A DNA stretch of 64,000 nt, from NCBI GenBank assembly GCA_973895155.1, contig OZ316896.1, positions 372,001-436,000 of the forward strand, written 5' to 3'. The notes under the pieces are model-generated. The model did not search any database. It was not told the DNA's origin and saw only the letters and a list, made by a program, of their open reading frames with translations. Every line of letters begins with the position of its first letter. Position 1 is the first letter of the stretch. The DNA comes from Marsupella aquatica (taxonomy: Eukaryota; Plantae; Marchantiophyta). The position numbers and the translations under genes were made by a program. Positions 1-64,000 of this stretch are shown in pieces.

Positions 1-148
1 AGTATGTTTGATTCCGCTCCCGGAAGTGTACTTTTTGATCAAGTCTACAGACTGGTCTCTCCGTTTTTGATCAAGTCCAAGGGACTGGTCCTACCATCTA
101 CAACTCATGCCCGCCGGGTGAGTGCTGTCACCACCCCCCTCCTCTCTT
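1..148 (-). mobile_element. Probable PPT plus start of the 3' LTR of an LTR retrotransposon that runs off the left edge
   Basis: The minus strand reads AAGAGAGGAGGGGGGTGG (148-131), immediately followed by TGACAG (from 130), i.e. a polypurine tract then TG. A short tandem TTTTTGATCAAGTC..GACTGGTC repeat lies within 33-90. No partner LTR was found in the window. Confidence 0.5.
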
Positions 149-1039
149 GGGCAAGCATACCAACATTTACAATAAGATTTGAACACTAGTGACAAGGGAA
201 AATATTTCCACAACGACACCGACCACACGCACTAGGGGAGGAAAACAAACAACACAAGCAACAACAAGTGACGCACAAGATATTGGAATCTCAAGCCAAA
301 TCCATATCTCTTGGTGTTTCTCGTAACACATGCAAGGACAACCCGACCTCCTGCCGTCTGCCCAACTCCTGCCTCCCGGGGACAAGTGCTACGTTCTCCA
401 CCTCACTACTCTGGCTTGAACTTCTCCTAATCGGTGCGCTACTCACAAAAGCTACTCCAAAGCATCCAAGTACTACGCTGAGTTCCCCCCCAACTACTTC
501 GGGGCTCTCCCCCTAAATACCAAAAAAAACCACACCAAAGCACCCCTCATGGGGTCACAACGATGGCGGCTACCCTAGCGGCGCCGCTAAAACCCTGCAC
601 TAAGAAATCCCTAAACTAAAAAGGCATGCGGCACACACATGCTGCTAAAACCCTAAACCCTAAACAAGGGGCCGACGGTGCCTTCGACGGCGCCCCAACT
701 GTACACAGTGAACCCTGAAATTGCAAGGCACCCCACAATGGCCGAAACTAGGTGCCCTATTAATTGTACTTTTGAGCTCACCCTTGGATAGCCCTTCTCC
801 TCCTGATCCCGAAGCACTCAGCCGCACTTGCAATGGACATCGGACGCCTGAGTTATGGTCGTTTTCGTATCGCGAAAACACAATTTCGTTGGGCCATAAC
901 TTGCTCATCTTGGCTCCGTTTGAGGAGCGCCGCCTCTTGTTGGAATCAGCTCCGCGAGCTCTTTCCAACAAGCCCGTGAGTGACCCCTCACAAAAAAGTT
1001 GGAAATCCAGAGGCCGTACAACCACATCCGTACGACTAT

Positions 1040-2893
1040 CTACTCCTCCTCTTCTTCACTCTCGGTGCCCCGGCTTGTGCCCCGTGAGTGGGCCTCCTCT
1101 TCATCACTCACGGGAGTGAGTGCCACCTCACTTTTCTTCTTCTTTACCGGGGTACCCTTCGTGCTACCGCTCCCTTGCTTCCTCAAAGTGGCCAAGGCCT
1201 GCCACGCCTTGATGTACCCCTCACCAATGGTGTCTTTCCATAGGGTAGCCTCTTCTCCGGACCGCAACTCCAACGGTAGAACTTGCCCGGTGGCCATGGG
1301 AGTCCCGGGGGTGACAGACCTGGGTGGCATCCCTGTACTGACCTGAGCCTCCCGTAATGATTTCCGTACCTCCCGGAGCTTCTTCTCCAAGCCCTTGCTC
1401 TTCTCCTGACTCTTCTTGGCTCCATCCAACAAGGGCCCATACTTCCCACTAACCTCCTTCACCACCATCTCAATAGCCTGGGAGATCAAATCCGGAGAAA
1501 GTGTGGAGCTAGGTGTGCCGGGGCTCTTCCGTTTCCCCAGACTTAAGGCCTCACTCCTCTTTGCTCGTGTCTCAAAGGCGGCCACCTGACTCCGTAGTGC
1601 TCCCACCTGGTTTCTCCACTCCACCACTTCTCCAGAATTCTGCTTCTCTTTGGCCAATGCTTGTCTCAATGCTCCCACCTCTTCTGCTTCCTTGGCCTTG
1701 GTGGACAAGGCTCCCTTCAAGTTGGAGATCTCTACGTGAGCTGCTTGGAGAAGCTTAACCTTCTCATGAATGGTCCCCTCCTTGGCCTTGATCACCTCCT
1801 TCAGAGACAGGGTACTCTGCTCTAACGTCTCTACTCTGGCTGTGGCGTGCTTGAGAGAATCTCTCAATGCGTGGACTAGCTTGAGTCCCTCATGGACTCC
1901 CTCTCTGAATTCCCGTAGCTCTGCCAGGTAAACATCCGGAATGTTGTAGACTAGGGGTTTTTTCGGATCTCCCATGAGTGATTCAAGCCACTCCAACGTG
2001 TAGTCCTCATCCTGGTTTTCTTCTCCTCTATCGTCATCCCCACCAGCCGACAATGATTCCTCCGTGAGCTTCCCTAAAACGGTAGTGGCAATACTCCAGA
2101 TCTCCGTGGTGAGAGATGATCCCGTGTCTTCCTGTCCCGGGGAACCAATCAACCCTTCTGCCCTGGCCAATACAAATGACCCCATCAAATGTGCAGCCCC
2201 ACCTGGTTTCACACTCCCGAGGTCAGCGGCCAACAACTTCTTCAACCCGTAGTACCACCATCCGTACACATGGGCTGGGTGGTTCTTGATATCCATAGCT
2301 ACCACGAAATGCTCTTCATTCACCACCCCGGATTGCACGTTGCCAAGGACCCGTTGATGAACCTTGGCCAGGAATCCCTTATACTCAACATCCTTGACAG
2401 CGGAAAGAGGGATGGCAGTGGTGGAAGTGGGATTAATCACCCAAGTGGCCACCATCTTCAACGTGAGTTCTCCCCTAATGTGCCGAGGTGTGAATGAGAA
2501 TTTCTGATTCTCCAGAAACAGCAGCCTAGCCAACTCCACATGGGGCACTACACGTTTGAGACATTCAAAGTAGATTCCCTCCGTTCGTAACTCCATCCCG
2601 GCCTCAATGTCCCAGCTCTTCCCCGGGGGGATGGTAATCTCCACCTTCATGAATTTTGTAACCCCGGTGGCTTGGAAAATATTCCGACAATCCTCCATCA
2701 CCTTGGCGGAGGTCTTGGGATAAATTCGACAAAAAATCCTCCTACCCACCGGCGTGGAACCTGCTGCCAATCCCGTGCTCATCGTAGCTTCTCTCTCTTC
2801 TCTCTCCCTTGCAATCAAAGTCTCCACGTAGTCACGGTAAGCAGCCTTGTATCTTCGAATGCGTGCCACACTAAACTCCGGTTGATCTAGCAT
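1040..2893 (-). CDS. 617-aa intronless orphan ORF, probably an accessory (env-position) ORF of an LTR retrotransposon; globular N-half, coiled-coil/charged C-half
   Basis: Uninterrupted 1854-nt ORF with a heptad-rich region (VETLEQSTLSLKEVIKAKEGTIHEKVKLL...) and an acidic tail. It lies ~900 nt upstream of a PPT+TG on the same strand. No gag, RT or integrase motifs. Confidence 0.55.
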   Translation of the reverse strand: MLDQPEFSVARIRRYKAAYRDYVETLIAREREEREATMSTGLAAGSTPVGRRIFCRIYPKTSAKVMEDCRNIFQATGVTKFMKVEITIPPGKSWDIEAGMELRTEGIYFECLKRVVPHVELARLLFLENQKFSFTPRHIRGELTLKMVATWVINPTSTTAIPLSAVKDVEYKGFLAKVHQRVLGNVQSGVVNEEHFVVAMDIKNHPAHVYGWWYYGLKKLLAADLGSVKPGGAAHLMGSFVLARAEGLIGSPGQEDTGSSLTTEIWSIATTVLGKLTEESLSAGGDDDRGEENQDEDYTLEWLESLMGDPKKPLVYNIPDVYLAELREFREGVHEGLKLVHALRDSLKHATARVETLEQSTLSLKEVIKAKEGTIHEKVKLLQAAHVEISNLKGALSTKAKEAEEVGALRQALAKEKQNSGEVVEWRNQVGALRSQVAAFETRAKRSEALSLGKRKSPGTPSSTLSPDLISQAIEMVVKEVSGKYGPLLDGAKKSQEKSKGLEKKLREVRKSLREAQVSTGMPPRSVTPGTPMATGQVLPLELRSGEEATLWKDTIGEGYIKAWQALATLRKQGSGSTKGTPVKKKKSEVALTPVSDEEEAHSRGTSRGTESEEEEE

Positions 2894-3254
2894 TCATGCA
2901 TCCCGAAATCAAATCAATCACCAAATCCTGTCACCCGTAGCAATGTCAATTCCCTGGCCCAAAACAGCCCCTGTATCCCGATCAATCAATCACCTTCCTT
3001 AATTCCCTCAGAAGCCACTCCGTGCTGCTGCCGCTAATGCCCGGAAGAATCATGCCAACAAGCCCCAACAATTGACCAAGAGAAAGAGCTTCCAAAATAA
3101 TTGCAAAATGTGGAGAGAGCTTTCGGCAGAGCAAGAAGCCCCGCAAAGAGAAGGGAGGAAAAAAATGAAATACAAAGAAAAGGGGAGAAAACCCCTTTCT
3201 TCACCCTTCCCAACAATTCTTTGTCCCGGCTCCCCTCACGCCATACGCCCCGGC

Positions 3255-4025
3255 TCGCGGCCCTATGCAGGGTGCACACAGGCTGACACGCGGCTGCCGC
3301 TTCCCCGTTTCTCGCCCGCCGTGCCCAGTACCTGCCTCCCACTAGTCGGGGAGCATTTATTCCCCCCGTACCTCTCTGCCTTGGGCCTCCGCGCCCCCCC
3401 TCGTTTCCTCCTGCAGCCCCGCGCCCTCCTCCTGCTCGCGGGAGCCCTTTCCTGCCCCGGCTCGCCTCTTTACACGGCACGCGGCCCTATGCAGGGCGCA
3501 CTACCTCATTACTCCCGGCCTCAGCCTCCCGTCTGTGTCTCCCGGCTGCCGTTTAGTCCCCCTCATGGGAGGGTACAGGGTGCCTCCCTTATCCCAGAGT
3601 GTTGCGCCCCTTTTTGGGGATTTAATTTTTTTCCCCGGCAACCTCTCTCACAGCCACCCCCGCTCACGGGCTCACGGGAGGGTTTAATACCCCCCCCCTT
3701 TACTCCTCGGCTGTGGCCCGGCTGCCCTCGTCCTGGCTCGCGCTTGCTCAGCCTGGGGATTCCACATGGCGGCCCTAGGGCTGCCCCTTATGGGCCCCCA
3801 AGTGCTCGCCCTCTGCCAGGCCACTTTAAGGGGTATTTAACCCCCCTCCGCGACCTTCCTGCACCGGCCTCCCTACTTAGTACTCGCGGTGCCCCTTAAG
3901 GGGGAATTTTAATTTCTCCCCCACACCTCGGCGTCTCGCTTCCTTCAGCTCGCGGGGCTCCTTCAAACGGGGGATTTAATCCCCCCCTTCCTTCTCCTGA
4001 ACGAGGCCCTATGCAGGGCTCGCGA
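3255..4025. repeat. GC-rich dispersed subrepeats upstream of the orphan ORF
   Basis: GGCCCTATGCAGGG occurs three times (~3259, ~3483, ~4005), along with several GG(A/T)TTTAA..CCCCC motifs. Confidence 0.5.
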
Positions 4026-4602
4026 CAGCCTCCTCCATGTCCAGCCCATAAAAAAAAACTTCCCCCTAATCACACTGCCGGGGTCACCTCTACTCAAAAA
4101 CTTCCTTGCTCCCGGTCCTATTTTATTTCTTCTTCCCACCAACCTTGCTATTGAGTTCTCTAAAAATGGCCATAAAATAATGGGGAGTCCCCCAAAGGCA
4201 GGGCCCTCCGCCCAACATAATTGCAGAACAATTAGGGGATAAAAATAAATACAGTTGTTCTGTCACAGGTGATAGAATTAACTTATAAAAAATTGAAAAA
4301 ATGGTTATTTACAATGGTTATTTACACTGCGCAACACTCCGCGACCAAGTTATTCGTGATTTTATGTGACGGGGACCCCGTCACATGAATTATGACGTCT
4401 TCCTTCATGACGATATGATCATGACTCATCACATGCACACATAGTCGACACAATCCATACGTGGTTCACCTCTTCTCCAACGCTACATCCACAAGAACAT
4501 GAAAATCTTTACTTCAAGAGTAGATGAACACACATGCTCTCCCTCTTCCTCAAGTTGCTCCGTTACAATGAGTAAGCACCACACCAGCGGCTTACACTGG
4601 CC

Positions 4603-4894
4603 TATAAGGAACCGTCGGCTCATGTACTAGAAAGCAATGCGGAACATGAAAGCACTCAATCTCACACTACACCAACAAGACACCACAATGGAGAAACTCC
4701 TAAAGAATCCATAGCTCATGAGAAGTACATGTGAAGAATGAGAGAGAGAAAGCTCTCCCTCCAACCTATACCCCCCAAGGGGGCCAAGATGTGTGGGCCT
4801 AAACTAAGCGGATCTTATCCTAATGTAATCCAGGATTAACTAACCCTAATAAGGCCAAACTAACTAAGCCAGGAACTCAAGTCAATTCCTAACA
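4603..4894 (-). repeat. 3' LTR of copia element 1
   Basis: Direct repeat of 10225-10516; its plus-strand left end is TATAAG rather than TGTAAG. Confidence 0.95.
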
Positions 4895-4961
4895 ATCTCC
4901 ACCTTGACTCCAGTTCACACAATGAGTCAGGTGATATACAATATGTAACTAAGTAACATAT

Positions 4962-7900
4962 CTACATAGTCTCCGGTTTGGCCCTAACATTAATAATATT
5001 CACACAATGACTAAAGCTACTGGTAGGTAAAACTTTGGTAAGCATGTCTGCTGCAATTCTCCTCTGAAGCCACTTTCTCCAGAAAAATCTGCTTTGTCTC
5101 AATCACCTCACGGATGAAGTGATAACGAATATCAATGTGCTTTGTCCTAGCATGGAACACAGGGTTCTTAGCCAGATGCAAAGCACTTTGACTGTCACAC
5201 AGCAGCACCGGTCTTTCAGGTGAAAGACCCAGATCACTCACCAATCTCCGTAGCCAGATCAACTCCTTGGTTGCCTCACAGGCAGCCATGTACTCAGCCT
5301 CAGTAGTAGACAACGCAACACAGGATTGAGTTGTTGACTTCCAGCTGATACAACCTCCACCCAGCATAAACACATAGCCTGTAGTAGACTTCCTGTTATC
5401 TAAGTTACCAGCATAATCTGAATCTACAAAACCTTCAAACTCTAATGTAGAGTCTACTTTACCATCAAATAAGATCCCACAATCTAAGGTACCTTTCAGA
5501 TACCGCAAAACCCACTTCATTGCTTCACAGTGAAGCTTACCAGGATTTGCCATAAATCTGCTCAAAATGCTAATAGCGTGGGCAATGTCAGGTCTAGTGC
5601 ATGTCATCGCATACATCAAACTACCCACAACACTATCATAGGGAACATGTTTCATCGCCAGTCTATCACTCTCACTAGAAGGGCAATCATTCTTTGAGAG
5701 TTTAAAGTGGGAAGCCAATGGAGTACCAACTGGTTTTGCATTCTCCATTCCATACTTGGCAAGTACCTTCTCCAAATACTGCCTTTGAGACAACCATAAT
5801 TGTCTCCGCTCCCTCTCACGATGAATCTCCATCCCTAGAATCTTCTTGGCCTGACCCAAGTCCTTCATTGAAAACTCCTTACTCAACATTGTTTTCAGAT
5901 GGGCAACATCAGACTTATTCTCAGCCAGGATTAGCATGTCATCCACATATAGTGCCAGCACAATGTAACCAAAGCGTGAGCAATTCTCCACCTCCTTCAT
6001 GTAAATACAGCAATCATGTTCACTCCTCGTGAACCCTTGAGATAACATGAAGGAATCAAAACGCTTATTCAATTCCATTGTCTGGGACTCTGCTTCAATC
6101 CGTATAACGAGCGCAAGAGCTTACACACCAAGTGTCTTGTGTTCTCGTCTATAAATCTTGGAGGTTGAGTCATATAAATCTCCACATCAAGCAATCCATG
6201 CAAGAAAGCAATAATTACATCCATCTGATCTAACTCAAGATCATAGAATGCCACAATCGCAAGTAAAACACGGATAGTGACGAGTTTGACAACTGGTGAG
6301 AAAATCTCCGTGTAGTCCAAGCCCTCCTTTTGGGTGTACCCTTTGGCCACAAGGCGTGCCTTGTAAGTGCCATCCTGCTTCTTCTTGTACAATCATCTAC
6401 ACGGAACCAGTGTCTTCCCACGAGGCATGTCAGTTAAGCACAAAGTTGAATTCTTCTTCAAAGAATTCATCTCCTTCAACATTGCCTCCATCCACTTATC
6501 CTTCTCTGGAGAGGCCATAGCTTCTTCATAGCTAGAGGGGTCTGCATCTTTAGTGAGCAAAACAACACCGAGATCATCGTCATGCTCAACAACGTGAACA
6601 CGAGGATCTGCAAAACCAAATCTATCAGGGGGTTGGCCAAAATTGGCCCTGGTGGAGCTCCTTGGTTGAGGAACTACACCTCTACCAGAGGGACCAGCAG
6701 CTTCCTCATCACCACCAAGCTCCACCATAGTGGGTTCCTCCACTTGTTGCTCCTGAATATCCCGGGGTCTTGACAACCATTCTTCGTCAAAAACAGCATT
6801 TCTGCTCACAACTGCCTTGCAATCGATAGGATCCCACAATTTATAGCCCTTCTGCCCAAGACTAAAGCCTAGAAAAATACATTTCTTAGACTTGGGATCC
6901 AACTTAGACCTGTGTGTCTGCTCAATGTGAACATAGGCAGCACAACCAAAAACTTGGAGTCTAGAGTAATCAGCAGGTCTCTTATACCATAACTCAAATA
7001 GAGTCTGCATCAACTTACTACTGTGCGGTGACAGATTGTAGACGTATGCAGCTTGGTTGACAGCTTCAGCCCAAAAATTATTGGGCAATTTGGACTTACA
7101 AAGCATGCTGCGTGCTTTCTCTAGTAATGTTCGATTCAACCGTTCTACAACTCCATTCTGCTGTGGGGTCTCCGATACAGTATAATGACGCTTGAGGCCA
7201 AGGTCCCGACCAAATTGGTCAAACTCATTGGACCTATACTCGCCACCGTTATCTGACCAAACACACTTCAACTCCTTCCCAGTCTGTAGCTCCACCATGG
7301 CTTTCCACTCCTTGAAGATCTCAAATACTTGAGACTTCTCCTTCATGTAGTACAGCCAACACACTCGAGAGTAATCATCTACAAACGTCACAGAATATCT
7401 GGCTCCACCCAACGACGGTTCCGGCGCTGGACCCCAAACATCCAAATGTACATACTCAAGAATCTCATGAGAATGGTACGAACTAGAACTAAAACTCACT
7501 CTCCTCTGCTTGCCAAAGATGCAATCTTCACAGAAAGAGAGTTTACTGGATTGAGCGACTTGCAGCAAATCTCTGTTTGCCAAGACTGCCAATCCTTTAC
7601 CACTCAAGTGCCCCAACTATGCATGCCACAAATCTATGGCTTGTGTGCGACCAGATGTTGAGGGTGCTTCAATTGAAGCAGCCGAAGATGATTCTGCGGC
7701 AGCTATTGCCGCTGCATCCAAACGTCCCACCACAGAATCCACATGCTCCACTCTAGGAGCAATGACATCTTCTTTCAAGTCTATGTACAAATTATTCTGC
7801 CGTAGCGCCTTAATCAAAGATACATTATCTTTGACGACAAAGAGCGCACCATCACGCGCAGTGAAATGAGATCCACCAGCTTCCAAAGCACCAAGAGAAA

Positions 7901-8999
7901 TCAAGTTCTTAGAGATGTCTGGTATGTGCCTGACTTCCGTCAATGCTCTCACAACACCATCAAACATCCGGAATTTGATAGTCCCCATGCCAACAATCGT
8001 ACATCAGACACCATTTCTGACTTCCACAGTACCGGTACAAGGTTGGTAAGTGGAGAAATACGATCGCGTTGGACACACGTGATAAGAGGAACCCGAATCC
8101 AACATCCATTTATTGTCATACACAGAATTCACAACACCAATACATAGCACCTCAGCAACATCCTCATGATCAGCAATCACAATGCCAGCTGACGATGAGG
8201 ACGCACCATTGGAAGGAGAACCCTTTTGCTTTGATAGAGAAGGACAATTCCACTTTGTGTGGCCCTTCTCATGGTAATGCCAACACTGAATTTTCTTACT
8301 ACGAGACTTAGATTTAGATCTACTCTGAGATTTAGATCTAGACTGATCTGTAGTATGCTCCGTCGTTTTGTCTCTAACCACTAAGGCAACAGACTCATCA
8401 TAACAGGTAGAGAGATGTCGCTTGCTCCATTCTGCAAGAATGGTAGCCTTCACCGCATCCAGCTTCAACGTTGTCTTGTCATGTGTGACGTGATGTGTGA
8501 TGATCGTCACCAACGTCGAAAAACTCTTTGGAAGCAACATCAACAAATGCATCGCAAGGTACTCATCGGTCAACTTATCTCCCGCCATGGTCACCTCGTG
8601 CACAATCTCATCAAAGAGACTTAGGTGATCACTCATATTGCCACCATCCTTTAACTTCAACCTGAACAACCGCTCCAACTGGTAAATACGAGTAGTCAAC
8701 GAAGTACTTTGGTATAGCTGAGTAAGCGTATCCCAGATCTTCTTGGCATTACGATCCATCCCCTACACGTTCTTGAGAATGTTGTTAGCCAAGAACAACT
8801 CAATTGTACTACACGCCTGCACAGACATGTCTTCCCACTCCTCATCTGTCAGAGTCGAGGGCTTCACTCCAGTGATGGTCTTCTCAAGACCCTGCTGGAT
8901 CAACACATTAGTGACCTTCTGAGTCCAAAGGCTAAAGCTAACCTTCCTGTCAAACTTCTCCACCTCAAACTTTGGCGCCGCAAGCTTTCGCGAAGTCAT
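4962..8999 (-). pseudogene. Copia gag-pol polyprotein, disrupted by stops and frameshifts
   Basis: Motifs seen: KFEVEKFD (gag), WMLDSGSSYH (protease), VHLDVWGP..SDNGGEY..PQQNGVVER (integrase), YKARLVAKG..LYGLKQ..LYVDDML (RT), DSDYAG..STTEAEY..HIDIRYHF (RNase H). Multiple in-frame TAG/TGA stops; frameshifts near 6070 and 5057. Confidence 0.93.
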
Positions 9000-10224
9000 G
9001 GATGTTGTCACAAACACACAGGAAACACAAGTACCGAAATACCTCCACACACAAATCACCAAAAATGAAAGTTGGCAAAAGTGGAAATGAAATGCACCGC
9101 CGCGTAGCCTGCAAGGTAATATTTCCAAAACACCAAGCAGCTCTGCAAATGGACACTTGAGCCTAGAGTTATTATCTTTTCAGTGCAAGGGTGAAAACAT
9201 CGGTTCAAACCCCGTTGAAGGAATATTTTAATAAAAAATTCCACAGACCTCTGTTTCCAAAACAAAATTTTCAGGCCCCTTCCCTACTCCCTTGGGAACA
9301 CCTGTGCAAAAAATCTTTGAAAACGAAACTTGTTTGCCATGCCGAATCACATAAATAGTACCAAAATGGTACTAGAACATGAAACTGGTCACATTTCTAC
9401 ACGACTCTCGTGTAGAGGGTGAGCTCTACACGACCCTCGTGTAGAAAAAAGGTCCCTGCCACCTCGAGAAATAGTTTTCAGGCCTATTCGGCCGAACAAA
9501 CCAAGACTTCTACGCGAGTCTCACGTAGAAAGACTATGCCACCTCAAGGTAAAAAAAAACACGAAAACCTGTTTGTCCAAGCCTTTGTGGCCCAACAAGT
9601 CAAGGTTCTACACGAGCCTCGTGTAGAAAAGCGTCCCCCGCAATGTGCGCCACTTCTTTCGTATCACAAATGGCAAGAACTTTGATCACACATAACTCCA
9701 TAACCAGACCTCCATTTGATCTCCGCTTTACACCGTTGGAATTAGAACGACGAAAGCTATCTCACAACCAGGCATCCAAAGTCAACACACAACTTTGGTT
9801 TCTGCCCTAATCTATGATTCAGCGCAGCCGCATCATGTAGCTCACGGCTATGGCCGCCACCAAAAAGCTTTTGCTTTAATTTCTAGCCCAATGCTGCCTC
9901 AATCAACATTGCTCCGCACTTGTTTGATGAAAAAACAATGAGATCTCCACCAAAAACATAGTACGCATCAATGTGCACAAGAGATCTTAGGATTATTCAC
10001 CTAACAATACCTTCGGAAACAAAATGACACATCCGACACTTCTATTGAAGTTTCAATCGGGAAACCGTCACCTATTCCAACACAAAATCTCCAACACACC
10101 ACTACCAGTGACACGATCATACACACATTGACAACGATCCGATCTGTCACCCCGATTCAACACAAAGAATACTCTCACCATTGTCCATGCAACCGAACTT
10201 CAAACACGAAGCTCTAATACCACT

Positions 10225-10516
10225 TGTAAGAAACCGTCGGCTCATGTACTAGAAAGCAATGCGGAACATGAAAGCACTCAATCTCACACTACACCAACAA
10301 GACACCACAATGGAGAAACTCCTAAAGGATCCATAGCTCATGAGAAGTACATGTGAAGAATGAGAGAGAGAAAGCTCTCCCTCCAACCTATACCCCCCAA
10401 GGGGGCCAAGATGTGTGGGCCTAAACTAAGCGGATCTTATCCTAATGTAATCCAGGGTTAACTAACCCTAATAAGGCCAAACTAACTAAGCCGGGAACTC
10501 GAGTCAATTCCTAACA
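10225..10516 (-). repeat. 5' LTR of copia element 1
   Basis: TG...CA, adjacent to the PBS, ~98% identical to 4603-4894. Confidence 0.95.
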
Positions 10517-10644
10517 TGGCCCTGGTATATACAAGGTCACACACGACTAATCTAACCTCAACTAAGACCCTAACTGTGGTTAGCCTAAGTGTCGTAACCT
10601 TTGAGTCACAAGACTAAGAGCAATCCTTAACATTAATCAAGAAA

Positions 10645-11120
10645 AGGTTTCCAATGAGCCTAAGATTGACAAAGTTTGTCAAATTCCAAATGAGTTTTTG
10701 AATTTCTCTGCCTTTCCAATGAGTGTGACAATACAAAATTTTGATCATAAGTTCATGAATTCTTTTAGCTTTTCAACATTGAGTCTGACACTGACAAATT
10801 TCATATCAGATTTTATCACTGGACTAAAGAGATCATGAGGTTTTCAATCTCTCTAGCTTTCTAATCTTTGACATTGGGAGTATTTGTCAAGAATTAGAGA
10901 GATCATGAGTATCTCAAGTTCTCTAGCTTTCCAATGAACCTAACATTGATAGATTTTGTCAAGTACTAAAGAGATGATGAGTTTCTAATTTTACTCTAGC
11001 TTTCCAATGAGTGTGACATTGACATATTTTATGAAGACACTACTAAAGAGGTCACGAGTTTCTTGATCTTGAGCTTTCCAATAAATCAAACATTGAAAGT
11101 TTTAATCAAGTACTAAGGAC
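10645..11120. repeat. Degenerate tandem array of ~60-85-bp units
   Basis: The core CTAGCTTTCCAATGA..TGACATTGA..TCAAGTACTAAAGAG recurs about 7 times (~10648, 10710, 10767, 10853, 10923, 10996, 11072). Confidence 0.7.
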
Positions 11121-11329
11121 ATTGATTATTTAGTTTTACAATGTGGAGCCAAAGGGGTTCTAATTATGTACATTTATATGGATTGGTTATTTTTTCAAAC
11201 TTGCAAACAATTAAAAAATTCAAGTATTTTGATGTAAAACACTAAATATCATTGATGAATATCAGAATGATAACTTTATATTACTAAATGACATCTCTTC
11301 CTTTGTATTTTGGTATTTTTACACTTAAT

Positions 11330-12140
11330 ATTTATGGCATGGCGTCCCAAAAGTTATGTTATTTTTGTCAAAAACATGAATGTGCATTTTTGTTACTGTT
11401 AAATTAGTTCGTGGACCCCTTGACTAATTGATACCCTAGTTATCACAAACAGTTTTCAAAATCAGGCCTTTTCGGTACATGCTACCAAATTCTCAAGCTA
11501 CGAGAATCAAAATTCAATTTGTGACATTTGCAATTAGATGAATGTCTGATCAAATGAATTGTTTCAGTTCATTGAGTGTTCAAGTTCGGACCATGGCTAG
11601 CAGTTTACCTTAATTGCAAAGGGCCGGAAATCTTATTCCAAATGCCAATTACCCTTTGGCAAGGAAATTATCAAGTTAGTTATTAGTAATTATTTATTAT
11701 ATAAAATTTTATTTTTTTAAATCTTGGAATTTAAGTTTTAAAATTGGAAATGTAACTAAAACGGTTACATAGTGACAATTTTAACCGTCTTGTTATTTAC
11801 ATTTTTAATTTTTAACTTTTTTTTATAGCATGGCATCCCAAAATTTACACTCAATTGATACAAACACGAATGAAAACTATAAGTTTGACTCACAAAACTA
11901 ATGAGTCTTGTTTGTTACTATTGTTATTGACGTGGCATAATGTGGTGCCAGGAATTTTGGAAATGACTTCTAGTGGGGTCTGTAAATAAGATCTATCTTG
12001 TTTGTGGTTGATTTTTGCCACAATCATGAATGTATATTTTTGTTACTCTTAAAATAGTATCTATCGTGTTTGTGGTTGGTTGTGTTGATGTGATGCAACC
12101 TTGTGACAAAGAATTTACAAGGGACCTCTCATGGGGTAAG
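11330..12140 (+). repeat. AT-rich interspersed repeat (possibly MITE-like), with a related inverted copy at ~49660-49870
   Basis: GCATGGC(G/A)TCCCAAAA occurs at ~11337 and ~11828. GGGGTCTGTAAATA (~11975) and GGGACCTCTCATGGGGT (~12121) match reverse-complement sequence at 49660-49830. Confidence 0.4.
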
Positions 12141-15100
12141 GAAAGAGATTACTTATTACAATTTGATAAGTAAATAAAATGGTTACAAGAGGGTACCTTT
12201 TAGCCCCCAATATTTGCTATGTTAATTTTCAATTTTCTTTATATTTTTATTATTCAGGGGTATAATTGTTATTGACAGCGTCGCAACGTGTTTGTTTGTC
12301 ACCGTTCATGTTGTGACAAAAATTGCTATTGTGGTGCCGTGCTAAGTTTTTTGCAATAGGGCTGTCATGGGGATCCGTAACTAGCCTCTGGCATCGCTGA
12401 AGAGTCCAGAGACGCATCAAACTTCAAACTTTGTGAAAGAGGAACCCAGGTAAAGTTTCGTTCACGGACATGGACAGCTCATGCACAATGCTTTCTACAC
12501 AGAAAAGGCACTGTGTACTGAATTACGGAGCCAGTAACAATAAAATAAAGAGATCCAGTCTGTCCCAAAGGTTCTCCATGTTTTTCCTTTCATTCAATGT
12601 GCTTTTTTTCTGCCTTGGAACCTACTGTGGTGAGCTAAAGCGGACAATCGTATTCATGCATCTGAAACCTCATGATCAGCCTAATTGTGGTGCAATTTGG
12701 TCAGTTGCAATTGTGAGCACATCAGCTATAAGTGCGAATGCAGTTTCTTATCAGCCCAAAATTTATCGTTGCTGATGTCTATGTTTTGTTCCGAAAGAGT
12801 TGGTGAATCATTCTAGTAATCAGCATAAGACAGTACTAAAGATGATAAGACTGACAAGTTGAGGAGTTCAATCTGACGACAACCTTGAGGAATTTTCCGC
12901 CGAAATAACTTTTGATTTCCAGGCCGGAGCTCGTCGAGTCCGTAAATTTCTCACACCCAGTTCCAGTAGATTTGATTTGGACGGAATGCTCACCTTTTTT
13001 ACTATCATCAATTTTACTAGGATACCCTCGAAAGTATTCGCATTTCTAACGAACTCAGATCCTGAAATAGTAGATAATAATTCCCACGTAAGAAGCTTCT
13101 GGCCAGCTCAAAACGCAACAGACACTGCATCTGGCGGTTTCTTTTAGAATCAATGTAGATCTAAACTGTCTACCTCGGGATGGATGGTCGCTACGCAGAA
13201 GTCATTTTATCTGAACGACCGAATTCAACTGTTCGAAAGACATGTTCTACGTGCCTGATGATTGTTTAAAAAAACCAATCGATTTGTCAAACCGTAAACT
13301 TTCGGGTTGAGAAACCCAATGTCGGGGTCCTTTACAAGAACTCTATGTCTGATATGTAGCGTAGCATTCAAATGTGGGAACAAGAAACTAGGAAAGAGTT
13401 CACTTTAATGTTGTCTCTTTGAATGAATGGAATTCAATTCGATGTTTCAGGGAAAAAAGAAAGAGTTCACTTTACATGAACTTGGGGATTGTCGATGCTA
13501 GTCACGTGCTAGTGGGCCCACTATTTGCTGTTGTGGCCCTGCCTTCTCATAAAATACTACTACTAACCTCTTGAATGACCGTTTGGTCCATTATTATGGA
13601 GTATGGACAGCTCGGTCCATTACTATTCAGGGCCTTGCATTTATTTTCTTCCACCTGTGTTGATTGTGCGCCCCAAGTTTGTAAACACCCCGCCCTAGTA
13701 TAAAAATTCTGTGTCAAATGCTTGCCAGCCCGATGTGCGCGTTACCGCTCCAGCCTGTCAGTGACCTTACGCGATGTCGTTTAGTCAGGTTCCAGAGAGT
13801 ACGGTGGGAAAATAATAACGCGACTAAAAGTACGATGTGTTCTTGTGATTAGCGTCCTTGTCTCCCGCTTCCCATAATCCCATGGATATTTTCAGCCCTG
13901 AGACCTACAGGCTACAGTAGCACAGTAGCACAGTGGGATTGATGGTTCTAGATCTACAGTAGAATCTAGAGTACTAGAGATATAGAAAAATATTTGCAAC
14001 TTTGTTCTTTGTAGTGTGCATGCTTGCTGCACACTTACGGTGACTCTCTCTACTGGAGACCTGAACACCGGCACCAACTATTGGACACTGGCAGACATTA
14101 CATTCTTTCAGTCTCGACTGCTCATTTTTAATGTTGACTGCCCAAATCTGGCTGGCTCATGTGTCTCACGCATTTCGTATTTGTTTTTTCCAAGGGAAAC
14201 GGCTCTGGAGCAAGCCGCGCAATTGGCTAGCTCATGCATTTGGTGCGTGGACGTGCGCAACTCACTAGCTCATGCATTTGGTGCATCGAGGTGCACAAGG
14301 CATGCTAAAGTACCCAACCGTCATGGTGTCGGACAACACGTATATGTTTGACAGGTGGCTTCAATATGAGTCCAGTAATAATTACTTTTGGGGTTATTGC
14401 TCCAGGAAACCAGCCCCCCAAGCGGTTGAAATGAGTTTTGGACGACACACCTTGATGGTTGGGTCCGGGGGTGAGAATGTGGCTGCCGATTGGACTTCAA
14501 TAGAATTGCAAGGATTTCAAGACAGTTGAAAATTACACTACTTATTCATTGGACACTTGTGTGAGGCGTTTCCGAGCAATTGAGAAATAAAAGACCAAGC
14601 TGTAACATTAGTTTGATAAGACACTTGATGAGTGGCATTCTTGAGCAGGTGAGAGTGCTGGTGGCAAATACGTGACTTTTCACGCATTAAGCTCGTGCTT
14701 TTGATAGAGAAGAAGAAAGTCTAGAGCCCTGCTCTCATGAATTCTGAGCATATTCCGTTTCCCTTGTGCTCTCTGTGTATGATTATAAAAGACAACCTGT
14801 CAATCCGTCGTCAGTGTGAGATCAATTGACCTAGAGCAATTAGTCCTTTTATCCATTTTCACCTTGAAGTGGTAAATTTCCAGGGTCTTCAACGTTGAAC
14901 GGGTAATAAGTAAGTACCCTCCTACAGACTCCAGCCAATAGGAAATAGAATTCCAAATTGCAATTACGATCTATTTCTGACCGTTCTTGGTTGTGGTTTC
15001 GTAGGTGGTCCCCATCGCACTAGGCAATCCGTTTGCTCAGCGTCAGAGCTGTACAGTTGTGAGCATCAAATTCCCCAATTATTACAGCTGAACGAACACG

Positions 15101-16356
15101 ACGTGTGACAGGAAAGCAATTCAGTAACAAGAATTTGGAGTCTCACACGAGCTCTTCCTACGAATACGGACCGAATAGATTGACCGGAAATTCTGACTAC
15201 TGACAGACGAAATATTCAAGACCAACTGACACATGCGAGTTGGCTCCAACTTTACAGCATCACCAGAAGGCAGAAGTTGACCCAAGGATCTTTCAAGAAG
15301 CTCGAGGAAGTGGATAGCTCCCACACGAATGAGGGGCAAGAGGAAAGAGGACCTCCACGAGCCCCTAAAGCTTCCACAACGCGCATGAACATTCTGGGAC
15401 CTCCCAGAAAACCTCAAGAATTCGTGCCCTCCCTTGTGCCTCCGGATTGTGCCGATTGACCAGCTACCGACACCGTTTTTTGGAAAAATCAATTTGGACG
15501 GCATTCCAACGAATTGTCTTACAAAGCAAAGCGAAGTGGAGCATTCTCATAAATGTGGACGTTACTATCTGTAAGGTGGTCAATTTGGACTTCTGCAGAA
15601 ACACAATTAAGAGGAATCCTTTCTGCTTAGTATCATATCGTAATATCGAGCAAGCTCGAAATTTATGCCATACATGCAGATCATTGAGGTATTTAGAAAA
15701 GACACTTGCACTGACCTGTGACTCGAGTCATAAATTTCTCTTCAAAAGTATTTGAACAACGCGCAAACGATGTCCAGTCCAAGGCAAAATATGATAACAA
15801 CAAGCTCCATCCATGCATTGGAAACAATTCAGACAATATTATCCTCCCGACGACATTAATGAATACACAGGAAAAATCACATTACATACTGTAGCTTAAT
15901 GAATTCACAGGAAAATATGTATTATTCACAGGAGAGATGTACATTAACGTAACTAATTGAATTCACAGGAAAAATAGAAGAATGAACAACTGGAATACTT
16001 GCCGCTTGACTGAATGGCTGGCTTATTGGGTGTGGTATTCACAAGCACCCAAATCAAACATGACCCAATGTGGATCACTTTTAAAGCTCCACTAGCTACG
16101 TAGCTACAAAGCAAGTCACGAATAGACTGGTATCATGACGGTTCAGACTACCAGGAGTCAGTCCAGGCGTGGATCACGGTTTCTTCGCATAACTCTAGCA
16201 AGTCCGCAAAGAAGAGAAGCAGTTCTTGAGAATTCGAGGAGTTTGCCATCATCACCCTCAAAACAACTTAGAACTCCTGTTTGTTGGCACACAATGTACT
16301 CTGACCGAACCCTGAAAAATGGAAGTGACAGGGAACACAAAAACCTACAATAGCTC

Positions 16357-17862
16357 CTAAATCCGAGAAGTCATTCGGACCAGGGCATCATCCTTGGGAG
16401 AGATGGTGGGTGTGTAGGCCAGGTCATCACAATTAGGGGTACGCTCTCTGGTCCAATCCACAAGCGTGGAATAGAGAGCTACAAAGACGGTGAGATGATT
16501 GTAGGCATATCGTTGCCCAGGGCACTGATGGGTGCCAGCTCCAAAAGTAAGCCAGTTGCGCTTAAACAACACATCTTCCTGTCTCTCTGCAGAGAATCGG
16601 TCAGGATCGAAGGTGTCCGGGTCTGAGAATCCTTGGAAGGATGACTCGAGCACAGAGGGGAAGACGAGCGTTCCCTTGGGAATTGTATAATTTTCAGTAA
16701 GGACGAAGTCACTGCAAGCAAGATGAGGCACCAATGTTGCAGGTGGTCTATACCTCAACACCTCCTTCACAACCTGAGTTGTGTACACCATCTCCCTCAG
16801 CACCTCAGGCGTGAGGGGCTCCAGGGGATCAGGTCTCAACCGCTTCTGCTCGTCACGTACCTTTTCTAAAATTTTCGGATGAGACTCCAACAAGGTCACA
16901 GCCCAGGTCAAGGACGAGGTGGAAGCATCCTGTGAGGCAAAGAGAAAATCAAAAAGATGGCTCCCTACGTCCAAGTCACTGCTGTGGGGCGGTGGGGGGC
17001 CTCCCTTGACCTCTGCCTCCTTGATTTCCTTCACTGTCTCGACCATCCAGTAGTCCGCAAAGCATTCCGGCTCCTCCTCATTGGCCATCCTGATCTTGCT
17101 CTCGTGCACACAGTCCCGGAGAGACTTCACCAGCCGGGGGACGGCCATTGTGGCCTCGTAGTAAGCGAAGCCCGGCAAATCTATGGGCAGAGCTAAGGTA
17201 CCAGCGTTGAAGACCTTATAATCCTCTGCGAATTGTTTACGTGTCTCCTCTGACATGTAGGGCCCTACAAAGGCCGACTGTGACGTAGCCAAGTTCAAGT
17301 CCCTCACCAGAAGCCTTAGTTTGGCTGCGTTTCCTGTGGTCTTGCAGATTTCGATCCATTTCGCTATGTGCTCTCTGATAATCCTGTCCTGAATGGATAC
17401 ATAGGTCCCGAGAGCCTTCAAGGTGAAATTGGGAGCGAGACGTCTTCGTAGATCTCTGTGCTCCTCGCCGAACATGAAAATCAGATTAATATCTCCGAAA
17501 AGCTTCTTGCCGAACGGGTGCCCCACCAGCTGGAACGCGTCGGCCCTCACATTGCAGAAAATCCTCTGTGACAGCTCCGAGTCTCGAATGAACACGATGA
17601 ACCTTCCGCACAAAACGTTCCAGCACATGCCCACCTTCCCTGAGGTTGTAGCCTGGTCAATCCAGAACTGGGTGGGATCTTTCACCATCTTCATGGCGTC
17701 TCCTAAGAAGGGGACGACCATCCCTGGCCCCGGGATGTGCAAGCCCTTCCGCATGTAGGAGACCTGCTCGTACAACAGCAGTGAGACCACTGCCACTGCC
17801 AGAATTAGCTGCCATTCTCCCAACCATGATAATCCCAAACGCCATGCACTACTCAATTCCAT
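16357..17862 (-). CDS. CYP710A: Cytochrome P450 CYP710 family, sterol C-22 desaturase (501 aa, intronless)
   Basis: N-terminal TM anchor followed by YEQVSY..K..IPGP..VVPFLG; CYP710 signature LVGHPFGKKLFG; I-helix DFLFASQDASTSS; EVLRYRPP; FDPDRF; heme motif FGAGTHQCPG. First ATG at 17862. Confidence 0.95.
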   Translation of the reverse strand: MELSSAWRLGLSWLGEWQLILAVAVVSLLLYEQVSYMRKGLHIPGPGMVVPFLGDAMKMVKDPTQFWIDQATTSGKVGMCWNVLCGRFIVFIRDSELSQRIFCNVRADAFQLVGHPFGKKLFGDINLIFMFGEEHRDLRRRLAPNFTLKALGTYVSIQDRIIREHIAKWIEICKTTGNAAKLRLLVRDLNLATSQSAFVGPYMSEETRKQFAEDYKVFNAGTLALPIDLPGFAYYEATMAVPRLVKSLRDCVHESKIRMANEEEPECFADYWMVETVKEIKEAEVKGGPPPPHSSDLDVGSHLFDFLFASQDASTSSLTWAVTLLESHPKILEKVRDEQKRLRPDPLEPLTPEVLREMVYTTQVVKEVLRYRPPATLVPHLACSDFVLTENYTIPKGTLVFPSVLESSFQGFSDPDTFDPDRFSAERQEDVLFKRNWLTFGAGTHQCPGQRYAYNHLTVFVALYSTLVDWTRERTPNCDDLAYTPTISPKDDALVRMTSRI

Positions 17863-18745
17863 CACTCACTCCCTCCCTCCCTCCCTCCCTGCCTGGTTCG
17901 ATTGATTGATTGCTTCACCCCGGCTGTCCTTGTTCTTCTTCTTTTCTTCCTGTTTCTGCCTGAATCTCACTCACTCCTCCAACCCACCGGAGTTCTAGAA
18001 GCCCACTCCGCCAAACCTTCAAACATGAACCATAACCTGATAACCAGCACTCACTGGAAATGGACCTTCCAACGGCTCTCAATCAGACTACATTCAAAAT
18101 CTGGCTTGCTTGTTGTCTCCCCCCTTCACAATCCCCCCTCCCCACCTCCTGCTATCAATCCTTCGTGCACTCCGCCAGACGAAGAACAACAGTTTATGTA
18201 ACGAGCAAGACACGGAACGCCAGCATGTCATCTAATTGAGGATCAACCAAAACAGCAACAAAGAGTTCACCTATCCGCCCGGGACAAGACACCACTCTAT
18301 TTATCACCAGACAGATCCGTTCTAAAGTTCACAATGTCTCCATGACCCACAAGTTCAGCCAGTCTTCAGTGTCTTGGAAATCATGATACTGTAAAAAGCC
18401 TCATCAAATTTGTCGTAAATACCAAAGAGTCCTGCTTCTCTCCGACGGAGAGGAACCCATGCCAGACCGAATCAATGACATAATCAATTACAATTACGAT
18501 CTCTTCCTGTCGGCTGGCCGTTCTTCCTTCCCTTCCCCCGCCTCCCTCCCTCCCTCCTAGAGGACTGGACCGACGACTGAAGACATTCGATTCAATTTAT
18601 ATCATTCTCGGACATGTCTAGCTAACCCACGTCAGGCTCTGGATTGACCAATTGTTAAATTTCTAATCCAGCACTAAATACTGTACCGTACAGTAATGGG
18701 TGAATCTGTTTCATTATTTTATGTGTATAAATCACTTAAACAACA

Positions 18746-18848
18746 AAAAGGGTCCATCCTGGCTGTGACCTCGGTAGTGACAAACAAAGATCCTAAAAGG
18801 GTCCATCCTGGCTGTGACCGCGGTAGTGACAAACAAAGATCCCAAAGG
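18746..18848. repeat. Tandem duplication, 49-bp unit x2
   Basis: AAAAGGGTCCATCCTGGCTGTGACC(T/G)CGGTAGTGACAAACAAAGATCC at 18746 and 18795. Confidence 0.9.
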
Positions 18849-19979
18849 CAGGGGAGATAACAAAGAAAAACCTCTCTCATTTAGTATATGAATCTTAACC
18901 GTCAATGGTTTCCAGAAGCATTCTCGTCGCATCCTCCCGCTTTGCATGGAACCTTTAATAATGCAGGGAGAAATCAATATCACAAGCACATTCTTCCCCT
19001 CTGCTGGGCTTGTGCCGTAAGCTTTAACTATCGTTTAAAATTTACTGTAAACAAAGTGAGGGTTCTAAGTGAAACAATATTGTGTATGTTTGTTTGTCTG
19101 TCTGTCAATCTGTGTGCAGGGAGAAGCAAAAGGTGATAGGGACCTATCAGGTGAAAAAAGAAAAGAAAAAGGGGACCGGCCAGGTAAAATGAAAATGTAG
19201 ACTGTGAAGCACTAGGGGTTACAACTCAAACTATTTAATTAACTAATAAAGCGCAACCAAAAACTATTCCCTGGGCCCACCGTTTGGAGTGAAGCATTGT
19301 AAAGCATAATTGAAAGTGAGGGTGGCAACGAAAAACAGGGATGGGGACAAAGATCAACAGGAAATAGCATCAAATAATGGATCAACAGGAAATAGCTATC
19401 TTTTTTCTGCAAGGTATTTTTTCCTCACCTGTATTTGTCTTCAAGGATCAAGTAATCAGGCTACTAACTCAAATTTGTTGCTCTATACAGAAAAATTGTT
19501 TAAGTAACTAAAATATTTGTTATTATAATTCTTAACTACAGTAGAGCTAACTGTAGCTATCTCTGTCTCAGATCAAATTTACATCTATCGTGATGCTCAG
19601 ACCAAGAGGTTGGGTGCAACCTACACAAGGGACATTATAGACAAAAGAATGTTCTTCTCAACTAGAAACCGAGGGGCATTTTACCTAAGGGCATGGTTAT
19701 GTAAGCATTTTTCCTAGTCATGTCAATTCAACTGCCAAACCAAGTCCCATGCCAAACTAAAGCACCAAGCCAAACTAAAGAACCAAGCCAAACCAGCAAT
19801 CTCTCCCCACGCTGAGCTAGCCTGAAGACAATCTGATCCCTTAATGATATTATTCCCTGGAATGAAACTCAAGAGGATAAACCATATTTATCTTCATCCT
19901 GCATGGCAAACTAGCAACGAAGCGTATGAGTTGTGGAGCAAGTTCACTTTTGGAAAGGCTGCATGAAAAACGTTGAGAA

Positions 19980-22900
19980 TGTTGTAACCCATAGGTTAGG
20001 TCAACATCCAACCCTAGTTAGGGGATTAAGGTAGTTACTATAACTACCACAGACTACATCTATACCTAGGGAGGTATTAGTAAACCCCCATGAATGGATG
20101 AACCTTTGATTGTTGGTGTACTTGACATTCTCTCTCCTAAGAATTATCTCCACCTCTCAACACGTTATCAGCACGTAGCTCTCCATGAGCAACTTTCTTT
20201 GAGAAAAAAGACCACATTTACATTAAATGTTCATAGATTTGACACATTTATTTCACGGTAGGAGGAGAATACGTTGAGAAATAGATTTCTCGTTCTTTTG
20301 TTGTGTTGCCCATTGTTGCAAGGCTATAGACAATCGGGAAATTCTCTTCAAGGAAATGCAAACAAGGGCCAGCCGAAGAATGAATTTTGGAACTCAAATT
20401 TGGCTCAATGAGGAGTTAGGAAATAAGACATAATTGATTGGGTGTGCCCAAAGAGAGAATATGAGGAGAAAGAACGTTGATGATTGACAATTCTTCCCCC
20501 CAACCAAATCCTTTGATGCCCTTCGCTCGACTGTGACGGATGCACAGAGCAATGCTATGCAAACTTGGAACTATCAGTCAAATCTTCTTGGTGACATTGA
20601 TATCAACGATATGTGGACCACACAATTCAAATTGATCCCTTGGGAGACCCTAAACAGACCTGCACCACGCAGAGTATCAAATGGATAACAGTTATAACAT
20701 ATTCAATGGTTCACAAATACGCTCTCCAAGCTACCTTCGAGATTTGAACCTCTTTGTCAACCATCAAGGTGATTGAAGCACTTACAACCTGAGATTGAAG
20801 CATAAGGGCTTGAGTGCGATAGTAACAGCAAAGGCATTGGGGGAACAAAATTAGGGAGGAGTTCTTTTATTGTAATTTGATTGAGAAGGGCTGCAGCACA
20901 TGTGACTCGCTACTGCCTCCCAGAAGCAGAATATACTTTGGTCAGTAGAGAGAGACGCGACTCTGCGGAACTTGCTGCTGCCATTGCTTATCTCAAGTTT
21001 TTCGCCAAAGAAGATATAACAATCCAGAAATCAGACACAAGCGGAGACAGGGAACAGATTGACCTCATTCAATTTGCAAAGTTGAAGGGTCCTAGTGGAT
21101 GCAACACTGGACGATAGCCTTCCGCCCTGCCCAAGCTCGCTCAAGAACCAATCTATAAATCATCAAATTAGAGGAGAATTTGTTTCTTTTCCCCTATGGA
21201 CCCTCAATAGGTGCCCCAACTAGTTACCAGGATTTCAAAGTACGAGACGTAAGGACTAAAGGAGGAAACTGACACACAAGATAGAGTGAACAACATCAAA
21301 TTGGATAAGGTGGTGTATTGATGTGATAAGGACCGGTTTCTCCAAAAGCAGAAAGTGACCCGACCAATAGAGAGAAGATTTCAAATCAAAGACAAAAACG
21401 CACATTAAATACAAAGGCCGCATTTGACGCAAGGAACAAGAGAGGAACAAGCGGTTGCGCCCCATTTGCCCCAATTCACAAAGGAAAGTCATTTCCCATC
21501 ATTGCAACATAGAACAAAGAATTTTGTCACTCCAAAAACAAAATTGCAATTGCATAATTAAGCCCTTAATTGGGTCATCAAAATAAATGAATGGGTGGTA
21601 ATTAACCACTAATCAAATGGGAAAACAAAAATCTACCCCACTACCCTATAAATCAAAATGTAACATTTCATAAATTTGAGATTGGAACTTTATTTCACAG
21701 TTCAATGCGTTGAAATAGGAAAGGGGTAAACAAAAATGGCCTAAAATGAACAAGAGCATTTTATTTTTTTCCTCAATGATGAGAAACAATTGAATGCTAA
21801 TTCACAATTAGTTGGTTTCCAGGTATACCATATATCAAGAAGTAAAATGTGGACCAATACACGATTGAAGTATAAGTTGCTTGAATGGTATAAATTACAT
21901 ACTTATTAAAAAGAGCAAATGTTTGGAACAAAATATGAAAGATGTATAAGAAGGAACAAACATGACATGGAAGGATTGTCTGTTTGCTTGATTGACATAA
22001 GTTACTACAATGAAAACTCCCTAGACCTCGATTCGAGGGGGAGAAATAATGTATTGCAATCACATAGCCATTAAGGCATTCAAATACGAACTGACAATAT
22101 TAATTACTAATACAAAGTATAGGTAGAGGTTCACCCCCTATATCTAGTGGGGATAGTTGTTAAGCTTACCATGGAGGATATAGGGGCCAACCTCATATAA
22201 GATATATATATATTAATATATATAAGGTATTTAGACATGACTTAAATTTTGGAATTCCAAGAATAACGTGACACCTAGTCATGGGTGACGAATGCGCATA
22301 AAAATGAGAATTTGAGATTTGAGGGGGAGAGAAGTACACCCTCCTCGTACACATACATTGGACTATTTGAGCTCCATTTTGCAAATGATATCAAATGAGG
22401 AAGTGCCTTTAGCACATGCTTTGAAATGAACTGCACAAGTGCTCTGAGCACATGAAATACCAATGATGACCAATCATGAAAAATACTTTGTAAAAACAAA
22501 TAAGATAATTGGAGAGAAGAGAAATTCTCCTTGAGATTTGCAAAGCCTTTGATGGAAGTGTGTGAAAATCCCTAATGTTCACCACCATGGCTTTGCCAAT
22601 ACTACTTATGAACATGATATGTATATATGTTGGCCAACTATTTATGTCACATGGGAAAAATGATTCCACATATATGGATCCAAAAGGTAAACTGAAGGCA
22701 ATGGAATACCACCAAAAATGATGGAAGACTAACTTATGCAAGTTGGTTGCAGAAATGGCACATTTGATGATAAACACCATTCATGAAGGAAAACTTGAGA
22801 TCTAATGAAGAACACAAATGAAGACTCCCGTGTGAAGGAAGAATGTGGGACCAATCAGAAATGAAAACCCAAGATTCAAGTCTCTTCATGCTTCAAGCCT

Positions 22901-23349
22901 CAAACTTCCCCCACTTAAGAGTTCATATGTGACTTACTCCCAATAGGGGACCAATATTTAAGACTTGTATTTTTACCCCCCTTGAAACATATCCAAAATG
23001 ACTATAAATGTAACATTGGTGGTGGCACTCTTTCCCTTAGAAGAAAGCAGGAGGGTTTTAATGAGACCACACCAATGGATACCAATTATGTACTACATTG
23101 ATCTATCATTTACGGTTAGATGTTAACCCTAGTGTGGTTGCATTATCTATGATAAAACAACCAAGGGGGAGTGTTGTAACCCATAGGTTAGGTCAACATC
23201 CAACCCTAGTTAGGGTATTAAGGTAGTTACTATAACTACCACTACATCTATACCTAGGGAGGTGTTAGTAAACCCCCATGAATGGATGAACCTTGATTGT
23301 TGGTGTACTTGACATTTTCTCTCCTAAGAATTATCTCCACCTCTAAACA
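19980..23349 (+). mobile_element. Non-autonomous LTR element (Bianca-type copia derivative, no intact coding sequence)
   Basis: LTRs at 19980-20162 (183 bp) and 23172-23349 (178 bp) differ by 4 substitutions and 2 indels. TSD GAGAA on both sides, PBS GTTATCAGCACG (20164-20175), PPT AAGGGGGAG (23163-23171). No long ORF inside. Confidence 0.92.
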
Positions 23350-24130
23350 GAGAATAGGTTTATTCCACTTCAAACGAGCTGAAAAAGTAGCTTAAAAGTC
23401 ACATAACACCAAAAATTGGTCTTCAAGTCTCAACGTGAGGGTTTACGTCCAAATACGTGATTTACAGGACTTCTCATCTAGAGGTTGGAATTTTTGGATA
23501 CTTTGGGTTATTTCCACACCTTGATGAGGCTCTCTAATAAGCTCCATAAACATGGGCACTGTGTCTCCCATCTGAAGCTTGTCGTTGCTTACCCTCATGG
23601 GTTGAACCTTGGAATTGTAGATAACATTCAGTCATCCAATAACCCATGTTTTGGCATAGCATTGAGCTGTCCTCCTTGTTCATCTGCTTGTCTGTGATAT
23701 CATTTGTCATATGGGCACAATTGTTGAACAACAACTATTTTTTGAAGCTGCTATATGGTGAATCCAACTCTCATGTTTTGTCTTATTCATATTTGTGTAT
23801 CATGAATTTTTATTTGAATGTACCTTAACAAGGGGCATCCTTTGTATCACATAGACTTTTGATTCATTTTTGGACCCCTTTAAATTTTTGGTATTCTATA
23901 GTGTTTTGAATTTATTTTGGCAGCCCCCTTAATTTGTATAATTTGTAAACTTTGTTAAGTCCTAGAGAGAAACTAAGGGCTTCATTTTCTACCGCTTTTA
24001 AGCTCATGAGTGAGAGGAATGATTCTAAGAATTGTCAGCACATCCTGTCTTAAGCTCCCCTTGTGGCTTTCTTTCCTAAGTTTATGGTTTTTATTGAATA
24101 AGAGTCATTAATAAGGCACACTCAAATACT

Positions 24131-24329
24131 TGCACAACTCGTAGGATCTTTGTGTAATAAAATTGTACTTTCCATTGGTCACTATGTGCTTTTATTGCAT
24201 GTGCTTTATTTATATTATTTGATTTCATTGTGCACAACTCGTAGCAACTTTGTGTAATAAAATTGTACTTTCCATTGGTCACTATGTGCTTTTATTACAT
24301 GTACTTTATTTATATTATTTGATTTCATT
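24131..24329. repeat. Tandem duplication, 100-bp unit x2
   Basis: TGCACAACTCGTAG...TTGATTTCATT starts at 24131 and 24231, near-identical. Confidence 0.9.
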
Positions 24330-25771
24330 CACATTTAATATATATTCTAGTCTTACTCTTTAATTTTGTCCACTTAATATCACTACAAGACAAAAAGTAA
24401 AGCATGTTCCAGGATGAGCATGCTATATGGGCACAATTGTTGAACAACAACCTGTGCCATACAAATGCCATCATGGTTATGTTGGCCAAAATGGTTTATC
24501 TCAGCGAGTTCCCAACAAAGAAGTTTTCATTGAGAGAATAGTTGCCGTTATGGCTGGGGATCAATCCACCATTTGGAAGTCAGCTGTGAAATTCAAGCTT
24601 CATCAAGCACTTAAAGTCAATCCCCTTCACAATGCCAAAAGCCTAAGAAATAAGCAAACTCTTTGGCTTCCCAAGAACAAAGCTATGCAAAAGTTCTTGC
24701 ACACAGGAAATTTGAAAAGCTTCAGCAAGTACCTTGTTTGACTGGCATATGACCACTTGTTATTGTTTTGGCAACAAGAGAGATCAGAAGAAATCTGCAA
24801 CAATATGAAGAACTGATAAATAATATCCTGGACAGTCTGTTACCTTGGATTATTTCGACACCTCTTCCCGTCCACTTTAGTTATGCCATTTTAAGAACAT
24901 ACGAGGGAGAGATGCAGCTTACTCTGACCAGCACTAAACTTTAACAAGGTAGAGTCAAGTCAGCCCAAAGCCAGAGGAGGAAATAGCTTAAGTATTCACT
25001 TTGGGATGGGGAAAAACAAGTGCTTCAATCCTCTGGTTTCCGCATTGTTGTTAAATCAAAAGAAAAGTGTTTTGGGGGGAAAACACTTTATTTTCATTTG
25101 CGTGTTAGGTTGACATATATTTCTCAATTTACAGATCTTCTACACATATTTTGCATGAGCTTTTACTAAGTTGGATTTAGATTAACGTACGTATTTACCC
25201 CATCGTGCATACTTTTGGGACCACCTTACTATAAACAAAACTTTAACAATAGCAAACATGGGACAGTGATCGTTTTTGTCAGTAAGATCTTTTTTGTCAG
25301 CAAGATACTAGACACCTTTGAGAGGGTGGCTTTACAAGATGTCAGGCCCATTGCTTCATTTTATGGTCTTATTACATCTACAGAGTAGACGCAGTGGTGA
25401 CGGTTGCACTTGGCCTAAACTTGGGGCCCATTCAGTTATGGTGTTTACCAATCCCACATGGCATAATGGCATATGGTGTCTACGAATCCCACATGGAGTG
25501 GGCCCGCCATGCGTAGTGCTTATTTTATCTAGGATTTAGGGCACACCAAGATGTGGTCCAAACGTTGGCTCCTCAATTCACTCAGTTTGCATTTATTTTA
25601 CTCTGACTTTTGGTTTGGGGTCTATCTTTAGAACTAGAAGTGACCCTCCAATTTGCTTTGCTGTAAAAAGTCACACATGCACCCTAGTCAGGGTCAGGGC
25701 ACCCTATATGAGGCGTGGAAAAAACCAAGGTCGTTTGGATGAACTTGGACAGAGGAGTGGAGGCAGGTGCC

Positions 25772-25880
25772 TGAGAAAGCCACCAGATACTCCACAGCAC
25801 TGCGAGAGAAAGCCACTGAATACTCCACGTCACTGTGAGTAAAAGCAACTAGATACTCCACACTCCAGTACTCCACAGCA
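25772..25880. repeat. Minisatellite, ~33-bp unit x3
   Basis: GAGAAAGCCAC..ATACTCCAC..CACTG repeated about three times. Confidence 0.7.
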
Positions 25881-26216
25881 CGCCCAAGGTCAATCATAGC
25901 ATTTTGACATATGATACTAGTGAAATAGTGCTGTAATGCATGTTCGCCAACATCTCCACACCCATACTCAATTGTTGCTTTTGAACCTTACGTAACGGAA
26001 GGTTGAGTGCCATTCTGTGGGGGACGTCAATTAACTATTCAGTGGGCCCCAAATTATTTAGAACAAGCTAGCTCAATATCCCTTACTTGGAGAGAAGATG
26101 TAGTTGCGGGAAAAGAAGTTAATGACTAAAAACCTTCATTGGTGAAAGGATGTTCTGAAGGACTTTGGAGTAAAAACAGGAGTCAAAAGAACATCATCTG
26201 GCTACAACCCAGGTAA

Positions 26217-29200
26217 TGTTAGACTCTACCTGGTGACCGGACGACCGGATCAGCCAATCACCGGACCGGCACCACTATATGTACCAAACGCCACAGGCTA
26301 TACACCATTCATTCCATTATCACACGTTATCAACACGAGGACTCAGCCAACGGAACCAAGAAAAAAGAAGAAGAAAAGCTATGGAAAATGGAGCAACTTT
26401 AAGTGGCTGAGCGTGGAGACTAAGAAATTTTTTCGAAGGGCCATACCGATTATAAGAATCGAAGAGAAAGAACAAGAACGTTTTTGCAGAGGTTACGAAT
26501 TTCCTCTACACCTAATTACGAACGCATTGCATAGGAATGTGGCTGAAACAGACGCGAGCCCCTTAGAAGATCGAAGGAAGAGGCAGCGCAGGACAAGGAA
26601 CCGGCGCTAGCAGAACCCCTTCGCTGCGCAAAACGAAGGACAGAGGGAAGAAAAGACAATTGAGACAGCCGAACTCAAGAGGAGATGGTGCGAATTGGAG
26701 CAATCATCTATTAGAGCCACTGAAGCATTATCGGATGAAACGACAAAGGAGCGCCATAACCCTATCGAAGAATTGAAAGAGAAAAAGAATGCCAAAAGCA
26801 AAGAGCGAGCACAACCCAAAACCAGAAAGCAGGAGGAGATAAGAATCGAGAGAGATTGGAGGAGATAAGAAGCAAGCAACGGCGAAAGGGTACTAGACTC
26901 GCGAGCAGACCGAAGCGAAACGACCTGTGAGATTTTGAGGATTGACATTGACAGGATTCCTGTAGCCCGAATGGAGAGAAATCCCAACAAATTTGAGAGA
27001 CGATCATGGTTCGCAATTGAAAAAGAAAGACGTTAAGAATAGAAGCGAAATAGTAGAAGGATTGCCAGTCGTTACCTGAGGACTGCACTGAGTGGGATTC
27101 GAAGAGAATCCATAAGGACCCGATAGCAAAAGCCCAAAAGAGAGGAAGGAACCAGCAACCTTGCCCCTTACGCTAGCAGCCAGGAAAATTGAAACAGCGA
27201 TAGAGCAACCGAGAACGGGATTTCTACAGAAGACCATCATAATGGGACAGCATAAGAACCAGATGGCGAAGCAGTAGACCCGCGAGCGAAACCACAGACG
27301 ATTTAGGAAGTGAAATTGAGGAAGCGCAAGAGCAGCGAAGCCCGAGCATAAGCAGATTCATAAGGACACCACAGGGAGACAGGCGAAAACATCCTTGAAA
27401 CAATCCAGTCCTTGAGGCCGTGGCGGCAGCAGAAGCGATGACCACATATCAGAACAAGACCGGGGCACAAACATGAGAATAGCAAGGAAGAGAAAAAGAC
27501 TTCCAATTCGAACAGCGAAGACAACCGCAACGCATCCATAAGGACAAGAGGCGCCACAGGAGCACCAAAAAAAGGAATAGAGGCAGAACACGCAACCTCA
27601 AGGCCCAAAATCATCGACAGAACGTCGAAGCAAGGCCAAACCGCTAAGTGCACCACCTATAACCGCAAAACCTCCATAATTGCATTTTGTAACAAAGAAA
27701 ATCAACCTTACAAAGCCGCATGTGCACTTAACCAAGGCACGAGTAAATTACCACCCATAACTGCACAAACTGCAAAACTTCATTACTGCACATTTTAACA
27801 AAGGAAAGAGCTAATACAAAGGAATTCTTGCAGTTATATATTTACAAAGACAACCTAAATACTAAGTGCAAACCCTAAAATTCTGCAAAAACCCAAACAT
27901 TCTTGCTTTACTCACCCACGACTTAGATTACTCTCCTCAACCCTTTCTCCACCATTACATGCGGCAAATGTGCAGTGTCTTTTGACTATATATATTATAT
28001 AAACACGCACAACAACGCTGCACGCGAGGACCTTAGAGATGACCAACCTCGAGAAACTTACCTTCCCAGCCCTAGAAATCGATGGCGGCAACTACCTAGA
28101 ATGGTCCATGAACCTAAAAGAAAACCTAACCTTGCTAACCCTACTCCCTGCAATAGGGCTCGCTCAACCCATCCTAGCCGGCGAACCACAACCAGACCCA
28201 TTAACTAAAGCCAACAAATCTAAGGCCCTTGTATTCCTTAGACGTCATATCATAGATTCCTACAAAGACAATACATGCACCTCTCAACCCCTCGTGAACT
28301 TGGACAGCGCTCCAAACCCGATTCGACCACCAAAAACTGGTTGAACTACCTAAAGCCAGGCAAGACTGGCTAAACCTGCGAGTCCAAGACTTTACCTCTA
28401 TTTCAGCCTACAATAGCAAACTCTTTAGAATAACATCAACCCTCGCACTATGTGGCGAGCCGGTCACAGATAAGGATCTGCTAGAGAAGACCTTGTCGAC
28501 ATTTCATTCATCGAATGTGTGGCTATCAACACAGTATCGAAACATGAAGTTCGGGCAATACTTCGAGCTCATAGCCCACCTCCTAGTCACCGAAAGAAAC
28601 CAAGAACTTCTTTTCGTAAACTCTAGAAAACGACCTACGGGCACAATGCCCCCAGGACAACAGAATGAAACCCATAACATAGAAAATGATGAACCCTCCA
28701 CATCGAGGCAAGGCATTAAGCGCACTAAGAATGGCAACCGTAGAAACAACCCCAACAGGGGGAGTTTTTTTAACCAACGTCCACAACACAATTTCTGACG
28801 GCCCTTTAGTGGACGAGGAGGACGTGGAGGACGCGATGGACGTGGAGGACACGATGGACATGGAGGATGCGATGGACGTGGCGGACGAGGAGGACGAGGT
28901 GGATGCGGTGGATGCGGCGGTGGAAGAACATATAACAACAACCGCCAAAATGATTGGTCACAATCCCGACCACAACGGGAGTGCCCAAAATGCCATGCAT
29001 GTGGCATGACCAACCACCTAGCCAGAAACTGTAGAATCTCGCAACACCTTAAAGAGCTATATCAACGATCCCTCAGGGACGGACAAACCTCTAGGGCACC
29101 ACCCCGTGAAACCCACGGGGAGTGTATGGAGTCTAGCGACCCATTCCAAGACTTTACAGATCTACCTGCCCAACCCGAGGCACACTTAGTGGCAAGTAGC

Positions 29201-32200
29201 TCCACAACCCAGATCTAAATAGTCACAGCACATGTATTATAGATAGTGCAACTACACACACTATCCTTAGGGATTGACATCTTTTTTACAAGATCACACC
29301 CTCACGTCGATCCCTAACCACTATCAATGGCCCTAGCCAAATAGAAGAGGGCTTCGGCCCAGCTTCCATTAGACTCCCGTAGGGCACAGCAATCCACATA
29401 GAATCTGCTATTTTCGCACCGAACGCAACACGTAATCTCCTCAGTTTTAGAGATATACAAGCGAACGGACTACATGTCTAGACGGGCGATACCAGAGATC
29501 AGGAGTGATACACTTGGTCGAAAATACCCCTACGGGGAGGATTATTAAAGAAACCATTTTCTCGTATCCCTGCGGGTTTTATGTAACACATATTGAATGC
29601 CTGCATAACAATGCCCAAACAAGTGAATTGCCCGCGCTTTGGCATGCATGCCTCGGCCACCCCGGCCAATCAATGCTAAGCAAAATAATTAAGAATTCAA
29701 GTGGCATTCCAATCAATACACGCCACATTCCAGCTAGCACCCCATGCACTGCATGCTCACGCGGCAAATTAATAACAAGGCCCACGACATCAAAATTGCC
29801 AACCAAAATACCCAAATTCTTGGAAATAATCCACGCTGATGTTTGCGGGCCAATTAACCCACCGAGTGGACCATTCCGCTACTTTATGGTATTAATCGAC
29901 GCATCCACTAAATGGTCAAATGTGACACTACTTTCAACGAGGAACATGGTTATGCCTCGCATCTTGGCGCAAATCCTGCGCGTGAAGGCACAATTCCCAG
30001 ATCACCCCATAAAGACACTAAGGGTGGACAATGCAGGGGAATTCACATCTGAAACATTTGACAACTTTTGTACATCACTTGGCATTGACGTACAATACCC
30101 TGTACCCCACGTGCACTTCCAGAATGGATTAGCCAAAGCGGTTATTAAACGACTTCAACTCATTGCACGCTTACTACTAATGCAATCAAAACTCCCTGTC
30201 TCAGCATGGGGACATGCCATATTACAGGCTAATGCATTAATTCAATACCGCCCATCGGCTTTTAATACCTATAGCCCATACCAAATCGCTAATGGTACAA
30301 AACCTGACCTATCACATCTTCGTTCATTTGGATGCCAAGTAATGGTCCCCATTACCCCACCCAAACAAACTAAGATGGGACCTCAACGACAGTTGGGGAT
30401 ATACATCGGATTCGACTCACCGTCCATAATCCGATATATGGAACCTACAACTGGCAATGTTTTTAAAGCCAGATTCCTAGATTGCCATTTTGATGAGCAT
30501 ATTTACCCATCATTAATAACCCCCGAACACCCACAGCCACCTTTGGAGTGGGAAAGACACTCGCCATTTTGGCAAGACCTTAGAACGAATCAAGGGGAGA
30601 AAGAAGTTCAACAAATTTTGCAACTCCACAAGATTGTGGAAGAACTTCCTGACGTTTTCGTTGACACATCACAACTTACCCGCTCACATATTCCAGCTAC
30701 GAGAGCATCTGCTCGCATCGAATTATCAAGTGAGCCAGCAAGTACATCCCAACCTCGTGCAAAACGAGGTAGACCCTTGGGATCAAAAGATAAACAACCA
30801 CGAAGGCGTGGTTCATCTATACCACCTTCACCTGATGTCGATCATACCGAATCTACATCTCAAGAAGAGATCTCTATCCACTACGCACACACAGGTGCGA
30901 TGTGGGATAGAAATACTACTTCAATAGATGATGCTTTTGCATTAATGGTGGCAACACATATTACTGACGAGACACCAGAACCAATATCCATCTTAGAATG
31001 CCAAAACAGACCAGATTGGCCTGAATGGCAAAAAGCTATAAATGGAGAATTAGATTCCCTACTCAACAGACACACTTTTGGCCCAGTCGAGCCAACACCG
31101 CAAGACGTACACCTAATTGGCTACAAGTGGACATTTGTCCACAAAAGAAATGATAAAGGCCAAGTTGTACGCTATAAAGCACGTCTGGTAGGGAAAGGAT
31201 TTACCCAACAACCGGGAATTCATTACGATGAAACTTACTCACCGGTTATGGATAGCACAACATTCCGATACCTTATCGGATTTGCCATTTTCCATAAACT
31301 ACAAATGCGACAACTGGATATTGCGACCGCATATCTATATGGAACTTTAGACACTTGTCTATACATGCGATCACCTCCCGAGTTGGAGCAACGTCGCCGA
31401 GCCCTAGCTCAAGGTGCTAAATCGCATATCCCATATTTACATAAGATTATAACACAATTATCTCAAGTTACACCTTATGTGTCATCTACACATGTAACTC
31501 ATAATAACGACACCACTGTGTCAACCGTACGGAATACTCGCCGCAGACTAGCTATCCGCGTGTTGAAGGCATTATATGGCCTGAAACAAAGTGGCAGAGT
31601 ATGGTATCAAAGATTTACTGATGAAATGCTTAACATGGGTTTTACCCATGATGCAATTACCCCTTGTTTATTTATTAAACATATGGATGACGAATATGTC
31701 ATCGTTTCTATCTATGTTGATGACTTAAACATATTTGGGACACCCCAAATTACCGAAGATACTATTACTCGTCTTAAATCAACATTTGAGATGAAAGACC
31801 TTGGACATATAAACTTTTGCTTAGGATTACAACTGGAGATCTTACCTACTGGCATGATGCTCCATCAAACCACACAAACTGAAAAGATCCTAAAATAGTT
31901 CAATATGAACCTAGCACACCCATTGACGTCACCAATGGTTGTACGTTCATTAGAAAACAATACTGATGTTTTTCGCAAATGCGAAGAACATGAACCACTA
32001 TTAGGACCAGAAACTCCGTATCTTTCTGCGATAGGAGCATTAATGTATCTAGCAAATCAGACACAACCAGACATTGCATTTGCAGTTAACTTACTAGCTA
32101 GACATAGTGCAACTCCCACAGCCAGACACTAGAATGGAGTTAAGCACCTATTTAGATATCTACGTGGAACCACCGATACCGGGTTATTTTACCCATTCGG

Positions 32201-33173
32201 TGCAAACCACGAGCTCATAGGATATGCGGATGCTGGATATCTCTCCGATACTGATACCGCAAAATCCCAAACTGGATATATTTTTACCATAGGGGGTACT
32301 GCTTTTTCTTGGAAAAGCGTGAAACAGACCCTAACAGCAATCTCATCAAATCACTCAGAAATCTTAGCCCTACATGAGGCTAGTCGTGAAGCCGTTTGGT
32401 TACGATCTTTTATAAACCACATCAACACCAAATGCAGCCTACCACCACTAACGAAGCCTACTAACATTTTTGAGGATAACGCAACATGTATACAGCAGAT
32501 CACGAAAGGATTCATCAAAGGTGATCGCGTGGAACATATAGCTCCGAAATTTTTCTACACCCACGAGTTACATGGAAAAGAGATCAACATTTTGCAGATT
32601 TCAAGTGCAGACAACTGTGCGGATCTCTTCACCAAATCACTATCGCCATCAGTTCACCACCGACACTGCCAGGCAATTGGACTACAGAGTGTGCGACGCA
32701 TGATGACCGTGGAGGCTACTGCTCCACATGATACTTGATGATGCTGACGACAGGATGCTGACGACATGCTGCTGATGACCCACTGATGAAACAAATGTTA
32801 AAGCTAGATTTACTATAGCATCTTACTTTATACACTATTGACATTTATAACGACGAGGACTGTTAAGCTGCACTCTTTTTCCTTTAGCACTCATATTTTT
32901 TTCTCTGCTACACTGGTAGAGTTTTTACTAAGCTAGAGTTGATAAAGGTTTTTTAATGAGGCAGTCTACCTCACTTGTACTTATATCATGTATTTCCTAT
33001 AAACATGATATAATAGGTATAGTCTATGTTGTCTACATAGTTGTCACTATATATCCAAAGGGGAGTGTTAGACTCTACCTGGTGACCGGACGACCGGATC
33101 AGCCAATCACCGGACCGGCACCACTATATGTACCAAACGCCACAGGCTATACACCATTCATTCCATTATCACA
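26217..33173 (+). mobile_element. Full-length Ty1/copia LTR retrotransposon, Bianca-type, with identical 108-bp LTRs
   Basis: LTRs 26217-26324 and 33066-33173 are identical. TSD GGTAA (26212-26216, 33174-33178), PBS GTTATCAACACG (26326-26337), PPT AAAGGGGAG before 33066. Gag start MTNLEKLTFPALEIDGGNYLEW is typical of the Bianca lineage. Confidence 0.96.
28039..32738 (+). pseudogene. Bianca-type copia gag-pol, disrupted
   Basis: Gag with RGG-rich tract and CHACGMTNHLARNC knuckle; protease IIDSATTH; integrase HADVCGP..VDNAGEF..HFQNGLA; RT RYKARLVGKG..ALYGLKQSG..IYVDDLNIFG; RNase H GYADAGY..HSEILALHEA. Several stops (e.g. 31896, 32130) and a gag frameshift. Confidence 0.93.
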
Positions 33174-34634
33174 GGTAATTCAATTTTGGTGTCTCGAGTT
33201 GAGATTGGTATCGTCTACTGACCCCAAAGAACAGTAAAATGACAAAGACATCGTCATGCAAAAAAAGTTGTTGGGTAAGATTTATCATTGGATAAAAGAG
33301 TTGTTGCTAACATATGGGGTGAACGTGAGAGACGGGATGGCAGCCAAGGCATGTGTAGTCACTCAACCCTTGGTGGAGGGGGACATCCACTGGTGGCCTC
33401 TGCTTGCCTCCTCTCCATTCCCTTCCTCGTCCTGCCAATGCACACATTGTACAATTGTTATTGAAACCATGCTGTATTCCTTGGGATAATTTGTTGTTGC
33501 AGAGATCCCATTATTTTGATCATATTCTTGTTGCATCCCTGTGATCGTTGTGGCCATGGTGTCATTCCGGCAAGGGTGTAGGGATGCAAGGGGGGTGACG
33601 CTAGCTGCAATGTTGCATATTCTAAAAATGGTCTCATGACAGGAGGAAGATCTACATCTATAATATAGAATCCCACCAAAAGAAGTCATCCCTCTTACAA
33701 ACTAGCTTTTGATGGGAACTCGTGTACACCTTTAGACTTATTCTATCACCTTTGTGAAGTGTGAGATTATCCAAAGTTGAGGCAACCTATAAACTGTGTA
33801 TAGATATATGAATAAAGAATTTATGATATCTATATAGAATTTAATGTACATGAGTGTATGTATAAAGAGGTACAAGGTGCAACCTACCCTAAGTCCAGCC
33901 CCTAAGTAAGGAGAGGGCAGGAAGACCAAGTAATTGTTTTTCATCCTAAACTATAATACAAGGTTGCGCCTTTTTATGAAGTGGTAGTCATTCAAATTAG
34001 CAGTATCCAAAAAATATTAATCATGTCAAAAAGAAAGAATAAAGGTTATATTAAATTTAGTGTGCACTAAAAAAGTAATGAATGCATTCCCAACAAGAAG
34101 GGAATCAAATGGGAGACACAAAAGGAGGGAGCCAATGGGGCACACAAAACAAGAGAGGGAATGTACATGCATGAGTATCAAGGAGTTTCCTAACCCATAC
34201 ACATGAAATATAAAAATACATAATATATATAATATTATGTATTATTACAAGTATTATAATATTGCAAAATATAATAATGATAGTAATTTAATTAAAATAG
34301 GTTAATTAAACACAATAGGTTAGATGACAAGGACAATGTCAAAAGCTATAATACAATTTTACTTTTTTTATAGTAGTCATTCAAATTTGCAATATCCCAA
34401 AAATGAAAAACATGAAAGAATGATTTCCTTTGTGAATGAAAATGGAGAGCAATGTTTCCAAGCAAAAAATGAATTGAATAGTACAAAGAAAATAAGGAGG
34501 GTCTCTAGCAATGCAAGAGTATCAAGGAGACCTCCCTTTACCCTGTAATCCTGATCCGGTCCCTTTACAAACTGAAAAAAGTGACAATCAATCTTGAATG
34601 TTCATCAAAACATAATTTTCTCCACAGTGTAACA

Positions 34635-36057
34635 TCTATCCATACACCCCTTCTAAAAATAAGTTCCTGCCCAAGTTACCCTTTAACTTTCCCATACCTG
34701 CCACAATGAAAAAATTTAATCAAAATTAAATTAAATTTATTCATATATAAATAATTCTAATTTTTGTGAAATAATTTCAAATATAAATAAAATAGAGATA
34801 AAATATTTTCTCATCTTGACATCTTTTCTTCATATTAAGATCTTCTCATCTCAAGATCTTTGCTCATCAGTCTTGACATATTTTCCTCACCTGGAGATCT
34901 TTTCTCACCTCGACATATATATTATATTTGTCACATTTTGCCATATTTTTCTCACCTGGCCATCTTTATCTCACCACAATATCTTTCTTCACCCTCAACA
35001 TTTCTTTTCATCCTGTCATCTTTTTCTCATCTCGCCATCTTTTTCTCATCTCGCCATCTTTTCTTGACATATTTTCTCACCTCAGAATGTTCTTCTCTAA
35101 TGTGACATATTTTTCTCACATTACCATCTTTTCTCTCCTTGACATATTTTTCTTAGCTCGAAATGTTTTTCTCTTATCGACATATTTTCTCACCTTGATA
35201 TATGTTCTCACCTTAACATGCATCATTTGTGCAATGCACAGGTAGCAGGCCCAAGATGTACTTAACAACATCTTTTATTTCACAACATCTTTGAGTAATG
35301 ACATACTTTATCTATTGACCATTTTGTACTTAACAACATCTTAATACTTAACGACATTTTTGGCATAATGACATCATTGCCGGCATGACATCTACCTACT
35401 TGACACAATTTTTTACTTGATGACCTTTTGGGCAACATGCCATCTTTGGCAAAATGACTTCTTTTTCTTAACAACATATTTTTATTTCATGACATCTTTC
35501 ACATAAGAACATCATTCTTGGGAAACACAACATATAATTCTCTTAAGAGCATTTTGGGCGCCACAACACTTTCCTCTTAGCAACATCTTGGGCGACACTA
35601 CATCTTGGACGCCACAACATCTGTTTTCTTAACAATATCTTGGGCACCATGATATCTTTATTTTAATGACATTTTGGGCGACACAACATCTTTTTTCTTA
35701 ACGACATTTTTTGTGCAATGCACGGGTATTTTCCCTCAACAATGTCTTGGCCTACACGACATCTTTTTCCTCAATGATGTCTTTGCCGAGACAATATCTT
35801 TTTTTCAACGACATCTTGGCCGACATGACAACTTTTTTGTCAACGACCTCTTGGCCAACACGACATCTTTTTTTCTCAATGATTTCTTTTCTCTCAACGA
35901 CCTCTTGGCCGACATGACATCTTTTCTCTCCACAACCTCTTGGCCGACAAGACATCTTTTCTCTCAACGACCTCTTGGCCGACACGACATCTTTTTTTTC
36001 TCAACAACATCTTAGCCGACATGACTTCTTTTGTGCAATGCACAGGTATTGAGCTAG
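34635..36057 (+). mobile_element. Non-autonomous Helitron-like element(s) with minisatellite interior
   Basis: Canonical 3' end: hairpin TGTGCAATGCACA (36032-36044) then CTAG|T (36054-36058). Further internal hairpin copies at ~35228 and ~35712. Interior made of ~19-22-bp repeats (TTTTCTCACCTCGACATC; CTTGGCCGACACGACATCTTT). Candidate A|TC 5' start at 34635 is uncertain. Confidence 0.6.
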
Positions 36058-36156
36058 TTTATTGATAGTTTTTCTCTCTTTTTTTTAGAAGGTTTCATTT
36101 CTTTCCATTTTTTGGGAGAGATTGGAACATACCTTTTGGGAGTTTGTTATTATAAA

Positions 36157-36570
36157 CTAGCCCAATGTCTCTCTGTTGCACAAAAGATGTTGAGGTGAAA
36201 AAATATGTCAAGGTGAAGAAAAGATGTCGGTGTGAAAAAAGTTGTCAATGAGAGAAAAAGATGTCGAGGTGAAGAATGTTGATGTGAAAAAAGTTTAGAT
36301 GAGAGATAAAGATTTCGAGGCAAACAAAAGATGTTGGAGTGAAAAATTTATCAGTGAGAGAAAAAGATGACAAGGTGCAAAAAAGATGTAAAGATGAGGA
36401 AAACATGTCAAGAAGAGAAACGATGTCAAGGGTGAGAGAAAAATGTCATGGTGAGGTAAAGAACACAAAAAAATGCATGTGCATTGCACAGAAGATGTTG
36501 AGGTAAAGGAAAGATGTTGAAAGGAGAAAAAAATGTTGAGGTGAGACAAAGTTGTCGAGGAAACACAAAA
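36157..36570 (-). mobile_element. Second Helitron-like 3' portion, facing the first
   Basis: The minus strand has the same TTCACCTCAACATC repeats, ending TGCAACAGAGAGACATTGGG-CTAG|T (CTAG at 36160-36157). An additional hairpin copy lies at ~36479-36490. Confidence 0.55.
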
Positions 36571-39500
36571 AAATACAGGCAAACTCATTCCCTATATGCT
36601 GCAAAAAGCTTAAAAATGTCATTGTTGCAAAAATGTCATCATTTTGGTTATTATTGTGAACATGTTATTGTTGAGGAGGATAAAGGTGAGAACATGGAGA
36701 TGCAAGATGGGTGACAGTGGCCATTACATCACAAAGTTGTAGCATGATCACCCCAAAAAATGATGCAATTTCTATTAAAATTAATATTCTTAATACATAA
36801 ATATATACATGCTTATCTTTTTAATGGGGGCAGGAAAATACAGAATTATCTCACTTTATCCCTTTCTCTATTTTTCCCTACCCTTTTCATTCTCCTCTTC
36901 CTCAATTATTTGTTCCTTGTTTTTTCTAGCCCTCCCTTCTTTTTTTCTCCATGCCAATTTCTCTTTACCTTCTCCCTCATCTTTGGATAGTGCTTTATCT
37001 TTATATTTTTGTGAGAGTATAATATAATCATTGCACCCTTGTTGAGTTGTAGTCCCCATGGGAGAGTAAAAAAGACAATCTAATACAATTCATAATTGTA
37101 CTCTCAAGTGTAGTTGTTCTTGTTCTCACATAGGCTATTGCACTGTCACTCTGTGTTTATGTGTACAAAAAATAACCAAACAGCTAAAAAAATCACCCAA
37201 CGATCTAACGACTGTTATTCAGTCCCACCCAAAATGCATTTTGTAACGGGACCAAGGACTAAAATGAGTGGGATTCAATATTGTAGATGTAGATTTATTA
37301 TTGAAGAGACCATATGTAATTGTTTTGGGGTTGTTGTGTGGTGCAGCTCATTTTTCCTTAGGGGAAGGGAGGGGCAACATTTTTTTAAATAGGAAAGTCA
37401 ATTAATGTGTGTGAGAAGGTGTGATTAGTTTTGGGTTGGTAGTGGCATGTATGGGGATGCAAGGCAATTATTTACGTGGCCCCCCCTTGAGACTTGCCAA
37501 TCTCTCATCACGATTGGATCCACCTCTCAATTTATTGATTATCCTATTAAATTTTGCTTTTGAATTCCTTTCATGTCGTTCCCCCCTCTTGCCTTCCTTT
37601 TGCCAATCCCGGGGTCCTCACTTATTTCCTTCCAACCCATCACGCGCGAATAAGTATAGGGTTTTTTAATTCAATTTTGCAGAATACTTAAGAAGTTTTG
37701 TTGAAGAACTTTAGGGGTTGAGAAATACATATTGCAACTTAGAATTATAATAGGGGTGCTAAAAACCTCACTTCTTCAAATTAAGTTGTTAGTTTAAGAT
37801 AGGGCATTTTAAGAGAGGCCATATATGAGGAACACGTGTCAGTTTTTAATTGGTACACGTGGCACTTCCTTATGTACTTTAATAGGTTGTAGGGTTTGGG
37901 GGAAAAATGGGGGTTCTGTGGTGCGGTGAGACTTTGAGGGAAAATTTTGAATTATGTGGGCGGGAGATACTGGTGGCTTGGTGGACCATGATGGGGAAGG
38001 GAGGGGTTAGGGTAGGTGGGAGGGTGGGAAGTGTTGGGGCCTTTAGGGCCATGCATTCGATCCATCCATCCATCCATTAGTTGGGCATCCAATGGTTGAG
38101 CGTTGCCTGGCTGTTTAGGGCAAATGTGAGACCGTTGGAGAGGATTGCGCCTTGTGAACGCTACGGAGTGTGCAGGGTGAGCCATGGACCGAGGGGCTAG
38201 GTGTTGCTTTGATCTTTTTCGAAGGAAATGCATGCTGAAACTAGCCGGGCTGCTGCAATCGTGATCGATGTGAGCTGGGGGTCGGGGTCTAGGCATTGCT
38301 TCGAGCATTTCTTGAAGGAAAGTTTACACACAGACTGGGCACTACGGATCTATTGATGGAAGGTGGCAGCTTCGAGTGTAATTGAGGGACGTCGCGAGTG
38401 TGACTAAGGTTGCAGCTGAAGTTGATCGGGACTAGATTGAAAGTGATTGGGCGACTGCGGGCACTGTGGGTGTGATCAAGTTGGCTGCTGGTGGGATTGA
38501 TGTGCAAACTTCAATCACAGCCGCAACATTGATTCAAGTTGTTTTGAAGGAATTTTTTACACACAAGCTGGGCAAGTCTGCGGTTGTGATAGAGGTGTAG
38601 CTGAAGTTGGGGCTGAGTGAAGTTGGCTGCGCGAATGTGGGTGTTGCAACTTAGTTTGATGAAGGCGCGTTGTACATGAACAAGTGAAAAATGCACAGGG
38701 TGAGACGGGGGTCGAGGCTGTGCACTACCGCAAACATTTTTGAGAGGAATGCACACAGATTGGGTGTTGCAGCTGCAATTGAGACCTTGGGCAATATGTG
38801 CAATGGAGTGAGATCGGGGTGCGCTGCTACTGTGATGTCCAAGTGAGGTTGGGGTACGCTGCTACTGCGATTGAGTTGGTAGGGGTGCGTTGGAGCTGCT
38901 ACTGCGATTGTTGATTGAAGTTTGGGTGACCAGTCTGTTGCTGAGTTGCGATTGAGTCACGGTTTACTGTTGCTGTGATTGATCAAGCGGAGGTCAGGGT
39001 GTGCTATTGCGCTGCGTTGCTTGCAAATCCGCATCAAATCAAGATTGAGTGGAGGTTGGGGTGTGCTGCTGTATTGCGCTGCATTGCTGGCTGCTCAAGT
39101 GAAGGTCGAGTGAAGATTGAGTGAGTTTCTGTTGCTGTGATTGAGTCGAGGTGGGGTGATACAAGCTTCGCTGTGTTGCTGGCTGCAAACAAGTTCATAG
39201 AAGGTGTGGTTGAGTGGTTTGCTGGTGCTGCAATTGAGTGGAGGTGGGCTGATTTGAGCTACGCTGATCAAGCTCCGCCCTGAAGTCCAAGTGCAAGTAA
39301 GCTGCCTGATCAAGCTCTGCTCTAGGCTCGCCTGGGTGACTGTGTTGTGTCATGCTTTGACTGCATCTGGTGGAGTTCTCACTCACTTTCCTACTACTTT
39401 AATTTGATCTTTAGACTACATTGTAGTCAATGCTTGGTTTCTTTGCTAGATAGTGCTGTAATCTTTGTGTCTCGTTTGCTCTCAAGTTCCCGATTGACTT

Positions 39501-40621
39501 TGCATGCAGGAAGCCCTATGTACTGTTCTTTTGTTTAGAAGCCAGCTATTTGATGCAACTATTCTAGTGATGTTGGCATGGCCAAAGGAGGACTGGCCTG
39601 AATGCCCACAATAAGTATTATAGCTTAGGGTGGGCGTAGTTCTTCTTCCACCCTCTGGAGTACTGTATGGGGATTCTATTTGCACATGGTTCTTTTTGCA
39701 TGGGACTGACTATATCATTCTTCCCAGAGTTGCTTTTGACTGTGAATAGCTAATCATTCATAGAACAATGCAGTGTTTAGAGCTCTCAAATAATCCATGA
39801 TATATGTACCTCCCCCTCTTTTGCAAGCACCCTGACTACATATTCAAGTGAAAAGAAATAGTACTTTACCATGTTCAACTATGCATTATTCGACTGAACT
39901 AGAAATAGACAATTGAAGGAAGAATCTAATAAGAATTAGATTAGTTGCTGAAAATAAGTCAAGAATCAAAAGCTTTCATTGACATTCAGTTGGCAATGTG
40001 TTGTGCAGCTTGTTCAAGAAGAGGACAGTGCTTGGTCTAGGGTCTGTGTAATTTTAGAACCTGGAATCAGTTCTTGCCAAGGTACGTTAAGTTGTGGCTC
40101 TTGTGTTGACAATGTTATTTCTTGGTTTATGCTCAGTTCTCCATGACTCTGCAATTGTTTACTGTCTGTACAACTAAGCTCTTTTGTACTCCTTTGTTGT
40201 GTCTGGTCTTAGTTATTGGATTTTTATGGTATACTTCATTTGCCTCTCTTAAGTCCTTAGTTTATGCATTTAGTCTCCTATTTGCTCTCTACCAGGGAAT
40301 GAATTTCCATTGGGAATGAACCTGGCCTCGGTTACACTCCTCGAGCTCAGTCACCTACATTTCTGATCAGTTTAAAATATGTTCTGAACTCTTCTTGCAG
40401 GATGGATTGGTTTCCTGATTGGTTTAGGGTGTAGGGGAAGTATTTCAGAAGCTTCAGCAATATACGTTCAAATCCAAAAATTGTGTACAGAGCAGACAAT
40501 CAAGGTAACTAATTATGCTTATCTTCAAGATGCTCAATTTGCAGTTGCACCAATAACTATGAATGTGCTGTTCAATGCTGAATGGATATCGAGGCAGGGG
40601 TTGAAATTGGATGCTAAGTGA

Positions 40622-41334
40622 ATGGAGCATTTGTTGTGCACAGGTAAAATCATCATCAGACAAGCTGAGATGGCTTTAGATGTACCACGGATTGACATAT
40701 TTTCCCATAAGGAGCACCACCGCATGGATCCCCCTTGTTGTTTCTTCTGTGATGAGACAGATGATGTGGTATTTTGTGATGGTCCTTGTAGTAGACATTT
40801 TCACTTCGTTGGTGGAGAAGGTATGCAGGGGGCCATTTGCACTCCTGTCACATTGCCTGAAAACAATGACTGGAGGGCACCCTGGGTTTGTCAACTGTGT
40901 GCTGCCGGTAGAGCTAGATGCTTTGCTTGTGGACTCATTGGCAGATTTGAAAATCCCACAACACAAGAATCTCTTGTGCTCCACTGTGCCCACCCTCATT
41001 GCTTTTCTCATTACCACCCTGGCTGCCTTAGGGTGCTACTTATGGTTGGGGCACTGCCTCATAGGTCTCATCCAGCAAGTCCTAAAAACCTAATGTGCCC
41101 AAGGCATTTTGTGACTACTGTAAAGTCTACAAGGATGGGATTAAAGACTTTGTACAGTGTCGCAGATGCCCTCGCAGTTGGTGTCATGATGAGACACCTT
41201 GGGGGGTGAAACACCTTAGGAGGTGTGTGAAGGGTAGGGACCATTGGGATGTGGAAGGGTGACATTTTATTTATTGTCACAGGCATGCAATACCTGAGGG
41301 GGAATTGGTTCCTATGCAGCCTCATACCTCTTAG
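40622..41334 (+). pseudogene. EDM2/NSD-type composite PHD-finger domain, intronless, with a 1-nt deletion at 41107-41110 and an in-frame TGA at 41260
   Basis: CFFCDETDDVVFCDGPCSRHFH..C..WVCQLC..CFACG..LHCAHPHCFSHYHPGCL..LMCPRHF, then in the shifted frame CDYC..FVQCRRCPRSW..HWDVEG*HFIYCHRHAIPEGELVP..H. This follows the Cys/His spacing of the plant EDM2 PHD region as I recall it. Confidence 0.75.
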
Positions 41335-41609
41335 AGGCTGTGAGAAATATTGCTAGAATTTCTTTGCTAGAGGCCTTATAACATGAGTAATCACATGTGA
41401 ACAATGATAACAAGATTTTGTTTTTGTTGGTCTCCAAATTTGGAGATCAAAAGCTTTTTTGAACTATTTTGGAGTAATCTCTAATACTCTTTGTATTGTT
41501 TTGTTCACTGTGCTATATGGCAGGTTCAGTCTATATGGGAGGTTCTTTACGTGACTGTGATTGTATTTAGAACCCTTGATCACTCTCTAACTTGAACAAA
41601 TTGATTGAA

Positions 41610-44600
41610 ATGGCTGCCCAGTTTGTAAAATTACTTCACAAAAAAAGGGATGTGGTCACTGATGGGAAAGATGAAGAACCTATAGCTGTGTTGGCCTTCA
41701 AAGAAGGACAAACTTTAGCTGATTTTCGAAGTCGAATTCCTGATTTGGTTGATTTTGATTTTGATTTCTGGGATTATAGACTTCCTGGTCGCATGAAGGT
41801 CAAGAGTGAGAAAATGACTGAGTTGTCTGAATTGGATGGGAAAGTTGCTGTCATTGAACAAATAGGATCCTTGCCGACTGGTAGAACACAGTTTCCATCA
41901 GTATCTCCTGCTGTCACCCAATCGGTTGTAGTGGACTCTTCACAAGGTGAACAGCTTCAAGAAGCTCCCCCTATGAGAGCTTCTTTTGAGTCTCTTCTCA
42001 TGTCTCAGGCGGCTGTCAAAGTCTGGAATGATGAATATATAAGACTAGAGAAGTGGATTCACAAGAATGGTTATAAAGCTCATAATTGGAGAATTCGAAC
42101 TTGGGATGAAGGACAGGATGTGAGAGGCCATCTGGAGTGTCTTGAATGTAGAGTGATCTATGGGAGGGCAGACAATTCACAAGATAAGAAGTCAGTTGCT
42201 AATTTGTTCAACAATTTTAAGACCAAGCACCTTGCCTTTGCTAAACACAAAGACAATTACTGCAGGAGAAGGGGCATTGCTATGACTGGGGTCAAGCCCT
42301 CAGATCTTGCACAGAAGCCTGAGTTTGATTATGAGGGGGCCATAGCAACTGGCCTAGAGATAGTCCAGACTCTGAATGTTGAGTGTGGAGGTGATGATGA
42401 GCTATTTCATGTGCCCCCTGTGCCTGGTTTAGCCAATAATGCAAACAAGTGGTTCCTGTATAAGGTCAGGTGTAAGGTTTGTGGGGCAATCATGGATCTG
42501 GTTTGTAAGAAGGGGACTTTGGATCACAACCTGAGGACACACTTGGTCAGTCGGGGTCACCTGGATGTAGTTGAAGCCAGAGAGAATACTGCTGAACTTG
42601 CATTGAGATCTGGAAAGAGGGGCAGACCAAGGAAGCCAGATGAGAGGGATCAACATCCTTCCCAGAATTCAATTTTAAAATTTTTCAAGGAGGATGCTTC
42701 CAATGCAAGCAGCAGCTCTGGCACAGGTGGGTCTGTAGACATCGATATGGGCCTAAGTTTGCTCTGTTGGGGAATATGGGATGAATATGTAGAGTGGAAG
42801 AATGTGAAGTATGTTGTGAAGGGTATCTTGCAGGATCAGCATGGAGGACATGTATGGAATGTGAATGCCACAGTCTCTGTTGATGTCTACAATCCTAATA
42901 CAAATTCTATTGTACATATAGAAAGACTATTTAGGCATAAACAGTGTTGTAGGCTGTCCTTGTATGGTGGAGGGTTTCTGAACTTAACTTGCAGTAGATG
43001 TCATGCTATAACACTAGAAGATGACTTTCGTGGGCGGGTGCACAGGGAAGCGGAGGCTTTAGCAAAGAGAGGGGAAAGAAGCACAGAGGGTGGTTTGAAT
43101 GCACGTTACTTGACACGTCCAGAGTTGACCACACAGATGCATGGTCTCAATGTCAAAAGAAGAAAAGAGAGATGGTTGTTGGCATTACAAACTCAGAAAG
43201 TGTGTGCCCTTAGTACTAGGAAGAGAAAATTGCAAGAACTGTTAGGAGTAGCTGCAGACAGAAAAGATTTGAGACTTTTCCTAAGGAGTATAGTCAATGG
43301 ACATAGGAATGGTGCATTTGGTGGAAAAGAAGGTCTGTGGGATTTTCTGAAAGATGTAGGTAGAAATTTGGAGAGAAGTGCAAGGGGGTTTCGTTACAGT
43401 CAGAAAACAAAAGCCATAGCTCAGGCTATGTTTCAATATGGGGGCCGGCAGGTGGCCCATGTTTTTGCAAGGAACTTAGCTGGGCCAAGCCTGAAGACAC
43501 TAAAACGAGATAGAGCAAAATTTGTTCAATTTCGTGCTGGAATCAGGCCAGAAACATTCAAGGAGGTGGCTCGAATTCTGTCTGCTGCAAAGGAGATATT
43601 GGGAATTGAAGGAGATGTACCTGTCATGCTTGCAGAGGATGAAACCAGGATCAAGGAAAGCCCAAGGTATGTTTGCATATTATAGCACATAATGATGCAA
43701 TTGAAGGTGAAGATTATTTGTGATGCATAGTTTTACCAATTCTTTGAAATTGACTTGGTTTTCATTGGGCTCTCTACAGGTGGGAGGCCAAATATGACAC
43801 TTTGATTGGTTTTTGTGGCCATAAGGATGGGCATACTTGTGAATTTGGATTAGAAATTCTTGTAGGTGATGGTGAGGATGGCTATAACAAGATTGTAAAT
43901 ACATTTGAGGATTTTAACAAGGGAATGTATGCTAGAGTTGTCATTGTGAATCCATTGCATGTTGGAATGCCAAAGTTGGCCCTCTGTGCTATATCAACAT
44001 GTAACAAGTTCAAGGCAGAATGGGTTAGAGAGCACTGGAAGCAATTACAAGAATCTTGGGATCTACATTGCAGAGACTCTGTAGGTCCTTTGCTTGGGCA
44101 TGCTAGTGATGGTGATGCAAGGCGCAGGAAATTGATGTTAGAAGATTACATAGGAGCTAATGGGTCTTACCCTAGATTTTCTGTAGGGTGGGAAGGATGG
44201 CCTTACTCAGTTGCCATATTGCCTAATGGGGACCTGTATGGTTTTGGTGATCAAGACCAGCCTCACAATGGGAAAAAGCTTATTAACCCACTAGATCGAG
44301 TGTCCTCAATAATGGCACTTGGAGACCAACATGCTTCCCTGTTTCATGTCTGTAATGTGTACAATAACTATCCAATCCATCAACATGGATTGAATTGGGA
44401 TGATGTGAACAGATCGGACCGTCAAAACTGGGCTGGTCCCCAAAGGATAGCATCAGAAAAGGTGCGTGACTGTTTAGCAGATTTGCATGGAAGAATTGAT
44501 ATGTTGCATGAAAGAAGTTTGGGGACAGAGTTGTATCTGCAGATCTGTGCAGACTATATTGACATTTTCTACTCCCAGAGACATGACCTGAGGACTAGAG

Positions 44601-46183
44601 TGAAGCTGGCAGGTAAAGTTTCTTGGTTCTTTCGATTGTGGAGGTTGTGGTTGAGGTATGGTGATCATGCTGTAGGTGGAAATGTTGCTTCACATACAGA
44701 GAGAAATATGATATCAATCCAAGCTTTTCATGATGTTAACATGTCATGTCAGTTTATTGTATTGCTTATATGTGCATTTCGTGATAAGTTTTCTCACTTG
44801 TGTATTCCATTTCATGAGTTAGGTTCTGATTGTTGTGAGATATTTTTCAGCAAAGTAGGTGGAATGAGTGGCCACGAGAGGAATTATGATTTTGGCTCCT
44901 TGCTGGACAGTGCTGTAGGGTTAAATTGTCTTGCTGGATTAGAATGTGGACCAGAGGGCTTGAAAATAGCTCAATCACGTAAAAAGCAAGATCATGTATG
45001 GGCCAAGCTTCATCCTTTACTTGAAGGTGAAGATGCACCTAATCTTTTTTATTACTCTGAAGTGCAAACTAATGATTTGGTGGTTGCAGCCTTGAAAGAA
45101 GGTTTTGAAGAAGCAAGAGAGTTTCTTAGAAGGTTACAAATGTCTCCTAGAAGTGATCTGCCAGCAGCAAGAAAGCGATGGTGGACTCACCCTTGGGATG
45201 TGGAAGTTCATACATGGCCAGATTCAGCTATAATAGCAGAGGCAGTTATTGTTGACGATTCTGAAGAGCATGTAGAGCACAGATCTCCAATTGGACCTCG
45301 TCCAGAAGGAGATTTTCATGAATTTGAAGACCCTGAGGAAGATCTAAATCAAATTGATGCATGGTTGGCAGATGAGCTAACCAATCCTGATGATGTTTTG
45401 CAGGATGGGGTTGAGTTAGACATACCAGAAACTCATTCTGTGGAGGTAGATACTTTGGGGCATAAGGTTCGTCATGTGCTGTCTTCTGTTGTAGCTGAGT
45501 TTACACAGTCTTTTCAGAGCCCTCTACAGGAAAAGAAGAAGGTTTTGCCTACAGTTACATATGAGGGTAGAACAATTTACAAATCAACTTTGGTGAGTCA
45601 ATTAGTGGGCAACCCTCATTTGTCTAAAGATAGGCTGACAAGAGTAAAGCAAGTGGCATACTATAATCTTGGTAAGAGGAAACAATGTGATCTGAATACT
45701 GTGACTTGTTTTGTTGATGTTGGGAGTGATTGTGGAGTAGCATTTGAAAGTGCTAATGATGCAGGCCCTTCTACAAGATCAAAAAAGGGGAAAGGTAAGG
45801 GAAGAGGTAAATCTAGGATCCAAGAACCAGTAGTGCAAGTAAAGAAAGAATTTTGGCTTGGTCGGATTATGATGATGAGACAAAAAGTTAAGGGACAATG
45901 GACTAGAGTGAGATCTGCTATTGATTTGCTTGACAGACCAACACCTCCTCATGGACACGTAGGGAGTATTTGTCAGTTCTTGTTCAATTGGTATAAGCCA
46001 ACAAGCTCAAGCAAAGTTGAATTCACTTATGATACAACTGATTTACAATGGATTGATATAGAAATGGTGATGACTAATGTTACTCTAACCATGAAACAAG
46101 AGATTGGATTAGTGTATGTGTTAGATCGAGTTGATAAACAAGCTTTGGATACTTATTTGGAGACCATGTCTAGAGTTGAATGA
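41610..46183 (+). CDS. P-element/THAP9-like DDE transposase, 2 exons (41610-43666, 43780-46183), 1486 aa
   Basis: A GT..AG phase-2 intron (43667-43779) joins LAEDETRIKESPR/WEAKYDTLIGFCG in frame. Motifs: HTH-like GFRYSQKTK..AMFQYGG..LAGPSLKTL; catalytic candidates D (43638), ASDGD (44108) and SDCCEIFFS (E at 44837); DxxH motif DQPHNGKK..NPL; DRQNWAGPQRIAS and DYIDIFYS. N-terminal C2H2-like zinc fingers and an AT-hook KRGRPRK. No premature stops. Confidence 0.85.
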
Positions 46184-46763
46184 TTTTCATGCATCAATAG
46201 TCATGGTAGTAGTTTTAGTATGTATAGGGGATAGGTTAGGGGAATAGGCTAGGGGGTGGCAGATTTGGATACTTGAGCTTCTTGCTCAATCAAGGGTTCA
46301 ATTCCCCTCTGCCACACTCACCATTCAGATTCTTCACTCAATTCCTTTTTGGTGTACCTACCTTTCACATCAGACAAGCACAACAGATTGCAATATGAAT
46401 AACTCATACTGTATATTGCTGAAGCTTCTACTAGAATTGGTATTCTTAGTGGAAGCATTAACACTATATACTATCAGTTTTCCATGAGATATGGATGCCT
46501 AAGGAGCACATTAGGGTTCAAATAAGCTTGACGAAGACCCAAATAAGGTGCGCATTTGAATGAACTTTTCTTTTCTTACTAAGGGGTGTTTAATTCACAA
46601 CAAAACTTTACTTAACTATTTTTAGGGGTCAAAATGTTAGGATTTGGAATTCTTATAAGTATGATAGGGAAGGGGAAAAAAAAATTTACTTAATAAGTTA
46701 GGGGTGCAAGGGTCCAAAACGTCGAGCGTGATATGGGGGTCTCTGTATACTGAGGCCCCCGTG

Positions 46764-46879
46764 TGCTCGACCTCTTTTCCTCACCTTGAAATGTTTTTCT
46801 CTCCTTGACATCTATTTCTCACCTCAACATCTTTTTCTCACCTCAACTTCTTCTATGCAACGCATGGGCATTGGGCTAG
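46764..46879 (+). mobile_element. Truncated Helitron-like 3' end abutting the P-like element
   Basis: TTCTCACCTCAACATC repeats, then hairpin CTATGCAACGCATGG, then CTAG|T (46876-46880). Same family as 34635-36570. Confidence 0.6.
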
Positions 46880-47365
46880 TTTTTTTCATAAAAAAATCCT
46901 TTTTTTATTTTCTTTTTGTGTGTTTTGTATATTTGTATTTTTTGGTGATTTTTATATTTCCTCATTTGTATTTTGTATTTTTTTCATCATGGGCAGGCAC
47001 TTCAGCTTGAGTAGGTGGGCAAGGAAGGGCACAACAGGCAAGGTGGGGCAGGCCTTGTTCTAGGCGTGGAGGGCATGTACTGGCATATGTGAATCCAGGC
47101 CCATGTAGTGGACGAGGAGGAGGGTGTACTTTCCCTGCGAGGTAAGGATGTGTCCGCCAGGGGTAGAAGTGCAAGGCAGGCAAGGAGGGTGCATAGAGGG
47201 ACTCATTTTGTCTGATCTAATGGTTGAGAAAAAACTGCCAGGAAATGAATATTGATGATCAGTCCAGCCCAAATCTTATTTTGTAAGTGGATATAGGCTG
47301 CTACGCAGCCAAAGGTTAAGTAAGCTAAGGTCAGGCCCAACTGCTGTTGAATTCCTGAAATTTTA

Positions 47366-47712
47366 GAGGAATTCAATGATGTGCTCTCGCAGAAGCTACC
47401 TAAAGGTTTACCCTCGCGGAGGGAAGTGGATCACCAAGTTGAGTTGGAGCCAGGTTCGGCTCCTCAGGCTAAAGCTCCTTATCATCTGAACCTGAACGAA
47501 CGAATGATGTTGAAGAACGCCTTGGAAGAGTTGATCTACCAAGGGTTCATTCGTCCTAGCAAGAGTCCTTATGGGGCGCCCGCGCTGTTTGTGTCTAAAA
47601 AGGATGGTACTTTGAGATTGTGCACAGATTATCGGGCCCTCAATAAGCAAATGGTAAAGAACAAGTACCCGTTACCTCATATGAATGACCTCTTCGATTA
47701 CTTCTCCGGGGC
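47366..47712 (+). pseudogene. Ty3/gypsy (chromovirus-like) reverse transcriptase N-terminal fragment
   Basis: [75 protein letters not shown]; ends before the YxDD motif. Confidence 0.88.
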
Positions 47713-48729
47713 TAATCCATTTATCAACTGGCCCCCCATTTTGTATTTGGATTAGTATTAACTTGTATACAGGTTCCTGTTGCCATGTGGTGAGTCACTA
47801 TTGAGTAGCCTTAATCCACCACAACCCCCCCCCCCCACACACAACCCCCCTTGCCCATTGAGGGTCACAATTGTAAGCCCAGGAGGGGCAAAAGCACATC
47901 ATTTTTTGCTCCACACTCCCCTCACAAAAACCCTACACTTTTGGCCCTTGCATTTATTAAGGAATTAGAGCATAGCAGGGATTGCCAGGGAAGGGGAAAG
48001 GGGGCTGAGGGGGGTTGCAACAGGTTGAGGCTAGCCAATAGCGACTCACCACATGACAACAAGAGCCCATATACAATAGAGTTAATACTAGCTAATCCAA
48101 ATATGAAATGGGGGTCGGGTTGAGAAATAATTGTTTAGGGGGCAAGTCAATGATATGGGATATTTTGGGGACAGGTTAATAAAAAGTTGTTTAATTATCT
48201 AATCACTTTTTATTGTATTGCACACCTTTCAAAACCCCTAGAAGCCTACTGTACATAGCTCCTTGGCTCCTCCTCCCCAAGATAGTAGACCTTCATGGCC
48301 ACCCTAGGCACACAATCCAAGGTGACAAAAAAAGTTTAGCAGTCATGGTTGGATTTGATTCATTCCATTTAAGTTTGTCATCACATGACCCATTTTTGGG
48401 GCGAGAGTACATATTGTAGCACTTGATTGATAAGATAGTCTTAAGGCCTTTTTTTACACAATTTAGGGAAGGTTGCTTTAACGTTGGAACAAACTCATAT
48501 ACAAGTACAAATTCTAAAATGTGCACTTATCACATATGCAAACCGCAGATAAGTACAAAGCCCCTGCTTCTTCCCCTCAGTGTGCACTTAGGAAGTTGAC
48601 TGTACAATCAACCATGGTAATACCCAATCTTGCCTTTTTTTCTCATGGTCATTAATGATGAATGAGATCAAATGTTAATAATTAATGGTAACTAAGGGTG
48701 TGCACTTTAAAACTGGTGGTACTTTCTTA

Positions 48730-48816
48730 GCCAATTATTCTTTTGGGGTTTTTGTGACGCCAATTGTTCTTTTGGGGTTTTTGTGACGCCAATTGTTCTT
48801 TTGGGGTTTTCGTGAC
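48730..48816. repeat. Minisatellite, 29-bp unit x3
   Basis: GCCAATT(A/G)TTCTTTTGGGGTTTT(T/C)GTGAC at 48730, 48759 and 48788. Confidence 0.9.
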
Positions 48817-51800
48817 ATTGTTTCTATGCAACATGGGTATGTCAGCATCCTAAGATGTACCAAAGAGTTTTTTGAGCCATAATTTTGTTGTCTCAAGCCC
48901 GTTTAGGTGATATTTTATACATTGTGTTAACCTTGGACACCTCCTAATTGAATAAATTTGTGAAAAATCAAATTTCCAAAACTTTTTGATGACCCTCGTC
49001 AAACCAATCAGATGAAAGAGGAAAAATGGGCATTGCAAGTTTAGGTTTATTAAACATTATATGTATAATTTTCTCATTCAAGTGCTAACAATGGCTCAAC
49101 ATTAAATATGATCAATGCCATTAGTTTTACATTAGGCTTCTTGCCATGCAAGCCAATTCATGAGCTCGACTATTAGCTCATCTTGCTGGTTGTTACAAAT
49201 GTTTGGCTCGAATTGCCACTAGATGACTCCAAGACCTACGTGATAAGTTAAAAAGGAGGTCTGCTTGGTTGACACATGTGGTGAGACAAGGGTGATGCTT
49301 TAGCTGAATGTGAAAATGAGTTCCAACAACCTTTGTGGAAGAAAATTTATTCGTTTTCTCACAAACAGTAAAGGAGCGGTCCCTGAAGTAGCTTATTTGT
49401 AGACAATTGTTTAGCTTCTAAAAAATTGTGAATTCCTAACGTGGTGGGCCTTCATGTTTCTCTCATCTTACCAATAAATACACAAGCTACTTTGAAGGGC
49501 TAAGGTCTAGATCCTCTAGACCATAAGTAAAAATAAAAACAAAATTGGACTAAAAAATAAGGACAAAGTGAGGGTGAACAAAAAAGGGGGATGGGGCAAA
49601 GATGAACGAGAGATAGAATATAATTCTCTTTTTTTGCAAGATTTGTTTGTGGTCTTCATCTCTATTTACAGACCCCATTAGAGGTCCCTTCCAGAATTTG
49701 AGACTCCACAGCGCACTACGTCATCATGGCGCGCTGCAACCAAGACACAGATTGGTTTCCAAATTAAAATAACTAATCCATTCGTGTTTGTTGCAAGTTT
49801 TTGGTAACATTTAGGACGCCATGCCGTAAAACACAATGTAATTTTATTTCACATAACCATTTTAGTTACCATGAGTAACCAACTCTGCATTTAGCAGTAG
49901 GCCTGCCCTAATTCGCCATTGAGATTAACCATACACAACTATGTTCTCAATGGAAAATTCATAATCTACACTACCAATTTACGTAGCTTTCAAGTGAGCA
50001 GAGGATAGTGAAGACAAACGCTCAGCAGAATCACAATGGCAACGGAATGCACCCTCTTAATTGGAGCAGTCACGGACATGACACGAGACCAAAGGCCAAG
50101 AGAATAGAGAGGAAGTGCACATCAGCAGAGAAATTACCTTTCAATTGACAGTATAGGATAGCGAAGAGAATCGCTCACCACAAGCTCAATGATGATGAAA
50201 TGCACCAGAGAGAGGAAACACATAGGCTACGGAGTAGTCAACGTGGACGGTATTGCTGAGACAGGGCTTTAGCCACAGTGATTGACCAATGGGAGTTAAT
50301 GGATGCGTTCTCCATCCAGCATTTTAATTCCTCTAGAGTGAATGACATTGCCATGGATTGACAGAAAATGCCCTACATCCTTGTCTCAAATTTGACTGAT
50401 GCTGGAATGCGTTCTTGCATTCACTTCTATTTGTCAAGGCACAAGGAAGGTCTTGCATTTGACTCAATGACAAAAAATTTGAAATAGAGCAATCCTTGGA
50501 TGAATATCATTTGTGAGTTTTGGGAAAGTGGTGGATATAGCCACCCAATGTCCTCACCAATCCCAACACCCATGCCTAAGTGCCCCTGGTGCCCAAACGC
50601 CTCCATGGAACTCCTTGAGCAAGCAACCTGGTGCCTCTTGCACCGCCAGCGACCACTCCCATACAAAGCCACACTTGCCCCCTAACACGACCGCCGCTCA
50701 ATGATCTTCACTGTCTGCACAAGCAACCAAGTACCTCGGTAAGTAACCCAACCGGATCTAGATCTCCGCAAGTCTAGCATCCTAACTCAAGCTCAATAGA
50801 CATTGGTAAGTAGGGTAGTGATAGGTCCTCCCGTTGCCATAAGCCGGAACCAGAACCGACACCCACTTTTCGTCTAGAATAGCTCCTTCCTTGGGTGCAG
50901 CCCGGGTTCCCCCTCGTATCTATCCATCACCAACCGACCGGCCTGCCCCAAGGACATGCTCATGACCAAATAACATAGCTTGTCGTAAAGCTTGAATGTC
51001 CCAAGCTTGTCCTAACACGTTGGGCCAGAAAGGCCTCGACTCTAACAACCAACTCCCGGTTCTTCCCCACTTATAGCCTAGGGGCCAAGCGCACTTGGAA
51101 CTCAACCTCCATGCATACTTGGTCTTGCCTCCCCAACACAAGCTCCCTTGGGAGATTGAACGTGGCTTGGTTGCTATTTCAGCAGGATTTGGCAAGTTGG
51201 AGAAATGAACCCCACAAACCCCAAGTATCCATGGCACCCCTAGACTAGCTGAGCTCAAGAGAATGTAGGCCTCCTTGAGAGCTTTCCAACGCACCCAAGA
51301 AGTCCTCCAAGGGAACTTCTTGTTGGGAAGTTATCGTCATTTCCATTTGACATTTTCCCTTTGTGTCGGGACCGTCGCGGCTCGCGACTTTGGCCCGCCC
51401 TTAGCCACCACAGAGACACCACTCCCCTCATATATGCTTCTTGAAACCTGCCACCCCCAGACCTACTTTGGTCCCCAAATTTTGGCCCCCCACTTGGACC
51501 CTAACCCGCATGTCTGGGCACTCCGCCAACTGACTATGCCCATAACTTTCTAGTTAGGCGCCCGTAGGAGGAGTGCCTTAGCCCGTTGTGATCGGGCCGA
51601 CCCAGTGCTCCTGTCTAGGCCCTCGTAATCCATCGTCCCCGGAACCCCGAGCAGCCAAACCTGGGTCGGGCCGTAACTCGTGTCCCAAGTGTCCGTTGCA
51701 CCTAAAGTAAACTCCATTTTCCTTGGGCCCAAGAGGAGCTCTCACTCAAGCCCTCCAAACTCAAAGTCCGTCTGGGGGTCCGGACGGTCAACCTTGAGTC

Positions 51801-53339
51801 CGGCCCTTTCCCCTTTCCCCTTGACGCAACTAGCCCTTAGCTAGTCTAAGTCCTTAGTGTGTGTAACCAGTTAAGCGCATTGTCTTTGCCAGTGCCACAC
51901 CCCATTGCCCACAAGTCTCACCATGCTAAGTCCTCCACGGATGGCCGTTCCGGGCTTGGACCATAGGGGAGCTCGGCGTCGGAGTTAGCAACGCCGGAGC
52001 TAAGTGTTAAGGTAGTCGAGTTCCGCGACTAGGAAGGAGCTCCACAATGGAACTGCATCAATCCTGGACAATCCAAAGCTGACCCTTGCACAGATCGATA
52101 CTCGAACATGAATGTTCTCCTTTGGACATATGGTACCCTTCTGCTTCATGTCATTGTAATCCTCTCCTATAATAATCTTCTCATGTCAAGTAGTTAGGAT
52201 CTCCTCCAAGATTCCAAAGGTCTGGTAAGCAAGGAGGTAATAAGGCAAGTAAATTGCCAACCTTGACTTAATGCTCAAGGATCATGAGTATGTTTTGTAA
52301 GACGAGTAGTAAAATGAGATTGAAATTGTTAACCATTCAGTGTCCGATTTCCTTGACCCATTCTTTCCATTTTGTCAGTGACTTTTGAGCAGTCAATGAT
52401 TGAGTGTTATTGTCTATTTCCGAATATCCCTGTGAGTTCCTCCCTTTAGTCATGTCAATCTTGTCCATGGTGGATTTTGAGACCTCCTTGGTTGGTTTAG
52501 TCTTGTACACATTGATGAAGGGATGATGTCTAAGAAGGAAGAGGGCGAGAGAGAACAAGAACTATTAAACCTACAAACACAAAACAGATAGGGGTCCACG
52601 AACTAATTAAGTTCAAGGAAGTGGTAATCAGGTAGTGCTACAAGTGAGTCACTCAAAACCATCAACTAAGGAAACAAAATTGTGAGGATAATTGAAAAGG
52701 GAGGGGTTGGCATTATCTTAAAGCATTTATTTCTCCACACTCCTGAGAGGTGTGAAATGTCAATTTATTTGAAATATGTATTATGTAAAAGAAAAAATGA
52801 ATACTTAATAAAGGATGAATAAATTTGAAACATAATATATCCTTATAGATACAGTCTATGAAAAGAAAATTATAAACCAATTGAATCAAGAATACACAAC
52901 ATATATCTCAAAAAGAGAAGTGACTAAATAATCTCTTAACAGGGTAACACCTGAAAATAGATAAGTACCATGAGAACTGTTCTAAAGCTTAATCCTTAAA
53001 GATTGGTGACAATCCTTTTCGATCTATCTGTTGTTAAATTTGAGAAGTTGTTATCTCAGGTTCAAGTACGATTCTAGTGCCACCCCTAAACTGTAGCCCT
53101 TTGATTGTTTATGCATTAACTCTGCATGTGGTATGCACTTATCATAAGGGGTCCACATACAATTTTGTGCTCACATATTGGTGGTTTAGTAGAGCCCTCT
53201 TTGCACTTACAATAGTGCAAAATGGTAGGAACTAAAGGGAAGAAGCAGACACCTTGCAATCATGCAGGATTTGCACGCATGGATTGTGCAGTTAGGAAGA
53301 GCTGACGGTAGTCGGTGAAACTGCGTGCAAGAACGGCGG

Positions 53340-53410
53340 GTTTAGGGCTGTGATCTGGACGAACCAGTTTAGGGCTTCCGTGTTGTGAATGCAGAGATTT
53401 AGGGCTTTTC
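53340..53410. promoter_or_regulatory. Three telo-box-like motifs upstream of RPS12
   Basis: TTTAGGGCT at 53341, 53368 and 53398. The reverse complement AGCCCTAAA is a one-base variant of the AAACCCTA telo-box typical of plant ribosomal protein promoters. Confidence 0.4.
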
Positions 53411-53568
53411 TCAGCCTGTGTTTCTCCACTTGCGTCGTTGCGGTCGAAGACCACATCTCTCAGCTCTGCTCAACTCCCTGCCTTTTACACGAACGATTAT
53501 GCTCGCACACTGAGAAGAGTTGCAAGTTTCCTACCGAACGACGCCTCTAGACGACCCGTGTCGACGAA

Positions 53569-54807
<1,239 letters not shown>

Positions 54808-57681
54808 AGCTTGATTCGATGGTAGAGTGGCATGTCGAGTCCAGCGGTTGAGTTCATTTGTCTTAGCGCTAAACAGGCAGATAGATATATGGATTCTCCT
54901 GCTTGTGTTGTTGGTTTAGGCTTAAGGTTGGTTGCTTATTCAACCCAAATGGAAACCTGAAGTTTCATTGTTTCAATCAAATGGCACTGCATCCATGACG
55001 GCTGAAGTGTAACGGATAGATGTTCAACTCCTGTTTCTAGTTTGGGGTAGCTGTGTCTCTCTGGTTCCTACCCAAAAGGAGAGATATAATCGGGTATGGA
55101 AAGAACCAAATTGAACAGAATGCATGGAAAGGCGTAAACCCTAACCCTAAACCATGACGAAGCTTACGGCACTGTCAAGCGAACCTGCCGTTCAGACGCG
55201 GGTGCCTTAACCACAACATCGTTTATGACTTTCCAGAGCTCGCTTCCAGGCATACTTGAACGAGGAAATGAAGAATTGTATACATTCTCACACGAGGAAC
55301 TGTACAACAACAAACACATCGAAAGAAACTAAGTAACGGTATTCGCTGCCAATTTGTGAAGCTCTTGATGGACATGATTCTCTATTGCTTCATAACAGTG
55401 AGTGATCTGAGGGAGTCGACCATGATTACACCTGTCGTTGGAGAATGTGGAGGCTTTACCGTCGAAGCACATCGAACCCAAGTATTTTGACACCTTTAAC
55501 TAAGCATCCCACGCATTCATGTGTCTGATTGTTGACTGCATGCCAATAAATCTACCTTTCCTTGTGATTCGCAAACTTCTTCCATCGATGTTATGAGAAT
55601 GGTTTCTCTACCGTGACAGTAATGTGGAACGGATTCAGCAGAGACTGGTACTCGATGGACATGAAACTTGTGGTTCAAAGAAAAGGAAAACCCGTGCAAT
55701 CTCCCCATCAGCTCAAGGTTCTGTTCTCATTACCGACCATAGCGGCAGTAGGACTGCATATGTGTTGCCATAAACAGATCTATCAAACTGAAGTCTGTAG
55801 GTTTCCTGGGCATCCCGCTATGAACTAGACCGTTATGCCAGAAATTACCCAGTACAGAGAAGTCTTGAACAGAAGTCGGTCGCGGTCAAATACACAGCAG
55901 GTTCACACAAAATGTTGGAGAGTCTACAACCCGAGCGTTCATGTTAGACCGGCTCTAGACAGTAGTAGCAGACTAAATTCACAGCCAAAATCTCCAGTTT
56001 AAACATTTTCTCGAAACCAACTCTGGATTAAGTTTACCCTCAACAGGAGTATACTTGTCATTCACGTAGAAGCCCAAGAGACCTACTGTAGCCTTCCTCT
56101 AGATGGTTCCTATACAGGAGAACAGAGGAAAATAGAAAGGCAGTTACTACAATGGATAAGAAGTCTCTATCATGACGCAGTCGAAGTGCAATTTCTCATT
56201 TCTATCCGGCAACCATTCCAACTTGGCATTGCAAAATCGGTCGGGAAGGGACTTTGTTGGTACCTGCCATGATCGTGATTTGCCAAGTGGTGCTTCTAGC
56301 CTGGGGGTGGCTGTCATCCTTTCTATGACTTCGGGCGCTACTCAGTATATGTCAGATTCTGTCGTGCTTCATGCAATGATTTGCAATGTGTAGCTCTGCG
56401 AGCTGCGCTCTTATTCTATGAGCTCGTGCTGTATCGAATTGCTGCTTTGCTTGATTATTACGGCGAAGTTGTCAGCTCCTCTGCGTTACTGATGTTGAGT
56501 TGGAGTTCTTATTTGCACTGCGAATGAGTACGTACTAAAATTTGGCGGGATGACGAAGCAGAGTAAAATAGGGTCCAGCCGTGCCGAGTGTACTAAAGTA
56601 CAACAACAAGACAATTTTTTGGTTGGTTCTGCATAAGTCGATTGTCGTTATGATGACAAGTACAGACACCAACGAGTGGTAGCATGCGAATGTAGACGAA
56701 TTCGGACTGCATGCAATTTGAGACGCAGCGATGAATCAACACCGTTAACATAGACAGTACAAATGTCTAGAGAGTTCATCAAGTTTCTTTCCTAACAATT
56801 TCTCTGCTGATTGACGTTCTGGTCTTTTGTTGGAAGCTGGGAGCTGGAATCAAGGTCACTACACTATATCCTTGTTGGTAAGAAATTTATGGTTGCTATG
56901 CTTTTATGACAATTCTTCATTTGATTTCACAATGCGCAGCCAGAATGTTGTACGCCTCTAGCGCCCCAACTTAATAACTTGTACTCTCATTGACAGAAGA
57001 ATAAGTAGCTGCCCCCATGGAAAGGCGTGCGTTGCTACGCTAGCCATACGGACAGCTCTAGCCAGGACGGCGGAGAAGGGAATTGGGACGGGGACTTGAG
57101 AGAATGAGTCATCAAGAGAATTCCCCAAATTCTTCTATAGGAGATCGCAAGCAAACCTGTGTGCCCAGAAACGCAACGTAAACGACACTTTCGGAACATT
57201 AACAACAATAAGGACGTTATATTCCAGAATGTAACTCCCATCAGGAGGCTGCGAGGAATACAACAGAGGATTCTGCACTACTCACAAATCCAGACTCGAA
57301 GGTCTGACGATTACAAAACTTTCGGTTTACACACTGAATCAAATTCATTTGTAAAACCCTCAGTCACACCCTCTCCCACAAGTCCACATGCGGCTCCTTA
57401 ACCCTGAACTTCGATCTGGGGCCTGCCCTACCAGTTGTCAGAAGTCCCAAGTGCTATGCATATTCACGCATGGCCGTGTGTCTGTACATTGAACTAGTCC
57501 ACTAAAATTATCTACCTTTCCAAAAAATTACGTTAGCAAGATTTCGTCTCAAATTGATTGAACTTCCGCTCTGCCAGCACTTTGATTAACGATTCAGCGG
57601 CTCGATCCAGGTCCAATCGTCCTACCAACCTCGCTGAACAAGAAAGTTGACATCTTGCCTTCACGCAGATGTTCGACGAGT

Positions 57682-60427
57682 TTATACGACCAGTCGGCCA
57701 GACAAATGCCAGAGATGCCAAGTCATTCCAATTAGACTCAGAAGATTTGCCATCGATGAGTACCCATGGTACGTCATAAATGTTTTGTCAATCTTTGCCT
57801 TGCCAGCCTTCGCCTCATCATCTTCGGAACTTGACAAACCGTCTTGTCCCCTACCCTCTTCCTTTTCTATTTTCAGCTTCTGGAACATAGCCTGAACAAA
57901 CGAACAATAATTAACAGCTCATTAAGAAACTTATTTGCGGAAGCTTAACTATTAGCATCGTATCAACTAACTTCACCTCATCATGTCGCAAACGAATGAT
58001 AAGCAAGAAGAATTTGTACTAGCACTTTCAGCACAGAATCAAACGACATCAAAACCGAGACCAGCAAATACACAACGGGAAATTCGACAGTTCTAAGATG
58101 AGTGTGTGTACCTTCGTAGCTCGTGGTTCCAACAAAAAGACGTTAGCAAGAGATAACAGTAAGATGGCCGAGAGATCGAGCTGTTGGAGCTTCTCACCGC
58201 TATCAGCTTTCGACCAAGGATGCAGGATCAGGAACAAAAGAAGGCAGATAGCTTGGCCACCACCGGCTAGTTTGAAATAAGCGGGAAAGATTCGACTCTG
58301 AACAATTGCAAATTGTTGCCTAGGAATGCTGCGTGACAACATGTAACCAGATACAAAGGTAACCCACAATGAAGACCCGTACACTGAGGAGAACACGAAG
58401 AAATGTGCGGTTCTGCAAGAGGACAGTAGATAGGCTGACGCAATCCATTTCAGCTTCTGAAAACGTGAGAGAGTTCTACTCTTTAGAGAGTTTGCCGCAT
58501 CAGCAGTAGTCTCTGTTAGATTATCACGTGTGTCATAGAATTTGCGAGACTCTTCGGCTCTTTTGTCATCTAAATCATGTTTTGTGCCATGTATTCCGTC
58601 AATGATTTTTCCAGCACTGTTCCTTGCAATGTCGACCGCACGATCCTTAGCCCGGCCAGCTATTTCATCTGCCTCGCTCATCGTATTCGAAGCCTGCAAT
58701 TATGATGAGCGTTAAAAATCTACTGTAAGTCTTCCCATTCTTAACAGAGGCTCTTAAAAACATTAATTTTGCCCTAAAACAATACATTGAACGTCCCTGC
58801 AGCGCTTTAGGCAGTGACATGCCTTAGTAGTAGAATTCAGATCTTGTCCAGCTTTGTGACCACCTTTCCCATGAAAACCCATGAAAGATCATTTCTAGTA
58901 ACATAACCTGTAGCGACCTTCTTGACAGAATTCTATCCAAGTAGTTTTATACCTTGTTGACGATCTGGTCTTTCCATTTGCCGCATTGCACTGCTGACCC
59001 GCTAAGCTTGCCTTTCGCACATTCGTAGTAATTCCCAGCTGCATGTTTGACTCCTATCAAATACTCTATAATTTTGCCAAAAACGCCCGGCGTCGGTTGT
59101 TTCTTCCATCCAGCCGTAGTTTCTTTCTCATGTGTATCTTTGGTGCTGTAAGCCAGCCCTTGTCCGACGTTCGGGAGGACAGAAGCGGCCTCTGTCGCTC
59201 TGCTCCTAACTATCTCAGCTGCTTGCTCAGATGCATGTTTGACCTTGTCTTTGTACGATGAAACGCTTGAATCGACGTTGGTATGGTCGGTTTTTTCTGA
59301 CGTTCCTTTCAACACATCCGTAGCATGTTCATGAGCTGATCTACCTATCTCAGAAGCCTTGCCTTCGGCTGCATTGAAATTGTCTTGCAGGGACTGGGCA
59401 ATCCCCGAAGCCGAGTCGCCCACCGAAGCAACTTTCTCCGAACCCGTCTCCTGTACATACTCTACTGTATTACTGAATTTCTCTTTCGCTGCAGAGCCTG
59501 CCTGCCTAACTTTGTCTCCGGTTGCTTCCATAGTATCACCTGATAGCCGGAAATTTGTCCAGAACAAAACCAACAGAATCAAAAAGTTGCTTGTAAGAAG
59601 CAGTGAGCATCATCCTAGACATGGCGCTCAAAAAGCTGACCAAACAATACGACACAATTTTCTCGATGCAAGCACATATTGAATTTTCCGTTTTACTGAT
59701 CAGCAACGATTTGCAGTAGACCAACAATGAATATGAATGTCCCGACCTTTAGCTTTCAAGACCAATAAAATCGGACCGAGAATGCCGACATAAGTGTGCC
59801 AGGACTTCGTATGAACACATAAGCAGGGCACCTTCGGACGGGGGCTCGAAGAATTGACGTTGGCAGTTAGCAATTTGACATTACCCACCATTTTGGCCCC
59901 ACCTAATTTTGATGACGATAAGGGAACCTTCTCATTAAATCAGCGTCATCTGCAGTCCTAGGTCCACATAATTACAATCACTCGCGGGTGGAGACAATAC
60001 CTGCTGCGTCTTTGGTACGACCATACACGCCAAGTGCCTCCTCCTTGATAATTTCGTTGTAGGACTTCTCATCTGGCCGCGCGAGTCCGATCTTCTCGAG
60101 GCCGGATTGAGAACCGTCCTTCACAACCTGCGCTACATCTTCTCCGAAGTGCTGCACTGCATCCGCTGTTCTCTTCGGAATGTGAGATGCAGCTGATACC
60201 GTTTCTCGGATGCCCTCCCGAGTCTGACGACCCGTCTCCAGAAAGCTTCGCAATGACTCCGTAGCAGCTGCCTTGGCTCCTTCCAGATGTTCCGTAGCAG
60301 CTGCCTTTGCTCCTTCCAGATGTTGCTGTTCCCCATCAGATGTCTTCAGAAGCGACTGATCGGGAAACATAACATTTGCCGCCCCTAGTGTGGAGAACAG
60401 AATCCACAATGCAATCACGTTCATCAT
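57682..60427 (-). CDS. LEA-like repeat protein with C-terminal TMEM205/DUF4149 membrane domain, ~601 aa; exons 60427-60001, 59539-58953, 58693-58112, 57891-57682
   Basis: Signal-peptide-like N-terminus, then LEA-type helical repeats (HLEGAKAAATE x2), then YGSSLWVTFVSG..SIPRQQFAIVQSRIFPAYF..LANVFLLEPRATK/AMFQKLKIEKEEGRG..KTFMTYHGYSSMANL. GT..AG introns give a continuous frame. Confidence 0.85.
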
Positions 60428-60901
60428 CGTGCCTCGTTCGACACTTCACCGAAATCAATTCCCTGTTGCGCTAAACCCAAACCTCTAACTCAGATTCTTG
60501 AATCTACTGCTACGCATGGGTTCGTAAAAATCTCGTGATTCTCTACACGAGCAACAACACCTCGATCAACTGAGCAGGGCCCTTCCCGCAATAATTATAT
60601 CCGAGCTGCACACAACTTCTTACAACCAATCTTCAGAGCGTTTGAAGGGAGGCGACGATTGCCCCGCGAACTTGCATCTAAAGGAAAACAAGGAAGGCTG
60701 TAAAGCAAAGTTGCACCGAACATGTTCTTCCATATCCTTTCTTTCTTTGTTCTTTTCGTTGGAAGTGGTCCTTCAATTCTTCTGCGAACAGCAAAGAAGC
60801 AAAGAAGAGGCTCTCATCAGCTTCGGCTTCCCCTCCCCAAATTGTGATACGATATCACATAATCCCGCCCAAGATAACGGACAAGACGGCATGCCCACCT
60901 T

Positions 60902-60975
60902 GCCACGCGACAAGTGGACCCGCCATACGGTGGCTGCTCCGGCTTCCCACACGTGTAACATTTTGGACACGTGGC
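60902..60975 (-). promoter_or_regulatory. ABRE/G-box cluster upstream of the LEA-like gene
   Basis: GACACGTGGC (60966-60975, classic ABRE), CACGTG (60950-60955) and a CE3-like GCCACGCG (60902-60909), ~500 nt upstream of the ATG. Confidence 0.6.
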
Positions 60976-61344
60976 GATCTGAAGGCAGTCATTCCTTCGG
61001 ACACCCCTTAACCGCGATCAACGATTTAGATCGACTGGGGACGATTTACTCATTACAGGGGTTGTACTACGTTGCTACCACATATTACTCAACGGCCAGT
61101 TCTGAAACGTTAACTAGTGTAGTTCATCTAATTTCGAACCCTAAACCCATTGCAATCACCAAATTGGGCAAGGAAAGACTTGATGGGCCCCTCTAGCAAA
61201 CATATGCGGCTATATCCCTGACTAGTCTCTCACTTTTCAAATGGACTTAGTGGGGTCCCTTGTCCCTACAACCCCTCCTCTTCACCAATGTCAACACTTT
61301 TCCCTTTTGTCTCATACCAACATGGTAAGTAGAGCCGGGTAGAG

Positions 61345-61932
61345 CAAATGCAGAACATGAGAGCACACTCAATAGGAAGCCATACCAACAAGACATCATG
61401 CGTGGGGATGGAGAACATGAAAGCACACTCAATTAGAAGCTATACCGACAAGACACCATGAGTGGGGAAACTCCTAAGGATTTATAGCATACTAGCCCCA
61501 TGCCTGTACATTGCACAAAAGATTTCGGGGTGAGGGCAAGATATCTCAAAATGCAGATATTTTTGAGATATACATCTAAAAAAAAAACCTAGATCATCAA
61601 ATAATGAAAAATGAGGGAAAAAATAAAAACAATCCAAACAATCTCATAGGTGGAGGCCAAAAATTTGAATTTTGAATTTTTGGGCAGGTCGGGCAGGGAT
61701 CTAGGTGGCCTGTGTACCATCGGGTGACCAGGAAAATATTCACACAATTATCCGCTACTATTTGCTCGATCCATTTCGGGAAGTCAAAGAAAGACCTGCA
61801 CGGCGATGGACCTAAAGTTGCTCCTGGGAGAGTGATGATGTGCGAATTGAGCAAATCTTGTCCTAATGTAATCAAGCGTTAACTAACCCTAGTAAGGCAG
61901 ACCAAATTAACTATACCTAGGAACTCGAGACA
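61345..61932 (-). mobile_element. Diverged LTR related to copia element 1, with an internal 60-bp duplication and an intervening insertion
   Basis: GAACATGAAAGCACACTCAAT..CCAACAAGACACC..GAAACTCCTAAG (61350-61480, tandem x2, period 60) and TCCTAATGTAATC..GTTAACTAACCCTA.TAAGGC..GGAACTCGAG (61861-61930) match two parts of the 10225-10516 LTR. Confidence 0.7.
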
Positions 61933-64000
61933 AAAAATTAAAATTAAAAAAACAAAACTTCTTCCAAGGAAAAATTAGTGTCCGTTTTGTATGAGGTTTT
62001 GTATGGATATCCCTCGCAGAGATGGGTTGTCCATATGGTACGGACGCCCCTGTAGTGGAAAAATATTGGAAAAAATAAAATTTCTTGTTAAATTTTGATG
62101 AAAAAAATCAATTTCTTTTTTTGTTTCTTTTCTTGCCGCAATTTGGCTGGCTCTCTGAGATGATATGGCAACTGATATCAGGGTCACTAATGGACTTCAC
62201 TGATAATTGGTGAGATGACTTATCTCGCCATCACCTCTCTTGCACTCCCTCTCACCCTCCCACATCCTTGCTCTCCCCAACAACATAGCTTTCACAACAA
62301 TAACAACATGCAAAATTGAAGGAGACTGTTTTTTACATTTTTTATTCATTTTGTTTGTTTTTGGCTTTTGTAGAAAAATGGTCCCAAAAATTGTTATTCC
62401 ATCTAAGCCTCCAATGTTCTTCTTAAAAAACTTTTCAAAATTGTTCCTTTAATGAAGGCCAATAAGATCAAGGTTTCAACGGATTTTCTCCACAAGACCG
62501 GGCTTGCTTGAAATGCTCATAATCTCTATTAGTCTGCTTTTGCCCTAATTCTTTTCTAGTATGGAGCCCACCTCTTTGCCCCAATTTGTTTCTTTTGTCC
62601 CCACTTTTGTTCCATCTTTGGTATTTCTTGCCCAACTCTTACCCATGTACTCTGGCTACCCATTTGAGCCCTATCCCAAATTTTTGTGTTGCCTTGAACT
62701 ACATTATTTGATGAAATAATTTCATGTACTAGTTTGAACAATATCTGCACAGTGACAAAACTTTTGACATGAAATGAGCAACAACAACACCCCCACAACA
62801 TCCAGCTACCTAGTCATCTTACTTATGCTCAATAAGACTTTTGCTCAACATCATTCACTATCAACAATACAATGCCACGCACTAACACATTGGGCTAGTT
62901 AAACATGCTAGTCAGGTGAATGCGGGGGCTCATCTGTGGTTTGCATGTCGTGAAGGGTGATGTTGCATAAGAAGATAAGTATGTGGTATGAATTTCCAAA
63001 TTCTTGGTTGGTTAATAACTGAGGTACTTGATGACCAATGTTGACCTGCAAATTTCTCAGTCGAGCACGGGAAGAGGTGCTTATATTCGATGTCTCATAT
63101 ACTATTTACCCATGGCATTGCTTTCTTTACCGTGCTCACCCCTTCCTCTACCTGTGGACAGATGGATGGACGGATGGAGACTCCTGTTCTTTCGTAAAGC
63201 CCTCACTATGCTTGGGAATGCAAGTACAGGAATACCGTCATGGTCCTAATGTCCCTGAGTTCATGATTTTTCTCTTTATAGTTTTCAAATCATTATTGGA
63301 GATACACAGGATTGGATGGCTCATCGTGAGAATATATATTGCTTTTATTAAATTAATATGTATAAGAACCTTTTAGGCCTATATATTGAGGTCCTGTTCC
63401 CAAAGCAGTATTTATGTGTATTTACCACTAGACAACCTACTGCTGCTGCGTTACCGTCTTTGTAGCACCACCACCACAACCGACAAGCTATATTATTATA
63501 AGTGCTCTGCTGCACCCATCGCAGCTCAAAAGCCAGCCACCACCCAGCCAGTCAACTGCAGCACAGTGCTGTAGAGTCTGGGAAGCTAGCGACAGCCCGG
63601 TTCTTTTTCGCATTCCAGGCCTATCAATCCAGGAGCAGAGTGCAGCAGCAGACCACATCGACAAGTGAACTCGCGATGTTGACTATTATTTATCAATGAT
63701 CTCCGTCGCACAACTTTCACCCTCCTTCGTAGGGTTGAGGCAGTTTGTTTTAGGGCATCTTGGCAAGTTCCGCTTCGTGACCCTCCTATGCGGTTTACTC
63801 CGGAGCTCTACCAGGCTTTTCAGTTCTCCCCTCAGTAGGGTGTTAGCCTTCTCGGTTCCTTTGTAGGTTCCTTTTTTGGCTCTTGCTTCTTAGTTGGCTT
63901 TTGCTTGGGGTCCCCTTGGCTTGTTTTTCTTGGGGCCCTTTCCCCTCTTTTCCTTCCCTTCATTGGGTGCTTTGCCTTTGGGATCATGTCTCTGTTAGGC

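What the first reader, a model, noticed from the sequence alone, without database searches (positions are those of the whole stretch)
37608..46763. P-element-like transposon carrying its own EDM2-type histone reader: a candidate TE-encoded chromatin-sensing or anti-silencing system
Seen: one pair of inverted ends encloses an EDM2-like triple-PHD ORF and, on the same strand, an intact 1486-aa P-type transposase. Established: Arabidopsis EDM2 reads H3K9me2/H3K4me combinations through this composite PHD. With ASI1/IBM2 (BAH-RRM) and AIPP1 it lets transcripts read through TE-containing heterochromatic introns. Known TE-encoded anti-silencing factors, such as VANC of Mutator-like VANDAL elements, are unrelated proteins. 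Inference: the element has captured only the reader module of a host heterochromatin factor. It could use it to be expressed from silenced chromatin, to titrate host EDM2, or to steer integration. I know of no described P-superfamily element with this cargo.
Basis: partly seen in the sequence, partly recalled or inferred. Interest (0 to 1): 0.9.

Follow-up and report, generated by a model that had tools for sequence, protein, structure and literature searches.

The report
P-type transposon carrying a histone-reader gene
A multi-copy plant DNA transposon, whose enzyme is predicted to fold like the fruit-fly P-element transposase, carries a separate small gene for an EDM2/NSD-type histone-reader module that is broken in this copy but open in other copies and likely helps the element engage chosen chromatin.

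Summary
A 9,156-bp element (37608-46763) with short bipartite inverted ends holds an open, one-intron 1,486-aa transposase. A close relative folds like Drosophila P transposase (Z 22 against 10 for the next family). Upstream lies a 221-aa triple-PHD gene. It is broken twice here (frameshift, stop), but contigs from related genomes show both sites open and link the PHD to the transposase start in a second organism. Selection is likely: 9 of 16 listed coding differences are synonymous, and two stand-alone relatives at 56-57% identity keep the zinc ligands. The cargo is lineage-restricted: 0 of 79 loci of distant relatives carry it. It is EDM2/NSD-type but not EDM2. Trees place it nearest a liverwort EDM2-like paralogue group, with long-branch caveats. 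New here: the transposase ends in a predicted BAH- or chromo-like barrel (Z up to 6.8, inconclusive), and the PHD ORF likely lies in an intron of the transposase transcript. No target-site duplication and no THAP domain were found in this copy. Function is untested. My best guess is a chromatin-tethering accessory of the transposase (0.4), with anti-silencing or read-through next (0.3). Transposon-borne readers are known; I did not find this combination in ten literature searches.

The parts
37608..37650 (+). Left end: 13-bp terminal repeat plus subterminal ATCACG box
   Evidence: 34 X2 contigs diverge before 37608
38108..39400 (+). Variable 5' region, CpG-rich, with degenerate 30-90 bp repeats (five GATTGAGT in 38869-39146); likely promoter region
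   Evidence: CpG o/e 0.6 over 37608-39400 against 0.16-0.19 in the genes; repeats; summed contig depth 1-12% of the transposase's
40009..40504 (+). Predicted 5'-UTR exons (40009-40081, 40401-40504) with GT donors at 40082 and 40505
   Evidence: splice-site scan; diverged copies keep sequence up to 40465 and rejoin at 40632-40661 (table 5); no RNA data
40670..41334 (+). Stand-alone triple-PHD gene (EDM2/NSD type), 221 aa when open; pseudogene in this copy (1-nt loss at 41106, TGA at 41260-41262)
41480..41523 (+). Predicted 3' splice site (branch-like CTAAT, pyrimidine tract, AG) ahead of the transposase ATG; no donor-like site between it and the PHD stop
   Evidence: prediction only
41610..43666 (+). 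Transposase exon 1: two C2H2-like zinc motifs, a Cys/His motif, a predicted coiled region, first catalytic acidic motif (E676-D677-E678)
   Evidence: no Pfam family
43667..43779 (+). 113-nt GT-AG intron
   Evidence: relatives run continuously across the junction
43780..46183 (+). Transposase exon 2: D796/D798, D845-x-x-H848, E1039; P-transposase fold
45668..46180 (+). C-terminal beta-barrel of the transposase, predicted BAH- or chromo-barrel-like
   Evidence: model pLDDT 85; best Z 6.8, mostly BAH-bearing chains; Foldseek not significant
46721..46763 (-). Right end
   Evidence: the same end type marks the point where L006, L007 and L008 diverge from each other

Best explanation
This is one copy of a multi-copy plant DNA transposon with a predicted P-type transposase, and its family carries a likely selected, stand-alone triple-PHD gene whose product would act as an accessory that binds histone H3 tails and would tether the transposase to chosen nucleosomes. 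Shown: ends, open transposase, PHD gene open in other copies and adjacent to the transposase in a second organism. Predicted: P-type fold; a BAH- or chromo-like C-terminal barrel; one transcription unit giving PHD and transposase mRNAs by alternative splicing or 3'-end choice. Inferred: an old capture from a liverwort-type EDM2-like paralogue in one sub-lineage; H3 binding; contact with the transposase; an effect on which chromatin the element cuts from or inserts into. Reasoning: a reader with no catalytic or recognisable DNA-binding domain can favour its own family most simply through the family's transposase.
For: Fold: Riccia stand-in P0003 (46% identical) matches P transposase at E 3.9e-8 and Z 22.2 (rmsd 3.4, 344 aligned); next family Z 10.1. 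Catalytic motifs nearly invariant across 31-41 aligned rows. A base is put in behind 41106 in contigs of 5 of 5 runs laid; TGA reads TGG in 4 of 4 runs that cover it. X5 records 22 and 23 run from PHD coding DNA into the transposase start; X5 record 20 spans 40757-41261 with 39 substitutions and one gap. PHD-to-transposase depth ratio 0.51-1.19 in 4 runs (the tool warns this is no copy number). 9 of 16 coding differences synonymous against 21-27% expected, p 0.002-0.011; transposase 13 of 22. P0068 and P0197 are full-length open stand-alone relatives at 56-57% identity; 22 of 25 host-conserved Cys/His columns are kept in all three. Precedent: readers on transposons, and chromodomain-guided integration.
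Against: The cargo is absent from 79 of 79 loci of distant relatives, including two full-length elements, L001 and L031, so transposition in this clade does not need it; only 18 of the 79 have over 1 kb upstream. The window copy lost the PHD gene while keeping an open transposase. The synonymous test rests on the 40 best-supported of 278 rows, not a proper dN/dS. The genomic context of P0068 and P0197 is unknown. In finger 3 one Cys ligand is replaced by E/K/D and a His by Cys. The C-terminal barrel scores under the tool's Z 8 caution, ties with chromo barrels, and has no Pfam BAH hit. No insertion-site, expression or binding data exist.
Confidence: 0.4

Rival explanations
1. Anti-silencing or self-expression. 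The PHD protein would bind the element's own heterochromatin and favour read-through past the PHD 3' end to the transposase exon, as the host ASI1-AIPP1-EDM2 complex does for heterochromatic introns, or would compete with host readers.
For: The PHD ORF lies between predicted UTR donors and a predicted acceptor at 41523, with no donor-like site after its stop, so a proximal-versus-distal choice is plausible. The gene bodies have the lowest CpG o/e of the window, 0.16-0.19, consistent with long life in methylated chromatin. Host EDM2 binds H3K9me2 and promotes distal polyadenylation. The variable 5' region with degenerate repeats recalls VANC target arrays.
Against: A free reader has no evident way to tell its own family from other heterochromatin. 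Strong CpG loss argues against VANC-like demethylation of the body. The nearest host group is probably not EDM2 proper.
Confidence: 0.3
2. Self-limiting regulator or other non-histone role. The protein would be a zinc-finger interaction module that dampens or chaperones the transposase, like the splice-derived repressor of Drosophila P (recalled).
For: A very long stem branch from host modules and altered finger 3 allow a changed function. Loss in a copy with an open transposase is expected if it restrains transposition.
Against: Finger 1 keeps the acidic motif and tryptophan typical of H3-binding PHDs (alignment; their role is recalled); the profile also matches AIRE, CHD4 and PHF21A fingers.
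Confidence: 0.15
3. Passenger: a captured host fragment that spread with a successful family and is decaying.
For: Broken twice in this copy; in three runs part of the depth over 41106 does not show the extra base; P0070 is a degenerate relative; absent from distant relatives.
Against: Open frames and conserved ligands at 43% amino-acid divergence; synonymous excess like the transposase's; neighbouring non-coding DNA carries many non-triplet indels in other copies, while the only indel shown inside the ORF restores the frame (table 4; 40 rows hidden).
Confidence: 0.12

Closest known systems
P superfamily (Drosophila P, Galileo, 1360, THAP9)
   Same: Catalytic-core fold, DDE plus D(2)H motif, short terminal inverted repeats, intron-bearing transposase.
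   Different: 1,486 aa against 822 aa for the D. buzzatii P transposase; no Pfam THAP; extra C-terminal barrel; ends read C(C/A)CGGGG; a second gene; plant host; no 7-8 bp duplication in this copy.
EDM2 and bryophyte EDM2-like proteins; NSD1/2/3 PHD1-3
   Same: Same three-finger module (PF23011, PF22908, PF23004); best host hits are liverwort and moss EDM2-like proteins; best solved relatives are NSD2 and NSD3.
   Different: Stand-alone 221 aa; about 30% identity; no RFD or methyltransferase-like domain; altered finger 3; transposon-borne.
Transposon-borne chromatin readers (chromodomain retrotransposons; PHD and Chromo fusions of Grau-Bove et al., bioRxiv 2021.11.30.470311; Rehavkus PHD, PMC6446971; AcademHP, recalled)
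   Same: A histone-reader domain maintained on a mobile element.
   Different: The cases in the passages read are fusions to the element's own protein. This is a separate gene with a triple EDM2/NSD-type module on a P-type element.
VANC of VANDAL Mutator-like elements (PMC5735166)
   Same: An extra element-encoded gene with a proposed chromatin role; a variable repeat-bearing non-coding region.
   Different: VANC binds DNA motifs and causes demethylation (abstract and section titles). The cargo is a PHD module, and nothing here shows demethylation.
RAG1-RAG2 (recalled)
   Same: A DDE recombinase guided by a PHD in a separate protein; RAG1 is a lower fold hit.
   Different: Different PHD type and transposase family; binding is untested here. 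An analogy only.

Membership tests
P superfamily | DDE triad with D(2)H motif | tested here: met
   E676-D677-E678, D796/D798, D845-x-x-H848, E1039; nearly invariant; feature stated
P superfamily | P-transposase catalytic fold | tested here: met
   stand-in P0003: Z 22.2, rmsd 3.4, 344 aligned; next family 10.1. PF21787 above cut-off in distant relatives P0062 and P0064 over the homologous motif, weak in 2 of 30 closer ones
P superfamily | Terminal inverted repeats | tested here: met
   11 of 13 plus a subterminal box; a perfect 14-bp pair in L001
P superfamily | 7-8 bp target-site duplication | tested here: inconclusive
   none in the window or L001; a 7-8 bp repeat with a 1-2 base offset flanks L031: 1 of 3 two-ended copies
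P superfamily | N-terminal THAP domain (animal P elements) | tested here: not met
   no PF05485 in the window exons or three long relatives; other zinc motifs are present. I therefore call it P-type and leave formal membership open
EDM2 family | EDM2/NSD-type PHD module | tested here: met
EDM2 family | RFD and methyltransferase-like (ELP) domains | tested here: not met
   the 221-aa ORF is filled by the module; domains described
EDM2 family | Descent from the EDM2 orthogroup | tested here: inconclusive
   joins a liverwort paralogue group at 100/99, at 84/79 with a second stand-alone clade, not (p-AU 0.215); vascular EDM2 p-AU 0.043 and 0.068; unrooted, long branch
EDM2 family | Binds H3K9me2-marked chromatin | not testable with these tools
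   needs peptide or nucleosome assays
BAH domain (transposase C terminus) | BAH fold | tested here: inconclusive
   15 of the top 18 of 48,161 chains are BAH-bearing (8 by title, 7 by recall), best Z 6.8, rmsd 2.4, 81 aligned; chromo barrels tie at 6.2-6.4
BAH domain (transposase C terminus) | Pfam BAH profile match | tested here: not met
   no hit at E up to 10 for three versions of the domain
BAH domain (transposase C terminus) | Methyl-lysine aromatic cage | not tested
   conserved aromatics exist but were not mapped onto a solved cage
VANC-type anti-silencing factor | Sequence-specific binding and demethylation of own family | not testable with these tools
   CpG depletion of the body is if anything against it; no comparison with VANC sequences was run
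Neutral captured fragment (Pack-type cargo) | No purifying selection on the cargo | tested here: not met
   crude test, see caveats

The most novel reading that the evidence does not exclude
The element encodes a two-part chromatin-reading kit that parallels the host's BAH (ASI1) plus PHD (EDM2) pair: a BAH-like tail on the transposase and a PHD protein from the same transcript. The PHD protein reads the element's own silencing marks and switches splicing or 3'-end choice towards transposase mRNA, so that being silenced licenses expression. It would sit in an undescribed land-plant branch of P-type elements.
Probability: 0.12. Interest if true: 0.9.

Novelty: new variant of a known kind. Interest (0 to 1): 0.64.

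Why it matters
Few cut-and-paste transposons have a known, dedicated chromatin accessory. A maintained stand-alone EDM2/NSD-type reader on a P-type element gives a compact, testable case of how a DNA transposon senses host marks, whether to choose insertion sites or to be expressed from heterochromatin. The family also looks like a land-plant branch of P-type transposases that Pfam misses, with conserved C(C/A)CGGGG ends and a possible reader-like C-terminal domain. If the accessory steers integration, it suggests a way to aim a transposase at a chromatin state.

Tried and rejected
No whole genome is held, so copies could not be counted directly. No RNA holder was listed; this says nothing on expression. 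Sequence searches of solved structures found nothing for the transposase or the single PHD piece. The word-based protein search found no PHD relative; the HMMER search found 108. Viral contigs: no PHD or transposase relative. Prokaryote contigs: none. Rfam: no match. The atlas gave only unnamed clusters under 0.9 for the C-terminal domain. My first splice join was off and gave a false frameshift; corrected. The 40401-40504 exon was first read as coding, then dropped: it holds a stop at 40432 for which no change was listed in other copies, and P0068 starts at the 40670 ATG position. A PHD-transposase fusion protein was rejected because other copies have non-triplet indels at 41581-41587. The 19-bp repeats that give the longest inverted pairs around the element belong to a different flanking repeat. 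A generic CA...TG plus duplication search in 21 loci gave only AT-rich chance pairs. By eye, the Riccia locus tags of transposase hits are not adjacent to those of the two Riccia PHD hits. A CACTA/CMC assignment, suggested by the C(C/A)C ends (recalled rule), was dropped because fold and motifs are P-type. Four look-ups of earlier findings returned nothing.
Full report
1. What is in the sequence. The window is plant DNA rich in LTR-retrotransposon fragments, with a P450 gene and a ribosomal-protein gene. No assembly is held. The element runs from 37608 to 46763. Its ends match at 11 of 13 terminal bases and again in a subterminal box at the same offset. That is the best ungapped match in the window but only just (25 of 43 against 24). 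The boundary is fixed independently: 34 contigs of run X2 diverge before 37608. Distant relatives share the end: L006, L007 and L008 part from each other right after CCCGGG, and L001 has a perfect 14-bp pair. No target-site duplication flanks this copy or L001; L031 has a 7-8 bp repeat with a 1-2 base offset in a C run.

2. The transposase. Two exons, 41610-43666 and 43780-46183, give 1,486 aa without an internal stop. Pfam finds nothing in it. A search with exon 2 gave 67 relatives; the named ones are mostly Riccia proteins, and in a tree the window groups with unnamed P0001 and P0002, sister to Riccia (98). I infer a liverwort-type host; this is not shown. A model of the Riccia relative P0003 (pLDDT 83; 46% identical) matches Drosophila P transposase at E 3.9e-8 with RAG1 next at 1.6e-2, and at Z 22.2 against 10.1 for Transib. 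The acidic triad and the D(2)H motif are nearly invariant. A THAP domain is not detected; two C2H2-like motifs and a Cys/His motif are conserved instead. I call it P-type; formal membership awaits target-site duplications.

3. A possible reader on the transposase itself. The last 170 residues fold as a beta-barrel (pLDDT 85). Foldseek finds nothing significant; DNMT1 and the ASI1 BAH are ranks 1 and 3. Against 48,161 chains, 15 of the top 18 are BAH-bearing (8 by title, 7 by my recall of the aligned range) and 3 are chromo barrels; best Z is 6.8, under the tool's caution level. Pfam BAH does not match. The domain is present across the clade, also in elements without the PHD gene. It is a lead only.

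4. The cargo. The PHD gene starts at 40670 and ends at 41334. In this copy it has a 1-nt loss at 41106 and a TGA at 41260. In contigs laid on the region, a base is put in behind 41106 in 5 of 5 runs (all of the depth in X5, about half in X2 and X3, less in X1 and X6), and the TGA reads TGG in the 4 runs that cover it. In X5 (organism B), records 22 and 23 run from PHD coding DNA into the transposase start, and record 20 spans 505 bases of the gene with 39 substitutions and one gap. Summed depth over the PHD is 0.51-1.19 of the transposase median in 4 runs, while 38202-39871 is at 0.01-0.12; the tool warns that this is no copy number. No listed contig spans the whole element.

5. Selection. Of the 40 rows shown of 278, 17 fall in the PHD frame. 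Leaving out the stop, 9 of 16 are synonymous against 21-27% expected (p 0.002-0.011); the transposase gives 13 of 22. This is a crude test on a filtered list. Stronger: P0068 (226 aa) and P0197 (247 aa, cluster of 3) are open stand-alone proteins 56-57% identical to each other and to the window's, and all three keep 22 of 25 Cys/His columns conserved in 18 host proteins. The exceptions are two ligands of finger 3 and a terminal His. Their genomic context is unknown. Loose ends at 40743 in X2, X3 and X5 read, by eye, like the P0197 sequence, so that type probably occurs in the same organisms.

6. Distribution. None of 79 metagenome loci of transposase relatives holds a PHD by tblastn or by a profile that finds the window's gene at E 9e-37. 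Only 18 have over 1 kb upstream, two are full-length elements (L001, L031), and none of the 17 placed in the tree is in the window's subclade. The cargo is thus a sub-lineage gain, not needed for the clade's transposition.

7. Origin. The module is EDM2/NSD-type. Of 108 hits, the best host proteins are liverwort and moss EDM2-like proteins. Full-length identity to all host modules is about 25-32%. In small trees the cargo joins a liverwort paralogue group (Marchantia MPTK1_1g03210, Riccia R1sor_003797, Calypogeia), with which it shares a DPP motif before finger 1: 100/99 with seven long-branch and four redundant rows left out, 84/79 with a second stand-alone clade put back, and not, where it is not rejected (p-AU 0.215). 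Grouping with vascular EDM2 gives p-AU 0.043 and 0.068. The trees are unrooted and the stem is long, so the donor is likely, not shown. The 113-row quick tree left it unplaced.

8. Transcript anatomy (predicted). Donor-like sites lie at 40082, 40505, 40644, 40821 and 41223. A clear acceptor ends at 41523, 86 bases before the transposase ATG, with no donor-like site between it and the PHD stop. A transposase mRNA using it would splice out all or part of the PHD ORF. Non-triplet indels at 41581-41587 in other copies rule out a simple read-through fusion. The gene bodies are the most CpG-depleted part of the window (0.16-0.19), the 5' region is not (0.6). No RNA run was listed.

9. Mechanism. I commit to a chromatin-tethering accessory (0.4): the PHD protein would bind H3 tails and the transposase, biasing where the element acts. 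A bare reader needs a family-specific partner to benefit its own element, and the known precedent for readers on transposons is targeting. Anti-silencing or read-through is close behind (0.3), helped by the intron-like position and by what host EDM2 does. A self-limiting or non-histone role (0.15) and a passenger (0.12) follow. No step past 'maintained cargo' is tested.

10. Literature. Ten full-text searches listed no paper on a P-type element with a PHD cargo or on P-type elements in bryophytes; three of them returned no paper at all. The library lacks most subscription journals and Repbase, so this is not proof of absence. Seen: passages of PMC6446971 (Rehavkus PHD, VANC); passages and section 10 of bioRxiv 2021.11.30.470311 (823 candidate chromatin-TE fusions, mostly PHD and Chromo; its supplements were not seen and may bear on novelty); passages of PMC7472560, PMC10799480, PMC3698922, PMC10241880, PMC7529245 and PMC3632883; abstract and outline of PMC5735166. 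The other hits were seen as listings only. AcademHP, RAG2, the P repressor, CMC ends and PHD binding residues are recalled.

11. Verdict. A real, multi-copy P-type transposon with a likely selected stand-alone EDM2/NSD-type reader gene; a new variant of the known theme of transposon-borne chromatin readers, function untested. Interest 0.64.

Noticed in passing
proteins P0077, P0086, P0093, P0131, P0194-P0196: A second clade of stand-alone, about 220-aa triple-PHD proteins from unnamed Logan and JGI contigs, about 30% identical to the window's. Context unknown; possibly a second transposon-borne reader lineage.
   Followed up: partly
L001:308-9065: A complete relative with perfect 14-bp terminal repeats and no PHD; 3.3 kb downstream of its transposase holds a 174-aa ORF (7003-7524) with no Pfam match, perhaps a different cargo.
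   Followed up: partly
L053:2565-7935 (minus strand): A second element copy head-to-head with the first: a CACGGGGGCGTCA end, about 4 kb of 5' region with tandem repeats, then a broken transposase N terminus; no PHD found.
   Followed up: partly
L019, L020, L025, L026, L030, L031; P0043, P0057, P0060, P0062, P0063: The transposase clade reaches well beyond plants (named hit in Nymphon; several divergent branches at 25-37% identity), and L030 and L031 share the CCCGGGG ends.
   Followed up: partly
window 34800-36570 and 46764-46880: A dispersed repeat of 18-19 and 35-bp units ending in GCTAG-T, in both orientations; Helitron-like by its end (recalled rule). The element's right flank lies in one copy, the left flank does not.
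   Followed up: no
window 37608-37870: Contig depth is several times that of the transposase in three of four runs, suggesting many short non-autonomous derivatives of the left end.
   Followed up: no
window 16357-17865 (-), 54025-54477 (+), 58049-60445 (+): Host genes: an intronless P450, a ribosomal L7Ae/S12e-family exon, and LEA-like ORFs (by eye).
   Followed up: no
window 1040-2893, 5017-8762, 28298-32738, 47351-47755: Copia-like and Gypsy-like retrotransposon fragments (by eye; weak RVT_1 hit), much less CpG-depleted than the P-type element.
   Followed up: no
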